Part shown: in pieces, positions 1 through 64,000 of the stretch
Layout: each line of letters opens with the position of its first letter
How positions within the stretch are numbered: position 1 is the stretch's first letter
Source of the DNA: Candidatus Omnitrophota bacterium
GTDB taxonomy: Bacteria; Omnitrophota; Gorgyraeia; JAGLLT01
Length of the DNA stretch: 64,000 nucleotides
Reading direction: 5' to 3'
Assembly: GCA_030632085.1 (NCBI GenBank)
Contig: DAOVJY010000001.1
Span: 142,289-206,288, forward strand
The notes under the pieces: model-generated
Databases searched by the model: none
The model's input: only the letters and a program-made list of their open reading frames with translations
Told to the model about the DNA's origin: nothing
Position numbers and translations under genes: made by a program

Positions 1-425
1 TTAAGCCACAACGGCCTGTCAATTTCAGAGCCGGCACCAACAAACTCAACAAACATGGTTAATCTTTCGCATGTTTGAGGGCTAAGAACGTGCTCCATTT
101 TACAAGCGTCGCCCGCGGCTACTTGCGGATCAATCTTTAAAATACTGGATAAAAATTTAGTCAACATCTTATGCCTTTTAAGCACATCATGAGCTATCCG
201 TTTGCCGTTTTCAGTAAGCTCCGCGTAACCGTAACGTTCGTGTTCAACAAGGCCCTTATTGGCCAAAACGTTAAGAGCACTGGTAACACTTGGAGTTTTT
301 ACCTTCATTAAACGGCTTATATCTTTAACCCTGGCAACCCCTTTATCCATCTCTATAAGGGCGATAGCCTCCAGATAATCTTCCATATTAGAACTTAATT
401 TTTCTCTATCACTTTCAATACGCAT
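1..425 (-). CDS. DtxR/MntR-family metal-dependent transcriptional repressor; the C-terminus runs off the window edge
   Basis: Manual translation from an ATG at 425-423 gives MRIESDREKLSSNMEDYLEAIALIEMDKGVARVKDISRLMKVKTPSVTSALNVLANKGLVEHERYGYAELTENGKRIAHDVLKRHKMLTKFL, the typical DtxR winged-helix N-terminal domain. It is not in the ORF track because no stop lies in the window. Confidence 0.7.
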   Translation of the reverse strand, partial: MRIESDREKLSSNMEDYLEAIALIEMDKGVARVKDISRLMKVKTPSVTSALNVLANKGLVEHERYGYAELTENGKRIAHDVLKRHKMLTKFLSSILKIDPQVAAGDACKMEHVLSPQTCERLTMFVEFVGAGSEIDRPLWL

Positions 426-666
426 GAGCCGTATTAATTCCTTCTTTTTGTATAAGTATTAAATTTCGCTTCATACCATTAACCTTTTTATTTGATTTAC
501 AAAACTATATTAGTTACTTCTAACATTCAAAACAAAAAAATATATCCCTTTATTAGATAAACCTTTATTTGTTAGACAAGTTTAACAAATACAAATTATT
601 TTGTCAAGGGGGTTTTTAGATATACTAAAACACGCTATTCTCGCAAACTTATACGTACCCTAAGCC

Positions 667-3216
667 TTAATCTACTAATATAAAACTATCCTTCAGCCTT
701 ATGTCCCTTGATGAGGAGCCTATTAATACTTCAAACTCTCCGGGTTCCGCTACCCATTTCTTTTTTGCTTCATCATAAAAAGATAAAGATGATTTATCAA
801 CTTTTAATCTTACGGTTTTCTTCTCACCCGGCTTAAGGTTTATCTTTTTAAACGCCTTGAGTTCTTTCGGAGGCCTTTCAAGAGAGGCTTGTTTGTCATT
901 AATATAAAGCTGAACTACCTCTTTTCCTTCACGATCACTTATATTCTTAATGTCAACCTGAACAGTGACTTCTCCGTCTTTAGTTTCTTTAGGACTTATA
1001 ACCAAATTTGAATACTCAAATTCCGAGTAAGAAAGCCCGTGGCCGAAAGGAAATTGAGGTTCAATATTATTTTCGTCATAATGCCTGTAACCTACAAATA
1101 TACCTTCTCTATAATAGACTTTGCCATTGCTGCCGGGATAATTTCCATAAGAAGGATTGTCCCGCAACTTTTTGGGCAAAGTCACAGATAGCTTTCCGGA
1201 GGGATTAACATCACCGAAAAGGATATTTGCTATCGCGTTGCCGCCTTCCATGCCAGGATACCAGGCTTCAATCGCGGCGGGAACGTTATTTATCCATTTT
1301 TGCATCTCAACGGGGGTTCCATTTATTAAAACTACAACTGTATTTTTATTAACAGCGCTTACAACGTCTATAAGTTCATCCTGCCCTTCGGGAAGCTTCA
1401 TATTTCTTCTATCAACACCTTCGCCTTCTATTAAGTTATTAAGCCCGGCAAATATAATGGCAACATCAGCTTTTCTTGCCGCTGCAACCGCCTTTTGCTG
1501 CATATCCTTACCCGGTGGCACCCATCCAAATTTCATTACCGCTCCGCCGGCGTTTTCGTAATATTCAATACGTATATCGTACTTCTTTCCTTCGATAAGT
1601 TCCAATACGCCTTTCTTCGCTTCCGGGCCGTGATCACCCCAGTTACGAACAACAAGCTTATCATCAATATACAAACGGCTTCCGTCATCACTCAGTAAAC
1701 TTAAATCATAACTCCCCGTTTTCGGAGGAATAAGTTTTCCGGTCCAGCGAACAGAAAAACTATCATTCTTTATGCTTTTAGCCGGAGAATTTCCCACCCA
1801 ATCAAAATTAATTATTTTATCTATTCTTGTAAGTACGGGGTTCCCCTTGCAATCTTTATTATTAAAGTATTCGCCTTTTAAACCAAACTCTTCAGAATTT
1901 TCCGACGGCCTAAACGCTGAGGAAGGTATTTCATTTACCTCATTCGGCATATTGCAGCCCTTCGCGTAATTGATTGTTATCGCGTTGCCGCATTTATTTT
2001 TTAATCCTTCAAGAGGGCTTATAGAATATGGAGGGCCTACTTGTGAGCTTCCTCCGCCACCATGGCGCGCCTGCGAAACATTGGGGCCAATTACGGCTAT
2101 TGACTTAATTTTTCCGAGGTTTAACGGCAAAACATTGTTTTCGTTTTTTAATAAAACCATACCGCTCTCGGCAACTTCTCTTGCTAAATCCTGATGTTCT
2201 TTAGAATTAACCGAGCCCTTAAACTTCTTATTTACGTCATCAAATAATCCAAGCTTGTATTTTACACGCAAAATCCTTCTCACTTTATCATCTATAACCG
2301 ATTCTTTTATCCGATCGCTTCTTACATCAGACAGAATCTTTACCTTTGTAAAAAAGTGGCCCGGGCCCGGCATTTCCATATCACAGCCGTCGTTTGCCGC
2401 TTTTATTCTATTTTTTATGCCCCACCAGTCAGAAACGACAAAACCTTCAAAGCCCCAATCGTCTTTAAGTATGTCTATAAGTATATGAGAGTTCTCACAA
2501 CAGTAGGAACCATTTATCATGTTATACGCGCCCATGACAGTATAGGTATCCGCTTCCTGTACAGCCGCCTTAAAACCGGGAAGATATATTTCCCTTAAAG
2601 CTCTTTCGCTTATTTCAACGCTTATATTTGCTCTTTCCCATTCCTGGTTATTAGCGGCAAAATGCTTTGTAGAAGTTGCTATATTTTCACTTTGAACACC
2701 TTTGACATAACCAACCGCCAATTTTCCTATAAGATAAGGGTCTTCTCCGAAACTTTCAAAATTCCGCCCGCCAAGCGGAGTCCTGTGTATGTTAATACAA
2801 GGGCCTAAAACTAAATTTCTTCCTTTAGCCCGTGTTTCTTCTGCCAGAGCGACACCAAACCTTTTCGATAAATCTTCGTCCCAGGTGCAGCCCAGCATAA
2901 CAAGCGTAGGAAAACATGTTGCTTTACCGTACATATCTCTTATGCCATGAGGCCCGTCAGTCATTAATAATGGTGGAATTCCAAGGCGCCTATTTGTTTT
3001 TCCATCCATAAAATCTTTACCGCAAATTTCATCTATTTTTTCTTCAAGGGTCATTCTGCCTAGAAGGTCATCAATTCTATCTTCAAGTTGCACACGTGAA
3101 TTCTTATAAGGAAAATCTTCCGCGCAAAAAACCAAATTATTACCAACCATTACCGTCATCAGGATGGCAAATGCAAAAATAACCAACGTTTTCTTATAAT
3201 GCTTTAGCGTACTCAT
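667..3216 (-). CDS. Glycoside hydrolase family 3 beta-glucosidase with inserted PA14 domain, secreted
   Basis: 849 aa with an N-terminal signal/TM segment and GH3 N- and C-terminal domain motifs. A PA14-like insert is present ([11 protein letters not shown]...[10 protein letters not shown]...[20 protein letters not shown]). Confidence 0.85.
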
Positions 3217-3294
3217 GTTCTCCCTTTTCTTTGTATAAAGTTAATTTAAAAACTTAAATACAAACCTCAAAACAAAACATCAAATATTAAGTTA

Positions 3295-4884
3295 TTACCT
3301 TTTGGGTTTCTTGGCATGGCTGATTAGAGGTTTTTGGCCTTTTTCTTTAAAACTAATAACGATTTTTTCCGCGACATTGAAGGGAACGGTTATAAAAGAA
3401 AATTTATCCATTACCTGTACGTCGCTGATGAGTTTGGCCTTAACCGGGACTTTACTCATAATAAGATCAACAAGTTTTTTAGCACTCATCTTATCTTTCT
3501 TGCCGAGTGCTACGAAAAGCCTCGCTTTACCCTGTTGATCAACTTGCTTCCCTTTTCCACTGACCTCTTTTATTTCGCCATAGGTATCAGGATTAAGTTC
3601 TTCTTCAAAACAATGACTTAATGTCGCGGCCACTATTTCTACCGGATCATTATTCCCAAGCATTTTTTTAGCCCAGTTATAAAAATTAACGTCAATCTTA
3701 CCCCTAAGAACGGCGTCTAAATCATCGTGAATTTTTTTCCTTTTGACATCAATAATATCTTTTACGTTTGGTACTTTTGCTTTCTTAATATCAGTCTTGG
3801 CGATACGCTGTATAAACATCAACTGCTTATATTCACTTGGCGTAATAAATGTAATAGCGGTGCCCTCATTGCCCGCCCTTCCTGTACGGCCTACTCTATG
3901 AACATAGTACTCCGGATCCTGAGGCAATGAAAAGTTGATAACGTGGGTGAGATTAATAACATCTATTCCTCGAGCGGCAACATCTGTGGCTATAAGAATA
4001 CGAACTCTTTGTTTCCTGAATTTATCAAGAGTTCTTTCCCTTTGCGACTGGGAAATATCCCCATGAATAGCAGCCGCGTCATATCCTCTATCTATTAAGC
4101 GAGATGAAACAGAATCAACATTACTTTTTGTTCTGCAAAAAACTAAAGCGTAAAAATCGTCTTCAATATCTATTATTCTGCATAACGCCTCGAATTTATC
4201 GGAGGCTTTTACCTCAAAGTATATTTGCTCGGTTAAGTTAGTTGTCAGCTGCTCCGCCTTAACCGCAATAAACTCATAACCTTCCATGTATTTGTGGGCA
4301 AGGTCCTTTATCCTCTTGGGCATTGTAGCTGAAAACAAAAGCGTTCTTTTGTCGGGGTTTGTATACCTCATTATTTTTTCCATATCCTCAACAAATCCCA
4401 TATTAAGCATTTCATCCGCCTCATCAAGTATGAGGTGATCTATTTCTCCAAGCTTTAGTGTTTTTCTTTTAAGATGATCAATTACCCTACCCGGAGTTCC
4501 AACGACAATATGCACACCTTTTTTTAATCTGCGCAACTGCTGATCAATTGACTGGCCGCCATATATGGGAACTATTCTGATATCCTTGCTGCCTTTAAGT
4601 GAATTGATTTCTTCCGAGACCTGAATAGCCAACTCCCGCGTAGGAACCAGAATTAGCGCCTGAACCGCTCTGGTGTCGGCGTCAATCATTTCGATTAAAG
4701 GTAATCCGAAGGCGGCTGTTTTGCCTGTGCCTGTTTGGGCCTGAGCAATGATATTAGTATCATCTCTTAACATAACAGGGATAGTCATAGCCTGAATTTC
4801 AGTTGGCTCTTCAAAACCCTTTTTGTTAATCGCCTCCAGCACTTTTGCTGAAAGTCCTAAATCGCTAAATTTCTTCTTATTCAT
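3295..4884 (-). CDS. DEAD-box ATP-dependent RNA helicase with C-terminal DbpA-type RNA-binding domain
   Basis: AQTGTGKT (motif I), DEAD, SAT and HRVGRTGRAG motifs are present, with a DbpA-like C-terminus. The likely start is MNKKKFSDLGL at 4884 rather than the ORF-track start at 4950. Confidence 0.85.
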   Translation of the reverse strand: MNKKKFSDLGLSAKVLEAINKKGFEEPTEIQAMTIPVMLRDDTNIIAQAQTGTGKTAAFGLPLIEMIDADTRAVQALILVPTRELAIQVSEEINSLKGSKDIRIVPIYGGQSIDQQLRRLKKGVHIVVGTPGRVIDHLKRKTLKLGEIDHLILDEADEMLNMGFVEDMEKIMRYTNPDKRTLLFSATMPKRIKDLAHKYMEGYEFIAVKAEQLTTNLTEQIYFEVKASDKFEALCRIIDIEDDFYALVFCRTKSNVDSVSSRLIDRGYDAAAIHGDISQSQRERTLDKFRKQRVRILIATDVAARGIDVINLTHVINFSLPQDPEYYVHRVGRTGRAGNEGTAITFITPSEYKQLMFIQRIAKTDIKKAKVPNVKDIIDVKRKKIHDDLDAVLRGKIDVNFYNWAKKMLGNNDPVEIVAATLSHCFEEELNPDTYGEIKEVSGKGKQVDQQGKARLFVALGKKDKMSAKKLVDLIMSKVPVKAKLISDVQVMDKFSFITVPFNVAEKIVISFKEKGQKPLISHAKKPKR

Positions 4885-5123
4885 CAAAATATCTTTCTTT
4901 TCTATTAATATAATTTTATTATTTACACTATTATATTTATCATACCCCATTATCTGCTAAAAAGATATATAAATATCTCTTAAGCATAATAAGACCTGAA
5001 TTGAGTTATAGGGAATGTGTCTCTAGAGAACGCCCACCAGGGTTTTTCTAACACCAAACAAAAGTACAATTATTCCCATTTTGTTTGAGTTAGATAAAGT
5101 GATTTATTATATCCTTGAAAATT

Positions 5124-5837
5124 TTACCACATCCTGCGGACTCTTGCTTTTTCTCGGTCAATTTTCTTACCAACCAGCCGTTCCCACAACTTGATGCCGG
5201 CTAATTTTTCAACAAGCTTAGTTGAAACTAAAAAAGTATCAAGCGACTGCTTGGATTCATCGTTCGGCATTACAAAAGACCACATACGCAAAACCCCCTT
5301 GTTGTTCTCAGCTAAAACAGATTTAAAATACGCGTGCGGTATTGGTATGGTTACTTCATTCGGATCATTAGCGCCTATACCTTCGACCGACCGATCGAAA
5401 TAAAAAATAGGCCCGCAAATAACATACGTTTCTAATGTTTTGGGCTTCGCGTCTAAATTTCTAACTTCAGCTTCCAACTCTCTCCAGACGTTTCTATTAA
5501 ATTGAGGCCTCTGAGGAGACATATTGGACAAAAGGAATGTTTCGCTATTCTGCAACTCTGTTTCTCTCTGATTAGCACTCGCGACAAGATGCCCGCGATC
5601 ATACCCGGACTTTGCATAATCAACAAGGTCGGCCCGAAACATCTCCGGAATTCGATAATCCGGACGAAAATTATCTGAACGATCTAAACCAAGATTATCA
5701 GGATCTACAATTTCTAAAGCCCACTTTGCCTGACGAAAATAATATGAATAGCCCAGCACATAATGCCTATTAAACATTATCTGGTCTGCTACCGGCATTC
5801 CGTATATAGTTTCGCGTCTTAAACTAGGTAAACTCAT
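5124..5837 (-). CDS. DNA/RNA non-specific endonuclease (Serratia NucA/EndoG family), no signal peptide
   Basis: DRGHLVASANQ active-site motif (DRGH) and the NUC-family fold signature are present. The N-terminus is not hydrophobic. Confidence 0.7.
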   Translation of the reverse strand: MSLPSLRRETIYGMPVADQIMFNRHYVLGYSYYFRQAKWALEIVDPDNLGLDRSDNFRPDYRIPEMFRADLVDYAKSGYDRGHLVASANQRETELQNSETFLLSNMSPQRPQFNRNVWRELEAEVRNLDAKPKTLETYVICGPIFYFDRSVEGIGANDPNEVTIPIPHAYFKSVLAENNKGVLRMWSFVMPNDESKQSLDTFLVSTKLVEKLAGIKLWERLVGKKIDREKARVRRMW

Positions 5838-5968
5838 TTATACCCCCCTTTAAAGTTTTTATATCATCAAGAATTAATATATGAATTCCCTCTTTTTGAG
5901 GCCTTTTAATATCATACACACATATTATACATAAATTATATTAGACTTTCAAGGTGAGATGCTTCATT

Positions 5969-6610
5969 TTACCTCTTAAGGACCGTAACCCAAAGAAATG
6001 TTTCATTACCTATATCTCTATACTTAAATGATTCTATTACAAAACCAATATCAGTCAATTCATTCTCTAACTCATCGGGTGTTCTATGACTATAATATAA
6101 CTTCTCACCCATAAACTCCGTATAGCCGCTAAAAGTATCATGATGGGTATATTCTTTAGTCGCATATGTAAAAAGTAAACTTCCCTTACCCTTAAGCCAT
6201 TTAAAGAATTTTTTAAGTATGTTCTTTTGATCATCAGGTGATAAATGAAATAAACTATATATAGCGGTAATGGCTTCAAAAGAATTATCTTCAAAATCAA
6301 CTTCCTGCATTGGAGCGCAAATTCTCTTCATTTGAGGTACATAGTCTTTAGCTAAGTTGAGCATCTTATCGGATAAGTCAACACCGGTAACCTGCCAACC
6401 CTTTTTAATAAACCAGTCCGCGAAAGGTTCCCCCGCTCCGCAGCCGGCATCAAGTAAACTACCCTTTTTAATCTCTAAAGACTCATAAAAATCATTTAGG
6501 ACACCTGTCATATCGAAGGCATCTCTATTTTTATCATATGTTGCCGCCATATGATTATAAGCCTTAACTAAACTGTTATTTATTTCTTTATTATTTATCA
6601 TTATTAACAA
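5969..6610 (-). CDS. Class I SAM-dependent methyltransferase
   Basis: Motif I LLDAGCGAGEP and the downstream methyltransferase fold motifs are present. Confidence 0.7.
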   Translation of the reverse strand: MLIMINNKEINNSLVKAYNHMAATYDKNRDAFDMTGVLNDFYESLEIKKGSLLDAGCGAGEPFADWFIKKGWQVTGVDLSDKMLNLAKDYVPQMKRICAPMQEVDFEDNSFEAITAIYSLFHLSPDDQKNILKKFFKWLKGKGSLLFTYATKEYTHHDTFSGYTEFMGEKLYYSHRTPDELENELTDIGFVIESFKYRDIGNETFLWVTVLKR

Positions 6611-6788
6611 AACTCCCGTCAGGCATCACATTATCACTTTGCGCAACACCCTTTTCCTCCGCCTGATAGCGCTTGCAGTTTATCCAGTTATTAGCAGACT
6701 CACAATACTCCCTGCTCCAACTGTAATCAATTAAACCCGCTTTTTCTAATTTTCTTAAAGGACAGATACTGTTCCATTTGCAAGGCAT
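6591..6788 (-). CDS. Small Cys-containing hypothetical protein (65 aa)
   Basis: The ORF overlaps the methyltransferase start by 20 nt. It has four Cys residues and no recognisable family. Confidence 0.3.
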   Translation of the reverse strand: MPCKWNSICPLRKLEKAGLIDYSWSREYCESANNWINCKRYQAEEKGVAQSDNVMPDGSFVNNDK

Positions 6789-6794
6789 GATTTT

Positions 6795-7274
6795 TTAGCT
6801 AAACTGTTGTTTTACCTTCGGCCGGGTAAAGAAATAGACTAAACAAATAGCGAAGCAAAATTCAATAACATAACTAAAAATAAGAAAAAACCACATAACA
6901 GCTGAAACACCTTTTAGAGAAATATCCGGCGTTTCAATTGCAAGAAGAGCGGCTTGCTGCTCAACGAAACCCGGAAGGTTCCGATAAATTATTAACGGCC
7001 CTTCTATTAAATAAGAAAAAAATGTAAAGAAAGTGGTAAATATAATTATTTTCCTGAAATAATCTTTAAGAAATAATATGCCGACACCGGAAATAAGCGC
7101 TAAACTTATAACAAAAACCGTTATAAAATAACGTATCTGTATAAATATTTCCGGCAGGGGCTGAAAAAGAAAATTCCAGCCTTCTACATTTGACATACCC
7201 ATTAAACTATAGAATGCCCCAACTATCAGTAAAACTGAAAATACTGTAATTCCTGTAGATCTTTTAGTTGCCAT
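6795..7274 (-). CDS. Hypothetical integral membrane protein
   Basis: 159 aa with four hydrophobic helices. Confidence 0.45.
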   Translation of the reverse strand: MATKRSTGITVFSVLLIVGAFYSLMGMSNVEGWNFLFQPLPEIFIQIRYFITVFVISLALISGVGILFLKDYFRKIIIFTTFFTFFSYLIEGPLIIYRNLPGFVEQQAALLAIETPDISLKGVSAVMWFFLIFSYVIEFCFAICLVYFFTRPKVKQQFS

Positions 7275-7312
7275 AAGATACTCCCTTAGTTAATATACCC
7301 AAATGAGATAGT

Positions 7313-7726
7313 CTATGCTTTCGCGAATATCTTCTTAACAAACTCTCTATTTAAAACCGTGATGCTGAATATGCCGAGGATAGTCCCAAAGGGAATCATG
7401 AGGCAACTAATAACTGAAACTGCTAAACAAAATCCCCGATGATTTTTCTTTTTAAGAAAAGTACCCGTCAGTATCTGAAGTATTCCCAATGTTAAACCCA
7501 GGACAATAATAACACTGGCAATAATTACCATAAACCAACCAACAATCTCCGGGCTTGACTCTGAAGCGCTTTCGGCGGTTGGAGCCAATTTAATCATAGC
7601 TATACCCATAATCAAATGCAAAATGGGAAACAATCCATAAAAACAGGTAATGCCTCCCATGATATAGTAGAATATTGATAGTAATCTTAAGTGTTCGTTG
7701 TCAATTATTACTTGTTTATCTTCCAT
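7313..7726 (-). CDS. Hypothetical integral membrane protein
   Basis: 137 aa with three to four hydrophobic helices. Confidence 0.45.
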   Translation of the reverse strand: MEDKQVIIDNEHLRLLSIFYYIMGGITCFYGLFPILHLIMGIAMIKLAPTAESASESSPEIVGWFMVIIASVIIVLGLTLGILQILTGTFLKKKNHRGFCLAVSVISCLMIPFGTILGIFSITVLNREFVKKIFAKA

Positions 7727-7763
7727 GAACCTGCCTCCGCCTTTCCTTATAAATATGAAATTT

Positions 7764-7782
7764 AAAGGTGTCTGTCCCCTTT
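7764..7782 (+). repeat. Family-A hairpin AAAGGTGTCTGTCCCCTTT, 2 nt downstream of the RRM gene stop
   Basis: Same form at 8485-8503, 9261-9279, 10211-10229, 22043-22061, 22722-22740 and 24947-24965. Perfect-stem variant AAAGGGGTCTGTCCCCTT at 11758-11777 and 13171-13188. Divergent variants at 25388-25410 and 23566-23600. Confidence 0.9.
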
Positions 7783-7784
7783 AA

Positions 7785-8201
7785 TTAGCTGCGGCCTTTA
7801 CCTTCTCCTCCGCGGCTACCGCCGCCTCGTCCCCCGTGACCACCGCGACTATTGGTGTATCCGCCGCCGTATCCGCCGCCGCCGCCACCGTGTCCACCGC
7901 GGCTGCTGCCGCCATATCCACCGCTGCTACTATATCCGCTCCTACTGCCGCCGCGATCTTCGCGAGGGCGAGCTTCGTTCACCTTAAGCTCTCTTCCTTT
8001 TAACTCTTTGCCATTTAGGCCATCGATTGCCGCCTGGCCTTCTTCATTAGAGGGCATCTCCACAAAACCAAATCCTTTTGATTGACCATTATACTTGTCT
8101 TTAATGATGCTGACCGATTCAACCTCTCCGAATTCCGCTACAGCCTGCCGTAAGTCATCTTCAGTGACCTCATACGACAAATTTCCTACATAAATCTTCA
8201 T
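7785..8201 (-). CDS. RRM-domain RNA-binding protein with Gly-rich (RGG/GGYGG) tail
   Basis: IYVGNLSY (RNP2) and KGFGFVEM (RNP1) motifs are followed by a glycine/arginine-rich tail. This resembles cyanobacterial Rbp and cold-shock glycine-rich proteins. Confidence 0.85.
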   Translation of the reverse strand: MKIYVGNLSYEVTEDDLRQAVAEFGEVESVSIIKDKYNGQSKGFGFVEMPSNEEGQAAIDGLNGKELKGRELKVNEARPREDRGGSRSGYSSSGGYGGSSRGGHGGGGGGYGGGYTNSRGGHGGRGGGSRGGEGKGRS

Positions 8202-8296
8202 CTTACTCTCCTTTTGTAATAAATTATAGATTATTACACTACCTAGCGCTTAATCTACAATTTTCTTTCTTTAAGGAACTTTTATATTACACATAG

Positions 8297-8325
8297 ATTA
8301 TACATAAAACACATTAAATAATCAA
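8297..8325 (-). promoter_or_regulatory. Promoter TTGATT-17-TATAAT for the RRM gene 7785..8201
   Basis: Reverse complement reads caagcTTGATTatttaatgtgttttatgTATAAT, followed by an AAAGTTCCTTAAAG leader. Confidence 0.65.
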
Positions 8326-8484
8326 GCTTGGACACTTGGTTCTATGTCTTCCGCCTCGAAGATGATACAACCGATATTCTACCACTTCCGAGGTAATATA
8401 TACACGGTTTATTAAGATAATTGAAGTGAGTCAGAAAATTAGCATGCGACCAAAGGGAGTGCTAAGCAAAGTGAATATAAAATT

Positions 8485-8503
8485 AAAGGTGTCTGTCCCC
8501 TTT
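8485..8503 (+). repeat. Family-A hairpin copy
   Basis: 13 nt from the stop of gene 8517..9035. Confidence 0.9.
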
Positions 8504-8516
8504 AAAAATTAGAACT

Positions 8517-9035
8517 TTATTCCTTACTCACTCCAGTAATTTTAAGTTTAAGTAAATATTGCCTAATGTTTGCCGTTATATCAGGAATAACTATATCTGT
8601 ATATAGGATGTTATCTTGATATGATTCACTAATGATAACTTGATATTGCTTTCCAAACAACTTTTCGATTAGTACAATTAGCTCTCCTTTAACCAAATTT
8701 TCTATTTTTTTTTGCTCATCCATATTGCTGGAAGAAAAGGTTTCAGTAAAATCCATGGGATTAAATTCACCCGTTTCTTGCATCTCTAATGCTTTGCGCA
8801 TCATAGAGTCCTCTAATTCTTTATAGGTTTGATAGCTGTCTTTAAGCTCCTTGTTTTCCGGTTTAGAAAAAACCAGTTCTAATAATAAAGGTTCAACTTC
8901 TCTAAATTGTATTTTAGCAACACTGATTGAGGTTTTTTCGGCAAAACAAAAATTTTGAACACAGAGGATTAATAAAATTACAAGTACAATTTTTTTACTC
9001 ATTTTTCTCCTTTTTTCATTTTCTTTATCTAACAA
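8517..9035 (-). CDS. Secreted hypothetical protein
   Basis: A signal peptide is present (MSKKIVLVILLILCVQNFCFA). There is no family match. The likely start is the internal Met. Confidence 0.45.
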   Translation of the reverse strand: MLDKENEKRRKMSKKIVLVILLILCVQNFCFAEKTSISVAKIQFREVEPLLLELVFSKPENKELKDSYQTYKELEDSMMRKALEMQETGEFNPMDFTETFSSSNMDEQKKIENLVKGELIVLIEKLFGKQYQVIISESYQDNILYTDIVIPDITANIRQYLLKLKITGVSKE

Positions 9036-9079
9036 TTAATATACGAACTTCATTTTTTAAGGAATCTTATATTGCATTT

Positions 9080-9109
9080 ATTATAACATAAAGCATACTA
9101 AATACTCAA
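9080..9109 (-). promoter_or_regulatory. Promoter TTGAGT-18-TATAAT plus conserved leader for gene 8517..9035
   Basis: The reverse-complement leader AGATTCCTTAAAAAATGAAGTTCGTATATTAATTGTTAGATAAAG aligns with the leader at 22160-22227. Confidence 0.65.
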
Positions 9110-9260
9110 GCTTAGTGCTTCTATGTCTTTCGCCGTAAAATTCATTTATTGTTCGAGGTTTCGCCTCGAACACTATAAGATTAAAGCACGCATTACCAAA
9201 AGAAGAGCATATTGTTACACCTACGAGGTGTAATATATTTAATATCATATTTGTCAAATA

Positions 9261-9279
9261 AAAGGTGTCTGTCCCCTTT
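9261..9279 (+). repeat. Family-A hairpin copy
   Basis: 36 nt from the relE-like stop. Confidence 0.9.
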
Positions 9280-9315
9280 TATCCATTGCTATAAGCTCTT
9301 GCTATCAATATTAAC

Positions 9316-9762
9316 CTAAGGATATTTATCTTTAATCCATTTTTGAATCTTGGGGTCATTCGGGTTATGTGAAACATAGCCCTTTTTAACGAATTTCTTA
9401 AACTCTTCATAGGGATCGTTTTTGCTGCCGGACTTACGTATATGGCCTTCATCATTCAAATATAAATAAATTATAATCAAAGGGTTGCTGGAAAAACAGA
9501 AAATAATGCGATAACGCTGTAATCCGCTCTTATAACGCCTGTATTTTTTCAGATCTCTCTTAAGGCGATATTCAGGAAGATTCGGATCTTGGGGGATGAT
9601 ATTTTGATCGGCATTGCGGATACGCGCGGCAAGTTTTACAATCTCATGCTGTTTATAATCTTTATTTGATAATTTTGCTTTTAAAGCTTTGACTTGCTCT
9701 TTTAAACCTGAAACGCGAAGATAATAGTGATGATGATATTTCAAAACATATTTATTCACCAT
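9316..9762 (-). CDS. RelE/ParE-superfamily toxin
   Basis: YRLKRDL...YRIIFCF...IIIYLYLNDEGHIRK matches the RelE/ParE YRIIY...IGHRK pattern. It overlaps the upstream antitoxin gene by 11 nt. Confidence 0.6.
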   Translation of the reverse strand: MVNKYVLKYHHHYYLRVSGLKEQVKALKAKLSNKDYKQHEIVKLAARIRNADQNIIPQDPNLPEYRLKRDLKKYRRYKSGLQRYRIIFCFSSNPLIIIYLYLNDEGHIRKSGSKNDPYEEFKKFVKKGYVSHNPNDPKIQKWIKDKYP

Positions 9763-10051
9763 CTACTTCAATACCCTCAAGAAGCTTGTCCCACTCCTTA
9801 TCCCAGACTTCTTTAACATTTCTTAACTTATCTGGATGCTTTAAGGCATCTTTTATCAAAGCCTCTACAAATGAATGAAAAAGAGGGTCAGCTTCAATAG
9901 TATCAAGATTATTTTGGGCGCGGATACTAATCTTGTCCTGCGCACTTTCTATAATCACTTCTTTAGTACCGGTGTGTCTCACAAAATCCATAGGTATATC
10001 TACGGCATAACTGCCGCCATGCTTAAACAATTTTTTAACTGCAGTTCTCAT
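9752..10051 (-). CDS. AbrB/MazE-fold antitoxin partner of the RelE-like toxin
   Basis: 99 aa with a GGSYAVDIPMDFV swapped-hairpin-like N-terminus. The antitoxin-first operon layout is preceded by a TTGACA-17-TATACT promoter on the minus strand (about 10090-10125). Confidence 0.5.
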   Translation of the reverse strand: MRTAVKKLFKHGGSYAVDIPMDFVRHTGTKEVIIESAQDKISIRAQNNLDTIEADPLFHSFVEALIKDALKHPDKLRNVKEVWDKEWDKLLEGIEVDGE

Positions 10052-10210
10052 TTCTCATCTCCTATATTATCATTTCTATAAGTATTACTTTGATCTATTG
10101 CATAAGTATATACTAATGTGTATATATTGTCAAGATAATAGCATATATTCACCATCTTTATCTGAGAGGATTCTTCTGGTAAGATTTGATAGAATTTTCA
10201 TTAATAATTA

Positions 10211-10229
10211 AAAGGTGTCTGTCCCCTTT
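10211..10229 (+). repeat. Family-A hairpin copy
   Basis: 11 nt from the PEP-CTERM gene stop. Confidence 0.9.
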
Positions 10230-10240
10230 TAATTAAAAAC

Positions 10241-11239
10241 CTATTCTTTTAACTTTTTCCTCAATCCAAAAACTCCAAACAACCCCGCGCCTAAGAGTAA
10301 AATGGTCGAGGGTTCAGGGACAGCATAAACGTCTATCCTGTTTATAAAATAATCGCTTTCTTCCATTAACATATCCAAATCATTTATATATCGAGGAAGA
10401 AAAGTATCATACGTATACCAACTGGTCATTGGAGGCACGGCAGATACCGCAGAATGAACACCAAATAGCGTCAACTCCCCGCCCCATAATACAAAGGTTG
10501 GACTGCTAGAATCTCCTCCCACGGCCCCGGCATTATCAGGATAGCCGGGATCTGGACCTAAACGATTGTAGTTTTCCTCGCTACGAAAAAGGGAAGAAGC
10601 ATATAATGTCTGTTCATAGGCATTAGCAGGGCAGTGATAACCAAAACTACCTATTTCATTATTGCGTCCTACCTGCGCGCCTTGGCCATAAAGATATATA
10701 TTACTTTCAACTTGCGCACCGAGAGAGGTTCCCCACCAGTTTACATCATAATAAGGAGAACTTGGATCATCGGTATCCAGAATAGAATAGTGGGAAATCT
10801 TGTCAGCCTCAGACACAGTTTCACTAAGCCAACCAAGGGCAAGATCACAGGGATGAGAACCGAATTCATTAACATTGTCAATAACGCGGGAAGAATATTT
10901 ATTAACTGTATAAGATTTCAGTTGCCCTTCTCTGTTTATGAAGTTAATTGTGTTTCCAGTGGGCACTTTCCAGTGATTGGCGCAAACAAAATGTTGCGGC
11001 GATACCATTGTCACGCTGCGCGATGACATGCCCATGTCCCACCCTACACCCGACCAGTCATATTGTGAAGCAAAAAAATCAGGGTTGTTTACAGGATTAC
11101 CGGCATATGTTCCCGGATTAAACCTGTCATGCCGAGCGGGATTATACCCGTTTATTTGCAGGGCTTGAGCGTTTGCGGAATAACCAATACCCAGAAATAG
11201 TAAGAAAATCGCTGTCCATTTAGGTAAATTCATATACAT
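10241..11239 (-). CDS. PEP-CTERM sorting-signal secreted protein
   Basis: An N-terminal signal peptide is present. The C-terminus VPEPSTILLLGAGLFGVFGLRKKLKE is a VPEP motif followed by a TM helix and a basic tail. Confidence 0.75.
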   Translation of the reverse strand: MYMNLPKWTAIFLLFLGIGYSANAQALQINGYNPARHDRFNPGTYAGNPVNNPDFFASQYDWSGVGWDMGMSSRSVTMVSPQHFVCANHWKVPTGNTINFINREGQLKSYTVNKYSSRVIDNVNEFGSHPCDLALGWLSETVSEADKISHYSILDTDDPSSPYYDVNWWGTSLGAQVESNIYLYGQGAQVGRNNEIGSFGYHCPANAYEQTLYASSLFRSEENYNRLGPDPGYPDNAGAVGGDSSSPTFVLWGGELTLFGVHSAVSAVPPMTSWYTYDTFLPRYINDLDMLMEESDYFINRIDVYAVPEPSTILLLGAGLFGVFGLRKKLKE

Positions 11240-11426
11240 AACTTTCTCCAGTATTAAAAAAACACAAAGAAGTAAACAAAACTATATCAATTATAACAGA
11301 AAGATACAGGTTATCAAGTGGAGAAATTTTTCTTATTTAGGGAATATATTGCTGTATGCTATATAAGCTATTGAAGAAATTTAGGAAATTAGTAGCGTGA
11401 TTGAATGTGTCAATTAAGGGGTACTT

Positions 11427-11448
11427 AAGGGAGGTGACCCCTTTTTAA
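11427..11448 (+). repeat. Family-B hairpin AAGGGAGGTGACCCCTTTTTAA
   Basis: 17 nt from the RRM2 stop. Family-B copies at 13139-13160, 24396-24415 and 25136-25158 read AAGGGAGTTGACCCCTTTTT. Confidence 0.85.
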
Positions 11449-11465
11449 TTTCCTTTTTAATTTTG

Positions 11466-11714
11466 CTATGCCTTTTTGTCTTCAGCTTTTTTAACACGGA
11501 TTTTATTGCTGGCAACTTTCTTATTGTTCAAGCTTTTTATCGCAAATTTGGCTTCTTCTGGTTTCAGCATTTCAACAAAACCAAAACCCTTGGATCCACC
11601 GGTGGATTTATCTAACACCAAATCACAAGATTGTACGGCGCCATATTCTTCAAAGAGAACTTTTAATTCTTCTTCGGTAGTACTACGAGCAAGATTAAGA
11701 ATTATTAATTTCAT
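11466..11714 (-). CDS. RRM-domain RNA-binding protein (short, no Gly tail)
   Basis: LIILNLARS (RNP2) and KGFGFVEM (RNP1) motifs are present. It is a paralog of the gene at 7785..8201. Confidence 0.8.
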   Translation of the reverse strand: MKLIILNLARSTTEEELKVLFEEYGAVQSCDLVLDKSTGGSKGFGFVEMLKPEEAKFAIKSLNNKKVASNKIRVKKAEDKKA

Positions 11715-11757
11715 AAGTTAATACCCCTTTAAGTATCTAGTGATTCCACAGTATCGT

Positions 11758-11777
11758 AAAAAGGGGTCTGTCCCCTT
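11758..11777 (+). repeat. Family-A hairpin, perfect-stem variant
   Basis: It lies between the stop of 11834..12148 and the RRM2 start. Confidence 0.85.
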
Positions 11778-11833
11778 ATTCGAGTGGAAACCCTTCATTA
11801 TTGATTTGAGTTTTAACAGTTACTATTATGGTG

Positions 11834-12148
11834 TCAATATTCATTTGCTTCAGTATATGCTGCGTTTATGCCCTCTTTATAATATTGAACGATTTCACTA
11901 TTCAAATCTGCCTTAGTTTGAGTTGTCAAAGCACAATGTAAATCTGACCATATAGTATAAAGATATCCGGCAGATATTCTTAAATTTGACCACCCTTCAT
12001 TGTAATATCCTTTGTCAATATAAGAACTATTTTGAAAGTATTTCTTCCTGAAACTTGCTAATTTTCGGTTCCAACTATGAGACCATTCCAACCAGTCTTT
12101 TTCGTACATTACAAAATTATTTTCTTTGGTACTGTACTTATGAATCAA
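11834..12148 (-). CDS. Hypothetical protein (W/Y-rich), TTG start
   Basis: ORF-track ORF. Manual extension (my base indexing was not exact) suggests the frame stays open about 230 nt further upstream without an ATG. Confidence 0.35.
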   Translation of the reverse strand: MIHKYSTKENNFVMYEKDWLEWSHSWNRKLASFRKKYFQNSSYIDKGYYNEGWSNLRISAGYLYTIWSDLHCALTTQTKADLNSEIVQYYKEGINAAYTEANEY

Positions 12149-12339
12149 ATCATTATAAAAAAATTCTAGTTCATTAATTGCAACAAAAAGTTCCTTTTTC
12201 TCTGGGTCATGTTTTTTAATGTTTTCTTCTAGATTTTTAACGTAGTTTTTACTGGGAAAGATAAAAGTATTGGAATCTGCTTCTATTGTATTAAACTGGT
12301 AATTTCTGAAATCAATTTGTTTAGTATAAGAATCTATTT

Positions 12340-12999
12340 TTATATTTTCTCCATATTTTCCAATTTTTTCATAGATGTTTTTTCCTCATTTGTCATTTTG
12401 TAATTTTTAATCACAAATTTTTTGTCAAAATACCATTGACTACCAGTGTACAAATGTAGTTGATATATACCTTGAGGAAGAAATTTATTATCACGGGTTC
12501 GCATTTCAATAAAACCTTTTAATCGACCAGCTTCTACTTTAATTTTATTAGTATCTGTTGCTATATATTTATTGGTTGGTTTCAAGTTAGCCTCTTGTAC
12601 ATTAATAAAAAACTCTAAACCATTTGGTAGATCTGTTTCAATAAGAAATTCTATTTTGTCAAAGCTTGTTTGCTCTACATTGACAAAATTTAACATAGTG
12701 AAAGGTTTTTTGCATTGTTTTTCTTGTTTTTTAACATTGTCTATTTTGTAATCAATTGTCTTTACTTTTTTTGTGGCTACAGAAGGTGGTAAATTGGCTG
12801 AATAAACAATAATACTTACAAAAGTAGTGACTATTGTAGATAAAAAGCAAACTTTAAAAACTCGTCCACGAGTCCGATGTTTCTTATTGCCCCACCACAA
12901 AACAAGTTTAGGACTTAGCATTCCTAAAATGAATGCGAAAAATAAAAAAATATATACATGCACCGTATAGTTGGCAATTGTATATCTTATATCTTCCAT
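12340..12999 (-). CDS. Membrane-anchored hypothetical protein
   Basis: Two N-terminal TM helices precede a soluble domain. No family was recognised. Confidence 0.4.
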   Translation of the reverse strand: MEDIRYTIANYTVHVYIFLFFAFILGMLSPKLVLWWGNKKHRTRGRVFKVCFLSTIVTTFVSIIVYSANLPPSVATKKVKTIDYKIDNVKKQEKQCKKPFTMLNFVNVEQTSFDKIEFLIETDLPNGLEFFINVQEANLKPTNKYIATDTNKIKVEAGRLKGFIEMRTRDNKFLPQGIYQLHLYTGSQWYFDKKFVIKNYKMTNEEKTSMKKLENMEKI

Positions 13000-13138
13000 T
13001 TTAACCCTCCATTTACTATGTCATAAAAACGAAATCACCAGTCGAAAAGCGCAGCTTTTTAGTCAGTTGGATTAGTTTGTTAGGATTTTTCTGTTTCTTC
13101 TACTTTTAATATTTCTTCGTTTTTTTTAGGGATCTATT

Positions 13139-13188
13139 AAGGGAGTTGACCCCTTTTTAATTTTAGAATTAAAGGGGTCTGTCCCCTT
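13139..13188 (+). repeat. Tandem family-B plus family-A hairpins followed by (CCTTAT)n
   Basis: B at 13139-13160, A at 13171-13188, then CGTCCCCTTATCCTTATCCTTATCC. Confidence 0.85.
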
Positions 13189-13231
13189 ATCGTCCCCTTA
13201 TCCTTATCCTTATCCATTCTTATAATTACAC

Positions 13232-13699
13232 TTAGAAATTCGTCGTTTTACTTAATTTATTAATTAATTTTTCTGAATTTATTACTTTGAATCTTTGTCC
13301 CAATGTGTTTTCAAACCAAAAATTTACATGATCGGATTCATTTCCTTCCGGATCAATAATATGTAAATCTTCCAAATAGACAGAGGTTTCATATTTTTCA
13401 TGTTCACCCAATCTGACCCCTTTTCCCTCTTTACCTATATGCGTTCCACAGTAACCACCTTCGCTCAAATTTCCACCAAACATAGTCAAGATTACCGGTC
13501 TCCTACCGCAATTCACAATTTTAATAGCTATATGAGCACGATCATAACTAGAATTATAAGGGTAAAATTTAGCATGTGTTTTTAAATGGGCCCTGTCACG
13601 AAATCCAAAATAACCCGATATCGCTATGCTTGTAATAGAAATTATTAGTGCAGCTATTGAAACATAATCAGATATCTGCATATTTTTTTCTCCTAACAT
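13232..13699 (-). CDS. Hypothetical protein with N-terminal TM anchor
   Basis: 155 aa. The RBS leader TTAGGAGAAAAAAATATG is shared with other cassette genes. Confidence 0.4.
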   Translation of the reverse strand: MLGEKNMQISDYVSIAALIISITSIAISGYFGFRDRAHLKTHAKFYPYNSSYDRAHIAIKIVNCGRRPVILTMFGGNLSEGGYCGTHIGKEGKGVRLGEHEKYETSVYLEDLHIIDPEGNESDHVNFWFENTLGQRFKVINSEKLINKLSKTTNF

Positions 13700-13844
13700 T
13701 CATGTATACCTGCCATTAGCCAAGCTTGATAGAACGCAGAAAAAGGGCAGGTGTAGTGCATTGTTAAATGTTTTTTAAATTTATTTGTTAATTGAAATGC
13801 TGAAAAATTAAAATCAGTTTTTTTCTTTTGAGGCACCCCTTCTT

Positions 13845-14315
13845 TTATCTCTTTTTACTAGGCTGAACTATCGTATTATAATCTTTTTCATCTATAGGAA
13901 TGATAGTCTTATTCTTAAATGCCATCCCAACATTGGGAGCAGATCTAACAAAATCCAAATTATCTCTTAAATTCTTTGTCCAAAAAACTGGAGGGTCCCA
14001 AATAGATTCAATCTTGAAGTCAATCTCAAATGGCCGATATTTATTATCACCTCTTGGCGCTCTTGTAGGTTCATGGGGTTCTCTTGTAATAATCGCCTCC
14101 CCAGAGAAATACTTCACTTTTTTGCTTTTATCGCTAATATAAAATAATATTTTATCTCCACTTCTTATCTTATTAATATGTGAATCAGTGCCAAGCTGCC
14201 AACTTTGATCTTTTTGTAGCTGTTTAAAACTACTTTCAGCATTATCAGCAATGTGTGGCAGAATCCAATATCTATTAGAATAGCCGTTCATAATCCACCT
14301 CCGCTTAATTTTCAT
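13845..14315 (-). CDS. Hypothetical protein, possibly PUA-like (EVE/ASCH-type) fold
   Basis: The RYWIL...W motif near the N-terminus is weakly similar. This is a low-confidence assignment. Confidence 0.3.
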   Translation of the reverse strand: MKIKRRWIMNGYSNRYWILPHIADNAESSFKQLQKDQSWQLGTDSHINKIRSGDKILFYISDKSKKVKYFSGEAIITREPHEPTRAPRGDNKYRPFEIDFKIESIWDPPVFWTKNLRDNLDFVRSAPNVGMAFKNKTIIPIDEKDYNTIVQPSKKR

Positions 14316-14364
14316 TATTTATCTAACGATTGAGCTCACCTGCCGCCGAACGAAGTGAGGGAAC

Positions 14365-14383
14365 AAAAACGCCGCGCGTTTTT
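14365..14383. terminator. Palindromic hairpin AAAAACGCCGCGCGTTTTT, a bidirectional terminator candidate
   Basis: Immediately 3' of the serine-protease gene. It is embedded in a CACCTGC...GCAGGTG outer inverted repeat. Confidence 0.5.
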
Positions 14384-14419
14384 GCGGTCAGGTGCAGCGT
14401 TTGGTTGAGCAAAACTTCT

Positions 14420-15313
14420 TTATTTTGTATGTGCCATATCTATTGTCTCCGCAATATAGAAAGCCGGAAGAATTGCTGCGAATTTTCCTCCAGTTGGATC
14501 ATTAAAAGTTCCATGCACTATTCCCACGCAATTAAAAGCCCCTTGTCCAGAAGACATAACCCCAATTTTTACACTTGAAAGTTTAAATACGGGAGCTCCA
14601 CTAAATCCAGCAACGCTTGGGTCATCCAAAATAAAGAATGAAGCTTCAGTATTATTATCAAATCTAGAATGTCTGAATAAAGCGCTAGCAGGGTGTGCTA
14701 CTTTCACTATTGGAGAGAATTTACCTTTGACACCCAATTCAAGAGGAAAACCAACTGTAGTCAAAAAGATATCTAAATTAGGAGCTGAATTCTCAATTGC
14801 AAGTTGGTCATATGAAACGGCACGTATTGCTGCTCTAAAATTCTCGGGAGGTGAAATCGGTAATACAGCAATATCAGCTTCATTATGCAATATCCATTTT
14901 GGTGCTTGCATACCAGCAAGTTCTGATAGATTGTAGGTAAGTGGTATACCATTAGCTCCATATACCGTTGCCTTAGAATCAAAAGGTATTCCATTGGAAA
15001 CATGACTTGCCGTTACAAGATACAAATTCGGCCCTTTGGACACAAAAAAACCTGACCCTGATGTAATTAAGTTTAGTGGCTCAGGATTTGTCTTGGTTTT
15101 TTTTATCCAGACTTCCACCTCTTCTCCATTAATTGTTGTCTTCTTTACTCCTTGATGTCCCTGAAGAAACACCACTGCAGGAAAAACATCGTGAGCGGTT
15201 TGAGACAAAACTTCCGTCGGGGCTGAAAGAAGACAGATTAGTATCAACATCATCCATAATGAATATCTTCCAACCATTTTAATCCTCCTGATCATCATAT
15301 TTGTGTCCAACAA
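14420..15313 (-). CDS. Secreted trypsin-like (S1/S1B-type) serine protease
   Basis: Signal peptide present. GSGFFV...LVTASHV contains the His motif and GFSGAPVF is the GxSGxP Ser motif. Confidence 0.7.
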   Translation of the reverse strand: MLDTNMMIRRIKMVGRYSLWMMLILICLLSAPTEVLSQTAHDVFPAVVFLQGHQGVKKTTINGEEVEVWIKKTKTNPEPLNLITSGSGFFVSKGPNLYLVTASHVSNGIPFDSKATVYGANGIPLTYNLSELAGMQAPKWILHNEADIAVLPISPPENFRAAIRAVSYDQLAIENSAPNLDIFLTTVGFPLELGVKGKFSPIVKVAHPASALFRHSRFDNNTEASFFILDDPSVAGFSGAPVFKLSSVKIGVMSSGQGAFNCVGIVHGTFNDPTGGKFAAILPAFYIAETIDMAHTK

Positions 15314-15461
15314 TTAATATATGGAATAGGTATTTTCTGGATATTTAATATCATACACATTTATATTACACCATCTGTTTAAATTTACAAGTTCATTTTT
15401 TTGCTTATATTCCGCATTTTATCCATAATATAAGGATATACGAAGTTCACAAATTAATCTA

Positions 15462-16193
15462 TCAATACCCAACCCTAACCAATACCAACCCACAGGCTTT
15501 GGCTGTGGGGCCAGCTTTGTTTCTGTCTTTGGTTTTGATTAATTCTTTAATAGTTCCTTTGGGGAATTTACCTCTTCCTATTTCAATAAGAGTTCCTATT
15601 ATATTTCTGACCATATTGTACAAAAAACCATTTCCTTCTATGGTGAAATATAGTTTATTTCCTTTTTTAGTAAAATTTGCTTTTGAGATAATGCGAACGG
15701 TATCCTTAGCCCTTCTTCCTGAGGCCTCAAAGCATTTAAAATCATGCTTGCCTAATAAATCTTTGGCTTCTTTTTTCATGAGGGGTAAATTAAGTTTATA
15801 AGGAATGTAGTTATAGTAATATCTTTCAAAAACACCCGGCTCTGTTAATGAAATTTGATACCTATAGGTCTTTTTCTTGGCGGAGAACCTGGCATGAAAG
15901 TCCTTATCAACTTTAGAAACACTTTTTATCCTGATATCTTTATCCAGAAGTGAATTAAGGGCTTTTTTAATTATGGGGGGTTTTATTATTGAGGTAGTTT
16001 TGAAGCTTGCAACCTGGCCTAAAGCATGAACTCCGGCATCTGTTCTGCCGGAGCCGTTAATCTTTATTTTTTCATTTAATATTTTACTTAATCTTCTTTC
16101 TATTTCCTGCTGGATGGTTTTTTGATGAGGTTGGATTTGCCAACCGGAGTAATGTGTACCATCATATTCTATTATAAGCTTGAAATTAGTCAT
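15462..16193 (-). CDS. truA: tRNA pseudouridine(38-40) synthase
   Basis: IEYDGTHYSGWQ and GSGRTDAGVHALGQV motifs are present. Confidence 0.9.
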   Translation of the reverse strand: MTNFKLIIEYDGTHYSGWQIQPHQKTIQQEIERRLSKILNEKIKINGSGRTDAGVHALGQVASFKTTSIIKPPIIKKALNSLLDKDIRIKSVSKVDKDFHARFSAKKKTYRYQISLTEPGVFERYYYNYIPYKLNLPLMKKEAKDLLGKHDFKCFEASGRRAKDTVRIISKANFTKKGNKLYFTIEGNGFLYNMVRNIIGTLIEIGRGKFPKGTIKELIKTKDRNKAGPTAKACGLVLVRVGY

Positions 16194-17190
16194 CTTTGAT
16201 TAATGCTTCTGCTATCTGCACGGCATTTAAGGCCGCACCCTTTCTGAGGTTATCAGCTACTACCCAGAGCCAAAGGCCTTCAGGCACAAAGGGATCCTTA
16301 CGAATACGTCCCACAAAGACATCATCAGTTCCTTCTGATTGATATGGCATAGGATAGCGTCCACCCTTTATATCATCAACCACTTTTACTCCCGGCTGAT
16401 TATTTAAAACCTCTCTCACCTCTTCAACTGAAAGCGGCCTCTCGGTTTCTATATAGATAGACTCGCTGTGCCCGGTCTTAACCGGCACTCTGATAGCGGT
16501 GGCTGAAATCTTAATATCATTATCATGAAGTATCTTATGAGTTTCATGGACAAGCTTCCATTCTTCCGAAGTATAGTCTAGTTCAGTAAATCCGCCTATT
16601 TGAGGAATAACATTAAAAGCTATTCTTTTACTTAAGGCCTTAATAGTTAAGTCTTTGCCATCAAGAAATTCAGCAGTCTGGCTATAAAGTTCATCACAAG
16701 CGCCTTGACCGGCACCTGAAGCCGCTTGATAGGTGCTGGCAATAATCCTCTTTATTTTAGATAGCTTATAAATAGGACTTAAAGCCACGACCATCTGAAT
16801 GGTTGAGCAGTTAGGATTTGAGATAATACCTTTATTGTTTTTAACATCAGCCGCGTTTACTTCGGTGACGACTAAAGGCACATCATCCTTAAGCCTGAAG
16901 TCAGCTCCATTATCTATGACTACCGCCCCTTCTTTTACCGCAGTTGGCGCGTAAGTAACTGAAGCTCCCTTCTCACCTTCGGTGCCGGCAAACAAGGCTA
17001 TCTCAATACCCTTGAAGGAATCATGGCTAATAGACTCCACCTGGTATTTAAAACCATCAAGCTCCATCTCCCGGGCACTTCTGGCTAAAACTTTCAGGGA
17101 TGCAATAGGAAAATTTCTCTCTTTAAGAATTCTTAAGATTTCTTTTCCAACGGCTCCAACGCCGACTACACATAGCTTATATTGTTTCAT
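16186..17190 (-). CDS. asd: Aspartate-semialdehyde dehydrogenase
   Basis: NAD-binding VVGVGAVG motif and the active-site NCSTIQMVVAL motif are present. Confidence 0.9.
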   Translation of the reverse strand: MKQYKLCVVGVGAVGKEILRILKERNFPIASLKVLARSAREMELDGFKYQVESISHDSFKGIEIALFAGTEGEKGASVTYAPTAVKEGAVVIDNGADFRLKDDVPLVVTEVNAADVKNNKGIISNPNCSTIQMVVALSPIYKLSKIKRIIASTYQAASGAGQGACDELYSQTAEFLDGKDLTIKALSKRIAFNVIPQIGGFTELDYTSEEWKLVHETHKILHDNDIKISATAIRVPVKTGHSESIYIETERPLSVEEVREVLNNQPGVKVVDDIKGGRYPMPYQSEGTDDVFVGRIRKDPFVPEGLWLWVVADNLRKGAALNAVQIAEALIKDD

Positions 17191-17270
17191 GTGTTTATCC
17201 TTTTATTAGCTCATAGTTCATAGTTATTAGCTCATAGCAAAAAATAAAAATCAAAAAAAGCTGATAGTTC

Positions 17271-17648
17271 TTAGTTGATAGTCTTTTTGATAGATTTTAT
17301 TAAACTTGAGAGCATTTTACCTATTTGACTACCAAAAACTTTTAATTCATTAAGCTGAGTTTCATTAATCCAATTCTTTTTTTGAAATATTATTAACAAA
17401 GCAATAGTCTCATACAAAGAACCACGAGCAAAATACAAAAACCGAATAAATTCTTTTTTTGAATATCGACCTTTACCTTCTGCTATATTCAGCGCTATTG
17501 ATGCGGTACAAGCTTCCAAATTTTCAATTAATCTGAAATGTTTTCTATCTGTATCAAGCTCGTCAATAGTGCCGATGACTTCTTCAGCGAAATTAACCGA
17601 CTTTTGCCAGACATCTAAATCTTCAAAACTAAATTTTGGGTTATCCAT
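17271..17648 (-). CDS. Four-helix-bundle protein (23S rRNA intervening-sequence protein / Avd-like family)
   Basis: DLDVWQKSVNFAEEV...RFLYFARGSLYE signature is present. The gene is flanked by inverted repeats at 17208-17238 and 17665-17695. Confidence 0.8.
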   Translation of the reverse strand: MDNPKFSFEDLDVWQKSVNFAEEVIGTIDELDTDRKHFRLIENLEACTASIALNIAEGKGRYSKKEFIRFLYFARGSLYETIALLIIFQKKNWINETQLNELKVFGSQIGKMLSSLIKSIKKTIN

Positions 17649-17691
17649 CTTTTTTGCTTGTCCCCATCAGCCATCAGCTATGAGCCATGAA

Positions 17692-18741
17692 CTATTTCAA
17701 ATTTTTAACTACTAAATCGCCGACTTCCTGGGTGGAATAACCCATCTTACCGGCTGATAAACTCTTTAACTGAGTAGTTGTTTTCATAACTGAAGCCTCA
17801 ACAGCTTTACCGGCTTCTTCCTCGCCTATATTTTCCAAAAGCATTCCCGCCGCGCAAATAGCAGCCAGAGGATTAATTACACTTTTACCTGTGTATTTGG
17901 GAGCAGAACCGCCAATGGGCTCAAACATCGAAACACCCTCGGGATTAATGTTGCCACCCGCAGCAATTCCCATGCCGCCCTGAATCATAGCCCCTAAGTC
18001 GGTTATAATATCCCCGAACATATTATCGGTGACAATAACATCGAACCATTCGGGATTTTTAATCATCCACATACAAGTGGCATCCACATGAGCATAATCT
18101 GTTTTTACATCAGGATAATTAGCAGCTAATTTGTTAAAGGTTCTTTCCCACAAGTCCCAAGCATAAGTTAGAACGTTTGTCTTTCCACAAAGAGTAAGCT
18201 TCTTTTCTTTATTTCTCTTCTGGGTGTATTCATAAGCATATCGAAGGCAGCGCTCAACTCCTTTATAGGAATTTCTAGATACCTGAATTGCGACTTCTTC
18301 TTCAGTGCCTTTATTTATAAATTCACCTTCACCTACATAAAGGCCTTCTGTGTTTTCTCTGACGACCACGAAGTCAATATCCTCAGGGCCCTTATCCTTT
18401 AAGGGAGATAAAACTCCGGGATATAACTTAACCGGCCTTAGATTAATGTACTGGTCTAATGAAAATCTTAACTTTAACAATAAACCCTTCTCTAAAATAC
18501 CGGGCTTAACATCAGGATGGCCTACAGCTCCTAAATATATCGCATCAAAGCCCCTTAATTCTTCTATGGCTGAATCAGCTAAGACTTCACCTGTTTTCAT
18601 ATATCTTTCGCCGCCGAAGTCGTAATTGGCTAACTCATACTTAAAGCCTTTTTTAGAAGCTATGGCTTCTAAGACCTTTAAGCCCTCAGCTACTACTTCC
18701 GGCCCTGTGCCGTCTCCCGGGATAACTGCTATCTTGTACAT
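17692..18741 (-). CDS. leuB: 3-isopropylmalate dehydrogenase
   Basis: The N-terminus [13 protein letters not shown] and the IDH/IMDH family fold are present, in a leu operon context. Confidence 0.85.
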
Positions 18742-18759
18742 TTTTTTCTCCTGTTGATT

Positions 18760-18903
18760 AAACTCTAAATTCTAATATCTAAATCCTAAATAAATTACAA
18801 ATTCTAATTTCAAAATTACAAAACAAAACAACTAATAACCGTTTTGAGTTTGGAGCATTTGAGTTTTGATATTACTTAGTATTTAGTGCTTAGTGTTTAG
18901 AAT
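18760..18903. repeat. ~145-bp imperfect palindromic element (CTAAATCCTAAA...TTTAGGATTT-like arms) between leuD and leuB
   Basis: The arms are homologous to the element at 40125-40285 (TAAATTACAAATTC, TTAGTATTTRGTGCTTAGT, TTAGRATTT). Confidence 0.6.
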
Positions 18904-19398
18904 TTATTTTTTTAGTGTCGCCATCAGGCCGCCGGCATCCATCACAGACTCAATGAACTTCGGAAACGGCTCTGTTTTATAAGTTTCATTTTTAGTTAAA
19001 TTTGTAATAATCCCTTTAGTTAAATCAACTTCCAGCTTGTCATGCTCTTTTATCTTATCCGCTTCAGGGCATTCTAAAATAGGTAATCCCATATTAATAC
19101 TGTTTCTAAAGAATATCCTGGCAAAACTCTTAGCTATAACACAGCTAATACCGCAGCCTTTAATGGCCATAGGAGCATGTTCTCTTGAAGAGCCACAGCC
19201 GAAGTTCTTTTTGGCAACTATAATGTCACCCTTAATGAGATTTTTATGAAAATCCTTTTTCTTATCTATAAAGCAGTATTTCGCAAGTTCTACGGCATCT
19301 GTCATATGTAAATGTTTAGCCGCAATAATCTCATCTGTATTTATATCATCTCCGAAAAGATGGGCTTTACCAGTTAAAACAAATTTATCTTTTTTCAT
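18904..19398 (-). CDS. leuD: 3-isopropylmalate dehydratase small subunit (short archaeal-type)
   Basis: LeuD/aconitase swivel domain, coupled to leuC by a 4-nt overlap. Confidence 0.85.
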
Positions 19399-20672
19399 TT
19401 TATTTCTCCCGGGTGTGTTATATGGCCTGTAATAGCTGAAGCCGCGGCTACGGCCGGATTTGATAAATAAACCTGGCTTTCTACATGCCCCATACGGCCG
19501 ACAAAGTTTCTATTGGTTGTAGCCAGGGCCACCTCACCCTTATCCAAAATACCGCAATGGCCGCCTAAACAGGGCCCGCAGGTAGGCATGGTAAAGACGC
19601 CGCCGGACCTAACAAAAATATCAACCAGGCCTTCTTTTATGGCCTCTAAATATATCTTCTGGGTTGCGGGAATAACTATTAAACGCATCCCCTTTTGAAC
19701 CTTTTTACCTTTTAAGATACCGGCCGCTTCTCTTAAATCACTTATCCTGCCGTTTGTACAAGAACCGATTACAACCTGGTCTAATTTAATCTTATTTAAC
19801 TTATTAACCGCTTTAACGTTTGAAGGCAGATGCGGACAGGCAACCTGCGGCTGCATATCCGAAAAGTCATATTCTAAAACCTCGCTATAAACAGCGTCTT
19901 TATCGCTCTTATAAAACTCAATATCTCTTTTGATACCGTTTTCTTTCATGCGTTCTTTGACATATTCTTTAGTTATTTCATCGGCAGTTATTATACCGTT
20001 TTTACCTCCGGCCTCAATTGCCATATTACACATGGTAAAACGGCCGTCCATGGACAGCTGTTCTATTACGGGGCCGGTAAACTCCATAGCTTTATATATA
20101 GCACCGTCAACACCTATTTGACCAATAGTGTATAAAATCAAATCTTTACCGCTAACCCATTTATTTAATTTACCTTTATAAATAAACTTAATTGTCTCCG
20201 GCACTTTAAACCAGACTCTTCCGGTCGCAAACGCGAATGCCAGGTCGGTTGAACCGACTCCGGTAGAAAACGCCCCCAGAGCCCCATAAGTACAGGTATG
20301 TGAGTCAGCTCCAATTACTAAATCTCCGGGTAAGACTAAACCCTTCTCAGGCAATAAAGCATGCTCGATACCCACTTGCCCAAGTTCAAAGTAGTTGGTT
20401 ATCTGATGCTTATCCGCAAACTCCTTTAACTTTTTACAGTTGGCGGCACTTTGCTGATCCTTTGCCGGTGTAAAGTGATCAGGCACTAAGGCAATCTTAT
20501 CTCTACTAAAGACTTTCTTAACTTTAGCCTTCTCAAACTCATTAATGGCAACCGGTGCGGTAATATCATTACCCAGGCATAAGTCTATCTTGGCGTCAAT
20601 AAACTCACCCGGTGCGATTGATTTCTTATTAGTGTGATTCAATAATATTTTTTCTGTTATTGTATAACCCAT
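19395..20672 (-). CDS. leuC: 3-isopropylmalate dehydratase large subunit
   Basis: Aconitase-family catalytic domain with Cys ligands (CTNGR, CGPC). Confidence 0.85.
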
Positions 20673-20689
20673 CTTTTTCCTTATATTTA

Positions 20690-21097
20690 TTATAGAATGA
20701 TTTCTATAGCGTGATATGGACAGATGTCAACGCAGAGCCCGCAGGCAATGCATTTACTCTTATCAAAGGTAACGGTCATCTTCTCTCTATTGACGCTAAA
20801 CGCTTTGGTAGGACAGATTCCAACACATGCCGTGCAGTGAATGCACTTCTTCTTATCCCATTTAATATCACTGGTTAACGATTGAGTATTAGCACCTATC
20901 TCATGTAAATACTTAAGGCCTTTCTCAAGGTCTTCTTTTTTACCTGTAAGCTCAACCACTAAAAGGCCTTCTTCGTTAGGCATTACTCTGGCCTTCATGA
21001 TGTTGACTATCAGGTTATAATCCTTTACCAGGTGATATGTTATGGGTTTTTCAACTAATTGATGCGGAAAAGTTATAACTACTCTTTTCTTGACCAT
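20690..21097 (-). CDS. NIL-domain / 2x[4Fe-4S] ferredoxin-domain protein
   Basis: [12 protein letters not shown] and [12 protein letters not shown] clusters follow a NIL-like N-terminal domain. Confidence 0.65.
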
Positions 21098-21233
21098 ATT
21101 TTCTCCTTAAAATTACGAGTTTATTATACACAGATTAGGAATTATTGGCAAGCTTTTTTAGAGAAAATAGTTGGATTGCGGCTAGGGCGCCTGAGCACCG
21201 CGTACCACTTCGTAGGTGGAAATAGATTTTAGG

Positions 21234-21262
21234 TTGAATATTCAGCATATCTTATGTATAAT
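21234..21262 (+). promoter_or_regulatory. Near-consensus sigma70-type promoter TTGAAT-17-TATAAT (TG-extended), upstream of mntA/hepT
   Basis: TTGAATATTCAGCATATCTTATGTATAAT. The same module appears at 22132-22160 (plus) and as reverse-complement copies upstream of minus-strand genes. Confidence 0.7.
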
Positions 21263-21351
21263 ATATATAGTTTAAAAAAGCTTTAAAAGAAAGCTTAGTT
21301 ACTAATTGGCAGATGGAAAAAAGATAAAATTTCAGAAAGTGTTCTAATTAT

Positions 21352-21621
21352 ATGATTACTGAATCTGATAAAAAAACAATTGAGGAAATATCTAAGCGAT
21401 ATCACGTAAAGCGTGTGATGATATTTGGGTCAAGCTTATCTTCATCCGAGGAAAGCCGCGATATTGATATTGCCGTGGAAGGAATTCCTTCGAAGGATTT
21501 CTATCGTTATTATGGAGATCTTATATTCGCTCTGTCAAAACCAGTGGATATTGTTGACCTTTCAGGTACATCAAAATTTTCAAAACTAATTAGGCAGGAG
21601 GGTACATTCCTCTATGGCTGA
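21352..21621 (+). CDS. mntA: MntA-type minimal nucleotidyltransferase antitoxin (HepT/MntA type VII TA)
   Basis: GS...SRDIDIAV nucleotidyltransferase motif is present. It is followed by a HEPN gene with an 8-nt overlap. Confidence 0.75.
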
Positions 21622-22029
21622 TTATAAAATACGTATTGAAGCTGAATATGAATCTATTGAAAAAACTATTTCTTCTCTTCCCGAAATACCTTTATCGCAA
21701 CTTTCAGAGCTAGAACTTGCCGGAGTAGCAGCCTTGCTCCATAATTTTATAATGGTATCGAAAATGTTCTAAAACAGGTATTTCAGAAATCAGGGTTCCA
21801 AATACCTCAAGGGGCATCCTGGCATAGAGATTTACTTCTTGAAGCTGTAGATAAAAAGATTATTTCTACCTTGCTTATGGATAATTTAAAACGTTTTTTG
21901 GCTTTCCGGCATTTTTTTGGACACGCGTATGCTTTAGATCTTTTTCCAGAGAGAATGGAACCTCTCGTTTCAGATTCCTCGAATGTATTCAAACAGTTTA
22001 AATCTGAAGTAAATAAAGCAATAGACTAG
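21614..22029 (+). pseudogene. hepT: HepT (HEPN) toxin interrupted by a -1 frameshift in a T-tract (~21746-21749)
   Basis: Frame 1 gives [45 protein letters not shown] then a stop. Frame 2 continues [15 protein letters not shown]...[12 protein letters not shown] with the R-x4-HxY HEPN motif. Inserting one T into TTTT restores [13 protein letters not shown]. Confidence 0.65.
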
Positions 22030-22042
22030 CAAACTATAAATA

Positions 22043-22061
22043 AAAGGTGTCTGTCCCCTTT
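22043..22061 (+). repeat. Family-A hairpin copy, 13 nt after the plus-strand hepT stop
   Basis: Same plus-strand orientation as copies following minus-strand genes. Confidence 0.9.
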
Positions 22062-22131
22062 AAACCCTTTAAAAGAGTAAATCACCTTCATTTGGTATAT
22101 ATTCAGGCTTACTTAAATCAAACGCATAAGT

Positions 22132-22160
22132 TTGAATATTCAGCGTATTTTATGTATAAT
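22132..22160 (+). promoter_or_regulatory. Promoter TTGAAT-17-TATAAT plus conserved leader to the GTG at 22228
   Basis: The leader ...AAAGTTCCTTAAAAAACGAAGTTTGTATATTTATTGTTAGGAGAAAAAAG is shared with the minus-strand copies. Confidence 0.7.
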
Positions 22161-22227
22161 ATATGTATACCGTTAAAGTTCCTTAAAAAACGAAGTTTGT
22201 ATATTTATTGTTAGGAGAAAAAAGAGA

Positions 22228-22494
22228 GTGACTAAAAAACTACAGATGGTATTAAGCAGATTGTTATTGGTTTGCGCTTTGTTAGTTTTGGCAGTTGTCT
22301 TCCATATGGTTCTTGTGGTTCCCAAAGCTATGTCGCAGGCAAGTGACATGGCAAGACAGCTTTCGGCTCCCGAGAAGTTCGTCTACAACCTTAGCGGCAT
22401 ATGCATCACATACTGGATTCTTATCATCCCGATTCTTGTTTTCATCGTAATTGGAGCAATAATCTGGGTGATGGTTTCGAGAATTGAAACATAG
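22228..22494 (+). CDS. Small membrane protein (GTG start)
   Basis: 88 aa with two TM helices. It lies about 65 nt downstream of a consensus promoter plus conserved leader. Confidence 0.45.
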   Translation: MTKKLQMVLSRLLLVCALLVLAVVFHMVLVVPKAMSQASDMARQLSAPEKFVYNLSGICITYWILIIPILVFIVIGAIIWVMVSRIET

Positions 22495-22721
22495 AAGAAT
22501 TCCGCTAACAACGCGCCGCAACAGATTCCGAAATGACGGAACCGCTGAGTTCAAACGCAAAATAATAAATAATATAGAAACGTACTATACGCTTAAAATC
22601 ATAGTATATATTTTTTATGTAGAATTATTGCGAGCTTTTTTAGATAAAACGTTAGATTGCGGCTAGATATCCTCCGCACCCTGTACCATTTCGTAGGTGT
22701 TATTAGAATGACAAATAAATA

Positions 22722-22740
22722 AAAGGTGTCTGTCCCCTTT
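22722..22740 (+). repeat. Family-A hairpin copy
   Basis: 72 nt from the stop of methyltransferase 22813..23517. Confidence 0.9.
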
Positions 22741-22812
22741 TCCCTTTTTCTTTTTATTGGAAAATATTTATTTTTAAGAAAAAAGGTTCTGGGTATTTTT
22801 TACCTTCATTTA

Positions 22813-23517
22813 TTATTGGAGGCGAACCCTCAACATTTCGTTTCCGCCTTTTTGAAATTCGTAAGGTACTTTCTTTATATCGACCACAAAACCGCCTTTT
22901 TCAAGTCTATCTACGACTGTCTCGAGATGTCTTGATTTTTTGGCTCCCAACTCCAACAGGGGAAATATCCTTACCTCAGATGCAACCCGACAAAGTTCTT
23001 CTATTGACTGAATATGAAAATCTTCTGAAAGGTGCTCGCTGTAGAGAAAGAGAAAGTGAGAACATAAGGCAATGTCAAATTCTCGAGCTTTGAATGGAAG
23101 TGTGGGCAAACTCGCGTCTACATAACGACCTTCCTTTAAACCTGCCACATAATCGGATAAGAAGTTGTTCATAGCAGCCATACGAACTTTGCCGAGTTCC
23201 TTAACTGATGAAATATGTCTCCACACAAACTCATTTTTGTTCTTTCTGGTCTGTTCCATGATCTCTTCATATGTTTCATCCATTCGATTTCTTATTTCAT
23301 CTGCACTGAAACGGTAAATCGGATCAACAGAAACTACATGGCCTCCACGATGTTTCATCATGCAATTAAAGCTTGCGGGACCGTCGCAACATCCCAGAAA
23401 CCGCTTCCTAAGCTCTTTTTTCGCTAAGGCAAACATTGCCAAATATTCGTTGAAGGATCGTCCCCAAGGAACTACTTTTTCCAAAGTGAAAGCCATCTTG
23501 CTTTTCCTATTTGCCAT
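22813..23517 (-). CDS. Probable class I SAM-dependent methyltransferase
   Basis: FLGCCDGPASF motif-I-like sequence and a distal FDIALCSHFLFL motif are present. Confidence 0.5.
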   Translation of the reverse strand: MANRKSKMAFTLEKVVPWGRSFNEYLAMFALAKKELRKRFLGCCDGPASFNCMMKHRGGHVVSVDPIYRFSADEIRNRMDETYEEIMEQTRKNKNEFVWRHISSVKELGKVRMAAMNNFLSDYVAGLKEGRYVDASLPTLPFKAREFDIALCSHFLFLYSEHLSEDFHIQSIEELCRVASEVRIFPLLELGAKKSRHLETVVDRLEKGGFVVDIKKVPYEFQKGGNEMLRVRLQ

Positions 23518-23584
23518 ATAACGGTTGAAATCACCTGCTTGAAAAATCGCACAGCGATTATTTCAAGTCAGGTGCATTGATTTG

Positions 23585-24139
23585 TTAGATGTCCCCTTTT
23601 AATTTTGTTTTATACAATAGACAACAATCCCATTCATCCAAAGAATAAACAGACATGCAGTCCAAGATAAATTCTTCCTTTGGAAAAGAACTGCCAAGAA
23701 GTTCTTCCATTGTTTTTTCAGAACCATCTGTGAATCTTGCAATTGAACAATGCGGAGTATAATGATGTGGGTTGTTATTAAATCTGAGATTTGTATCGAT
23801 TATCTTTTTCTGAAGCAATGAAAATGGTTTTAAAACTCTTGGCTCCAAATAGCACATTTTAGTATTTGGGAAATGAGTAATTCTTGAAAAAGCAGTTTTA
23901 ATAGGTGAAAAATTCTGTGCAATTTGTTCTAAGGTTTCGAAAACAAATGATGGTTTTTGATCATTTTTAAGTATTCCAACTCCAGATGACCCAATAATTG
24001 TTATTTCAACAGGAATTACTGTGCGTTGTTTCTCATATTGCATGCGAAGTGCCATAACCTTACTAGATACTGGTTCAGGTATATCTAAAACAACATATGT
24101 ATCGTGTTCAAATTTTTCCATATCTTTTGCACCTAACAA
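23585..24139 (-). CDS. Hypothetical protein (possible 2H-phosphoesterase-like fold, weak)
   Basis: HYTPHCSIARF is weakly H-x-T/S-x-like. The likely start is MEKFEH at about 24121. A conserved promoter/leader lies upstream. Confidence 0.3.
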   Translation of the reverse strand: MLGAKDMEKFEHDTYVVLDIPEPVSSKVMALRMQYEKQRTVIPVEITIIGSSGVGILKNDQKPSFVFETLEQIAQNFSPIKTAFSRITHFPNTKMCYLEPRVLKPFSLLQKKIIDTNLRFNNNPHHYTPHCSIARFTDGSEKTMEELLGSSFPKEEFILDCMSVYSLDEWDCCLLYKTKLKGDI

Positions 24140-24187
24140 TTAATATACGAACTTCGTTTTTTAAGGAATTTTAATATCTATGTCAAT

Positions 24188-24216
24188 ATTATACGCTGGT
24201 AGTGAGCAAGTTTCAA
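24188..24216 (-). promoter_or_regulatory. Promoter TTGAAA-17-TATAAT plus conserved leader for gene 23585..24139
   Basis: Reverse complement reads cagcTTGAAActtgctcactaccagcgTATAAT, then ...AATTCCTTAAAAAACGAAGTTCGTATATTAATTGTTAGGTGCAAAAGATATG. Confidence 0.7.
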
Positions 24217-24324
24217 GCTGAAATCCTATATTCTATTTCGTAATTTGTCTATGATATGCAGAGGATGTTGTTCGAGGTTAAACCTCGAACATACCTTGAA
24301 CATGAGTTTAGGATAAAATATTGT

Positions 24325-24341
24325 ATCACCGCGGCGGTGAT
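24325..24341. terminator. Perfect GC-rich palindrome ATCACCGCGGCGGTGAT
   Basis: Located between genes 24449..24847 and 23585..24139. Confidence 0.5.
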
Positions 24342-24395
24342 ATTAAGGGAATTAGGTTTGAGTTTGGGTTTGGGTAGTTGGAAGGTCTAAACTAA

Positions 24396-24415
24396 AAAGG
24401 GAGTTGACCCCTTTT
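24396..24415 (+). repeat. Family-B hairpin plus pyrimidine tract
   Basis: Followed by CCTTTTTACCCCTTTTCCTTTTTCTTTTCC. It is 33 nt from the stop of 24449..24847. Confidence 0.85.
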
Positions 24416-24448
24416 CCTTTTTACCCCTTTTCCTTTTTCTTTTCCTTT

Positions 24449-24847
24449 TTATGAATTTTCGACTTTCTTTTTGTTGGGTAAAAATCCAGAAATAACCCAG
24501 AGGATACCCAAGTACGAGATTACAGGAATAATTCCAAGCCCAAAAAACTCTGTCCAGCTTTGGCTCTTGCCCCGATAACTGCGATATGGTTCCAAGGCAA
24601 CAAAGAAACCCGCTACCCATAAAACTGAAATGAGCACAACGAGACGAATAGCGCCTTTGTTTCCTCTAATAATATGACCGCCAAGATAACTTAGGCCAAA
24701 TGACCCAATGGCTATGCCAGCTGTAATGGCAGAAATAAAACCCCAATCTTCAGATGAAGGTGGAGATCCAATCGCACTCACAATACCCACATAAATAATC
24801 CAGACAACTAAACAAGTGCCACAAATCCAAAAACTAATCTTTATCAT
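24449..24847 (-). CDS. Hypothetical integral membrane protein
   Basis: 132 aa with four TM helices. Confidence 0.45.
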   Translation of the reverse strand: MIKISFWICGTCLVVWIIYVGIVSAIGSPPSSEDWGFISAITAGIAIGSFGLSYLGGHIIRGNKGAIRLVVLISVLWVAGFFVALEPYRSYRGKSQSWTEFFGLGIIPVISYLGILWVISGFLPNKKKVENS

Positions 24848-24946
24848 TAAATATATCCTTTCACTTTCTCATACCAACTAATATAAGTATTTTTTAAACA
24901 ACCCCCTCATGCCGCTACCAGATGCCCTGGCTCATGTTCTCTCATA

Positions 24947-24965
24947 AAAGGTGTCTGTCCCCTTT
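24947..24965 (+). repeat. Family-A hairpin copy adjacent to oppF-3'-end remnant 1
   Basis: Directly 3' (plus coordinates) of the remnant at 24907-24943. Confidence 0.85.
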
Positions 24966-25135
24966 AAACCCCCTTTAAACCGTAATTTACCTATGATATG
25001 CAGAGTACGTTGTCCGAGGCTTAGCCTCGGACATAAAATAGCCTCGGAGGTGGTATGTGGGGATTAGGTTTGAGTTTGGATATTTGGTATGTTCTATGTA
25101 TAATGTATATCGGTGGGATTAAAGGTCTAAACTAA

Positions 25136-25158
25136 AAAGGGAGTTGACCCCTTTTTAA
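25136..25158 (+). repeat. Family-B hairpin copy
   Basis: Preceded by AGGTCTAAACTAAAA, identical to the sequence before the copy at 24396. Confidence 0.85.
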
Positions 25159-25387
25159 TAGCTTTTCATTAAAAGCATTTTGTTCGTTTGCAAGAAAATC
25201 ATGCAATTTAGTCATAGTTTATAGATAATTTTCATATAGCAACTTCTATTTATATTTATTTACAAGCAATTATAACATCATACGTAAGTATTATACACTA
25301 GCAGTAAATTAGTTTCAACCCCAAAAAATCACACCTTCGCCAGATGCTCTATCTCATGCTCTCGAAAAAAAGAAAAAAAGTATGATC

Positions 25388-25410
25388 AAAAGGTGTCTGT
25401 CCTCTTTTTT
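25388..25410 (+). repeat. Family-A variant (…GTCCTCTTTTTT), 50 nt from the dam stop
   Basis: AAAAGGTGTCTGTCCTCTTTTTT. Confidence 0.75.
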
Positions 25411-25460
25411 CACTACTACTCTTCCTATTCTTGGCATATATAGCTATTGCTATTTAATGT

Positions 25461-26369
25461 TTAGAATGTCAATAAATAGTCGCTGTCCCTATTTAAAAAT
25501 ACAGGGGATTTGAGTGCGCGCACAGAATCAACAAAATCTATTTCATCACAAAAAACAAGTAGCTCATTCCCAATCCTATTAGATGTAGATTGAGAAAGTT
25601 TATGTATAAGTTTGCTTTCTTTTGCATATAGATTCAAAATAAATTTATGTGTGTCATATGAAACTATCCATTTCTTGCGTAATTGATGGACTTTTTCAGA
25701 AAGTCTTTTATGATCTTCTTTTGAATAGAAATTCATATAGAGATTTGCACCTTGCTGACAATAAGGAGGATCTAAGTAAATAAATGTTTCTTCTTTTCTC
25801 TTATCAAGTTGTTTGATAAATTGAATGCCGTCAAAATTTGAAACTGAAATACGACTCTTAACAGTTTCCAATTTATGTATTCTATCAATTAAGTTCCGCT
25901 TATTAAATCTTGCATCAATTTTATATTTACCTCTCTGTTTAAGTCCGCCGATAGCACCACCTTTTATTATCCCAGAAATATTTGTTCTATTGAGAAAAAA
26001 AGTCGATTTGGCAAGTTCAAATAAACTAACATCATTGGCTTGTTTTTGAATATTTTTATACTTTTGCCAATTGCGCATACTAACCTTAACATTTTTAATC
26101 CAATCACAAAATTCATCTGGATAATCAATTACTGTTTTCCAAAAAGCATATATAGATATATCAAGGTCGTTTATATAAATATGATTTACATAACCTTCAA
26201 ATAACAATCTAAGTGCCAATCCTGCCCCACCTGCATATGGTTCTGCATAATTTATCCCAATTAAATGGTTTTCATAAAACAATCGGGATATAAATGGAAA
26301 TATACAATTCTTCCCTCCCGGATATCTCAATGGGGAATAAAACCTAGTCATATTACTTATCCTTTTCAT
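25461..26369 (-). CDS. Dam-family N6-adenine DNA methyltransferase (D12 class)
   Basis: RYPGGK, EPYAGGAGL (motif I) and YLDPPY (motif IV) are present. Confidence 0.85.
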   Translation of the reverse strand: MKRISNMTRFYSPLRYPGGKNCIFPFISRLFYENHLIGINYAEPYAGGAGLALRLLFEGYVNHIYINDLDISIYAFWKTVIDYPDEFCDWIKNVKVSMRNWQKYKNIQKQANDVSLFELAKSTFFLNRTNISGIIKGGAIGGLKQRGKYKIDARFNKRNLIDRIHKLETVKSRISVSNFDGIQFIKQLDKRKEETFIYLDPPYCQQGANLYMNFYSKEDHKRLSEKVHQLRKKWIVSYDTHKFILNLYAKESKLIHKLSQSTSNRIGNELLVFCDEIDFVDSVRALKSPVFLNRDSDYLLTF

Positions 26370-27597
26370 GAGTAATGCTTAATATTGCTCCAATAATTAA
26401 TGATATAGCTATAGTTTGATCAAGATTAGTTGATGATTCATAAGAATGCGCACCTGTTTGAAGCAATTGAACAATGCTTTTTTTTGTAACATTTTGATTA
26501 GCTAGTGTAGTTTTAGCATCTATATTAAGTGCTTTTTTCGCATCGTTAAAATATTTAATCAAATACTTGCCAGTCACCATCCTTTTGTCCTTAGCTGCAG
26601 TTTCACATAATAAGCGTAAAGACATTCTGATTATAGCTGGAAACATTTGTGATAAGCGCTTTTTTTCAGTAATATAAAATTCATACAAATCTACTATATC
26701 TCTATAAAAATTACTAGTATTTCCTGGATTCAAATAAAGATGACCTCCAAAAAGATCAGTTTTTTTATATGTTCTCTTTGTGCGCCTTTTATCTTTTATT
26801 ATACTAGTTAATTTCTTAAATTTTATTTTAGACAGATGAAATTTATTTTTTTTATTTTTATCAATTGATGCCTGGTTTGATGGCATCAATTTTTCGACAA
26901 TTTTCCCTCTATTTTTTCTTGTTGTTATTATCTTTTCAGCAATTTTTCTTGAAACATCAGAAAGAATAGCATGCGCTTTCTTATTACTGTGTTTGCTATA
27001 TAGTTTTCCATCTCTAAATTGAAATCCCATATTTTTTAATATGTCTTCTCTAAATACCTCTTCCTTAACAAAGCGCTGATTCAAATGCGGGTTTAAACTA
27101 ATAATACCTGTATTTTCATCCAATATAAGAAATATGCTTTTCTTTTTATTCATAAATTTGTGCACGAAAATATCTCTCTCAAGTGATTGCCAAGAACCAG
27201 TATCACTATGTTTTCGATAGATATTCTTTATAGCTATGCTCTCTGAGCATACATTACAAGGTATTTTTTCTGGAAATTCAGGAATTTTAACTTTCGATTT
27301 TGTTGGATCAATAGCTAAGCCGTGCTTGATTTTCCCTAGTATAATTCTTCTATTACCATCATATACAATGGGTCTTTTATCATGATATACCACAGTGGGA
27401 ATTTCACTAAAATCATAATAACTCCCCATCTCTTTTGCCAATTTTGCTAATGACCATTTTCCAAGAGGGTCTTGAAATGCCTTGTTTACAATGGCCTGAT
27501 CCACTGCATCTTTATTAATGGGGTCTCTGGGGTTTTCAGTCCACAAAACTAAATCTTTAATATTTATATATTCAATTTTCTGACTCATGATTAGCAT
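26353..27597 (-). CDS. ParB/Srx-like (DUF262/DGQQR-like) N-terminal domain protein, partner of the Dam methyltransferase
   Basis: The N-terminus INIKDLVLWTENPRD...PIVYDGNRRII resembles the ParB-like/DGQ(H/Q)R motif. The C-terminal ~250 aa is lysine-rich and unassigned. It overlaps the methyltransferase gene by 17 nt. Confidence 0.5.
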   Translation of the reverse strand: MLIMSQKIEYINIKDLVLWTENPRDPINKDAVDQAIVNKAFQDPLGKWSLAKLAKEMGSYYDFSEIPTVVYHDKRPIVYDGNRRIILGKIKHGLAIDPTKSKVKIPEFPEKIPCNVCSESIAIKNIYRKHSDTGSWQSLERDIFVHKFMNKKKSIFLILDENTGIISLNPHLNQRFVKEEVFREDILKNMGFQFRDGKLYSKHSNKKAHAILSDVSRKIAEKIITTRKNRGKIVEKLMPSNQASIDKNKKNKFHLSKIKFKKLTSIIKDKRRTKRTYKKTDLFGGHLYLNPGNTSNFYRDIVDLYEFYITEKKRLSQMFPAIIRMSLRLLCETAAKDKRMVTGKYLIKYFNDAKKALNIDAKTTLANQNVTKKSIVQLLQTGAHSYESSTNLDQTIAISLIIGAILSITHEKDK

Positions 27598-27713
27598 ACC
27601 TCATTTTTTTACTTCATATTATATGTAACATTATGATAGAACTGAAGACGAACAATGCATTAATTAACATTATATATCACTTATAAATTTGATTCAATAT
27701 AACTTTTACCATC

Positions 27714-28607
27714 TCACACCTTCGCCAGATGACCATCCCCATGCTCTCTTAGAGGGATATCATCATCTGGAGGGGTATATTCAAACTTAGTGATATCAAT
27801 CTTAAGCTTCCTGGTTTCAGGCTCAGGAGCTAATCCTGCCTGAAAGAGGATTTTGGTATAGGGGTGGAGCGGATTATTGTATATTTCTTTGGCGTCTGCT
27901 ATTTCAACTATTTTACCTTGATACATAACAGCAACTCTATCACAGAAATATTCAACTAAGGGTAAGTCGTGACTTATAAATAAATAACTAAGGTTTAATT
28001 CTTTTTGTAATTGTTTAAGTAAGTTTAATATCTGGGCTCTAATTGACATATCAAGTGATGAAACCGCCTCATCACAAACAATAAACTCCGGCTCCACCGA
28101 TAATGCCCTGGCAATGGCTACTCTCTGCCTCTGGCCTCCTGAGAACTGATGAGGGTATTTATTTTTATCAGCATAAACTAAACCTACCAACTCTAATAAC
28201 TCTCTTAATCTTTTACCTTCACCTTGACTATCATATAGCTTATGTATTCTAATGCCCTCGAGTAAAATATCTTTAATAGACATCCGGGGATTAAGGGAAT
28301 TGAAAGGGTCCTGAAAGATTATCTGAGAGCTTCTTCTTACCTTTCTGATGTCTCCCCTATCCCGACTAAAAACATCTATACCTTTAATTAAAACTTCACC
28401 CTTATCAGGTTTTAATAAATTTAAAATCAGCCTTCCGCAAGTAGTCTTACCGCTTCCGGACTCACCAACTAACCCGAGACTACTTCCCTCTTTAATTTCA
28501 AAGTCCACATTATCAACGGCTCTGACTTCTGTCTTTTTGTATCCAAAAAGACCTTTAGAGATACTAAATATTTTAGTTAAGTTTTTTACTTCAACTATTT
28601 TTTGCAT
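27714..28607 (-). CDS. oppF: Oligopeptide/dipeptide ABC transporter ATP-binding protein
   Basis: Walker A GESGSGKTT, ABC signature LSGGQRQRV and an Opp C-terminal extension are present. Confidence 0.85.
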   Translation of the reverse strand: MQKIVEVKNLTKIFSISKGLFGYKKTEVRAVDNVDFEIKEGSSLGLVGESGSGKTTCGRLILNLLKPDKGEVLIKGIDVFSRDRGDIRKVRRSSQIIFQDPFNSLNPRMSIKDILLEGIRIHKLYDSQGEGKRLRELLELVGLVYADKNKYPHQFSGGQRQRVAIARALSVEPEFIVCDEAVSSLDMSIRAQILNLLKQLQKELNLSYLFISHDLPLVEYFCDRVAVMYQGKIVEIADAKEIYNNPLHPYTKILFQAGLAPEPETRKLKIDITKFEYTPPDDDIPLREHGDGHLAKV

Positions 28608-29551
28608 TTATGACACCTTACAAAGTGGCCTTTATTGATTTCTACTAATTCGGTAATTTTATTTTTACACTCCGCGTCCGCCTCGCTACATCTGGGCTTA
28701 AACCTGCAGCCGATGGGTAGTTTAGTTAAATCGCAGACCGCACCTTTTAGCACCGTGAGATTATCCTTCTTCTGCTGCATCTGTTTTAGGGAAACCAGTA
28801 ATGCTTTTGTATAAGGATGCCGCGGATTTTTAAAGAGGTCTTCACTTGAGGCATATTCAACTATTTCACCGGCATACATTACCGCGATTGAATCCGCTAA
28901 GCGGGCAATTACCCCAAAATCATGACTGACAATTAAAACAGACATATTATACTCTCTTTGAAGTTCATCAAGCAGCTCTAAAACCTGCGCCTGGGTAGTG
29001 ACATCCAGCGCCGTGGTCGGCTCATCAGCGATTAAGATATCCGGCTTAAGAGAAATAGCCATTGCTATCATCACCCTTTGCCTCATACCGCCGCTTAAAT
29101 TATGGGGATATTCATAGAACCTGGCTTCGGGTTTATCTATTTTTACTTTCTTTAAAAGCTCTATCGCCTGCTTCTTAGCCTCACTTTGAGTAACCTGCTT
29201 ATGAGTCATGATGGCTTCGGTTAGTTGTTCACCGATGGTTATTACCGGATTTAGAGAACTCATCGGCTCCTGAAAAATCATAGATATCTTATCACCCCGG
29301 ACAGTTCTTAACTTTTTGCTATCCATCTTAAAGATATTTTCATCCTTAAATAAAATCTTCCCCCAGGTTATCTGGGCTTCAGCCGGAAGCAGTTTTAGAA
29401 TAGCTAAACAGGTCATACTTTTACCGCAGCCGGACTCACCTACCAGGCCCAGGTTCTTTCCTTTTTCTATCTTTAAGGAAACCTTATCGCAGGCCTTCAG
29501 TTCACCTTGAGGGGTCTTGAATTTAACTGTAAGTTCTTTTATCTCTAACAT
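28595..29551 (-). CDS. oppD: Oligopeptide/dipeptide ABC transporter ATP-binding protein
   Basis: Walker A GESGCGKS, signature LSGGMRQRV and a C-terminal Cys cluster are present. Confidence 0.85.
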
Positions 29552-30420
29552 TATTTCTGATTAAATCCTTTTAGTCTGGGGTCCAGAACATCCCTGAGCG
29601 TCTCACCCACCAGGTTATAACTTAAAACAGTTATTAGGATTGCTAAACCGGGAAAGAGCATCAGCCACCAGGCGCTTTCAATATAATGCATACCGGTAGT
29701 TAGAATATTGCCCCAACTAGGCGTTGGTATCTGTACTCCCAGGCCTAAAAAACTCAAAGAGGACTCAATTAATATCGCTCCGCCGACACCTAAGACAGCG
29801 CTGACATATACCGGCGATAAAGCATTGGGGAGAATGTGCCTGAAGATTATCCTTCTATCTCCCGCCCCTAAAGCCCTGGCGGCATGAACATAATCCCTTT
29901 CTTTTAGGGATAAAAACTCTGCCCTGACTAATCTGGCTAAACCTGTCCAACCGGTTAAACCAATAACCGCCATTACTATCAGGATATTGGGCCCTAAAAA
30001 AGCAATCAGCATTAAAATCAAAAATATCCTGGGAAAACACATAATTATTTCGACTATTCTCATTAAAAGGATATCCACCCAACCGCCAAAATATCCCGCA
30101 ATTGCCCCTACCGTGACTCCGATAATTAAAGATAAACCCACCGCCACAAAACCCACGCTTAACGATATTCGCGCTCCATAGACCATACGCGAGAAGACAT
30201 CCCGGCCTAAATCATCCGTACCTAAAAGATGTTTTAATGACGGTGCCTGAAGCCTGGCTCCGGGAGCTAGATTTATTTCTTCGGGGTCATAAGGCGCGAT
30301 AAAGTTGGCGAAGACAGCTATTAGAAACATAACTAAGATAACCGCTAAACCCACAGCCGCGTATTTTTTTCTAAAGTCTTTTTTCTTACTCATATCTAAT
30401 CCTGGGGTCAATTGCCGCAT
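29551..30420 (-). CDS. oppC: Oligopeptide ABC transporter permease
   Basis: BPD-type inner-membrane component with six TM helices. Confidence 0.85.
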   Translation of the reverse strand: MRQLTPGLDMSKKKDFRKKYAAVGLAVILVMFLIAVFANFIAPYDPEEINLAPGARLQAPSLKHLLGTDDLGRDVFSRMVYGARISLSVGFVAVGLSLIIGVTVGAIAGYFGGWVDILLMRIVEIIMCFPRIFLILMLIAFLGPNILIVMAVIGLTGWTGLARLVRAEFLSLKERDYVHAARALGAGDRRIIFRHILPNALSPVYVSAVLGVGGAILIESSLSFLGLGVQIPTPSWGNILTTGMHYIESAWWLMLFPGLAILITVLSYNLVGETLRDVLDPRLKGFNQK

Positions 30421-31357
30421 AAAGAATATCTGAAATTAGAATTCCCAAAAGGGTTAAGAAAACACTTATAATCCCGACACCCATAACTGTGGGATAGTCA
30501 TACTGCATAATTGACATATATCCTAAGCGTCCCATTCCCGGCCAGGCAAAGATGGTCTCAAAAATAAAACTGCCCCCGATTAAAGCCGGCAGGGTCATAC
30601 CTAAAATGGTTACAACCGGTAAAAGCGCATTTTTTAAGGCATGCTTAAATATTATCCTGTTCTCAGCTAAACCTTTGGCCCGGGCGGTTCTGATATAATC
30701 CTGCCTGATAACTTCCAACATGCTGTATCTGACATAACGGGAAAGGCTAGCCAGGCCGGTAAAGGCCAGAGTAACCAGGGGCAGGACTAAATGCCATAAA
30801 ATATCCCCTATCCTTTGAGGTAGGCTCATATACTGGGCATACCAAGGACTCATACCAGAGACCGGAAACCACTCTAACTCAAAAGAAAATAGACGCATTA
30901 ACATTAAGGCCAGCCAGAATGTAGGCGTGGCAAAACCGATAAAAACTAAAAAAGTGGTTACTTTATCAAAAAATGAATTTTGTTTTACCGCCGATAAAAC
31001 CCCCACGGGGATAGCAATGGAAAAGATTAATAACAAGGCTGAAATCTGCAGGAGTAAGGTTGCCGGAAGTCGCTCTTTAATCTTATCTATAACCGGGCGA
31101 TTATCTACAAAAGACCTTCCAAAATCAAGGGTAACTACCCTTTTGAGCCAGCAGCCATATTGAACCACAAAAGGTTTATCTAAATTATAGAGTTCTTTTA
31201 ACTGGGCTCTGGCCGAGCCGGACACTTCCGGATTGAGGCCATAACGCAAGCTGGTCGGATCCCCGGGGGATAAATGCATTATCAGCAGGGTTAATAAAGA
31301 AATCCCGAGTAACATGGGAACCATTAATAATAATCTTTTTGCTATATATTTAATCAT
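30386..31357 (-). CDS. oppB: Oligopeptide ABC transporter permease
   Basis: BPD-type permease. Confidence 0.85.
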   Translation of the reverse strand: MIKYIAKRLLLMVPMLLGISLLTLLIMHLSPGDPTSLRYGLNPEVSGSARAQLKELYNLDKPFVVQYGCWLKRVVTLDFGRSFVDNRPVIDKIKERLPATLLLQISALLLIFSIAIPVGVLSAVKQNSFFDKVTTFLVFIGFATPTFWLALMLMRLFSFELEWFPVSGMSPWYAQYMSLPQRIGDILWHLVLPLVTLAFTGLASLSRYVRYSMLEVIRQDYIRTARAKGLAENRIIFKHALKNALLPVVTILGMTLPALIGGSFIFETIFAWPGMGRLGYMSIMQYDYPTVMGVGIISVFLTLLGILISDILYAAIDPRIRYE

Positions 31358-31360
31358 ATC

Positions 31361-32956
31361 TTAAAACACATATCTCTGCTCAGCTTTAGGCACATGCCAG
31401 TTAATAAAATCATATGAAATCCCGGCCGGTGCCGGAACAATTCCCTTAAATCTTTTATTTACCGCCGGTAAAGCATAAGGAAAATATAAAAATGTATAAG
31501 GCTGTTCTTCGGCAATAAGAGCGTGTATCTTCTGATAACATTTGGCCCTCTCGCTTATATCATAAGTGCCCCTTGCCGCCTCAATCAGTTTATCAACCTC
31601 CGGATTATTATAGCCGATAAAATTAAGCCCGCCTTCTTTTATAGTCTCACTGTGCCAGACATTATAACAGTCCGGGTCAATGGGCATGGTCCAGCCTAAA
31701 ATAAGCGCCTGGAAATTTCTCTTATCCACGAACTCTTTTAAAAAGGTTACAAAGGCGATAGTCTGGACTTCCACTTTAATACCTATATCCTGCCAGTTGC
31801 GCTGGGTGATGGTCGCCACATCTTCTCTTTGTTTATTGCCCTGATTAGTAATCAATTTAAAAGAAAAAGGTTGGCCATTTTTATCTAAGATACCATCAGC
31901 ATCCGTATCTTCCCAGCCGGCCTCAGCCAATAACTCCCGAGCCTTATCGGGGTCATAAGGATATTTTTTTACGTCATCATTATAGGCATAGGTATTTTTA
32001 ATAAAGGGCCCGCTGCACTCCTCGCCTAAACCCATTAAAACCCCTTCAATAATAGCCTCTTTATCAATAGCATAAGAAAGGGCCTGCCTGACTCTCTTAT
32101 CAGAAAACATGGGGTCTTTTAAATTATAGCCGATATAGGTATACTGATGCGCCAGGTATTTATATTTATTAAAGCGCTGATTAAACTTAATTGTCTCTGT
32201 ACGGTATTTATACTGATAGGGGCTTAAGCTCATATAGTCAATGCCGCCGGTAATAAGCTCCAAGAACTGAACCGCCTGGTCGGGAATAATACGCTCAACA
32301 TATTTTGAAATATAGGGCTCACCATCAAAATAATCTTTATAACTGTTTAGAATCATATGCTGGTCTGTCTTCCAGACGTCTAATATATAAGGGCCTGTTC
32401 CTACGGGAGCGCGGGCATATTTGGAATCGCGGATATTAATCCCTTTAAATAAATGTTTAGGAATAATACCCATACCCAGTTTTAATAACGCGGGGGCATA
32501 GGGTTTTTTATAAACAAATTCTATTGTATGCTTATCAATAACTCTTATATTTTCTATATCCTGAAAACTGGCTATATAGGGTACGGCATTATCAGGATTA
32601 AGAATGGTTTCAAAGGTGAACTTAACATCCTCCGCCGTAAATTCCACACCGTCCTGCCAAATAACATTTTCTCGAAGCTTGAAAATAATTCGCAGCTTAT
32701 CATCAGAGACTTCCCAGCTTTTTGCCAAATCACCGACAACCTTTAAATCTTTGTCAACTTTAGTAAGGCCGTTATAAACCAGGCCGCAAATACCGCCTGA
32801 AGCCGAATCATCGGCTAAAAAAGGAATTAATATAGTCGCGTCAGATAAACTGCCCGAGACATAAGCATCGCCGTAATCGTCCGCGAAACTAAAAGAAAAA
32901 CCAAAAATAAACAATAAAAAAGACACTGTTATTGCAAACAATGTCTTCATTATCAT
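31361..32956 (-). CDS. oppA: Oligopeptide ABC transporter substrate-binding protein (SBP family 5)
   Basis: SBP_bac_5 fold. The likely start is the internal MIMKTLFAITVSFLLF signal peptide, whereas the ORF track extends to 33046. Confidence 0.8.
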   Translation of the reverse strand: MIMKTLFAITVSFLLFIFGFSFSFADDYGDAYVSGSLSDATILIPFLADDSASGGICGLVYNGLTKVDKDLKVVGDLAKSWEVSDDKLRIIFKLRENVIWQDGVEFTAEDVKFTFETILNPDNAVPYIASFQDIENIRVIDKHTIEFVYKKPYAPALLKLGMGIIPKHLFKGINIRDSKYARAPVGTGPYILDVWKTDQHMILNSYKDYFDGEPYISKYVERIIPDQAVQFLELITGGIDYMSLSPYQYKYRTETIKFNQRFNKYKYLAHQYTYIGYNLKDPMFSDKRVRQALSYAIDKEAIIEGVLMGLGEECSGPFIKNTYAYNDDVKKYPYDPDKARELLAEAGWEDTDADGILDKNGQPFSFKLITNQGNKQREDVATITQRNWQDIGIKVEVQTIAFVTFLKEFVDKRNFQALILGWTMPIDPDCYNVWHSETIKEGGLNFIGYNNPEVDKLIEAARGTYDISERAKCYQKIHALIAEEQPYTFLYFPYALPAVNKRFKGIVPAPAGISYDFINWHVPKAEQRYVF

Positions 32957-33008
32957 CCCTTCAATAATATATGAGGGTTTGAAAGTATAAGAACTGCTAC
33001 TAAAGAAT

Positions 33009-33335
33009 TTACTCTCCTTTAGCTTCATCTTGCACAGGCTCGGCACCGGCAGCCTTTTCTACCTGCTCTTGATTAGCAGCTTCAGGGCCTTCAAAGAGAG
33101 ACTCTGTCTTTTTGCCTGTAAGTATTGTCAGCGATATGCAGATTACAAAGAACAAGACCGCGAGAACAGCTGTACCCTTTGTGAGAAATTTAGAGGCTTT
33201 GGCACCTAAGAATGATTCGGCCATGCCGCCGCCAAAAGCACCGGCTATACCTCCGCCATCTCCCTGCTGCATTAAAACTAACCCTACTAAAATCACGCAG
33301 ACAATTACATGCAAGGTTATCAAAATTGCAAACAT
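33009..33335 (-). CDS. secG: Preprotein translocase subunit SecG
   Basis: LMQQGDGGGIAGAFGGG motif and two TM helices are present. Confidence 0.85.
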   Translation of the reverse strand: MFAILITLHVIVCVILVGLVLMQQGDGGGIAGAFGGGMAESFLGAKASKFLTKGTAVLAVLFFVICISLTILTGKKTESLFEGPEAANQEQVEKAAGAEPVQDEAKGE

Positions 33336-33338
33336 TTT

Positions 33339-34103
33339 TTACTCCTTATTAGATTTTTTGACTAATTCAGTAAAACTTTCGGCGTCTAAACTCGCCCCGC
33401 CTATAAGGCCCCCGTCAACATCAGGCTGGCTTATAAGCTCCTCTACGTTTGAGGACTTCATGCTGCCGCCATAGAGGATAATCGTCTCATTAGCTACTTC
33501 CTGATTATATTTTTCTTTAATAAGATTTCTGATAAAAGCGTGAGCTTCCTGAGCTTGTTCGGCAGTGGCCGTTTTACCGGTACCTATAGCCCAAACCGGC
33601 TCATAAGCAATGATTATTTCTTTCATGGCCTCAACATCTATATCCTTTAAATCACCTTCTAACTGAGAGGTGATAACATCAAATGTTTTATTGGCTTCTC
33701 TTTCTTCAAGTTTTTCCCCGATACAAAGGATGGGAGTCAAACCGGCTTCAATGGCTTTCTTTATTTTTTTATTTATAAGCGTGTCGGATTCATTAAAAAT
33801 AACTCTTCTCTCCGAGTGGCCTATAATAACATGGCTGCAACCGTTGTCCTTAAGCATAGAGGCTGATATTTCTCCGGTATAAGCTCCGCTCTCCTCAAAA
33901 TAGAAATTTTGCGCTCCCAGGGAGATATTTGATTCATTTATAACGTCACTGGCAACAGATAGGGCCGTAAACGGCGGACAAATTAAAATATCAACATTAT
34001 CTATATCGCATACTTCTCTTTTTATCTCATTAACCAAAATTGCGGCTTCTGTAGCCGTTTTGTTCATTTTCCAGTTTCCAGCAATTAATATTCTTCGTGC
34101 CAT
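33339..34103 (-). CDS. tpiA: Triosephosphate isomerase
   Basis: IAGNWKMN, IGHSERR and AYEPVWAIGTG motifs are present. Confidence 0.9.
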   Translation of the reverse strand: MARRILIAGNWKMNKTATEAAILVNEIKREVCDIDNVDILICPPFTALSVASDVINESNISLGAQNFYFEESGAYTGEISASMLKDNGCSHVIIGHSERRVIFNESDTLINKKIKKAIEAGLTPILCIGEKLEEREANKTFDVITSQLEGDLKDIDVEAMKEIIIAYEPVWAIGTGKTATAEQAQEAHAFIRNLIKEKYNQEVANETIILYGGSMKSSNVEELISQPDVDGGLIGGASLDAESFTELVKKSNKE

Positions 34104-34113
34104 TTTTTATTCC

Positions 34114-36358
<2,245 letters not shown>

Positions 36359-36379
36359 TTATATATAAAAAAGCCCTCT

Positions 36380-36416
36380 CTGTCAAGGTATTTATTGGAA
36401 ATTAGGCCTAATTATG
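36380..36416 (-). promoter_or_regulatory. Probable gap-operon promoter region; copy 1 of a 37-bp direct repeat
   Basis: The minus strand reads CATAATTAGGCCTAATTTCCAATAAATACCTTGACA, then 17 nt, then TATAAA. A 34/37-nt matching copy at 37034-37070 forms the yefM promoter. Confidence 0.55.
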
Positions 36417-36487
36417 CTTGGTGAAACTTAGAAGAAGAAAGGACCTCATTTACCCTTCTATAATAAATTATTTCACGTAATGCAGAA

Positions 36488-36757
36488 CTATTCATAATGT
36501 GTCCACATTCGGAGTATCTTTACAGTCTTGATATCTTTCAATATTTGGTAAACTAACCTATGATGAATATTAACACGACGAGAATATGCTCCAACTAAAT
36601 CTCCAACTAACTTTTCAAAAGATGGTTGCTGCTGGAAAGGATTATTGTTAAGGATTTCTAATAATTCTTCTACTTTTGGACGTAATCCCGAGGCATTAAT
36701 CTTTTTGGCATCTTTTTGAGCTTGTTTTGTGTAAACCAAGCGCCATTTCTTCACCAT
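36488..36757 (-). CDS. yoeB: YoeB/Txe-family toxin
   Basis: W.LVYTKQA...YSRRVNIHHRLVYQI..VKILRMWTHY matches YoeB. The likely start is MVKKW, which overlaps the yefM stop. Confidence 0.8.
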   Translation of the reverse strand: MVKKWRLVYTKQAQKDAKKINASGLRPKVEELLEILNNNPFQQQPSFEKLVGDLVGAYSRRVNIHHRLVYQILKDIKTVKILRMWTHYE

Positions 36758-37002
36758 TTCAGCACTTTGCTGCATTTTTCAACAGGTGTTTTGAGCCCTT
36801 CCCGTATTGATTTTCTCATCTCGGGGATTGACAATAAATAAAGTGTTTCCTTTACCGCGTTCCAATCATCAGTAGACACAAGAACAGCATTTGCCCTCTT
36901 GCCTGTAATCTGAATCGGCATATGAGAAGAAGCCGTTTCATCTAATAGTTTGTATAGTTTTGTTCTTGCTTCAGTTACGGTTATTGTTTTCATAATAATC
37001 AC
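36751..37002 (-). CDS. yefM: YefM/Phd-family antitoxin
   Basis: TVTEARTKLYKLLDE...VLVSTDDWNAVKETLYLLS matches Phd/YefM. A TTGACA-17-TATATT promoter and AGGTGA RBS lie upstream on the minus strand. Confidence 0.8.
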   Translation of the reverse strand: MIIMKTITVTEARTKLYKLLDETASSHMPIQITGKRANAVLVSTDDWNAVKETLYLLSIPEMRKSIREGLKTPVEKCSKVLKW

Positions 37003-37033
37003 CTCTAGTTAAATATACGTTATTACGTACGCA

Positions 37034-37070
37034 TTGTCAAGGTATTTATTGAAAATTAGGCATAATTATG
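37034..37070 (-). promoter_or_regulatory. yefM-yoeB promoter; copy 2 of the 37-bp direct repeat
   Basis: TTGACA-17-TATATT, AGGTGA RBS, then ATG. Confidence 0.55.
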
Positions 37071-37210
37071 TTTTCCAGATAACAATAAGACCTTATAGGG
37101 CTCTTCGCTTATTCGTTTTATTAGGATTTCTTCTAGTTTTTGCTTTAATTTGGGTGATAATGCACGAACATCTTTAAGGGCGGTTTTTGTAAGCGTGATT
37201 TAATAACGCC

Positions 37211-37402
37211 TTATTTCTGACTCTCAAATGCCTCATCCATGGAAACAGTTTCACCTTTTTTCATTTCTTTTACAGACTGAGCAATGCTTTTTCGAAAGCC
37301 CGGAATCGAAGATAAATATATTGTTTCCTCTTGGGCTTTCAAATCGTCCCCAACTGATACATAAACATCATTCTCTAATTTATTGCTCGTCATAAATAGC
37401 AT
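37211..37402 (-). pseudogene. Truncated second Phd/YefM-like antitoxin fragment (C-terminal half only)
   Basis: NDVYVSVGDDLKAQEETIYLSSIPGFRKSI aligns to the C-terminal half of the YefM at 36751..37002. The upstream 37403-37513 is open in another frame with no toxin partner. Confidence 0.4.
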
Positions 37403-37513
37403 CCTTTTCGTTATCCCACAACTCTTTCAAAACGATGTCTTCCTCCAGATGAATAGTAAGTAATTTTAACTCTTTTTCTTCAGTAATTCGCTGTAAATAT
37501 TTAGGTATATTTT

Positions 37514-38467
37514 TCACAATACCTTCTCCAGCCTATCCCCGCTTGCTAATCTAAAACCAATTAAAAAATCAGTATCATCCAGGGGTTTTTTGCCCTCTTG
37601 TTGTAAGCTAAGCAGTCTAATATAGCCATTTTTACATTTAACGACTAAACCTTGCTTCTTGTGAGCTAATGCCACTTCGGAGGGTTTATAATCCCTATCC
37701 TCTAATAAATCACTAGCTACCTCAATCACCCGGCTCTTAAGAACCTTTATTCTTTTGTCCTTAAAGAAAAAATAAGCTCCCGGCCAACCGGATGTACCTC
37801 TTATTAAATTATGAACTTCCCGGGCATCTTTATTCCAAACAATCAACCCATCTTCTTTCTTTAGGGCTCTGGCAAGCGATACTTTACTTTTGTCTTGAGG
37901 AGTGAAAATAATTTTGCCTTCAATAATTTCATCAATAACTTCTAAAATCATTTCACCTGATAAACCGGACAACTTATCTGAAAGCGTCTGCGCATTATCG
38001 TCCGAACTTATATCCAGTTCTTTTATATTAGCTATCTCACCCGCATCCATACTATTATTTATCTTAAAAATACTCACACCAGCCTTAGCCTCCCCGTTTA
38101 TCAGCGCCCAGTTTATGGGTGCCGCTCCTCTGTATTTTGGTAAAAGCGAGGGATGGATATTAATTGAATATAGTTTAGGAAGATTGAAGATGCTTTCAGG
38201 TAAAAAACTGCCATAAGCACAGACAACATAGATATCAGCTTTAATCTCGCGAAGTTCATTTAGGGCATCAAATGGTTTTTTATATTCAAGCACTTTTTGC
38301 CCCTTACTTAGAGCTAATTTCTTTACAGGCGACTGCATTAGCCCCAATGACCTGCCGCCTTTGCTATCGGGCTGGGTTACAACGGCCTCAACTCTATGTT
38401 CACTCGCCCAAAGCCTTTTAAGAGGCTCTAAAGCAAACTCCGAAGTACCAAAATAGACTATTTTCAT
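37514..38467 (-). CDS. fmt: Methionyl-tRNA formyltransferase
   Basis: MKIVYFGTSEFA start and an SLLPKYRGAAPI motif are present, with the C-terminal Fmt domain. Confidence 0.85.
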   Translation of the reverse strand: MKIVYFGTSEFALEPLKRLWASEHRVEAVVTQPDSKGGRSLGLMQSPVKKLALSKGQKVLEYKKPFDALNELREIKADIYVVCAYGSFLPESIFNLPKLYSINIHPSLLPKYRGAAPINWALINGEAKAGVSIFKINNSMDAGEIANIKELDISSDDNAQTLSDKLSGLSGEMILEVIDEIIEGKIIFTPQDKSKVSLARALKKEDGLIVWNKDAREVHNLIRGTSGWPGAYFFFKDKRIKVLKSRVIEVASDLLEDRDYKPSEVALAHKKQGLVVKCKNGYIRLLSLQQEGKKPLDDTDFLIGFRLASGDRLEKVL

Positions 38468-38612
38468 ACACTTATCCATGATTATACAACTTATCATAGC
38501 TTGTACTTAAATTCAACTTAAATATGCTATAATTACATATAACCTTATATATTGACAAAATTTACGCTTTTGCATATAATCATATTTAGACATTTAATAA
38601 TAGGAGAAAATT

Positions 38613-40019
38613 ATGGCTGATGCTCCCAAGGAAATACCTCAGGAAATACAAGCATATTTAATTAAAGCCGAAGGCGCTTTTAAAAAACATAATTATGACT
38701 ATGCTATCGAGCTCTACAGCAATGCCCTCGAATCAGATAAGACTATTAATAAGATACGTCATTACCTGCATATAAGTAAAATAAAAAACAACCGGGAAAA
38801 CCCGCCTTCATTTATTGTTCTGGGACTACATAAGGCCAAAGGCCAGGCTATTGCTTTAAACGCCAAAAAACTCGCATCCCAGGATAAGATTAATGAAGCT
38901 ATAGATGAATATGAAAAATCCCTTTCAGTAAACCCTTTAAATACTAAGACATTGTGCCATATGGGCGATCTTTTTGATCAGCTTGATAATAAGGAAGCCG
39001 CTATAATGACATTTCAGGATGCCCTCATGGTAAATCCTAATGAATTAAACGCTCTTAAAGAACTGGGTAGGCTCTTTAAAGAAAAAGAGGAGTTTGATAA
39101 AGCCAGACAATATTACAGCCACGCGCAAAAGTTAAATCCTACCGACGCAGATATCTTACAGGGATTAAAAGACCTCTCCGCCCTGCAGACTATAGATAGA
39201 GGCGGTTGGCAGGACCAGGATACATTCCGCGATAAAATCTTAGATAAAGAGAAAGCCTCCGAATTGGAAATCGAAACCAGAGCTTCAAAATCAGCTGAAG
39301 ATATAGAGTATCTCATTAACAGCATTAAAAAAAATCTTGCCTCAGACCCTGAGAACGTTAACCTTCTATTTAAATTAGCTGATAGCTATAAAGCCAAAGG
39401 TTTCCTCGCTGAAGCTATAGAAATTTATTCGCAAATCTTAAAATTAAAACCGGAAAACGAAGTCGCTTTAAGGAATATTGAAGATATAAACATTAAGAGC
39501 CTGGAAGTCGACTTAAATAAATTAAAAGAATCCTTAAAAATAGACCCCGAAAACACCCAAATAAAACAGAAAATCCAAGAAGTTGAAAATAAACAAAATC
39601 AAATACATTGTGAGCGCATAAAAAATCAAGTCGCGAAGCTGCCCAACGACCTTGCCCTGCGTTTTAAATACGGTATGCTCCTGAAACAAAAAGGAATGCT
39701 TGATGAAGCTATCAGCCAGTTTCAGGAAGCCATCAAAGATCCCTCCAGGCGGCTTGATGGCCTTAATATAATTGGGGAATGTTTCAAGGATAAAGGTTTG
39801 CTTGACCTAGCCGTAACCCAGTTCAAGAAAGCTCTATCGCTAACCGGTGAAGTTAATGAAAAAACTAAAATGATTATATACAATCTTGGTACAGCTTATG
39901 AGAAAATGGGTAAATCTCAGGAAGCCGTTGAAGAGTTCAAGAAAATCTACGAGGTAGATATCAGCTATAAAGATGTCGCTAAAAAAATCGAGCAAGCCTA
40001 TCAAGGGCCTAAAGATTAG
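38613..40019 (+). CDS. TPR-repeat protein
   Basis: Multiple 34-aa TPR units (A..Y....A....P.N) are spread over 468 aa. Confidence 0.7.
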   Translation: MADAPKEIPQEIQAYLIKAEGAFKKHNYDYAIELYSNALESDKTINKIRHYLHISKIKNNRENPPSFIVLGLHKAKGQAIALNAKKLASQDKINEAIDEYEKSLSVNPLNTKTLCHMGDLFDQLDNKEAAIMTFQDALMVNPNELNALKELGRLFKEKEEFDKARQYYSHAQKLNPTDADILQGLKDLSALQTIDRGGWQDQDTFRDKILDKEKASELEIETRASKSAEDIEYLINSIKKNLASDPENVNLLFKLADSYKAKGFLAEAIEIYSQILKLKPENEVALRNIEDINIKSLEVDLNKLKESLKIDPENTQIKQKIQEVENKQNQIHCERIKNQVAKLPNDLALRFKYGMLLKQKGMLDEAISQFQEAIKDPSRRLDGLNIIGECFKDKGLLDLAVTQFKKALSLTGEVNEKTKMIIYNLGTAYEKMGKSQEAVEEFKKIYEVDISYKDVAKKIEQAYQGPKD

Positions 40020-40124
40020 ACAAGTTGCAAGATACAAGTCATAAGAGACAAGCAAACAAGAAATAAGTCACAAGTCACAAGCAAAAAAACAAAAACAAAA
40101 GACAAGATGCAAGATGCAAGATGC

Positions 40125-40285
40125 AAAAACAAATCCTAAATCCTAAACAAATCTCAAATACTAATATTTAAATTCTAAACAAATTACAAATTCAAATTTC
40201 AAAGCCTTACTGTTTTGGATTTTGGTCATTTGAATTTTAGTATTGTTTAGTATTTGGTGCTTAGTACTTAGGATTTATTTCTCTG
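40125..40285. repeat. Second copy of the long imperfect palindromic element, between convergent TPR and priA genes
   Basis: AAATCCTAAATCCTAAACAAATCTCAAATACTAATATTTAAATTCTAAACAAATTACAAATTC ... TTTGAATTTTAGTATTGTTTAGTATTTGGTGCTTAGTACTTAGGATTT. Confidence 0.6.
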
Positions 40286-40286
40286 A

Positions 40287-42218
40287 TTAAACAGCGTCTA
40301 ATTCAATTATAATCAGAACTTTTGAAGGAGTCTTATAAGGCGTGAGAACTTTGTCTAAGGCGGCTTTGACAGTTTCAAGTTTTTTAGCCTTAATATCAAT
40401 TGAGGTCGCAAAAGTTTCCCGATGCCTATAAATAAAAATATCGGACGCATCCCGCGGATTAATTATTAAATCTTTTTTATTTACTTCATTCAATCTGTTA
40501 ACTAAATCACTTGACGCTTTTTGAACCTTTAACTTATCCTGTGACCTGAGGTGAACTTTGCTGAGCGAAAAAAGCGGAGGCAGTTTCAAATCTTTTCTCT
40601 CCTCAAGCTCAAACTCCAAGAAAGACTCATAATCGTTATTTTTTAAAAATTCCAACGCCTTAAGTTTAGATAAAAAAGTCTGAATTAAAAAATTAGGGTT
40701 TTTAGAAGCCGAATAGTATTCATTTAAAAGCGTAAACATAAATGAAAATGCTTTCTCCATACCCCTAAAATCATTCTGCTTTATAAGGCTCTCCAGGGAT
40801 AAAGTTGCCAGGCAATCAGTGTTGGTAAAATCAATACCTGCCCCTAATATTTGAGTTCCGATTAAAAAATCAATCCTGCCTTTATTAAAGGCATCTATTA
40901 TTTTGAACCTGTCTTTAATTTGAGAAGCTTCATCTAAGTCTAAGCGTTCAATTTTAGCGTTAGGAAATAAATAAGCTAAGTTGCTCTGTAGTTTTTGGGT
41001 ACCGTGACCGAAAAATTTAACGTAGGCCTTCTTACAGGCGGGACATATTTTTGGAACCTCTCGCGTGTAATTACAATGATGGCAAACGGCCGTCTTTTTA
41101 TCATAATGATAGCTTAAAATACAATCGCATCGGGGACAAGTTAATATATGCTGACATTTCTGACATTTTATGATACTCGCAAAACCCCGACGATTAAAAA
41201 CAATAAGCGCTTGTTTTTTATTATCCAGACATTTTTTAAGCGCCTCCTGGAACCTGAAAGACATAAACTTCTTGCGGGTGGTTATATCTTCTTCCTCGTT
41301 TAAATCTATGAGCTGAAAGTTTTTAATAAGCGGTTTTGTCTTTGGTTCATTTACAACTTGAATGTTTTTTTCTTTGGCTTGATAATAAGTTTTTAATGAA
41401 AGGTTAATACTTGCCTTTATTAGAGGAAAATCAGCCGCCTGGGCCCTAAATAATGCCGCCTGCCTGGCATCATAGCGAGGTGTATCAGGCCTTTTATAAA
41501 ACTCTGATTCTTCCTGCTCTAAAATAATTAACCCCAGTTTTTTTATATCTAAAAAAACGCAGGACCTGGTGCCGATAATGACTGAAGCCTTATCGTCGTA
41601 TAATTTCTCTAAATTTATCTTATTTAGTTTTTGAGACTGTTGGCTTGAAAAACATATAAGCTCCCCGCTTAAATCCCCCTCAAGTTCCCTTCTTAAGTAT
41701 TCAACACCAAAGGCATCAGGAGAAAGCAGTAATATTTTTTTATCCCCCTTAGATGTCTCTTGAATAATTTTCTTATAAATTTCTATCTTTTCACGAGAAT
41801 TATTAAAAGAGTATAAAACTTCTTTAAAAACAGTTTTATCCACACTCTTACTATTAGCCCCGCAAGCAGGATTCACTTTATCAAAATTCTTAATAATGGA
41901 CTTTTTGCTTTTTAAGGCAAAAGGGACACCGGCCTCTAACATTTGTCCCCAGGAACAAAAGTAATAATCGGCAACTTTTTTAGTTAGCTCAAGTAAAGCT
42001 TGCGTATAAATGGCCTCAACATCAACTAAACCTTCAATAGAACTTAGTTTTTTAAAATCACTTTTTTCTTTTAGGGCGACAACAAAGGCAATGGTTCTTT
42101 TACGCGCGAAAGAAACGTGAACCCTCTGCCCTATTTTTATATATTTGATTAGATTGTCCGGTATGTGGTAATCGAAAACTTTATTGATGGGTCTGTTGAC
42201 GGCAACTTCGGCTATCAT
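40287..42218 (-). CDS. priA: Primosomal protein N' (replication restart helicase)
   Basis: N-terminal 3'-binding domain, a helicase core and a Cys-rich zinc motif (CQKCQH...CPRCDC...CHHCNY...CPAC) are present. Confidence 0.85.
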   Translation of the reverse strand: MIAEVAVNRPINKVFDYHIPDNLIKYIKIGQRVHVSFARKRTIAFVVALKEKSDFKKLSSIEGLVDVEAIYTQALLELTKKVADYYFCSWGQMLEAGVPFALKSKKSIIKNFDKVNPACGANSKSVDKTVFKEVLYSFNNSREKIEIYKKIIQETSKGDKKILLLSPDAFGVEYLRRELEGDLSGELICFSSQQSQKLNKINLEKLYDDKASVIIGTRSCVFLDIKKLGLIILEQEESEFYKRPDTPRYDARQAALFRAQAADFPLIKASINLSLKTYYQAKEKNIQVVNEPKTKPLIKNFQLIDLNEEEDITTRKKFMSFRFQEALKKCLDNKKQALIVFNRRGFASIIKCQKCQHILTCPRCDCILSYHYDKKTAVCHHCNYTREVPKICPACKKAYVKFFGHGTQKLQSNLAYLFPNAKIERLDLDEASQIKDRFKIIDAFNKGRIDFLIGTQILGAGIDFTNTDCLATLSLESLIKQNDFRGMEKAFSFMFTLLNEYYSASKNPNFLIQTFLSKLKALEFLKNNDYESFLEFELEERKDLKLPPLFSLSKVHLRSQDKLKVQKASSDLVNRLNEVNKKDLIINPRDASDIFIYRHRETFATSIDIKAKKLETVKAALDKVLTPYKTPSKVLIIIELDAV

Positions 42219-42880
42219 TTGATTTTAAGATTTAATTCTTTCATTATAAGTTTCATGTCGCCCCAGACAGTGCTCTTTTCTTTTTGATTGCGTAATAAGT
42301 AGGCCGGATGAAAAGTAGGCATAAACTTAATGCCTTCGTAAACATAAAACTTACCCCTTAATCTGGAAATTGGTGTTTCCACTTCAAGCAGAACTTGAGC
42401 CGCGAAAGTACCCAGAGCGCAAATAACTTTAGGTTTGATAATCTTTATCTGACTTTTTAAGTGTGAAAGACAAGCCGTAATTTCGTCTCCTCTGGGATTG
42501 CGGTTAGCGGGAGGCCTGTCTTTTAAAATATTGGCAATATAGATATCTTCCCTTTTTAATCCCATGGCTTCAATAATCTTGGTTAAAAGCTTGCCGGACC
42601 TGCCCACGAAAGGCCTGCCCTGTAAATCTTCATCCCTGCCCGGAGCTTCACCTACAAACATGAGCCTTGCTTTGGGGCTGCCTTCTCCGAAAACAAGGTT
42701 AATCCGGGTTTTATAAAGAGGGCATTTTTTACACTTTAGAACTTTCGCTTTTAATTCTTCCATGGCCGCCGCTTTTTCTTTTTCATCAGAAGCACAATGA
42801 AATTCTTCTATACCTAAATTCATATCCGTCTCAAGAGACATTTTTATTTTTTTCAAATCTTCAGACAATTTCTTTTGCAA
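42215..42880 (-). CDS. Family 4 uracil-DNA glycosylase (Fe-S type)
   Basis: GEGSPKARLMFVGEAPG...FVGRSGKLL motifs and an N-terminal CKKCPLY Cys pair are present. Confidence 0.8.
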   Translation of the reverse strand: MQKKLSEDLKKIKMSLETDMNLGIEEFHCASDEKEKAAAMEELKAKVLKCKKCPLYKTRINLVFGEGSPKARLMFVGEAPGRDEDLQGRPFVGRSGKLLTKIIEAMGLKREDIYIANILKDRPPANRNPRGDEITACLSHLKSQIKIIKPKVICALGTFAAQVLLEVETPISRLRGKFYVYEGIKFMPTFHPAYLLRNQKEKSTVWGDMKLIMKELNLKIK

Positions 42881-43979
42881 TTTCCACCATCCTATCGGCT
42901 GCCTTACCCTGAGCTTCCGCCAAAGCGCTTTGCCTCATTTTTAAAAGAATATCCCCGTTTTTTAAAACCTGACTGATAAATTCCACTATAGCCTGAGGAG
43001 TTTTTTTAGCAACCACCGCTCCTTTAGATGCCAGATAAACGGCATTACCTTCTTCCTGTCCGGGTATGGGCTTGATAACTATAGCCGGCAAGCCGGAAAC
43101 CAAAGACTCTGTCAAGGTTATGCCCCCCGCTTTAGTGATAATCAAATCACAGACCTGCATTAGCTCATCCACATTATCGGCATAGCCCAACAAACTAACC
43201 TCAAACTCCAATTCTTCGGCGCAACCCTTTAAATTCGCAAGCAATTCCCGATTATAGCCGCAGACAAAAATTAAACCTAATTTATCTTTAAAATCCGCGA
43301 GCTTTTTAAGTAAATACTCATAAGGGCCCACCCCAAAACCGCCTCCCATAATCAGGATACGCAGTTCTTTATTTTCTAAATTCAGTTTTTCTATTATGGA
43401 CTCTTTGTCCTTAATAACCGAAAACTTTAAATCAACGGGAATGCCGGTTACCTCTATTTTCTCTTTAAGGACACCGTCATTGATTAAGTCCTCTTTAGTG
43501 CGTTCACTGGCCACCAGAAACTTATCAGTCTCTTTACTCAACCAATAAGCATGCACGCGGTAGTCTGTAATTACAGTTACAAGTTTACTTTTGATTTGAG
43601 ACTTTCTTTTAAGCTCCCCCACCATAGAAGAGGCATAAAAATGAGTTGAAACAATAACGTCAAATTTCTCACCTTTAAGGTACTTTATAAATTCGGGGCA
43701 ATTACAGCTTTCAATAAATAATTTAAGCTTTTTTGTCAATCGGCAAAAAATCCGGTTGTTAGACATTAAAAAAAGCAAAGCCCAAATCCAGGTTAAATGC
43801 TTGACGGCAAAGATATATAATCCGGGATATGCCACCCGCGTCAGTGAGTTACATTTATCAAGCATATCCAGATAAACTATCTCATCAGACGTGTTTTTGG
43901 CTTTATAAGCGTTGTAAATAGCTTCAGCCGCCTTCTTATGGCCAATCCCGGCGGAAGCATAAACAATAAGTGCCTTCAT
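42861..43979 (-). CDS. GT28-family glycosyltransferase (MGDG synthase / UgtP-like)
   Basis: The N-terminus ALIVYASAGIGHKKAAEAI and the C-terminal GT-B domain resemble diacylglycerol glycosyltransferases. Confidence 0.6.
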   Translation of the reverse strand: MKALIVYASAGIGHKKAAEAIYNAYKAKNTSDEIVYLDMLDKCNSLTRVAYPGLYIFAVKHLTWIWALLFLMSNNRIFCRLTKKLKLFIESCNCPEFIKYLKGEKFDVIVSTHFYASSMVGELKRKSQIKSKLVTVITDYRVHAYWLSKETDKFLVASERTKEDLINDGVLKEKIEVTGIPVDLKFSVIKDKESIIEKLNLENKELRILIMGGGFGVGPYEYLLKKLADFKDKLGLIFVCGYNRELLANLKGCAEELEFEVSLLGYADNVDELMQVCDLIITKAGGITLTESLVSGLPAIVIKPIPGQEEGNAVYLASKGAVVAKKTPQAIVEFISQVLKNGDILLKMRQSALAEAQGKAADRMVEIAKEIV

Positions 43980-44521
43980 TTAATATCCTCGCTAAGGAGC
44001 CATAAAACCGCATCCTTGAGATCTTTTTTAATACAATCGGGTTTGGTTTGCCAATGGCTTGCATCAACTTCTTTAGTCTTGCCACATAAGACCAATATCG
44101 TTTTACAGCCTATGTTTTTTCCGGCAATAACATCGCTTTCTTTATCACCGATAAAGTACACCCGGCTGATATCGATATCTTTTTTATCTAAGACTCTCTT
44201 AAATAAACCTGTCTTCGGTTTACGGCAGGAGCAGTTATCGCTGTCCGCGTGTAGACAATATTCCACCCGGGAAATTTTAGCGCCGGCTTTTTCGATTGCC
44301 TTAACCATTTTTATATTTACCTGATCAAGCTCATTCTCAGTATAAATCCCCTTAGCTATACCGGCCTGATTTGAGACAATCACAATTTCATATCCGGCCA
44401 TGGTTAAACGCTTTAAAGCCTCAAGGACACCGGGCAAGAATTCAAAATCCTCACTCCGGCTGACATAAGTATTTAAATCTTTATTTATAACCCCGTCTCT
44501 GTCCAAAAATATTAGTTTCAT
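43976..44521 (-). CDS. gmhB: D-glycero-D-manno-heptose 1,7-bisphosphate phosphatase (HAD-IIIA)
   Basis: FLDRDGVIN motif is present. The DxCxCRKP zinc motif reads DNCSCRKP. Confidence 0.75.
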   Translation of the reverse strand: MKLIFLDRDGVINKDLNTYVSRSEDFEFLPGVLEALKRLTMAGYEIVIVSNQAGIAKGIYTENELDQVNIKMVKAIEKAGAKISRVEYCLHADSDNCSCRKPKTGLFKRVLDKKDIDISRVYFIGDKESDVIAGKNIGCKTILVLCGKTKEVDASHWQTKPDCIKKDLKDAVLWLLSEDIK

Positions 44522-44734
44522 AATTTTACCAGTATAACCAATTACTTCTTTGGCTGTAATATGTATAGGTTATTAATGGAGATATCTTCAAAACCAGATA
44601 TCTCCAAAGCTATTTTTTGAGCTATTTGATTAATTTTCGCTTTAAATCGCGGTTTCTTTGGCATAACTAATAATGGCTGTACTATTCGGGACAGATATTT
44701 TCTATATCTCTATTATTGCTCTTCCTCACGTAAA

Positions 44735-45694
44735 CTACTTCGAATTTTTTCTAAACCATTTAATTGTCCGCATTATACCCTCTTCTAAATCAACTTTCGG
44801 CTTAAAACCGAGCAACTTGATCGCTTTGTCTATTTTAGGCACTCTTAAATAAACATCTACCCCTTTTTGCTGAAGATAGCTAATTTTGGACTTTGAATGG
44901 GTTAAGCTTATAACCTTTTTAGCTAAATTTAATATAGTAATTTGAGATTCAGCATTAGCTATATTAAATACTTGGTTTTTAGACTTATCTTTGCTTAGAG
45001 ACAAGAAAACACCTTCAAGTAAATCATCAACATAGGTCCAGGTGCGTATTTGGCCGCCATCACCACTTATCTTTATATTCTCATTCTTGAGGGCTTTTTT
45101 GATAAACACCTGAATGGCACCCTCGCCAACCTGTTGCGGGCCGTATATATTAAAAGGCCTCAGTATGGTATATGGCATTTTGTATTTTTTTGAATAGGCC
45201 GCTATCATATGTTCACTAAAGAATTTTCCCGTGGCATAAACCCATCTTGGCTCGCCTACTTTACCTAAAACGGCATCATCATCTTCTTTGACCTGATACG
45301 CTTTTGATCCAAATATCTCACTCGTTGAAAAATATAGAAATCTTTTTAAACCCTTTAATCCTTTTGCCGCTTCAAGCATATAATATGTTCCAATAGCATT
45401 TATTTCAATCGTTTTAACCGGTTCTTTTACAACAGTGTCTATACCGGCGATAGCTGCCAAATGGATAATATAATCAGCTTTAGGTAATGATTTTTTTAAT
45501 AACTCTAAATTTAAAATATCACCCTTGATAATTTCAACATTTTTATGTGAAAAAATGCTGGATTTAGACAGGGCATCTCTATGAAAATTATCATATACAA
45601 CAATCTTGTTTTTATCCGCTAAACATTGCGTTAAATGGGTACCGATGAAACCGGCGCCCCCGGTAATAAATATCGTTTTATTTTTTATTGTCAT
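44735..45694 (-). CDS. NAD-dependent nucleotide-sugar epimerase/dehydratase (SDR extended family)
   Basis: IFITGGAGFIGTHL Rossmann motif and a YxxxK motif (YATGKF) are present. Confidence 0.8.
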   Translation of the reverse strand: MTIKNKTIFITGGAGFIGTHLTQCLADKNKIVVYDNFHRDALSKSSIFSHKNVEIIKGDILNLELLKKSLPKADYIIHLAAIAGIDTVVKEPVKTIEINAIGTYYMLEAAKGLKGLKRFLYFSTSEIFGSKAYQVKEDDDAVLGKVGEPRWVYATGKFFSEHMIAAYSKKYKMPYTILRPFNIYGPQQVGEGAIQVFIKKALKNENIKISGDGGQIRTWTYVDDLLEGVFLSLSKDKSKNQVFNIANAESQITILNLAKKVISLTHSKSKISYLQQKGVDVYLRVPKIDKAIKLLGFKPKVDLEEGIMRTIKWFRKNSK

Positions 45695-46812
45695 TTGGCT
45701 GCCTTTCTATAAAAATTAGCTATCTCTGTTACAATTCTTCGTTGTTCAATTTTTGTTAATTCGGGATACATAGGTAAAGATAAGATATCCTTTGAAGCCT
45801 TTTCACTTACAGGCATGCTGCCTTTTTTATATTTAAGATTTTTATAAACTTCCTGAAGATGCAAAGGAATCGGATAATATATTGCACTTGAAATACCTTT
45901 CGCTTTAAGATAAGCACTTAGCTTATCTCTTGAGGAAGCTTTGATTGTATATAGATAAAAAACATGTTTATTCTCTTTCGGTTTAAAAGGAATTACGCAT
46001 TGCTTAGCTAAATCTTTAAAAAGCACATTATAATAATCGGCATTTATATTTCGGGCATCGTTCCACTTATCCAAATATCTCAATTTTACTCTTAATATAG
46101 CCGCCTGAATTTCATCCAAACGGCTATTATACCCGTTAATAAGGTGGTGGTATTTCTTTTGGCATCCATGTGATCTAAGAATACGAAGCTTATCATAAAC
46201 TTTCTTATTTTTAGTTACTATCATGCCTCCATCTCCGTAAGCCCCTAAATTTTTACTTGGAAAAAAGCTAAAGGTTCCGGCGTCTCCAAAAGAACCGGCT
46301 TTTTTTCCTTTGTATTCGGCCCCTATTGATTGAGCGGTATCTTCTATAACTCTTAAATCGTACTTTCCGGCTAATTTCATTATTGGGGCCATATCACAAG
46401 ATTGCCCATATAAATGAACCGGCATTATAGCTTTTGTCTTTTTATTTATTTTTCTTTCTATTTTCCGCGGATCGATATTGAAGGTCTTTGCGTCAATATC
46501 TACAAAAACAGGCCTTGCGCCAACCTTACAAATTGTTTCCGTCGTTGCCACAAAAGTATAGGGTGTCGTTATAACTTCATCTCCTCTGCCTATATCTAAT
46601 GCCGCTAATGACAGCTCTAAGGCATCTGTCCCCGAAGCAACACCAACCGCGTATTTCGTACCGCAATAGCGCGCTATTTCTTCCTCGAACTTGGAAACAT
46701 TATCACCCAAAACGAATCTACCTTTAGTCAATACTTCATCTATTGATTTTTTAATCTCCGGTTTTATGCTCAAATATTGCTTTTTTAAATCCAGCAGTGA
46801 TATAGATTTCAT
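45691..46812 (-). CDS. DegT/DnrJ/EryC1/StrS-family PLP-dependent sugar aminotransferase
   Basis: The family fold and a SFFPSKNLGAYGDGG Lys-PLP region are present. Confidence 0.85.
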   Translation of the reverse strand: MKSISLLDLKKQYLSIKPEIKKSIDEVLTKGRFVLGDNVSKFEEEIARYCGTKYAVGVASGTDALELSLAALDIGRGDEVITTPYTFVATTETICKVGARPVFVDIDAKTFNIDPRKIERKINKKTKAIMPVHLYGQSCDMAPIMKLAGKYDLRVIEDTAQSIGAEYKGKKAGSFGDAGTFSFFPSKNLGAYGDGGMIVTKNKKVYDKLRILRSHGCQKKYHHLINGYNSRLDEIQAAILRVKLRYLDKWNDARNINADYYNVLFKDLAKQCVIPFKPKENKHVFYLYTIKASSRDKLSAYLKAKGISSAIYYPIPLHLQEVYKNLKYKKGSMPVSEKASKDILSLPMYPELTKIEQRRIVTEIANFYRKAAK

Positions 46813-47393
46813 TTTATCTCCTTACATTTGATTTTATCTTCAAGAGCATATTTTTTTTTGCATATTTTACATTCTGCCTTATTATTTTCAAAATGTAATT
46901 TTTCACCACACCGGCACATCCATCCTTTTATCCTAGCCGGAGTTCCAAAAACCAAGGCATAATCCGGCACATCTTTAGTGACTACACTTCCAGCCCCGAT
47001 AAAAGCACATTTTCCTATGCTATGACTGCAAACAACAGTAGCATTAGCACCTATAGATGCACCTTCTTTAACTAATGTTTTCTTGTATGACTCGGATGTA
47101 TTTCTCGGATACGCGGAGCGTGGATTATTAATATTAGTAAAAACCATTGATGGCCCGCAGAAAACATCATTTTCTAAAATTACACCATCGTATACGGAAA
47201 CATTATTTTGAATTTTAACATTGTCTCCTATGACAGCACTTCCATGAATAACTACATTTTGCCCAATTTTACATTTTTTTCCTATTAGAGCTCCCTTAAA
47301 AATATGCGAACAATGCCATATTTGCGTTTCTTCTCCAATGTTGACTCCCTCATCTATAAAAGCTGAAGGATGTGCATAATATTTCTTCTTCAT
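46809..47393 (-). CDS. Hexapeptide-repeat sugar N-acetyltransferase with C-terminal Zn-ribbon
   Basis: Left-handed beta-helix repeats precede a CRCGEKL...CKICKKKY motif. Confidence 0.7.
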   Translation of the reverse strand: MKKKYYAHPSAFIDEGVNIGEETQIWHCSHIFKGALIGKKCKIGQNVVIHGSAVIGDNVKIQNNVSVYDGVILENDVFCGPSMVFTNINNPRSAYPRNTSESYKKTLVKEGASIGANATVVCSHSIGKCAFIGAGSVVTKDVPDYALVFGTPARIKGWMCRCGEKLHFENNKAECKICKKKYALEDKIKCKEIK

Positions 47394-47406
47394 TTCCTAA
47401 CCTCCA

Positions 47407-48426
47407 TTATAATCTAACAGGGATTCCATTCTTCTTAAGAGATTTCTTAGCAGCTTCTAAAACACGAACTACCCTTAATCCATCATATCCATCACTAAGC
47501 GGTTTCTTGTTTTTTATAATACAGTCTAAGAAATGCTGACATTCTAATTTAAGAGGTTCTTTTAAATCAAAACTTGGTATTAAGACATCACCATCTCTTA
47601 ATGTAATAGACTCCTCATAGGATACATATTTAACAGATAGATCTGCGCCTTTATCATAAATCCTTATTTTCTCAGTGGGTTCCATATCATCAAAGGCTAC
47701 CATTTTTTTACTGCCAACCACTGTTATCTTTCTAATTTTATGCGGGTCAAGCCAACTTAAATGAATATTAGCCATTCTTTTATTCTTAAACTGTAGATTT
47801 AAAAATACAACATCTTCTAAATCTTTTTGTAAATAATATTCTCCGCGAGCAGAAACCGAAACCGGTTCCTCATTAAGCAAATATAGAATAACAGATATAT
47901 CGTGCGGCGCCAAACTCCAAAGCGCATTTTCATCATATCTAATCTTACCCAAATTTACTCTTTGTGAATATATATAATAAACATTTCCTAGTTTTCCAGA
48001 TTCAATGAAGTCTTTAAGGTAATTTACGGCAGGATGATATTCCAACAGGTGCCCGACCATAATTTTCTTATGTTTCTCTTTTGCAATTTTATTTAATTCC
48101 TTTACATCCTTTACATGTAGACATAAAGGTTTTTCTACAAACACATGCTTGCCACTTAAAAGACATTTCTTTGCCACTTTAAAATGCGTTGACGCGGAAG
48201 TTGCCACAATAACTGCATCTATCTCGGGATTGAGCAATATATCATTAACATTTTTAGTTACTGAAACTTTTGGCAAGGACTTCTTTATTTTATTAAGCTT
48301 TTTTTCATCCAGATCACAACACATTAACAAGTTAGAATCTGAAAGTTCCGCAAAATTTCTAACTAGATTCTTACCCCAATTACCTACTCCTATAATTGCA
48401 GTATTAACTATTTTTTTTGCACTCAT
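47407..48426 (-). CDS. Gfo/Idh/MocA-family oxidoreductase (UDP-sugar 3-dehydrogenase-like)
   Basis: AIIGVGNWGKN Rossmann motif and the family C-terminal domain are present. It sits in a WbpB/WbpE/WbpD-like context with the adjacent aminotransferase and acetyltransferase. Confidence 0.8.
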   Translation of the reverse strand: MSAKKIVNTAIIGVGNWGKNLVRNFAELSDSNLLMCCDLDEKKLNKIKKSLPKVSVTKNVNDILLNPEIDAVIVATSASTHFKVAKKCLLSGKHVFVEKPLCLHVKDVKELNKIAKEKHKKIMVGHLLEYHPAVNYLKDFIESGKLGNVYYIYSQRVNLGKIRYDENALWSLAPHDISVILYLLNEEPVSVSARGEYYLQKDLEDVVFLNLQFKNKRMANIHLSWLDPHKIRKITVVGSKKMVAFDDMEPTEKIRIYDKGADLSVKYVSYEESITLRDGDVLIPSFDLKEPLKLECQHFLDCIIKNKKPLSDGYDGLRVVRVLEAAKKSLKKNGIPVRL

Positions 48427-49294
48427 TTGTTTCTCCTTGTTTTATATCGCTAATTTTCTTTTCTGCAATAGCCCAAATATCCGGCCCCCAGAATTTTTTG
48501 CAGGCAATTGAAATAAGATTACTCGACCCGTCCTCACACCAAATGCGCGATTTTAAGCCGGCCTTATTTAAATGCCTTTTTAGTGTTGCCGGAGTCTGTT
48601 CATTAATATGCATATCCAGACTGTAATTATAATAATCCCTGATATAAGCCAAATCAAGGTAGGCAATAACCTTTTTAAAAGTTCCACCACTTTCAGGAGC
48701 TTTATACGGTTTTTTGGCATTAAGCCTTTTAATAATGGTCGCCGGTATTTTAAAAAATCTCTTCAGGGGATATTCAAACCTGAGCCAATTGACATTAGGG
48801 GCTGTGTGAATGATAATTCTGCCTTTAGCTGAAAGATGTTTTTTAATTTTGGTAAATAACTTTTCAAGCTGTTCGTCCGTCAAATGCTCAACTATGTCCG
48901 TCAAAAAACAACAATCAAACTCCGCTTCTAAACTTAAATCTGAAACATTAGAACATAAAAAATTACTCTTGGCTTTTAACTCAAGAGGCAGTTCATCTAA
49001 GGCGGACCGGGCTATTTTTAAAGCATCCTGACTGTAATCAATGCCTGTTGCCGAGGAAGCTCCTTTTAAGAGTGAGTAATATACCAACTCTCCTCTGCCG
49101 CAGCCAATATCAAGCACACTTTCACCTTCTTTTAAGTCGGCTCTTCTAAAAACCTCCTCAAAACGGTTATCCATCTGCCGGCTTTTAAGGCTTTTAATGA
49201 AATTATCCAATTTGCCGTCAAAGGCGTTGGTATAATATTTACCGGCATATATGGAACTATTTACTTCAGCTTTTGACATCTTCATTGGTTTCAA
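48404..49294 (-). CDS. SAM-dependent methyltransferase
   Basis: VLDIGCGRGELVYY motif I is present. Confidence 0.65.
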   Translation of the reverse strand: MKPMKMSKAEVNSSIYAGKYYTNAFDGKLDNFIKSLKSRQMDNRFEEVFRRADLKEGESVLDIGCGRGELVYYSLLKGASSATGIDYSQDALKIARSALDELPLELKAKSNFLCSNVSDLSLEAEFDCCFLTDIVEHLTDEQLEKLFTKIKKHLSAKGRIIIHTAPNVNWLRFEYPLKRFFKIPATIIKRLNAKKPYKAPESGGTFKKVIAYLDLAYIRDYYNYSLDMHINEQTPATLKRHLNKAGLKSRIWCEDGSSNLISIACKKFWGPDIWAIAEKKISDIKQGETNECKKNS

Positions 49295-50042
49295 TCTTTA
49301 GTTGACGGTACTTAGCATAGGTTATGAACTGATATAGGCCCGCGAATACAGCTACCACCAGACCGATAAACCCATCGCGGTAACCTTTTTTTAATACATA
49401 CGCCCTAAAAGACCTGTCCAGCGTTTTTCTTAAGGCCCTCACTAAGGACATCTTGCGCTTGTCTTCAAACCATTTCTGAGCTTCCTTCGTTGTTTGATAG
49501 TTGAGACTGCCTAAAAAATGCCCTATATCTGGATAACCTTTATGAATAATATCCGATTTAAGATAACCGCACTCACCTTCTAAAAAAATTCGCGGGTGAA
49601 CTCCGGCATCTTCATATTTAAATTTGCTTTTTCTAAAAAGCCTTACCTTAGCTGCCGGATACCAACCGCCGTATTTAATCCAATAGGTGCCGATATAATT
49701 TCTTAGCGGAATACTATAGGCCGTGTACTCATTTTTTTCCGATAAAACCCTGCCTATCTCTTCTTTAAGTTCAGCTGTCACCGTCTCATCGGCATCCAGG
49801 CTTAGCACCCAGTCATTTTTTGAGAGGCTGTAGGCATAATTTCTATGCGTGCCTTCAACTTTCATTTTTTTAACTTCAACCTTATCGGCATATTCCCCGG
49901 CAATGCTGACTGTCTTGTCGGTGCTTTCATCATCCACCACTATAATCTCATCCGCCCAGCCCTTGACCGATTTAAGGCAATCGGCTATAGCCGCCTCTTC
50001 ATTTTTAGCCACAATTACAACTGATAACGCTTCTTTTTGCAT
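49266..50042 (-). CDS. Family 2 glycosyltransferase
   Basis: LSVVIVAKNEE...VVDDESTD...LSLDADE (DxD) motifs are present. Confidence 0.8.
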   Translation of the reverse strand: MQKEALSVVIVAKNEEAAIADCLKSVKGWADEIIVVDDESTDKTVSIAGEYADKVEVKKMKVEGTHRNYAYSLSKNDWVLSLDADETVTAELKEEIGRVLSEKNEYTAYSIPLRNYIGTYWIKYGGWYPAAKVRLFRKSKFKYEDAGVHPRIFLEGECGYLKSDIIHKGYPDIGHFLGSLNYQTTKEAQKWFEDKRKMSLVRALRKTLDRSFRAYVLKKGYRDGFIGLVVAVFAGLYQFITYAKYRQLKIETNEDVKS

Positions 50043-50046
50043 AGGT

Positions 50047-51078
50047 CTATTTTATCCTTTTTAGAGCTTGATGGAAGTTTAAAACTTCAGCTTTGTGAAT
50101 AAACTTTAGACGCCTTAAAATCTTTCTTAATTTCTCATTTCTGATAATAAGCATATTATATCGTTTTTTAAACCTTTTTAGTATTTTAAAAATCACTTTG
50201 ATATAGTAGACTGTACGGCCGTATGTAAGGAATTTTATATTGGAGTGTTTGATATCAATTTCCACCTTATCTTTGCGGGCAATTATGAACCAGTTAGCTT
50301 TATTCGCGAAGTCTAAAAAAGCTTTAATCTCATTAGGCCTTAACCCATCCGCCGCTTCAACAAAAATCCTTAGGGGCCTACCCCAACGTTCTTCAAAAAT
50401 TTTTCGATTGGCTTTAAATGTCTCATCGCGCCTTTTAAGTCCGCCAAAAGAAACATTTTCCTGATGATAAACATAACTGGCCTTAACGCGAGCCATCTTA
50501 AAACCGGCCTCCCTGGCCCTGCGCGAATAATCAGTATCCTCAAAATAACCCATACCGTAACTTTCATCTAAAATACCTATTTTATCAATGACTTCTCTTT
50601 TTATACACATACAGAAACCGCTCACCTGGGCCATTTCAACATACTCACCCCGGTATCTTCTTATTTTACCGGCATATTTATCTATATCCTTTAAGGGTAC
50701 TTTTTGGCCTAAGGTTGTACTTGACGGATTAAGGATGCCTAATCGCGGATTACTTTCAGCAACACTAATAAGTTCCCGCAGCCAACCTTTTGTTACAACC
50801 GTATCATTATTTAATAAACAGGCATATTTAGCCTGAGATTTTATCAGGCCTTGATTAGCGGCCTTTAAAAAACCCAGATTAGTCTTATTTCTTATTAAAA
50901 CAACCCTTTCACTGTTGGTATTTGTAAAATCATCCAGATACTTGCTTGTTTCATCATCTGAAGCGTTATCAATTAAAATAAGGCGGTAGTCCGCCTGAGT
51001 TCTATTAACAATACTTTCCAGGCATCTGCGGGTAATTCCAACTTGATTCCAGACAACAACGATTATATCACAACTCAT
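50047..51078 (-). CDS. Family 2 glycosyltransferase
   Basis: IIVVVWNQ...LIDNASDD...NNDT motifs are present. Confidence 0.75.
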   Translation of the reverse strand: MSCDIIVVVWNQVGITRRCLESIVNRTQADYRLILIDNASDDETSKYLDDFTNTNSERVVLIRNKTNLGFLKAANQGLIKSQAKYACLLNNDTVVTKGWLRELISVAESNPRLGILNPSSTTLGQKVPLKDIDKYAGKIRRYRGEYVEMAQVSGFCMCIKREVIDKIGILDESYGMGYFEDTDYSRRAREAGFKMARVKASYVYHQENVSFGGLKRRDETFKANRKIFEERWGRPLRIFVEAADGLRPNEIKAFLDFANKANWFIIARKDKVEIDIKHSNIKFLTYGRTVYYIKVIFKILKRFKKRYNMLIIRNEKLRKILRRLKFIHKAEVLNFHQALKRIK

Positions 51079-51947
51079 AATTTAAGTCCCTCAAACCGCT
51101 CTCGCGCGTTTTCTTTTATAATTGAAAACATCTTTTCTAAGCGGTTTTTATATGTGTGTTCATTTATAACCAACTTATAACCCTTTTGAGCAATACGCTC
51201 ACGCTCATCACCGTGCGACAAAAAATACTCTATTCTTTCGGCTAACTCCTCTTTATTTTTATAGGTCACTAAATGCTTGCCATCCTCAAAAAGCTCATTA
51301 AAGCCGTTATTCTCAACACGGCTGGTTATCAGCATAGCTCCACAGCTTAAAATTTCAAAAATACGCATATTTATATCATTATTCAGCGAAAAATTTATTC
51401 CGATCTTTGATGCTGAATATATACGGCTCATTTCATTATAAGGAGTATTGCCTATAAAGCAATCATTAAATTTACTCTTAATATACCTTAGTGTTTCTTC
51501 TCTTACGCTTCCTTCTCCCCCGTAAGAACCAACAAAGCCAACATCATAAACTTTTTCGATGTCCTGTTTTTTATGAATTTCCGGATCGCAGGCCAGCGGT
51601 ATCCAATAAACAGGGCGCTTAAGGACCCTGGAGAGACTTTCCGCGCCATCTTTTTGAGTAGCAAAAAGAAAGTCGTAATGTTTCGCCTGGCGGCAAATTT
51701 TTCTAAACGGTTTCTTGAGATGGGTGTCGATTGCTAAAAAAGCGGCGGGCCTAAAACTTTTAGGCAAATCATATTTATAATCACCGTGGTCTATTCTTAA
51801 AAATAAATCATATTTATTCTTAATTAATGACTTCGAACCTTCAACCGGATAATAATCAAAATCTAAGCGGCTGTCTTCAAGTGCCCTTTTAAAGTATATC
51901 CCGGTTGTATCCGAGCGATCTTCATTAAAGACTAAAGCAATCTTCAT
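51075..51947 (-). CDS. Glycosyltransferase (CgeB-like / GT1-like C-terminal domain)
   Basis: A GT-B C-terminal half with an EILSCGAMLITSRVENNG motif is present. Confidence 0.5.
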   Translation of the reverse strand: MKIALVFNEDRSDTTGIYFKRALEDSRLDFDYYPVEGSKSLIKNKYDLFLRIDHGDYKYDLPKSFRPAAFLAIDTHLKKPFRKICRQAKHYDFLFATQKDGAESLSRVLKRPVYWIPLACDPEIHKKQDIEKVYDVGFVGSYGGEGSVREETLRYIKSKFNDCFIGNTPYNEMSRIYSASKIGINFSLNNDINMRIFEILSCGAMLITSRVENNGFNELFEDGKHLVTYKNKEELAERIEYFLSHGDERERIAQKGYKLVINEHTYKNRLEKMFSIIKENARERFEGLKL

Positions 51948-51964
51948 ATAGGCACCTTTTTGTA

Positions 51965-52771
51965 TTATAAGTCCAGGTCAAGCAGTCGAGCGCTCACCGG
52001 ACCGGCCTTGGTGTTAATATCAATACTCACAGGTATTCTTTTCTCATCAGCTGTAACCCACATATAGCCGCTAATTTCATGCCTTGAGGTCGCCTTAACT
52101 CTCTTTAAATGTATGTATATTTTATATGTCTCAAGCTTGCCAAAAGGCGTATCAAGCAGCTCGGTATCTTTATATTCAACATAAAGAGTCCTATCTCTCT
52201 TTCTGCTTTTAACATTAAGACTATATCCACCTTTAAGAAGCTCAAAATCAATTAATCTGATAACATAAAAACTGCTCAAAGGATCGACTGTATCCGGTAA
52301 CATTCTAAATTGCTCACCGTCTACTTCCAGATAGTGTTCATCCTGATTATAAATAATTACTTTATCATTCTGCCTGTGGCCCGTTGCCTGCGAATGCTCT
52401 TGAAAATATAAGGAATTTAATTCACTTTTATCAAGTTTTGATTTAACCCATCCTTCAATTTCAAAAAAAACTGATACGAAATCAGATGTTCTGGCTTTAC
52501 CACTTAAAAAATAAACATTTTTGCCTTTATAATCGCCTACACCATCAACCCTTAAGATAGCTTTACCTGAAGGAAGCCCCATATACCTTAGGGTGTAAAC
52601 AAGTTTCTCGGGTGCTGCTATTGCAGCTGTTGAATTAGCCTTTAACTCAGAAATAACATGCTTCTTATACTGACGAGCCGCAAATTGCCAACCAAAAAAC
52701 TGATAAAAAGCATAACTTAATACAAGTACAACTAAAAAAATTAAGAATAATTTTGATATAATTTTTTTCAT
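51965..52771 (-). CDS. Hypothetical exported/anchored protein
   Basis: N-terminal TM anchor with no clear family. Confidence 0.35.
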   Translation of the reverse strand: MKKIISKLFLIFLVVLVLSYAFYQFFGWQFAARQYKKHVISELKANSTAAIAAPEKLVYTLRYMGLPSGKAILRVDGVGDYKGKNVYFLSGKARTSDFVSVFFEIEGWVKSKLDKSELNSLYFQEHSQATGHRQNDKVIIYNQDEHYLEVDGEQFRMLPDTVDPLSSFYVIRLIDFELLKGGYSLNVKSRKRDRTLYVEYKDTELLDTPFGKLETYKIYIHLKRVKATSRHEISGYMWVTADEKRIPVSIDINTKAGPVSARLLDLDL

Positions 52772-54561
52772 TTTTTAATCCTATATACTTTTGTATCACC
52801 GAAATTTTTTTCCTCAATTAAACCATAGCTTTCGCTTGATTTCAGCAATTCAGCTTTGACATTTTCTTTTTCTGAGAGTTGAGTATATTTTGAGAAATGA
52901 ACTATCACATACGAAACTCCTAATCTATTAAGGATAACTTTGGTTTGCGGCGCTAAAATATCCCTTATCTTTTCATTAGTTGAATAGGCTTCTGTTTCCC
53001 TTAAGGCTCCGTTAACTAATTTTTTCTGATGCAGCCTTTGATTAAAAAAATACTCTACGGTATCATCCTCTTCTATAGGGTATTCAACTACTAAAATATC
53101 AGTCGGCTGTTCCTTAAGCCAGAAGTAAACACTCTCCCTAACTCCGATATCCGTCGCTTTAAATGGCGGGAAATTTACAAATTCAAAAATAACAATAATA
53201 GCAAATAATATTGCCAAACCGACTTTAGCCTTGGCTAAATTAATTCTCTCAAGTAAAAACTTAATACCAAAAGCCATTAGCACTGAAAAAGCCAGCATCA
53301 ATACTATCCCAAAGCGCCCTATTGATCTAAAAAACGGTACGATATAATAAATATAAGCTGAAGGTAACCATAATTCTTTTCCAAATAAAACAAACACGGG
53401 ATAAAGAGAAAACAGAAAAGCCACTACAGCTAATGTCATAAAAAACTTAATTGAAAAATCCATTTCCTCAGCCTTTTTGACATCCGCGCGCGCAGCTTCA
53501 CTCTTTTTAGAACTCCTCCAAAATCGAAAAGCCCAAAAAGACATAATGATTACAAAAAAACCTAAAAAGAGATTATATTCCTGGGAATTTTCTCCGTAAA
53601 ATAATGAACCATCCAGCCTGCCACTAAAGAAACCGAACACAGGATGATCTGGAGACGGTAAAATATAATTTAAAATACCAGCCGAAGAAGCCCGTAATTC
53701 ACCTATATTTTTTCGATGATATGTGGTTTCTAAAACAGACAACTTGCCATCTTTGGATAAATACGAATTAAGAATCGGAAATATATAAGGAAAACAGATA
53801 AGTGAGGCAGTAAATATTGTAATACATAACACGCCAATATTTTTTATTATGCCCACTTGCGGCGTAAAGTTTATCCGATGTAGTTTTTTAATCTTCCTAA
53901 AAAGTTTTCTTGCCAGCATGAATATAAAAAATGTTGCCGCCGTCACCAACATAAAATATCCATAATAGGTGTCGGATAATAATGTTAAAGCAAAAAATAA
54001 ACCACATAATACCGCATTAGAATACCTTCTCTCTTTATGAAGCTTAAAGAGAAATAATATAAATAGCGGCATCCATTGAATATTAGCTAAAGTTATATGA
54101 CTGGCGTGAGCAAAGTGATACGGACAAAAAGCATACGCTAAACCGGCCACAAACGACGCCCATTTGTTTTTTGTAAGATAAACAGCCAATAAATACATGG
54201 CCAGGCCGGCCAGAGGAAACGTAGCCAGCATAATAAAATTGTAAGCAAAGATTTCATTCTGTAAGAGAGTTAAAAGTAAAAGCGGGTAATTAGCAAATTG
54301 CAGGCCTATGTTTTTGGCAATATCCCGCGATAAGTCAATACCGTAAGGACAGGCCACAATAGAGACAAACTGACAATCTAAATCATGCTGCCAAGCGTAT
54401 TTTACCCACCATGCATACCAAAGCGTCTCCACCAAATCCCCTTGATAATCATAGATAGAAGTGTGCATATTGAGTATCAGAGGAAATGTAAAGATACATG
54501 CCAGGATAAAAAATACCACAAAAATTATAACTTCAAATTTATATTTCTGGAAAAAACCCAT
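52768..54561 (-). CDS. Large polytopic membrane protein (YfhO/ArnT-like glycosyltransferase-C fold candidate)
   Basis: 597 aa with at least 12 TM helices, within the polysaccharide cluster. Confidence 0.45.
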   Translation of the reverse strand: MGFFQKYKFEVIIFVVFFILACIFTFPLILNMHTSIYDYQGDLVETLWYAWWVKYAWQHDLDCQFVSIVACPYGIDLSRDIAKNIGLQFANYPLLLLTLLQNEIFAYNFIMLATFPLAGLAMYLLAVYLTKNKWASFVAGLAYAFCPYHFAHASHITLANIQWMPLFILFLFKLHKERRYSNAVLCGLFFALTLLSDTYYGYFMLVTAATFFIFMLARKLFRKIKKLHRINFTPQVGIIKNIGVLCITIFTASLICFPYIFPILNSYLSKDGKLSVLETTYHRKNIGELRASSAGILNYILPSPDHPVFGFFSGRLDGSLFYGENSQEYNLFLGFFVIIMSFWAFRFWRSSKKSEAARADVKKAEEMDFSIKFFMTLAVVAFLFSLYPVFVLFGKELWLPSAYIYYIVPFFRSIGRFGIVLMLAFSVLMAFGIKFLLERINLAKAKVGLAILFAIIVIFEFVNFPPFKATDIGVRESVYFWLKEQPTDILVVEYPIEEDDTVEYFFNQRLHQKKLVNGALRETEAYSTNEKIRDILAPQTKVILNRLGVSYVIVHFSKYTQLSEKENVKAELLKSSESYGLIEEKNFGDTKVYRIKK

Positions 54562-54564
54562 ATT

Positions 54565-55719
54565 TTATTTTCTGCCTTTAAAAATGATGATAGCTACTAA
54601 AGCAAGAAAAGCAATAACCGACACAAAAATTACTTTTACAAATTTACTTGACGCATTACTAGGCTGAACTTCTACTATTAATTCTTCAACCTTTCTTCTC
54701 TTAGCTCTTTCCTCTTCAATAAAGGCAATTCTTTTATTCATTAAAGCTTCTTCCCAAATTTTCTTAAAACCGGTTCCCTCGAAACTTAAGACCACATAAT
54801 CATCGTCCATTTTTACTTCACTGAGCCAATTGATGTCCTGCTTTACAAAGGAGCGGTTGATTATCTCTTCAAAGAAGCAGGCATCATCCTCAATGTTGAT
54901 TATATCATCGCTTTCATTAGGCATAAAAATTAACTCACCTTTAATAGCATCATCCGTGGCTAAATCAACGGCAAATAATAAAGCATTTATAGATTCAGAG
55001 GATAAAAGTACCCGCATGCCCTCTTTTTCTTCCCAGCGCCTTAAGTTTTTCGAAAAAAGCCCTCTTTGATTATTAATCAAGAAATAAGTATCCGCGTCTA
55101 CTGCTTTCTTTAGAAGCTTCAAGGCCTCTTTATTTTCAGAAAATGAAGCCCTTGTCCCCTTATGTACATCAATAGCCCGATATAAATCTCCGGGTTCCAT
55201 GCCCATCAAGAAATATTTACCCACCTGAACATAAGCGGCTATATCTTTTTGGCCATGATAAGGTTCAAGTTGTTTATCTCTATAGGTGATTTCATACCCT
55301 TTGTATGTTACTTTTTTAAGTGCTTTTCTTTTTTTAATCAAGGCGTTCATGGCCTCAGCGAAAGCGGCCTTTTTTGTCTTTAATTCAACCACAACTAAAA
55401 AATCAGGATAATTGGGTTCATCGTCACTATCAAAAGCTTCCTGAGGCAAATAAGCCGCGCCCACCAGCGTGCCTATAGGTAATTCCGCATGTAATTCCTT
55501 AATGGCGTCATTTTTGATTGTTGTTTCTTTAATTTCAAACCTCTCGCGCCAAAGATTTGTTACATAATTAAAACCGGTATCATCCGGGTCATTATTAATA
55601 AATATAATAATATCCGCATCTTTAGCAATAAAACTAAATTCATTTGCTCCGGCTTCTAAATTCGCGCCAGATAAAATCATCCAAGCTACTAAAATAAACA
55701 ACAGGCCTATTTTTTTCAT
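54565..55719 (-). CDS. Hypothetical protein with signal peptide and C-terminal TM anchor
   Basis: 384 aa. Confidence 0.4.
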   Translation of the reverse strand: MKKIGLLFILVAWMILSGANLEAGANEFSFIAKDADIIIFINNDPDDTGFNYVTNLWRERFEIKETTIKNDAIKELHAELPIGTLVGAAYLPQEAFDSDDEPNYPDFLVVVELKTKKAAFAEAMNALIKKRKALKKVTYKGYEITYRDKQLEPYHGQKDIAAYVQVGKYFLMGMEPGDLYRAIDVHKGTRASFSENKEALKLLKKAVDADTYFLINNQRGLFSKNLRRWEEKEGMRVLLSSESINALLFAVDLATDDAIKGELIFMPNESDDIINIEDDACFFEEIINRSFVKQDINWLSEVKMDDDYVVLSFEGTGFKKIWEEALMNKRIAFIEEERAKRRKVEELIVEVQPSNASSKFVKVIFVSVIAFLALVAIIIFKGRK

Positions 55720-55731
55720 TGACTCTCTCTC

Positions 55732-56631
55732 CTATTTTTTTCGCAAGTCATATCGCACCTTGACTGAATTAATATTTTCCTCAATTGCATATTTAAAAAC
55801 ATACGAATTAGCATCCATCACACGCCTGATGAACTGCATAAAAAAGCGTACATCTTTTTTTGAATTAGTTAAATCAGATCCAACTTTAAAATGAAATATC
55901 ATCCAGCCTTTATGGCTCAAGACTTCATCTGAAGCAACCATAGAAATAGTAATTTTTTTTAACTTATCGGCTGATCTGAAAACATTATATGATACTTCAT
56001 CTTTAAGTTCATCAACATAATACTCAAAAAAACCATGCTCATTATTAATTAAGACTTTCAATAAAACGTTATCAGATACTTTCTTTTCTTCTTTTATATT
56101 AGTTCCAAAAAGACTACTAAACATTTTTTCGTCCGAAGATAGTAAGATTGTATCTCCATACCAGGCAATGCGTTGAATATCATCATCCTTATCTTTGGCT
56201 TCCAATACCCGCCAGTTTCCCCGCTTCTTAGAGCTAAAATCAGAGGTCAATCTATATAGAACCAATGGAATCTGAATAACACGTATTGCGCGAGCTGACT
56301 TAATAACCGCCAGATAATTGAAATCCTCCGAGTCATCTTCTTTGGGGCACGCAATTAGGCTGATATTTAACGGTAATAAAAACCTGCCGCATGATTTTAT
56401 CGCCTCTCTAATCCATTTTGATTTAATGACATATTCTTCTTTAAACTTAAAATTAACAACCTCATCTAAAATTTGAGTATTTTCCGGCTGGATATTAATT
56501 GATGAGAAAATAAAATAATTATTTTCCCTGATTTCAATGCCGGCATCCTCAAGAGGTAATAATACCCATATAAATAAAGTTACAGTAAGTATTAATAAAA
56601 AAAGAAATAAACTCTTAAACATTTTTTTCAT
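55732..56631 (-). CDS. Hypothetical membrane-anchored protein
   Basis: 299 aa with an N-terminal TM segment. Confidence 0.4.
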   Translation of the reverse strand: MKKMFKSLFLFLLILTVTLFIWVLLPLEDAGIEIRENNYFIFSSINIQPENTQILDEVVNFKFKEEYVIKSKWIREAIKSCGRFLLPLNISLIACPKEDDSEDFNYLAVIKSARAIRVIQIPLVLYRLTSDFSSKKRGNWRVLEAKDKDDDIQRIAWYGDTILLSSDEKMFSSLFGTNIKEEKKVSDNVLLKVLINNEHGFFEYYVDELKDEVSYNVFRSADKLKKITISMVASDEVLSHKGWMIFHFKVGSDLTNSKKDVRFFMQFIRRVMDANSYVFKYAIEENINSVKVRYDLRKK

Positions 56632-56645
56632 TGTACAATATACAA

Positions 56646-57734
56646 TTATTCCATATTATATTCTTTTTCCACAAAATACCTGATGAGTTTGATTAAAATA
56701 CCAATAATCAAAATAAAAAAAGCCACATTGGTTAGCCTTTCAGCGGGAAATTTTAGTTCATACATCAGCAAACCAGCTGAAATAAGCATCATTACAATAA
56801 AAAGGCAAATAAATATATTGGCGTAAACATTATATTTTTTTATTGTACATTCATATGTCTGCTTTAGCCTTAGGATACACATATCTTTTTTGATATATTG
56901 AGTCATCTGATATATTTTACCGATACACATTGAACCTATGAGAATTAAGAAGAAATCAAATTTATAATAGAAAAAAGTATAAGAATATGCAATTTTAGAA
57001 ATTAAAAAGAGGATACTAAAAATAAGTACCGGCGGCAAATATGTCCAAAAATCAAGGCGCAATATATATAAATATTTTTTTTCGGTTAGCGGCCAGAATA
57101 TAGCCGAATAAACTAGCCAGATGCCGGTGAAAATGAAGCTACCCAGAAAACATATGTTCCAATTGACATTTATGCACCCCCTTTTGCGAAACCATTTAGT
57201 CGAATCCCATACAGCATAAGCCCTTAAAAAAGTAAGTTTTATATCCTGATAATTCGTAATTTTAATACTGTAGAAATCCAGCTTTGTTTTTTCGGTTTTT
57301 TTCAGTTCAATTTTATTAAGCCCCTTCTTCATCATCCTGGCATTAATCATTACGCGCTGCTCTTCCCATTCGCCTATCTTACTACCCCTTAGCACATCTA
57401 TTAACTTCTGCTTTACGTAAACTTTTATTTTCTGGTTCGGATCGTGAAATCTTAATTTAAATGCCAGTGAAATAGCATCTTTACTGGGCAAAAAAATGAG
57501 GAATATTGCCCTATCTTTATCCATTGAGGTATAATTTATACCGCTCTCTTTTCTGGCTTTCCAGCCGTTAAGAAGTAAAAAGTTATCTTCATAATCGACG
57601 GCACAAGCGTATTGGTATTCTTTCTTAAATTTTGTAATTTGGGAATCAACCATTGTCTGATAGAAAAACAATAGTAAAAAGCCTATAACTAAGGATAGAA
57701 CTAAATAAATCGCTATTTTAGTATACGTTTTCAT
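56646..57734 (-). CDS. Hypothetical integral membrane protein
   Basis: 362 aa with N-terminal and C-terminal TM clusters. Confidence 0.4.
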   Translation of the reverse strand: MKTYTKIAIYLVLSLVIGFLLLFFYQTMVDSQITKFKKEYQYACAVDYEDNFLLLNGWKARKESGINYTSMDKDRAIFLIFLPSKDAISLAFKLRFHDPNQKIKVYVKQKLIDVLRGSKIGEWEEQRVMINARMMKKGLNKIELKKTEKTKLDFYSIKITNYQDIKLTFLRAYAVWDSTKWFRKRGCINVNWNICFLGSFIFTGIWLVYSAIFWPLTEKKYLYILRLDFWTYLPPVLIFSILFLISKIAYSYTFFYYKFDFFLILIGSMCIGKIYQMTQYIKKDMCILRLKQTYECTIKKYNVYANIFICLFIVMMLISAGLLMYELKFPAERLTNVAFFILIIGILIKLIRYFVEKEYNME

Positions 57735-57751
57735 ATTTTAACCCTTTAATT

Positions 57752-60700
57752 TTAACCTTTATACCTTAGAATTCCTAATAAGAGACCAAGTGCGCAAAAG
57801 ATAAAAATAGTCACACTTACCGCAAGTCCCGCCCAGAATTGCCTTTGAACGCTATATTTTAACATAATGGTTAATTGTTGTCCAACCTTTTGTTCTCCGT
57901 TAAGGAACCACGTGTTAGCGTAACCGTTGCCTACAACATGAGTTTCATATTTATTAGCATCATGCCGCGCTCCCCCCAGTTGAACTGTCCAAAGCGGATC
58001 GTATGACTCTAAAAAAAAGAGAAATCTCCACTTAGCAAGGTAATGCTTATTGCTAAGCTTAAAGCAAACGGGGCTAATTTGAGTTTCTTCAAGCGGCAAA
58101 ATCTCGCTTGTGGGCGTATCTACCGGCGCAATCAGAACATAATAACCCTCATCCTGATACTGAAGGAAACTTAAACTCTTATTTCCACCGGCAATATTAT
58201 GAATCGGAGAGCTGTATTTGAGATTATTTTTATTATATGCCAGCCTTAATACATTATTATTTTCTTTAAACATAACAGATTTAGGTAAACCTTTAATATA
58301 CTCAATTGGTTTCGGATACAAACTTATCCTGCCGCTAAATTCTTTTTCAATGAATATGCTACAATTAAACTCATAGGTATAAATATCTATCTCTTTTTGT
58401 AAACATAGTTGATTATCAACTTCAGAGTCATTAGCTACAAATTTCAATAAATTTTTTCCCGGATTTAAAGTCAAAGCCTCAAGTTTTATAACCGAGTCGG
58501 TGTTTCTTCTGGAGTAGAATTTTTTTATGAGCTTATCGTTTAGAAAAATATCTATAAAGCAATCCCGGCTTTGACTATGCGAAGTTAATTTTAAATTAAC
58601 TCTGGATGAGTTTTTCTGTCTTAAATCAATTTCGGCTATAATTGGAATTTTGTCATTTTTAAAGAAATTTAGATTTTTCTCACCGCTTTTTTCGTTATAT
58701 GATTCAGGTAGAAATTTAATTTTTATTTTCTCACCTGTAATTTGGTCTTTCACTTCTTTTTTATAGAATATATCTTTGTTGTCCGTATCCAAAAGAAGAT
58801 ATTCGTTACTCTTATATTTAGCGGGCAATGTATTCTGATTATAATAAATAACTTTACTGATTAGATTATCGCTATTAAGCTGCTTGAGTAAACTTTCAGT
58901 TATATTAGCCTCAAAAATATTATTATATTCAAATATAGGTGTTCTACTCAAAGCCTCATAACATTCTACACCGCCATAAATTATATTTATCTTATCAGTC
59001 AGGAAACTATGCGGGAGCGTTTTATTTATTGAATATATTTTCCACTTACCAAAAACTTTATCCAGCTTCACACCTTTTTGGAGCCCCAGCTTGGCGGACA
59101 CAAAATCAGGCGATTCATACTTGTCATAAAAATCCCACCTTAAATCACCTTCATACAGTAGATATTTGATATTAAACATAGGCAATATCTTTAAAGCAAC
59201 ATAGGGTGAATTCTGATTGCGTATGTGCAGTTGTTTGACTTTTTCATCTTTATATTCTTTATCAATGTAAAGCCACTTATAAAGTGAATTCCCAAAATTA
59301 GGAATTGAGTAAGCTGACCCAAAACTTGCCTGCATCACCGGCGTTATAATAGGCCTATCGCTAAAATAAGCTAAGACGGGTTCATACCCCGCGTATCCCC
59401 AATCAGTAATTCTTCTGGCACTGGAATTTAAAACCATTATCCTGAAATAATCATCTTGAGTATCAAGCCAATTAGCCGCGTTATAGACATACTGCGGAAC
59501 TTCAATGTGGTTGGGAGGTATATAATGGCGCTCCTCTTTAGAAGTAAACATGCAGCCGCTTACAATCGGAAAGGCATAAACAAGGAACAAAACAGAAGTA
59601 AAAACACTTAAAAAGCTAAAGGTTAGTTTCTGTCTTGGCCAAAGGCTGAAAACCTTTTTAGTTAAATAAAATATACATACCGAGAAACCTAAAACTGTAA
59701 ATAGAGACCACTTATACCAATGAGTTCTAATAATCCAAAACCCGGGCAGATGCTTAATAAAAAATAAATTAATAGACGCAAATGGCGGGTGCACACCTAC
59801 CGAGAAAATAATTCCTATAAAGGCAATTAGAATGAAAAAAGGTAAATAAACCTGCCCTCTTAGGTTAAAACAAGATAAAAAAACCAATATAACCGGAATT
59901 ATACTTAATAAAATAAAGAGCTTACTTTTTTTATAGAATTCACTATATAAAACATAAGGATCATCCTCATAATCTTCATGCCATGTCCAAGCGGCCTGAA
60001 AACGCAGGACATTTAATAAGCCGGTATACTTAGCTCTTTCTTTTAATATTTGTATATACTCTTTGTATTTATCCGGATTTTTTTCATTCAAATCAACTTT
60101 TACAAACTCTTTATAAGAGTTTAGAGACTGCATCTCATTCATATATTTCAATCGCATGCCCTGAGGATAAATCCAAAAGGCGTTAATTAGAGTAATTATT
60201 AATACCAATAAAAGCACAAAACTTATAAATCTGACGGCTGATACTTTTTTTGTTTTTAGTACGTGGATTACAAAGCAATAAATAAGCCAAAGCATCACAA
60301 AACAAACAGCTACATACATAATAGGCGGGTTTACGCCTACCCCCGATAAAATAATTCCAAGAAAGCCCGCAAGGCATAAATATTTAAAATATCTTTTTGA
60401 GTGTATGGCATTAATTACAAAACCCGCCAAAAAAGGCATACCCACATACGCGGATAAATTTGCAATATTAAATCCCAGCCAGACCGGCTCAAGATATAAG
60501 TTAAACATATAAAAAACTATAGCCGGCAAGACTATTAAAGGCTTAGGGTGCTTACCCTTATTCAGAGCAACTATCAGATAGTATATGGAAAAACCCGAGA
60601 GCATAAACCAGAATATAAATTGCATCTTCTGAGCGCTTAATATGGAAAACCCTATTTTTTGCAAAAAAGCAGGCATAAAAAGAAAAAATAAGGCGGCAAA

Positions 60701-60910
60701 ATTATCTATTGGGTAAGTGCCGGTAGCTCTCTGATTAAACCAAGAGAAAAGATATGAATACCACTCATTTAAAGACAAGGGTATGCTTAAATCCTCGGAT
60801 TTAATTAAATAACCTTCCTTAAACCATAGTAATGGACATAATCCAAGGACTATAATAATCAGTAAATTGATTGCTGATCTGCGCTTAATCAAACTCATGC
60901 TTTCGCTCAA
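57752..60910 (-). CDS. Giant polytopic membrane protein, paralog 1 (putative membrane glycosyl/arabinosyl-type transferase)
   Basis: 1052 aa with an N-terminal ~450-aa multi-TM domain, a large soluble domain and a C-terminal TM helix. It shares the LLWF.EG...SED...PL motifs with the downstream paralog. Confidence 0.5.
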   Translation of the reverse strand: MSESMSLIKRRSAINLLIIIVLGLCPLLWFKEGYLIKSEDLSIPLSLNEWYSYLFSWFNQRATGTYPIDNFAALFFLFMPAFLQKIGFSILSAQKMQFIFWFMLSGFSIYYLIVALNKGKHPKPLIVLPAIVFYMFNLYLEPVWLGFNIANLSAYVGMPFLAGFVINAIHSKRYFKYLCLAGFLGIILSGVGVNPPIMYVAVCFVMLWLIYCFVIHVLKTKKVSAVRFISFVLLLVLIITLINAFWIYPQGMRLKYMNEMQSLNSYKEFVKVDLNEKNPDKYKEYIQILKERAKYTGLLNVLRFQAAWTWHEDYEDDPYVLYSEFYKKSKLFILLSIIPVILVFLSCFNLRGQVYLPFFILIAFIGIIFSVGVHPPFASINLFFIKHLPGFWIIRTHWYKWSLFTVLGFSVCIFYLTKKVFSLWPRQKLTFSFLSVFTSVLFLVYAFPIVSGCMFTSKEERHYIPPNHIEVPQYVYNAANWLDTQDDYFRIMVLNSSARRITDWGYAGYEPVLAYFSDRPIITPVMQASFGSAYSIPNFGNSLYKWLYIDKEYKDEKVKQLHIRNQNSPYVALKILPMFNIKYLLYEGDLRWDFYDKYESPDFVSAKLGLQKGVKLDKVFGKWKIYSINKTLPHSFLTDKINIIYGGVECYEALSRTPIFEYNNIFEANITESLLKQLNSDNLISKVIYYNQNTLPAKYKSNEYLLLDTDNKDIFYKKEVKDQITGEKIKIKFLPESYNEKSGEKNLNFFKNDKIPIIAEIDLRQKNSSRVNLKLTSHSQSRDCFIDIFLNDKLIKKFYSRRNTDSVIKLEALTLNPGKNLLKFVANDSEVDNQLCLQKEIDIYTYEFNCSIFIEKEFSGRISLYPKPIEYIKGLPKSVMFKENNNVLRLAYNKNNLKYSSPIHNIAGGNKSLSFLQYQDEGYYVLIAPVDTPTSEILPLEETQISPVCFKLSNKHYLAKWRFLFFLESYDPLWTVQLGGARHDANKYETHVVGNGYANTWFLNGEQKVGQQLTIMLKYSVQRQFWAGLAVSVTIFIFCALGLLLGILRYKG

Positions 60911-63900
60911 TTACAGAAACTATTACAAATAGACAAAGCAAAGTGCAAAAAGTCATAATAGATATAACGCAACCTATTATAAAAAGATTTTGAGGCCTAT
61001 ATTTAATGGTTAATTCTTGATTTTTTATTTCATCAACATACCAGCCGCTTGCGTAACCATTAGCAATAAAATGATTATTTAATTCAGCGCCAGAATTATC
61101 AATAAGATCCCACTGAGGATGGTAAGATTCATTAAAGACTAGAAAATATGAACCGGGCTTATCAATACATACCTTGTATTCTGTAGGATTAATTTTTTCA
61201 TAACTTACTTCTGAAACACGGAAATTATCTTTTTTATTATTAACCGGGTGAATACCTATTATATAATTTTCACCGGAATTTACCTGCTCCATTTTAACTG
61301 CCTGTATGCCGCTTTTTAAATTAGTATTCGCAAAATATACAATAGTGCTATCTTTTCTATATCTTTCTAATTTTATAGCCTCACCATTAATAAAGATTAT
61401 GTACTGCTCAGGAAGAGTATCATATGTTTCAAGGGGATAAGGATATAAACTTATACAATATTTACTTTCTAATGGTAAATTTATTTGCTTATTAAAAGTA
61501 AATTTTCCAAGGGCAGCGTCGTCTCTTATGCCAAAGCTAACTAATTTGCCTTTATAATTATCGGCTTCGGCCATATTAGCAAAAGAAAGGATATTCTCTC
61601 CCGGATTAAGTAAAATATTTTCTAGCACAATTTGTTTATTTTCTTCATTTGGCACAGGGAAAAAATTAATATACTCACCATTAAGATAGACATAAAGATT
61701 TCTATCTCTGCCAAAAGAATGAGCACTAAAAGCCAAATTGACATTCTGTGATGAAGTCGAGGCATTATTAAGAACAATATGCTCACCGTTGTTTGCCTTT
61801 AATAAATACCAGGTATCCTGGCCATCAAGTGTAATAGTCTCATCATGAAAGCCTTGATTATATTTAATCGTTATCTTTTCTTGTTCACCTTCCACTTTAT
61901 TTAAAAAATCAACATCCATTTGAGAACTGTCTAAAAATATATAGTAATCCAATGAATTCTTTTGGATATCCGTAAAACCATTATCGCCAGCTTGAAAATC
62001 ATAATTATAATAAACGATTTCATTTATCAAATCTTTTTCTATAAAGCTTCGTAAGAGGCCGTTATTGAGCTGACTTTCAAATAGCAACAAGGGCTGATCT
62101 AATAAACTTGTATTAGTTAGCGCAGCTAATACACCCAAGTCACCTTTTACTAAAGTTGCCCTGTCTTTAGTATAAATATAAGGTAAATCAACATCAGCTT
62201 TATATAAATCCCAATTTCCAAATTTTTTCTCTAAGGTTATTCCCTTTTGCCTGCTGAGCCTCTCTAAAACATATTCAGGAGAATCGATTCCATTGTCCGG
62301 AATTATATAACCAACATCATTTTCCTGTAAAACATAGCCTGCATTAAGAATGTTAAGTAATTTTACGGCCGGAAATCCTTTATTATATAACACGTCATAA
62401 AAAGCGGAGGTCACATCTTTACTTTGACTTCCGGCAAGCTGCGTATAAATATTGAACAAAACCGGCTTAAGAGAAACTTGAGTAATAAAAGGTGTAGGAC
62501 CCGAAAGCCCCCAGCTATAAGCCCAGTATTGATTGTCCGGTAAATCCATAATACGGAAATATTCATCTTTGCTGTTTATATAATCACTAAATTCAGTTAT
62601 ATATCCCGGTATAACGGCATGATTAGGCGGTAAAAATTTTCTTACCTCAGGAGAAACAAAAAATTTGCCGAATACTACCGGATAGGCATAGACCATATTA
62701 AAAATAATAAGGACCGCTATCAAGCCGCGCTTTATTAAAATTGTTTTTTGCCATTTTCTATTTTCAATAAATTCGCATAATGCTTCTACAGCCAGGCCTA
62801 TAAAGAATGCATATCCTAAGCAAGTTAAAAGCGTAAACTTATACCAAGGGCTTCTTATGATCCAGAAAAAAGGTACGTGATTAACACACCACAGATATAT
62901 ACTCCCAAATGGCGCATGAGCACCCATACTGAAAATTAAACCTAAAAGTGTAAGAGGTATAAAGAAAATTTTATATCTATTTTTACGTATAAACAATCCG
63001 CATAAAACTAATAAAGGTAGGCCCCAGCTAAGAATAATAAAAAACACATTTTCTCTAAAAACAATAGCATAAGGACAATAAGGTTCTTTCCATCCCTGGA
63101 ACCAGGTCCATATACCTTGAAGACGCAGCACATTAGATATTGATGAATTAGCGCTTATGCCCTGCAGCCACTGCAAAGCATCATCCTTAGACAAAAATGA
63201 GAACCCACTATCGGAAACACTATAAAACACCTCACCTATCCTGGGTAGAAGCCAGAATGAATTAATTAGGATAACCGGCACAAATATAGAAAACAAGTAT
63301 TTAAAAAAGAACCTTCGATCTTCGGATTTTAAAAATGTTTTCTCTTTCACTGCGTAAATAAAGAAGGATAAAAAGAATATAGGCAAGACAGCAACCAGTA
63401 GCGGTGGATTAGCTCCACTTGCCGAAGCTATTAAAGAAGCCAAACCTATTAGGGTAGCTGCCTTTAAAATACTATACTTCCTTTGCAGGCCTTTAAGGAA
63501 AATCACAACAACAAAAGGCAGTACAGTATACAAAGCAAGGTTAGCTATATTAAAACCTAACCAGATAGGATCCAAATATAGATTAAACATATAAAAACCA
63601 ACCGCTGCCAATGAAGCCAGATATTTATTTTTAGAATTCAACAATTGGCTCATCATGTAAAACATTGAAAAACCGGGCAGCATAAACCAAATTATAAATT
63701 GTATTTTCTGAATAGAAATAAGAGATAGATTTAATAATCTCAAAAAAGCCTGAAGGCCAAAAAAAGTCAGAGCAGTAAACTGAACATTATAATTAACACC
63801 TGTATTGTAAAGATTGTTCCAGCCGTACCAGGTTAAATTGAATTGCTCAAGTGTTAGGGGCAGCCTCATATCATCTGAGGTTATAACCATACCCTCATCA

Positions 63901-63980
63901 AACCATAATAATGGCGTCAGCCCCCATATAAATATTACTATTAAACAAAATAAAAGATATTTTTTTTGTGTTTTGCTCAT
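60885..63980 (-). CDS. Giant polytopic membrane protein, paralog 2
   Basis: 1031 aa with the same architecture. The N-terminal domains of the two paralogs align throughout (FYMFNLYL.P.WLGFNIANL identical). Confidence 0.5.
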   Translation of the reverse strand: MSKTQKKYLLFCLIVIFIWGLTPLLWFDEGMVITSDDMRLPLTLEQFNLTWYGWNNLYNTGVNYNVQFTALTFFGLQAFLRLLNLSLISIQKIQFIIWFMLPGFSMFYMMSQLLNSKNKYLASLAAVGFYMFNLYLDPIWLGFNIANLALYTVLPFVVVIFLKGLQRKYSILKAATLIGLASLIASASGANPPLLVAVLPIFFLSFFIYAVKEKTFLKSEDRRFFFKYLFSIFVPVILINSFWLLPRIGEVFYSVSDSGFSFLSKDDALQWLQGISANSSISNVLRLQGIWTWFQGWKEPYCPYAIVFRENVFFIILSWGLPLLVLCGLFIRKNRYKIFFIPLTLLGLIFSMGAHAPFGSIYLWCVNHVPFFWIIRSPWYKFTLLTCLGYAFFIGLAVEALCEFIENRKWQKTILIKRGLIAVLIIFNMVYAYPVVFGKFFVSPEVRKFLPPNHAVIPGYITEFSDYINSKDEYFRIMDLPDNQYWAYSWGLSGPTPFITQVSLKPVLFNIYTQLAGSQSKDVTSAFYDVLYNKGFPAVKLLNILNAGYVLQENDVGYIIPDNGIDSPEYVLERLSRQKGITLEKKFGNWDLYKADVDLPYIYTKDRATLVKGDLGVLAALTNTSLLDQPLLLFESQLNNGLLRSFIEKDLINEIVYYNYDFQAGDNGFTDIQKNSLDYYIFLDSSQMDVDFLNKVEGEQEKITIKYNQGFHDETITLDGQDTWYLLKANNGEHIVLNNASTSSQNVNLAFSAHSFGRDRNLYVYLNGEYINFFPVPNEENKQIVLENILLNPGENILSFANMAEADNYKGKLVSFGIRDDAALGKFTFNKQINLPLESKYCISLYPYPLETYDTLPEQYIIFINGEAIKLERYRKDSTIVYFANTNLKSGIQAVKMEQVNSGENYIIGIHPVNNKKDNFRVSEVSYEKINPTEYKVCIDKPGSYFLVFNESYHPQWDLIDNSGAELNNHFIANGYASGWYVDEIKNQELTIKYRPQNLFIIGCVISIMTFCTLLCLFVIVSVIERKHEFD

Positions 63981-64000
63981 TTTTTTTCTATTATATAGTT

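Follow-up and report, generated by a model that had tools for sequence, protein, structure and literature searches.

A duplicated intergenic hairpin of a Candidatus Omnitrophota bacterium is most probably a REP-type palindrome of the kind used by Y1 HUH transposases

Two intergenic units of about 180 bp in the genome of a Candidatus Omnitrophota bacterium each contain a hairpin whose stem differs between the units by paired base changes, which raises the question of whether the hairpin works as a structured RNA, as a recombination site or as a repeat of another kind. We examined the whole stretch of 64,000 nucleotides around the units (GCA_030632085.1 DAOVJY010000001.1:142289-206288, hereafter the window), a bacterial chromosome segment of ~36% GC with nearly all genes on the minus strand, together with metagenome contigs that carry the same hairpin. 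The evidence points with high probability to a REP-type palindrome, the kind of substrate used by Y1 HUH transposases of the RAYT/TIRYT type, embedded in a mosaic intergenic module. The positions of the features are collected in Table 1.

Table 1. Positions of the palindromes, unit components and attC sites in the window, and of palindromes relative to transposase genes in metagenome loci
Feature	Position	Strand	Sequence and remarks
Unit 1, mosaic intergenic module	24235..24418	-	Followed by the promoter-like site 24216-24188 and then by the leader of gene 23585-24122
Unit 2, second copy of the mosaic module	24983..25158	-	Promoter side truncated by a T1 hairpin at 24947-24966
REP-type palindrome, unit 1	24269..24291		TGTTCGAGGTTAAACCTCGAACA; 10-bp stem, 3-nt loop
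REP-type palindrome, unit 2	25011..25033		TGTCCGAGGCTTAGCCTCGGACA; C:G replaces T:A at stem pairs 4 and 10
REP-type palindrome, copy 3	9150..9172		TGTTCGAGGTTTCGCCTCGAACA; lies in the same promoter-upstream module, here more diverged
Remnant of a fourth palindrome copy, one arm only	8352..8362		CGCCTCGAAGA; read from the sequence; module upstream of RRM gene 7785-8201
Extra near-copy of adjacent REP arm, unit 1	24294..24302		CCTTGAACA; 8/9 bases
Extra copy of adjacent REP arm, unit 2	25040..25048		AGCCTCGGA; has the unit-2-specific G
Hairpin A	24324..24342		TATCACCGCGGCGGTGATA; terminator-like on the minus strand; adjoins the REP in L186, L218 and L219 too
T2 hairpin, gene-proximal end of unit 1	24395..24415		AAAAGGGAGTTGACCCCTTTT; weak bidirectional terminator-like site
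T2 hairpin, gene-proximal end of unit 2	25135..25155		From repeat and terminator scans
Sigma-70-like promoter site inside unit 2	25077..25104	+	Homologous to 21234-21262 and 22132-22160
Sigma-70-like promoter TTGAAA-17-TATAAT	24188..24216	-	Unit-1 REP 51 nt upstream; the repeated leader cassette comes next, at 24134-24170
attC sites in the window	23510-23593; 22500-22569; 14315-14413; 13685-13772; 13017-13088		Covariance model
Palindromes in L237	9 and 6 nt from two transposase gene ends
Palindromes in L205	11 and 8 nt from two transposase gene ends
Palindromes in L226	At transposase gene start and 6 nt past its stop
Palindromes in L140, L230, L231 and L149	17, 6, 24 and 45 nt, respectively, from the transposase gene

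The two units share their blocks in the order that the original prediction had described, with the sequences located where it had placed them. CTATGATATGCAGAG is exact in both units (24249-24263 and 24991-25005), the 34-nt block AAGGTCTAAACTAAAAAGGGAGTTGACCCCTTTT is identical between them (24382-24415 and 25122-25155), and the 55-nt stretch around the hairpin shows 84% identity. The third shared block is likewise present in both units, with the correction that unit 1 reads AATTAGGTTTGAGTTTGG and so differs at one position from the version first given; ATTAGGTTTGAGTTTGG is common to both units, and the one mismatch of unit 1 lies immediately before it. Read in the minus-strand (gene) direction, unit 1 is composed of T2, a CCAAAC-rich spacer, hairpin A, the REP palindrome, a 16-nt block and the AAATTACG block, and is followed by a TTGAAA-17-TATAAT site and a leader. 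The -10 hexamer of the plus-strand promoter site in unit 2 has been lost from the matching stretch of unit 1. A plus-strand transcript of ~45 nt, from 25111 to 25157, is predicted. Diverged copies of the same module form the upstream regions of genes 8517-9035 and 7785-8201; in the copy before the latter, an RRM gene, one palindrome arm was removed through a deletion between short direct repeats, and the promoter-like site was kept. In comparison with related contigs, block CTATGATATGCAGAGNNNGTTGT is an insertion of 16 nt that only the two window units have, and a scan of metagenome contigs for this unit-specific block returned 0 matches. Terminator-like hairpins, a REP and a promoter-upstream block together form the BIME-like ~180-bp unit, which is a mosaic and no single functional RNA, and the module was duplicated as one piece within a gene-cassette region that has attC sites. 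A 44-aa ORF across unit 1 was rejected as a candidate gene; in the sequence of unit 2, the matching frame stops after 8 codons.

The palindrome itself, TGTYCGAGG-N5-CCTCGRACA, is 23 nt long and occurs three times in the 64-kb window at no more than 3 mismatches, against 0.01 copies expected from shuffled sequences. All three are intergenic singlets that occupy the same place in one kind of larger module, so they were probably carried along passively by its duplication. In single-strand form the hairpin reads TGTTCGAGG-N5-CCTCGAACA. Its stem is longer than had first been written: the full stem, TGTYCGAGGY...RCCTCGRACA, comprises 10 bp in units 1 and 2, which are distinguished by double substitutions at two pairs (T:A to C:G, stem positions 4 and 10). 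Copy 3, already proposed as a further copy of the hairpin, has T.G at stem position 10, and its flanks align with those of units 1 and 2, which makes it homologous to the other two and not a chance hairpin. Folded as single-stranded DNA, the three window hairpins reached -9.5 to -11.8 kcal/mol, with z-scores of about -6 to -7.

We then turned to metagenome contigs. A scan with the bare hairpin, in which Y and R were left free, found at least 120 contigs, many of them with 2-4 copies; the chance background is ~10-20 matches, a rough estimate that assumes a collection of ~600 Gb. The matches listed comprise ~150 distinct sites on more than 100 contigs, among which the exact stem sequence is kept across contigs of 29-54% GC, and those of 29-50% GC often carry 2-4 palindrome copies each. 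Contigs above ~54% GC look like chance background, because their matches lie inside ORFs. The flanking blocks of the window and hairpin A are also common to contigs L157, L164, L171, L186, L143 and L218/L219, which are from related organisms. On the related contigs the same palindrome is joined to differing left-hand and right-hand blocks, which suggests module exchange at the REP repeat.

The sites are distributed unevenly relative to genes. Among the matches listed, with ORFs from a crude ORF caller, 64 intergenic sites lie between same-direction genes, 7 between convergent and 3 between divergent ones; 32 of the 77 oriented sites (42%) fall within 15 nt of the upstream stop codon, and only 8/58 within 15 nt of the next start codon. 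Both loop orientations relative to genes occur in the family, some sites take up entire 40-60 nt spacers, including those inside operons, and one palindrome in L154 stands between tRNA genes. Of the 12 doublets among the matches listed, ten are inverted, as in REPINs; the three window copies stand singly. Next to 12% of the singlets among the matches listed, compared with 0.2% of controls, the adjacent arm is repeated once more in direct orientation (at least 8/9 bases); both window units have this extra copy, and so do the outer sides of the L237 locus. The repeated piece, a tandem duplication, varies between 8 and 17 nt in length and extends into flank bases that are not conserved. An uptake-signal-like element was rejected as an explanation since half-sites on their own are about as frequent as chance predicts (43 against an expected 36). 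When viral contigs were scanned with the hairpin, T2 and ATTAGGTTTGAGTTTGG, all matches were unrelated and due to chance, most of them within coding sequence. In the literature, the arm sequences were met only in unrelated oligonucleotides, and no paper was found that connects REPs with Omnitrophota.

The paired substitutions that keep the stem intact, first seen between the two units, extend to the ~150 sites on more than 100 contigs in the matches listed. Among these, the free Y/R pair 4-20 is T:A at 107, C:G at 34, T.G at 6 and C.A at 2 of 149 distinct sites, that is, 8/149 mixed pairs compared with ~57 expected under independence (Fisher p = 5e-25, which overstates the evidence because the sites are not phylogenetically independent and is indicative only). 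T:A and C:G variants coexist within the window and within L185, L204 and L226, so the pattern is not a matter of lineage. At sites beyond the scan pattern, both partners have changed at pairs 3-21, 4-20 and 5-19; TGATGGAGG...CCTCCATCA is an example. At the loop-closing positions, which are no more specific than Y and R, covariation is weak (p = 0.03, again for phylogenetically non-independent sites). The original prediction had named a hairpin confined to three copies, with no further covariation, as one outcome that would count against it; the repeat is instead found on at least 120 contigs and shows further double changes. Covariation in a short perfect palindrome is, however, usual for REP-type DNA repeats and is no evidence of a regulatory RNA, and arm-to-arm correction during replication (quasipalindrome correction) could yield paired changes without selection.

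The structured ncRNA or riboregulator that had been proposed from this covariation is not supported as an element tied to these genes. As a cis-regulatory structured RNA (riboregulator or attenuator) of the downstream genes, the hairpin would pair alternatively with the extra arm; the stem does covary, and a third arm copy lies beside the hairpin in both units and in unit 2 carries the unit-specific base. The hairpin is nevertheless located upstream of the predicted promoter sites, outside the leader, and the family occurs in both orientations beside unrelated neighbour genes. The extra arm is the tandem duplication of 8-17 nt described above, non-conserved flank included, and is found at ~12% of sites only, among the matches listed. 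The gene downstream of unit 1 encodes a 178-aa 2'-5' RNA ligase-like protein with homologues at 86%, 80% and 46% identity; their genes stand in tight arrays without the unit, and close homologues (86% and 80% identity) thus do without such an element. An origin of the unit as the leader of this gene was rejected on the same contigs. No Rfam family was matched in the window at gathering scores, the unit region gave chance-level matches only, and 15 hairpin-bearing loci returned tRNAs only. Taken together, these observations make a riboregulator very improbable, and it can be struck from the list of candidates.

Position and stability could also speak for a hairpin that acts primarily at the RNA level and independently of a transposase, as an mRNA 3'-end stabiliser or as a non-canonical terminator or insulator. 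The enrichment within 15 nt past stop codons, the prevalence between same-direction genes and the stable stem would agree with such a role, and classical REPs have been reported to have secondary roles of this kind (PMC3733652). Against it, copies cluster tightly around Y1 transposase genes, and the exact stem sequence is kept at 29-54% GC, which a purely structural RNA would not need. Among the matches listed, T.G (13) is no commoner than C.A (18) when sites are read as transcribed, and this lack of an excess indicates a pairing constraint without the strand asymmetry expected of an RNA-only element. No U-tract follows the stem. An intrinsic terminator in the strict sense was rejected: there is no T-run at either side of the three window palindromes, and the terminator scan of the window, which lists T2 and hairpin A, omits them. 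We consider a primarily RNA-level element unlikely. As a secondary effect alongside the REP explanation, a role at the RNA level, e.g. mRNA 3'-end protection or insulation of transcription units or cassettes, is possible.

The same positional data bear on a DNA-level alternative, in which the hairpin would be the palindromic operator or activator site of a dimeric DNA-binding protein controlling nearby promoters. The conserved 9-bp arms around a variable 5-bp centre have the form of such a site, and in the window, L157 and L186 units the palindrome lies at a fairly constant 39-51 nt upstream of the -35 hexamer; this distance, however, is ~23 nt to the promoter in L157 copy 1 and L164, and the module copy of the RRM gene, which lacks one arm, still has a promoter-like site. 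Most family members lie right past stop codons, in 40-60 nt operon spacers, between tRNA genes or in-frame inside ORFs. Furthermore, the half-sites change together within one genome (the 8/149 mixed pairs, among the matches listed, given above), and a reading in which each half-site is recognized separately would not require such pairing. An operator is therefore slightly less probable still, and we regard it as decidedly unlikely.

The association with transposase genes favours the REP-type palindrome. Six-frame translations, screened by a motif filter and then by an HMM search, revealed a protein family in L140, L145/L237, L149, L189, L205, L226, L204, L230 and L231; its members are 230-251 aa long and share an HUH motif (MPNHFHL) and a tyrosine motif (Y[IV]HLNP). 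Against Pfam Y1_Tnp, where the cut-off is 23, these proteins score 27-36 bits. The REP-associated tyrosine transposase (NF047646) is the NCBIfam model that fits them best, but the 42-48 bits reached fall short of its equivalog cut-off of 80. Alignment of the associated transposases showed conserved NH[FLY]H and Y[IV]H[LT]N[PA]. Palindromes lie 6-45 nt from the transposase gene ends in every locus but L189, on at least 8 distinct contigs; in L205, L237 and L226, all palindromes on the contig are at the transposase gene or within ~130 nt of it. In-frame copies of the palindrome also occur within the transposase ORF, where they are read as IVRGLASNN or NVRGETSDK. Y1 transposase genes of this kind are normally present once or twice per genome (PMC5581495), and finding at least 8 of them in ~0.6 Mb of contigs fished by the hairpin alone thus indicates a strong association. 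The associated transposases are only 29-50% identical to one another, yet they are accompanied by the same stem sequence. A six-frame hmmsearch found no Y1 transposase gene in the 64-kb window, so that the identity of the repeat sequence is the one link to a transposase for this genome.

A single-sequence PDB search with the transposase gave no match, and a profile of the transposase family gave weak matches to ISDra2 TnpA (2xm3, E = 0.002) and E. coli TnpA-REP (4er8, E = 0.01). Inspection of motifs against Table 1 of PMC6006769 revealed the subclass-2.1 signatures, namely NH[YF]H, FQ, Y[IV]HLNP, a length of ~238 aa and a WSS tail. On these motifs, the associated proteins provisionally fit TnpA-Y1 subclass 2.1, which corresponds to Bertels group 1 and is TIRYT-like.

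REP or REPIN elements with RAYT (TnpA-REP) genes are arranged as REPtrons in E. coli and Pseudomonas (PMC3116915, PMC3733652, PMC6006769), and REPtrons and TIRtrons, REP dimers, REPs located after coding regions and in-frame REPs inside tnpA have all been published (PMC3733652, PMC6006769), the in-frame copies for subclass 2.4. The present hairpin resembles these systems in being a short extragenic palindrome that is dispersed in many copies, in both orientations and partly as inverted doublets, in lying mostly past coding regions between same-direction or convergent genes, in flanking a low-copy Y1 HUH transposase gene on metagenome contigs, and in occurring occasionally in-frame inside genes, the transposase gene included. 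It is an ordinary kind of bacterial repeat, REP-type in a REPtron/TIRtron-like system, and no gene-specific RNA switch. Several features nevertheless set it apart from REP/RAYT systems. It has no unpaired GT[AG]G (or CGTC) foot tag, as its flanks T|TGT...ACA|A themselves pair, and its stem is a near-perfect palindrome without bulges; the loops of the copies on either side of the transposase gene are directly repeated and not inverted; and one stem sequence goes with transposases of 29-50% identity, while the window is without a transposase gene. REP-like families that lack a tag have been described (PMC3733652), and subclasses 2.6 and 3 are accompanied by atypical REPs in which GT[AG]G is missing (PMC6006769).

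The likeness to TIRtrons lies in the associated proteins, which share the published signatures of the TIRYT (subclass 2.1) transposases, and in the repeats, since some TIR families are self-complementary, moderately abundant and dimeric (PMC3733652, PMC6006769, PMC5581495). In contrast, the common TIR motif GGGGWSAS is missing from this hairpin and is present in the T1 repeat of the window. Subclass 2.1 has been reported without REP-like sequences nearby and as flanked by inverted repeats, some of them self-complementary (PMC3733652, PMC6006769, PMC5581495). The ~180-bp unit is similar to a BIME in combining a REP with several short conserved motifs in a mosaic whose partners vary among related contigs; unlike in BIMEs, these partners are terminator-like hairpins and promoter/leader cassettes and not the E. 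coli extra-PU motifs. With the subterminal hairpins of IS200/IS605 elements, the repeat would share a transposase of the same Y1 HUH fold family and a hairpin substrate in single-stranded DNA, but it is a free-standing 23-bp palindrome found across the genome, with no distinct left/right end pair and no tnpB.

In IS200/IS605 elements and in E. coli, TnpA and TnpA-REP, respectively, bind and cut a hairpin in single-stranded DNA. By analogy, the 23-bp palindrome would fold in single-stranded DNA into a stem-loop of 9-10 bp, which a Y1 HUH tyrosine transposase of the RAYT/TIRYT type would bind and cut, and copies would scatter through intergenic DNA, preferably just past stop codons. Copies that no longer pair would drop out as substrates, or one arm would be copied from the other, leaving substitutions in complementary pairs; the observed pattern would thus arise because only pairing copies stay substrates or because of arm-to-arm copying. 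Such a transposase may act on the window copies as well, and the source genome of the window is predicted from the shared repeat to encode one. We further suggest, tentatively and with somewhat less than even confidence, that the hairpin represents an undescribed REP family of a subclass-2.1 (group 1, TIRYT-like) Y1 transposase, a subclass reported without REPs, whose stem stayed near-constant in uncultivated bacteria from groundwater, sediment and Antarctic-lake habitats even as the transposases drifted apart to 29-50% identity; the extra arm would then be a footprint of the enzyme's cutting or copying, and the REPs would serve as junctions for swaps of terminator and promoter modules between cassettes. 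Together, the hairpin and the associated proteins contribute a well-delimited REP/transposase pair from uncultivated lineages that have been little studied and, if the subclass assignment holds, Y1 transposases thought to be REP-less can have REPs.

The recombination site that had been offered as the second option for the hairpin thus holds in a broad sense, that of a single-stranded DNA hairpin of the kind used by Y1 HUH transposases, and fails in the narrow sense of an integron attC site. The latter is an imperfect palindrome of the form R''(RYYYAAC)-L''...L'-R'(GTTRRRY). As attC sites, the unit or the hairpin would mark cassette boundaries, and the region does have real attC sites and a cassette common to an integron-like array. 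That array, L135, is of the integron type with RYYYAAC...GTTRRRY sites between its ORFs; its homology to the window (91% at the DNA level) starts at G|TTAGGT and ends just past the stop codon, and a clear attC site directly follows the 178-aa 2'-5' RNA ligase-like gene in the window. However, a covariance model built on seven attC sites, whose structure is supported by covariation, found five sites in the window, none of them in the units or hairpins even with filters off and E-values up to 10. The hairpin moreover has GTT at its 5' end and AAC at its 3' end, the reverse of the R''/R' order of attC. It is almost certainly no attC site. No integrase was found in the window.

The surroundings of the units are rich in other repeats. 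Small accessory genes lie in the regions 7700-15400 and 21100-27750 (a YhaV toxin, RRM proteins, methyltransferases, a D12-class adenine methylase and the 2'-5' RNA ligase-like protein) and are interspersed with a patchwork of short repeats: T1, T2, a promoter-plus-leader cassette and a plus-strand promoter cassette. T2 (AAAAGGGAGTTGACCCCTTTT) has 4 copies in the window and T1 (AAAGGTGTCTGTCCCCTTT) has 10; the GGGGWSAS motif of T1 reads GGGGACAG, and in L093 T1 abuts a Y1_Tnp gene. A genome-collection scan with the T1 motif was swamped by a coincidental Collinsella match and gave no nucleotide-level relative of the window and no hairpin copy. A phage similarity search of the region had no match, a tRNA search of the window found none, and look-ups of exact proteins returned the same strain only, on short Logan contigs. 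Contig L001 ends inside a T1 copy and L121 in the leader cassette, and the REP, T1, T2 and promoter/leader cassettes explain the breaks in short-read assemblies of this organism; such repeats should be masked or annotated in metagenome-assembled genomes. T1 also occurs in MAGs of Omnitrophota, Firestonebacteria and Aminicenantes.

The 23-nt REP-type palindrome was found not only between genes but also in Y1 transposase ORFs themselves, where in-frame copies encode ...VRG(xx)(S/T)xN/D... in the variable linker preceding the HUH motif, and on metagenome contig L205 an in-frame palindrome also lies past the tyrosine motif. Many palindromes are directly adjoined by a tandem direct duplication of 8-17 nt, comprising one arm and a few flanking bases. 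This extra arm copy was present at 12% of singlets, compared with 0.2% in shuffled-arm controls. On contig L154, which carries 13 tRNA genes (748-11088) within 14 kb, a palindrome copy (4333-4355) occupies the spacer separating two tRNA genes.

The window contains ten copies of a different short motif, T1 (AAAGGTGTCTGTCCCCTTT), most of which sit at the 3' ends of genes. The exact 19-mer was also detected in Omnitrophota, Firestonebacteria and Aminicenantes MAGs, often with several copies per contig. Its opposite strand, GGGGACAG, conforms to GGGGWSAS, the published motif of the inverted repeats flanking transposase genes of the TIRYT class (PMC3733652, PMC6006769, PMC5581495). On another contig, a T1 copy (L093:2390-2408) lies 2 nt past the stop codon of a gene matching the Pfam family Y1_Tnp (66.5 bits). 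T1 probably represents a second family of repeats linked to a transposase.

The final 35 nt (27714-27748) of an ABC-transporter ATPase gene (27714-28607) occur twice more downstream, each time directly after a T1 hairpin, and the first of these repeats follows a gene pair consisting of a methylase (25461-26369) and a 414-aa gene. This arrangement resembles what insertions one after another at the ATPase gene's 3' end would leave behind.

Coordinates of repeats and attC sites in the window and on other contigs
Feature	Window	Other contigs	Remark
T1 copies	7764, 8485, 9261, 10211, 22043, 22722, 24947, 25389		
T1 GGGG variants	11760, 13171		counted among the 10 copies
In-frame palindrome copies		L205:4320 and 4629; L237:2085; L140:312 and 514	
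Extra arm copies	24294-24302, 25040-25048	L145, L146, L159, L182, L245, L257	
Repeats of ATPase-gene 3' end	25329-25363, 24907-24941		83% and 71% identity
attC sites	23510-23593(-), 22500-22569(+), 14315-14413(-), 13685-13772(-), 13017-13088(-)		integron-type, n=5
Leader cassette copies	9030-9066(-), 24134-24170(-), 22175-22212(+)	L157:80-120; L164	
T2 copies	11425-11451, 13137-13163, 24395-24421, 25135-25161		

Five attC sites of the integron type also lie in the window, which contains no integrase; they form CALIN-like clusters. One cassette is the 2'-5' RNA ligase-like gene at 23585-24122: its DNA is 91% identical to a cassette in the array of contig L135, and the homology begins at G|TTAGGT. 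A conserved leader cassette, TTCCTTAAAAAAYGAAGTTCGTATATTAATTGTTAG, which has a sigma-70-like promoter site 5' of it, was found upstream of unrelated genes, both in the window and on related metagenome contigs. The leader cassette behaves like a propagated promoter module, and the GTTAGG at its 3' end coincides with an attC R' core.

The motif T2, AAGGGAG(G/T)TGACCCCTTTT, occurs four times in the window. It forms a hairpin resembling a weak terminator active in both directions, and a scan of viral contigs did not find it. In the second palindrome-bearing intergenic module (24983-25158), the transcript predicted from a plus-strand promoter site would be only ~45 nt long (25111-25157(+)). It would end at T2 and overlap, in antisense orientation, the 3' end of a 27-codon ORF that may exist on the minus strand (25236-25153). 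The only Rfam match here was at chance level, to a type I antitoxin RNA of Bacillus (E = 6).

A further 62-nt repeat (21165-21226 and 22646-22707, 76% identity) holds a small hairpin, CACCTAC...GTA..GGTG. Its copies have GTTRRRY-like starts (GTTGGAT, GTTAGAT), and the repeat runs into a shared promoter-like stretch 5' of the NIL/ferredoxin gene (20690-21097).

Follow-up and report, generated by a model that had tools for sequence, protein, structure and literature searches.

The window analysed here, a stretch of 64,000 nucleotides from a Candidatus Omnitrophota bacterium, carries an intact yefM-yoeB toxin–antitoxin pair, remnants of older modules and both copies of a direct repeat between fmt and the gap-pgk-tpiA-secG operon. 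All genes of the locus lie on the minus strand. Read from the fmt side, the order is fmt, ORF45, ORF63, a toxin 5' fragment and repeat copy B, followed by the yefM operator and -10 element, yefM-yoeB, 68 nt, repeat copy A and gap. The neighbours of the locus are priA, a gene for a TPR protein, fmt, gap, pgk, tpiA, secG and a gene for an SBP_bac_5 binding protein; fmt and gap were confirmed by Pfam, and gap (GAPDH; 35294..36304), the first gene of its operon, is also identified by synteny in relatives. No Rfam family was found anywhere in the window.

The yefM gene (36751..36993, minus strand) is preceded by the ribosome-binding site GAGGTGA and encodes an 80-residue Phd/YefM antitoxin (Phd_YefM, PF02604, E 2.2e-18; 66 bits, cut-off 29.8), with matches to the solved structures of Rv3357 (3.3e-12) and YefM (2a6q). 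The yoeB gene (36488..36757, minus strand) is intact and encodes an 89-residue YoeB/Txe toxin (YoeB_toxin, PF06769, E 6.4e-10; 39.4 bits, cut-off 27), which matches the PDB entries for YoeB 7v6w (1.2e-13) and E. coli 2a6q. The toxin aligns with S. aureus YoeB (7v6w) over its full length, the pattern ...SRR...HR.VY...W(T/S)HY(E/D) included, and it retains the C-terminal motif ...SRR...HRLVY...THYE; the C-terminal His-Tyr region of YoeB toxins is catalytic. The yoeB start codon at 36757 overlaps the yefM stop codon (36751-36753), and the same layout is seen in the relative L084. The locus thus holds a Phd/YefM antitoxin and a full-length YoeB/Txe toxin in an overlapping, antitoxin-first operon. 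Compared with the L084 genes, yefM (81% amino acid identity) has a dN/dS of 0.09 and yoeB one of 0.04, and this apparent purifying selection lends indirect support to a toxin–antitoxin function.

The GC content of the cassette, 34-39% against 36.5% in the window, bears no compositional mark of foreign origin. The nearest other yefM-yoeB pair is only 81-84% identical in protein, and the cassette family occurs also at unrelated loci and in several phyla. A metagenome scan with YefM returned, among the matches listed, relatives at 68-79% identity from many environments, which served to compare promoters and operators, and no donor. Between yoeB and copy A lies a spacer of 68 nt (36420..36487, minus strand), for which neither the fetched loci nor the rest of the window supplied a homologue; its predicted folding is no better than that of shuffled sequences (z-score -0.42), and it has no convincing terminator. 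As no terminator-like site was found on the coding strand between yoeB and gap, gap may also receive read-through from the yefM promoter.

The direct repeat flanking this pair had been described in the first-pass annotation as 37 bp long (36380-36416 and 37034-37070), and a repeat with 34 of 37 nucleotides identical does lie there. Its best extent is 36381-36419 (copy A) against 37035-37073 (copy B), with 36 of 39 nt identical and a spacing of 654 bp. A degenerate 36-nt version of the repeat, allowed up to 3 mismatches, matches the 64-kb window at these two sites only and gave no match across 100 shuffles. The repeat had been said to contain a palindrome and a TTGACA -35 element; the hexamer is present at the gene-proximal end of both copies on the minus strand (36386..36381 in copy A, 37040..37035 in copy B), whereas the palindrome AATTAGGCCTAATT (36413..36400) is perfect only in copy A, copy B reading AATTAGGCATAATT.

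The repeat is the UP-like region together with the -35 hexamer of the gap promoter, as had been proposed in part. Exactly one copy of the segment is present in each of the relatives L082, L083 and L084-L091, and always before gap. In the window, copy A forms the upstream segment and -35 of a gap promoter that reads TTGACA, 17 nt, TATAAA; its spacer, a T-tract, and the -10 TATAAA (36363..36358) occupy 36358..36380 on the minus strand, and TTTTTTTTATATAAATATA is conserved in all relatives; gap appears to retain a complete promoter of its own. The arrangement expected for a site free of toxin–antitoxin genes is found in L088 and L089, where fmt is followed by 215 bp with one copy of the segment and then by gap. 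None of the relatives examined has both copies without the toxin–antitoxin genes, and the segment precedes no series of unrelated genes in the window and is absent from the 80 other yefM loci fetched. A scan of genome contigs with GAPDH, dominated by universal GAPDH motifs, added, among the matches listed, only sequences of at most 68% identity from other phyla, which were uninformative on synteny.

The flanks of the two copies differ in their affinities. Copy B is continuous with ancestral upstream DNA: positions 37102..37035 of the window align with L090 4785-4851 at 83.8% over 68 nt, and the part beyond the repeat (37074..37102, minus strand) is the ancestral spacer directly upstream of the gap promoter, its resemblance to the L090 flank having a p of about 0.0045 against shuffles. 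Copy A is contiguous with the conserved gap spacer and -10 element (36419..36351 aligning with L090 4813-4881 at 84%). By its breakpoints against L090, the locus thus has copy B joined to the DNA upstream of the promoter segment and copy A to the DNA downstream of it. By local alignment against shuffles, the flank of copy A resembles neither that of copy B (p 0.8) nor that of L090 (p 0.48). An upstream extension of the homology, suggested by eye from the string LLLS..KHN in both translations, was rejected by the same comparison. On the other side, homology between the copies stops exactly at CCTTGACA. Neither copy is nearer to any sampled relative than to the other, and the similarity of the copies therefore assigns neither donor and recipient nor the module that arrived last.

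The second half of the yefM promoter is derived from the cassette (37012..37034, minus strand). It contains a GTAC core (37030..37027) and a GTAT core (37018..37015), which are 12 bp apart centre to centre and overlap the -10 element TATATT (37017..37012); a promoter scan gives TTGACA, 17 nt and TATATT, matching the consensus at 11 of 12 positions. This half is near-identical to the native yefM promoter of L084 (ACGTACGTAATAACGTATATT), the native promoter there being aaaaaatgCCTTGACAaaACGTACGTAATAACGTATATT. More generally, GTAC-N8-GTAC is present in 59 of 72 distinct yefM upstream regions, and TTGACn stands exactly 4 nt before it in 54 of the 72, and CCTTGACA is the native -35 of this yefM family too, 4 nt before the paired GTAC operator. 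The YefM operator of E. coli likewise consists of paired TGTACA motifs 12 bp apart covering the -10 element (PMC1802561). The view that the module co-opted a housekeeping promoter and operator is not supported by these data, since cassettes of this yefM family come with a TTGACA, a paired GTAC operator and a -10 element of their own. Similarly, of the claim that one repeat copy is the promoter of gap and the other that of yefM, the first part holds, but only the upstream half of the yefM promoter, including the -35, is gap-derived. The gap-derived part would be just the DNA upstream of, and including, the shared -35. The yefM promoter is thus probably a hybrid sigma-70 promoter, combining the gap UP-like segment and -35 with its own spacer, operator and -10 element, and yefM-yoeB is presumably still autorepressed by YefM or YefM-YoeB at the GTAC/GTAT pair over the -10 element.

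Upstream of copy B, the first-pass annotation had recognised a C-terminal fragment of one YefM-like antitoxin (37211-37402), without a toxin, as the relic of a single older module. The fragment does have the C-terminal signature of Phd/YefM, but it is a chimera and one of three remnants, a ParD piece, a YefM/Phd chimera and a toxin 5' fragment, which derive from at least three older modules. The chimeric pseudogene, ORF63 (37211..37402, minus strand), matches Pfam Phd_YefM over positions 43-72 (E 0.045) and is 58% identical to the intact Phd of L090. Its N-terminal part (about 37402-37305; dN/dS 0.64) matches ORF54, an old YefM remnant of L090, and its C-terminal part (about 37310-37211) matches the C-terminus of the 86-residue L090 Phd. 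The halves are fused at conserved LSSIPG codons by a deletion of 333 bp, as blastn breakpoints indicate (37530..37304 matching L090 3860-4083, and 37310..37095 matching L090 4417-4632).

The toxin said to be missing is partly present. A fragment at 37095..37205 on the minus strand, recognised by translation and tblastn, covers approximately codons 3-39 of a RelE/ParE/YoeB-like toxin gene whose ATG is lost. Read from 37205 to 37095, it encodes residues 5-39 at 86% identity (30 of 35 residues) to an 84-residue toxin of L090, the partner of that Phd, which itself matches YoeB_toxin (4e-07) and ParE-like (6e-07) families. The 3' half of the gene in the window is missing through a deletion of 152 bp, which has its far end in the spacer before the gap promoter and its junction at CCNTA microhomology. 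The older Phd-RelE module thus appears to have been inactivated by two microhomology deletions.

The third remnant, ORF45 (37380..37517, minus strand), is what remains of a ParD-type (RHH) antitoxin, namely its C-terminal half. The start codon, GTG, shares bases with the stop codon of fmt (GTGA), and a Shine–Dalgarno-like GGAGAAGG lies within the 3' end of fmt. Only its C-terminal 43 residues align, at 47% identity, to residues 39-81 of the intact ParD of L174 (PF09386, 2.8e-12), a gene that precedes PemK. ORF45 is therefore a fragment of a ParD and not a ParD; it has no Pfam ParD hit itself, and there is no PemK in the window. The truncated form is also found in L090 and L091, and its start in L173, while its library homologues include full-length forms of 83-84 residues together with several forms of 42-53 residues. 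Compared with L090, ORF45 shows a pS of 0.73 and a pN of 0.22 (Fisher p 8e-6), a difference confined to this reading frame.

The spacer between fmt and gap-pgk-tpiA-secG is a hotspot in this clade, in which type II toxin–antitoxin or defence genes differ from genome to genome. Among the relatives it is empty or holds a helicase-nuclease gene (1317 residues; PADLOC PDC-S37, 4e-131), YefM-YoeB-ORF149, ParD'-YefM'-Phd-RelE or ParD-PemK-YefM''. In L084, yefM directly follows fmt under the native promoter; where a relative has the helicase gene, that gene stands upstream of the intact segment. In the window as in the relatives, neither the ORFs nor the Pfam annotations over about 5 kb to each side include an integrase or transposase. 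The Phd-RelE remnants are 85% identical to those of L090, with a dS of 0.3-0.55, against 72-78% and a dS of 1.3-1.9 for the flanking core genes, and this difference is evidence of exchange at the locus. A diverged second example of a joint between the gap segment and a yefM-like gene is present in L174, where a homologue of the gap upstream segment with TTGACA precedes a decayed, older yefM-like gene (p about 0.0035). The contigs of the closest relatives, L081, L173 and L174, break inside the fmt-gap locus.

Overall, the arrangement is best explained, with a probability that we put at about 0.6, by recombination between differently loaded versions of the fmt-gap locus that were joined at the shared -35 element. 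The two versions would have been one of the Phd-RelE type, like L090, and one of the YefM-YoeB type, like L084; both types are present in relatives. One crossover would have been ordinary homologous recombination in flanking core or promoter DNA, and the other an illegitimate or homeologous join at the shared CCTTGACA, which comprises 8 perfect base pairs inside 21 nt that match at 16 positions. The process would be homology-facilitated illegitimate recombination or a closely similar one. Since both parents would have contributed an upstream half of the gap promoter, no duplication step would be needed, and the first-pass proposal that the module integrated by duplicating this DNA would become superfluous. 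The exact donor arrangement, with yefM-yoeB, the 68-nt spacer, CATAATTAGGCC... and gap, was not found in any genome among the loci fetched.

A possible though rather doubtful alternative is an insertion in situ, in which a 615-bp piece (the yefM operator and -10 element, yefM, yoeB and 68 nt) would have entered right after the resident gap -35, the 39-bp target being duplicated in repair, for example through staggered breaks or template switching, and the three differences between the copies arising later. The geometry is exactly that of an insert flanked by a direct target duplication; both boundaries are sharp, the dissimilar flanks of the copies fit, and at two positions where L090 has T the copies have C in common. 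However, there is no transposase, integrase or terminal inverted repeat at the insert, and at 39 bp the repeat greatly exceeds the target duplications that known transposases leave. Furthermore, the cassette would have to be cut precisely between its own -35 and operator, a boundary that the shared CCTTGACA gives for free, and the occurrence of the cassette in the same fmt-gap spacer in L084 makes recombination between alleles the simpler route.

It is improbable that the 39-bp segment, or its palindrome AATTAGGCCTAATT, binds a transcription factor or YefM-YoeB and that its copy was selected for common control with glycolysis. The segment does stand before both transcription units, and copy A has a perfect 14-bp palindrome centred about 23 bp upstream of the -35, a position typical of class I activators or UP elements. 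Nevertheless, the palindrome is imperfect in copy B and in L090, the G at 36407 being unique to copy A, and it is non-palindromic, and hence absent, in L088 and L082. In L084 and L087, this place is taken by the 3'-terminal part of a coding gene, and gap nonetheless retains AATAAATACCTTGACA. Three matches to the 14-mer with up to 2 mismatches were found in the window against 1.35 expected from shuffles, which is no enrichment; together with the lack of conservation in relatives, this led to the rejection of the palindrome as a global operator. In addition, a conserved GTAC-N8-GTAC operator proper to the YefM family lies on the downstream side of the -35 (PMC1802561). Because it is perfect in copy A only and is not conserved, the palindrome, once taken for a binding site, is unlikely to be an operator, and the expected YefM operator would be the GTAC/GTAT pair within the non-repeated part. 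A tempting over-reading is thereby corrected, in that the palindrome is probably not a shared operator.

An assembly artefact is very hard to credit. It would have strung together two co-existing strains, one with the Phd-RelE remnants before gap and the other with yefM-yoeB at that place, by way of the promoter segment common to both. The assembly is metagenomic, and the broken contigs of close relatives suggest population heterogeneity at the locus. However, such a join would require a path from ...CCTTGACA into the yefM operator. With a native yefM promoter of the L084 kind in the second strain, the overlap would be only 8-9 nt, far below assembly k-mers, and a second strain with the gap segment fused to yefM would make the feature real anyway; the copies differ at 3 positions and are therefore not one collapsed repeat, and the contig is a long one, a length of 413,928 bp being reported for the cluster that contains the identical YoeB. 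Equally remote is capture by a recombinase at an attachment site (integron attI/attC-like or other) represented by the segment, which would suit the recurrence of different cassettes at one site and the older junction in L174, but no integrase lies near the site in the window or any relative, the 80 other yefM loci lack the segment, and cassette bounds differ among relatives, with yefM straight after fmt in L084 and the helicase upstream of an intact segment.

An extension of the recombination model can be put forward, although only tentatively and as a rather unlikely reading: the site might act as a promoter-anchored trap for cassettes through repeated joins between the yefM TTGACA and the gap -35, with older modules lying towards fmt and ORF45 serving as a selected orphan antitoxin. 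The consensus TTGACA that yefM-type modules have immediately before their operator would allow repeated recombination with the -35 element of the strong gap promoter, of which the junction in L174 would be an older instance, and each event would shift the older modules towards fmt, where their toxins would then be lost. ORF45, a 45-residue ParD tail that would be translationally coupled to fmt and is apparently under purifying selection, could have an anti-addiction role as an orphan antitoxin peptide, by neutralising PemK-type toxins that come in. In any case, the apparent selective maintenance of this truncated ParD tail is a testable lead. More broadly, the locus offers a case, resolved to the base pair, of small toxin–antitoxin cassettes without mobility genes entering and accumulating at one chromosomal site. 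They apparently do so by recombination between alleles of the locus, with a shared promoter element as the microhomology, and the event would rebuild both promoters, the glycolytic operon and the cassette both keeping their expression.

These features can be compared with several known systems. Like YefM-YoeB (Axe-Txe) of E. coli, the module consists of a Phd/YefM antitoxin followed by an overlapping YoeB toxin in which the C-terminal HY motif is kept, and its putative sigma-70 -10 element is covered by two GTAC-core motifs 12 bp apart (PMC1802561). There are also differences, as the motifs in the window, a candidate operator, are CGTACG and CGTATA instead of TGTACA, and as the DNA through the -35 copies the upstream half of a housekeeping promoter. 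Homology-facilitated illegitimate recombination, known from S. pneumoniae, Acinetobacter baylyi and P. stutzeri, usually leaves junctions with 3-10 bp of microhomology (PMC3240628), a range that includes the 8-bp CCTTGACA common to the gap and native yefM promoters. The window would share with it the gain of foreign DNA beside a homologous anchor, the joint here being that 8-bp element; it would differ in that the microhomology is a functional promoter element of both cassette and target.

A sequential-displacement model has been proposed for orphan immunity arrays of T6SS effector-immunity modules in Vibrio cholerae (PMC5361080). These arrays and the orphan arrays of rhs/CDI loci resemble the present locus in that modules arrive successively at one site, and toxins are lost or truncated while antidote genes or their fragments are kept in a row; the trap outlined above, if true, would be their toxin–antitoxin counterpart. 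Unlike secreted effectors, the modules in the window are type II toxin–antitoxin systems, and the retained pieces are mostly fragments, with evidence of selection in the window for ORF45 only. At integration hotspots for defence and toxin–antitoxin genes, a conserved pair of core genes flanks variable accessory content. Likewise, fmt and gap flank variable content that includes a PADLOC candidate defence helicase-nuclease, but this hotspot is tiny (0.2-4 kb), has no mobile-element genes and sits directly on the promoter of an essential glycolytic operon. Finally, it should be noted that every component and process belongs to a known kind; as genome evolution the locus is neat yet rather ordinary, and its value is that of a clean case study in an uncultured phylum rather than of a new mechanism.

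In this part of the window every gene is encoded on the minus strand, and the order of transcription is fmt (38497..37514; Pfam Formyl_trans_N/C), two small ORFs, yefM (Phd_YefM, 2.2e-18), yoeB (YoeB_toxin, 6.4e-10) and gap-pgk-tpiA, with Gp_dh_N/C in gap; no Rfam family matched across the whole window. GAPDH homologues from Omnitrophota relatives, at 95, 89, 86-88, 83 and about 75% identity, place the window in this group. All fetched contigs of relatives show fmt, a variable stretch and then gap-pgk-tpiA-secG, and those of the closest relatives break off within the locus. The fmt-gap spacer is 215 bp without insert in L088/L089; it holds a 1317-aa helicase-nuclease in L082/L083 (PADLOC candidate system PDC-S37, 4e-131), yefM-yoeB with a 149-aa ORF in L084-L086 (83% GAPDH identity to the window), two small ORFs followed by a Phd of 86 aa, which is intact, and a RelE/ParE/YoeB-like toxin of 84 aa in L090/L091, and, by Pfam, ParD and PemK as an intact pair with a decayed yefM-like gene after it in L174. 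Because its content differs among genomes, this spacer is a small hotspot for toxin-antitoxin and defense genes.

Some features of the relatives deserve mention in their own right. The helicase-nuclease (L082 668-4621, L083 834-4787; genomes with 89% GAPDH identity) has AAA_11/AAA_12, a DUF559/MTES_1575 nuclease-like end and an Hhe match (2.9e-65). The 149-aa ORF (L084 4356-4805; also in L085 and L086, partial in L087), whose start overlaps the yoeB stop, gave no Pfam or PADLOC match and may be a third component of the L084-type cassette. The gap 5' leader is about 85 nt longer in L082 (4700-4835), L088 and L090 than in the window (36305-36357), and there carries an inverted repeat (12-nt arms, GAATTTATATAT ... 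ATATATAAATTC), which is missing from the window and may form a leader hairpin; the leaders of L081 and L084 are different again.

The yefM-yoeB cassette itself is probably an intact, autoregulated type II module, and both its proteins match solved YefM/YoeB structures. Compared with L084, yefM and yoeB have dN/dS values of 0.09 and 0.04 and a dS as high as that of core genes (Nei-Gojobori), which suggests a cassette that is old, yet under selective maintenance. Its base composition is that of the genome, which fits exchange inside the clade. A further YefM-YoeB pair (L172 1815-2320; YoeB 84% identical) has a CarboxypepD_reg protein on one side and PNP_UDP_1/thrS/infC on the other; this unrelated context shows that cassettes of this family are mobile between loci.

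The cassette is flanked by a direct repeat, copy A before gap (36381-36419) and copy B before yefM (37035-37073), with 36/39 positions identical at a spacing of 654 bp. The first-pass annotation had reported 34 of 37 identical nucleotides, and this holds. With a degenerate 36-mer tolerating up to three mismatches, the 64 kb contain no site other than these two, and 100 shuffles give no match at all. Both copies end, on the coding strand, in TTGACA, followed after 17 nt by TATATT for copy B (11/12 in a promoter scan) and by TATAAA for copy A. The annotation had also taken the repeat to be gap-promoter DNA, and indeed in every relative examined the segment occurs once only, immediately before gap, including the predicted empty arrangement of fmt, one copy and gap in L088/L089; the repeat is the gap promoter's upstream half. 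The segment has the core AATAAATACCTTGACA, followed in relatives by a conserved T-tract and TATAAATATA. Its distal part, which carries a 14-bp palindrome, is variable, being CATAATTATGCTTAATT in L090 and TATAATTATAACTATTT in L088/L082, while the 3' end of the 149-aa ORF occupies its position in L084/L087. Copy A alone has a perfect palindrome, through one G found in no other sequence compared; the perfect form is thus a peculiarity of this copy and not a conserved site. Nor is the motif enriched in the window.

The L090 locus allows the flanks of the repeat to be assigned. By blastn, window 36419..36351 (copy A with the gap spacer and -10) matches L090 4813-4881 at 84%, and window 37102..37035 (the upstream spacer of the gap promoter with copy B) matches L090 4785-4851 at 83.8%, so that copy B retains the ancestral upstream flank and copy A the ancestral downstream one. 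Copy B's flank alone resembles that of L090 (p about 0.0045 versus shuffles); the upstream flanks of the two copies are unrelated (p 0.8), and both repeat ends are therefore sharp. The 615 bp between the copies comprise the yefM operator and -10, yefM, yoeB and 68 nt without homologue in the fetched loci or the rest of the window. The gap gene probably keeps a complete promoter, and since a terminator could not be detected behind yoeB, transcripts from PyefM may run on into gap.

The yefM promoter of the window is a hybrid, with an upstream region and -35 from gap and the spacer, operator and -10 of yefM itself. In L084, the cassette (proteins 81% and 83% identical to those of the window) directly follows fmt and has the native promoter aaaaaatgCCTTGACAaaACGTACGTAATAACGTATATT; the window is nearly identical to it from CCTTGACA on, with gap-promoter DNA replacing the region upstream. 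A metagenome scan added at least 80 other yefM loci (68-79% identity), and among the matches listed GTAC-N8-GTAC occurs in 59 of the 72 distinct upstream regions examined; in 54 of these 59, TTGACn precedes the first GTAC by exactly 4 nt. This is the arrangement of the E. coli operator, where paired TGTACA sites, 12 bp centre to centre, overlie the -10 and are bound by YefM and YefM-YoeB (PMC1802561). The predicted cores in the window are GTAC (37030..37027) and GTAT (37018..37015) on the minus strand. Because TTGACA is common to native yefM promoters and the gap promoter, the hexamer is native to both. On the palindrome and on co-option, the earlier proposal is wrong or incomplete. The repeat ends precisely within this shared -35 element, at 8 perfect bp inside 21 nt matching at 16 positions. 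Transcription of yefM-yoeB presumably starts from the hybrid promoter, where repression at its own operator should persist, and the gap segment could contribute at most a UP-like, A/T-rich region. The intact Phd-RelE module of L090 also has a promoter of its own (4159-4255), with TTGACA and then TGTACATAA and GGTACATAA, 13 nt start to start, which is another paired operator of the GTAC type; this region is deleted in the window.

Upstream of copy B, the first-pass annotation had recognized a single decayed antitoxin without toxin, where we find three remnants, one of them from a toxin. ORF63 (37402..37211, minus strand) is a chimera of two antitoxin fragments. Its N-terminal part matches ORF54 of L090 (60% identity), which ends in ...SIRQGLKTPLEKCGNELKW as intact YefMs do and is itself what remains of the C-terminal end of an older yefM, and its C-terminal part matches the L090 Phd C-terminus (58% overall, nearly identical from SIPGF on), the two being fused at conserved LSSIPG codons with a 333-bp deletion. 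The segment 37205..37095 (minus strand) encodes residues 5-39 of the Phd partner toxin (30/35 identical), the remainder having been lost in a deletion of 152 bp with a CCNTA microhomology at its junction. The third is ORF45. By blastn, window 37530..37304 (fmt end, ORF44/45, old YefM remnant) matches L090 3860-4083 at 77.5%, and 37310..37095 (Phd C-terminus and toxin N-terminus) matches 4417-4632 at 85.3%.

The Phd-RelE remnants (37095-37402; L090 3994-4632) have a dS of 0.3-0.55 and 85% nucleotide identity to L090, versus 1.3-1.9 and 72-78% for flanking core genes, the baseline of this genome pair (Nei-Gojobori), which points to an exchange of the module between lineages later than the split of their core genomes. 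Together, these values provide direct evidence of recombination at the fmt-gap locus. The simplest account of the repeat is recombination between two differently loaded alleles, the first resembling L090 and the second with yefM-yoeB as L084 has it, with one crossover in homologous flanking DNA and another at the shared CCTTGACA. Each parent would give its own upstream gap-promoter half, which would yield the direct repeat without any duplication step. In-situ insertion, in which the sharply bounded repeat would be a 39-bp target duplication, is less likely, given a repeat end that falls inside a -35 shared by both promoters. L174 (3618-3913) offers a second, older case: behind its ParD-PemK pair, a segment that includes TTGACA and is homologous to the gap upstream segment, though diverged (p about 0.0035), lies only 19 nt before the decayed yefM-like gene, which lacks a GTAC operator. 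That contig stops some 235 nt farther along, and the L081 contig, which comes from the same sample, begins 12 nt upstream of the gap -10. An assembly chimera, which would make the window junction an artifact, is unlikely, the two copies differing at three positions, broken contigs notwithstanding. Site-specific capture into the recurrently occupied spacer is also unlikely, no integrase or transposase lying within about 5 kb in the window or in the loci of relatives examined and the gap segment being absent from 80/80 yefM loci among the matches listed; so is an operator shared through the two repeat copies, the palindrome not being conserved.

ORF45 (37517..37380, minus strand; 45 aa), which begins at a GTG that shares bases with the stop codon of fmt, is the most promising lead of the locus. 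It corresponds to the C-terminal half of a ParD-type antitoxin intact in L174 (3054-3305; 47% over 43 residues), and a protein library search returned full-length ParD-like relatives of 83-84 aa and several truncated ones of 42-53 aa. Versus the equally truncated L090 copy (3873-4007), pS is 0.73 and pN 0.22 (Fisher p 8e-6), a signal confined to its own reading frame with core-like dS. This suggests that the ParD tail is maintained as a small protein, possibly an orphan antitoxin peptide.

Overall, the system is of a known kind, and the integration hotspot that holds it is small and well resolved. The proposed two crossovers, with the window joint at CCTTGACA, correspond to homology-facilitated illegitimate recombination, in which a microhomology of 3-10 bp is typical of the joints (PMC3240628), and the stack of antidote remnants is paralleled by the orphan immunity arrays of T6SS, for which a sequential-displacement model has been described (PMC5361080).
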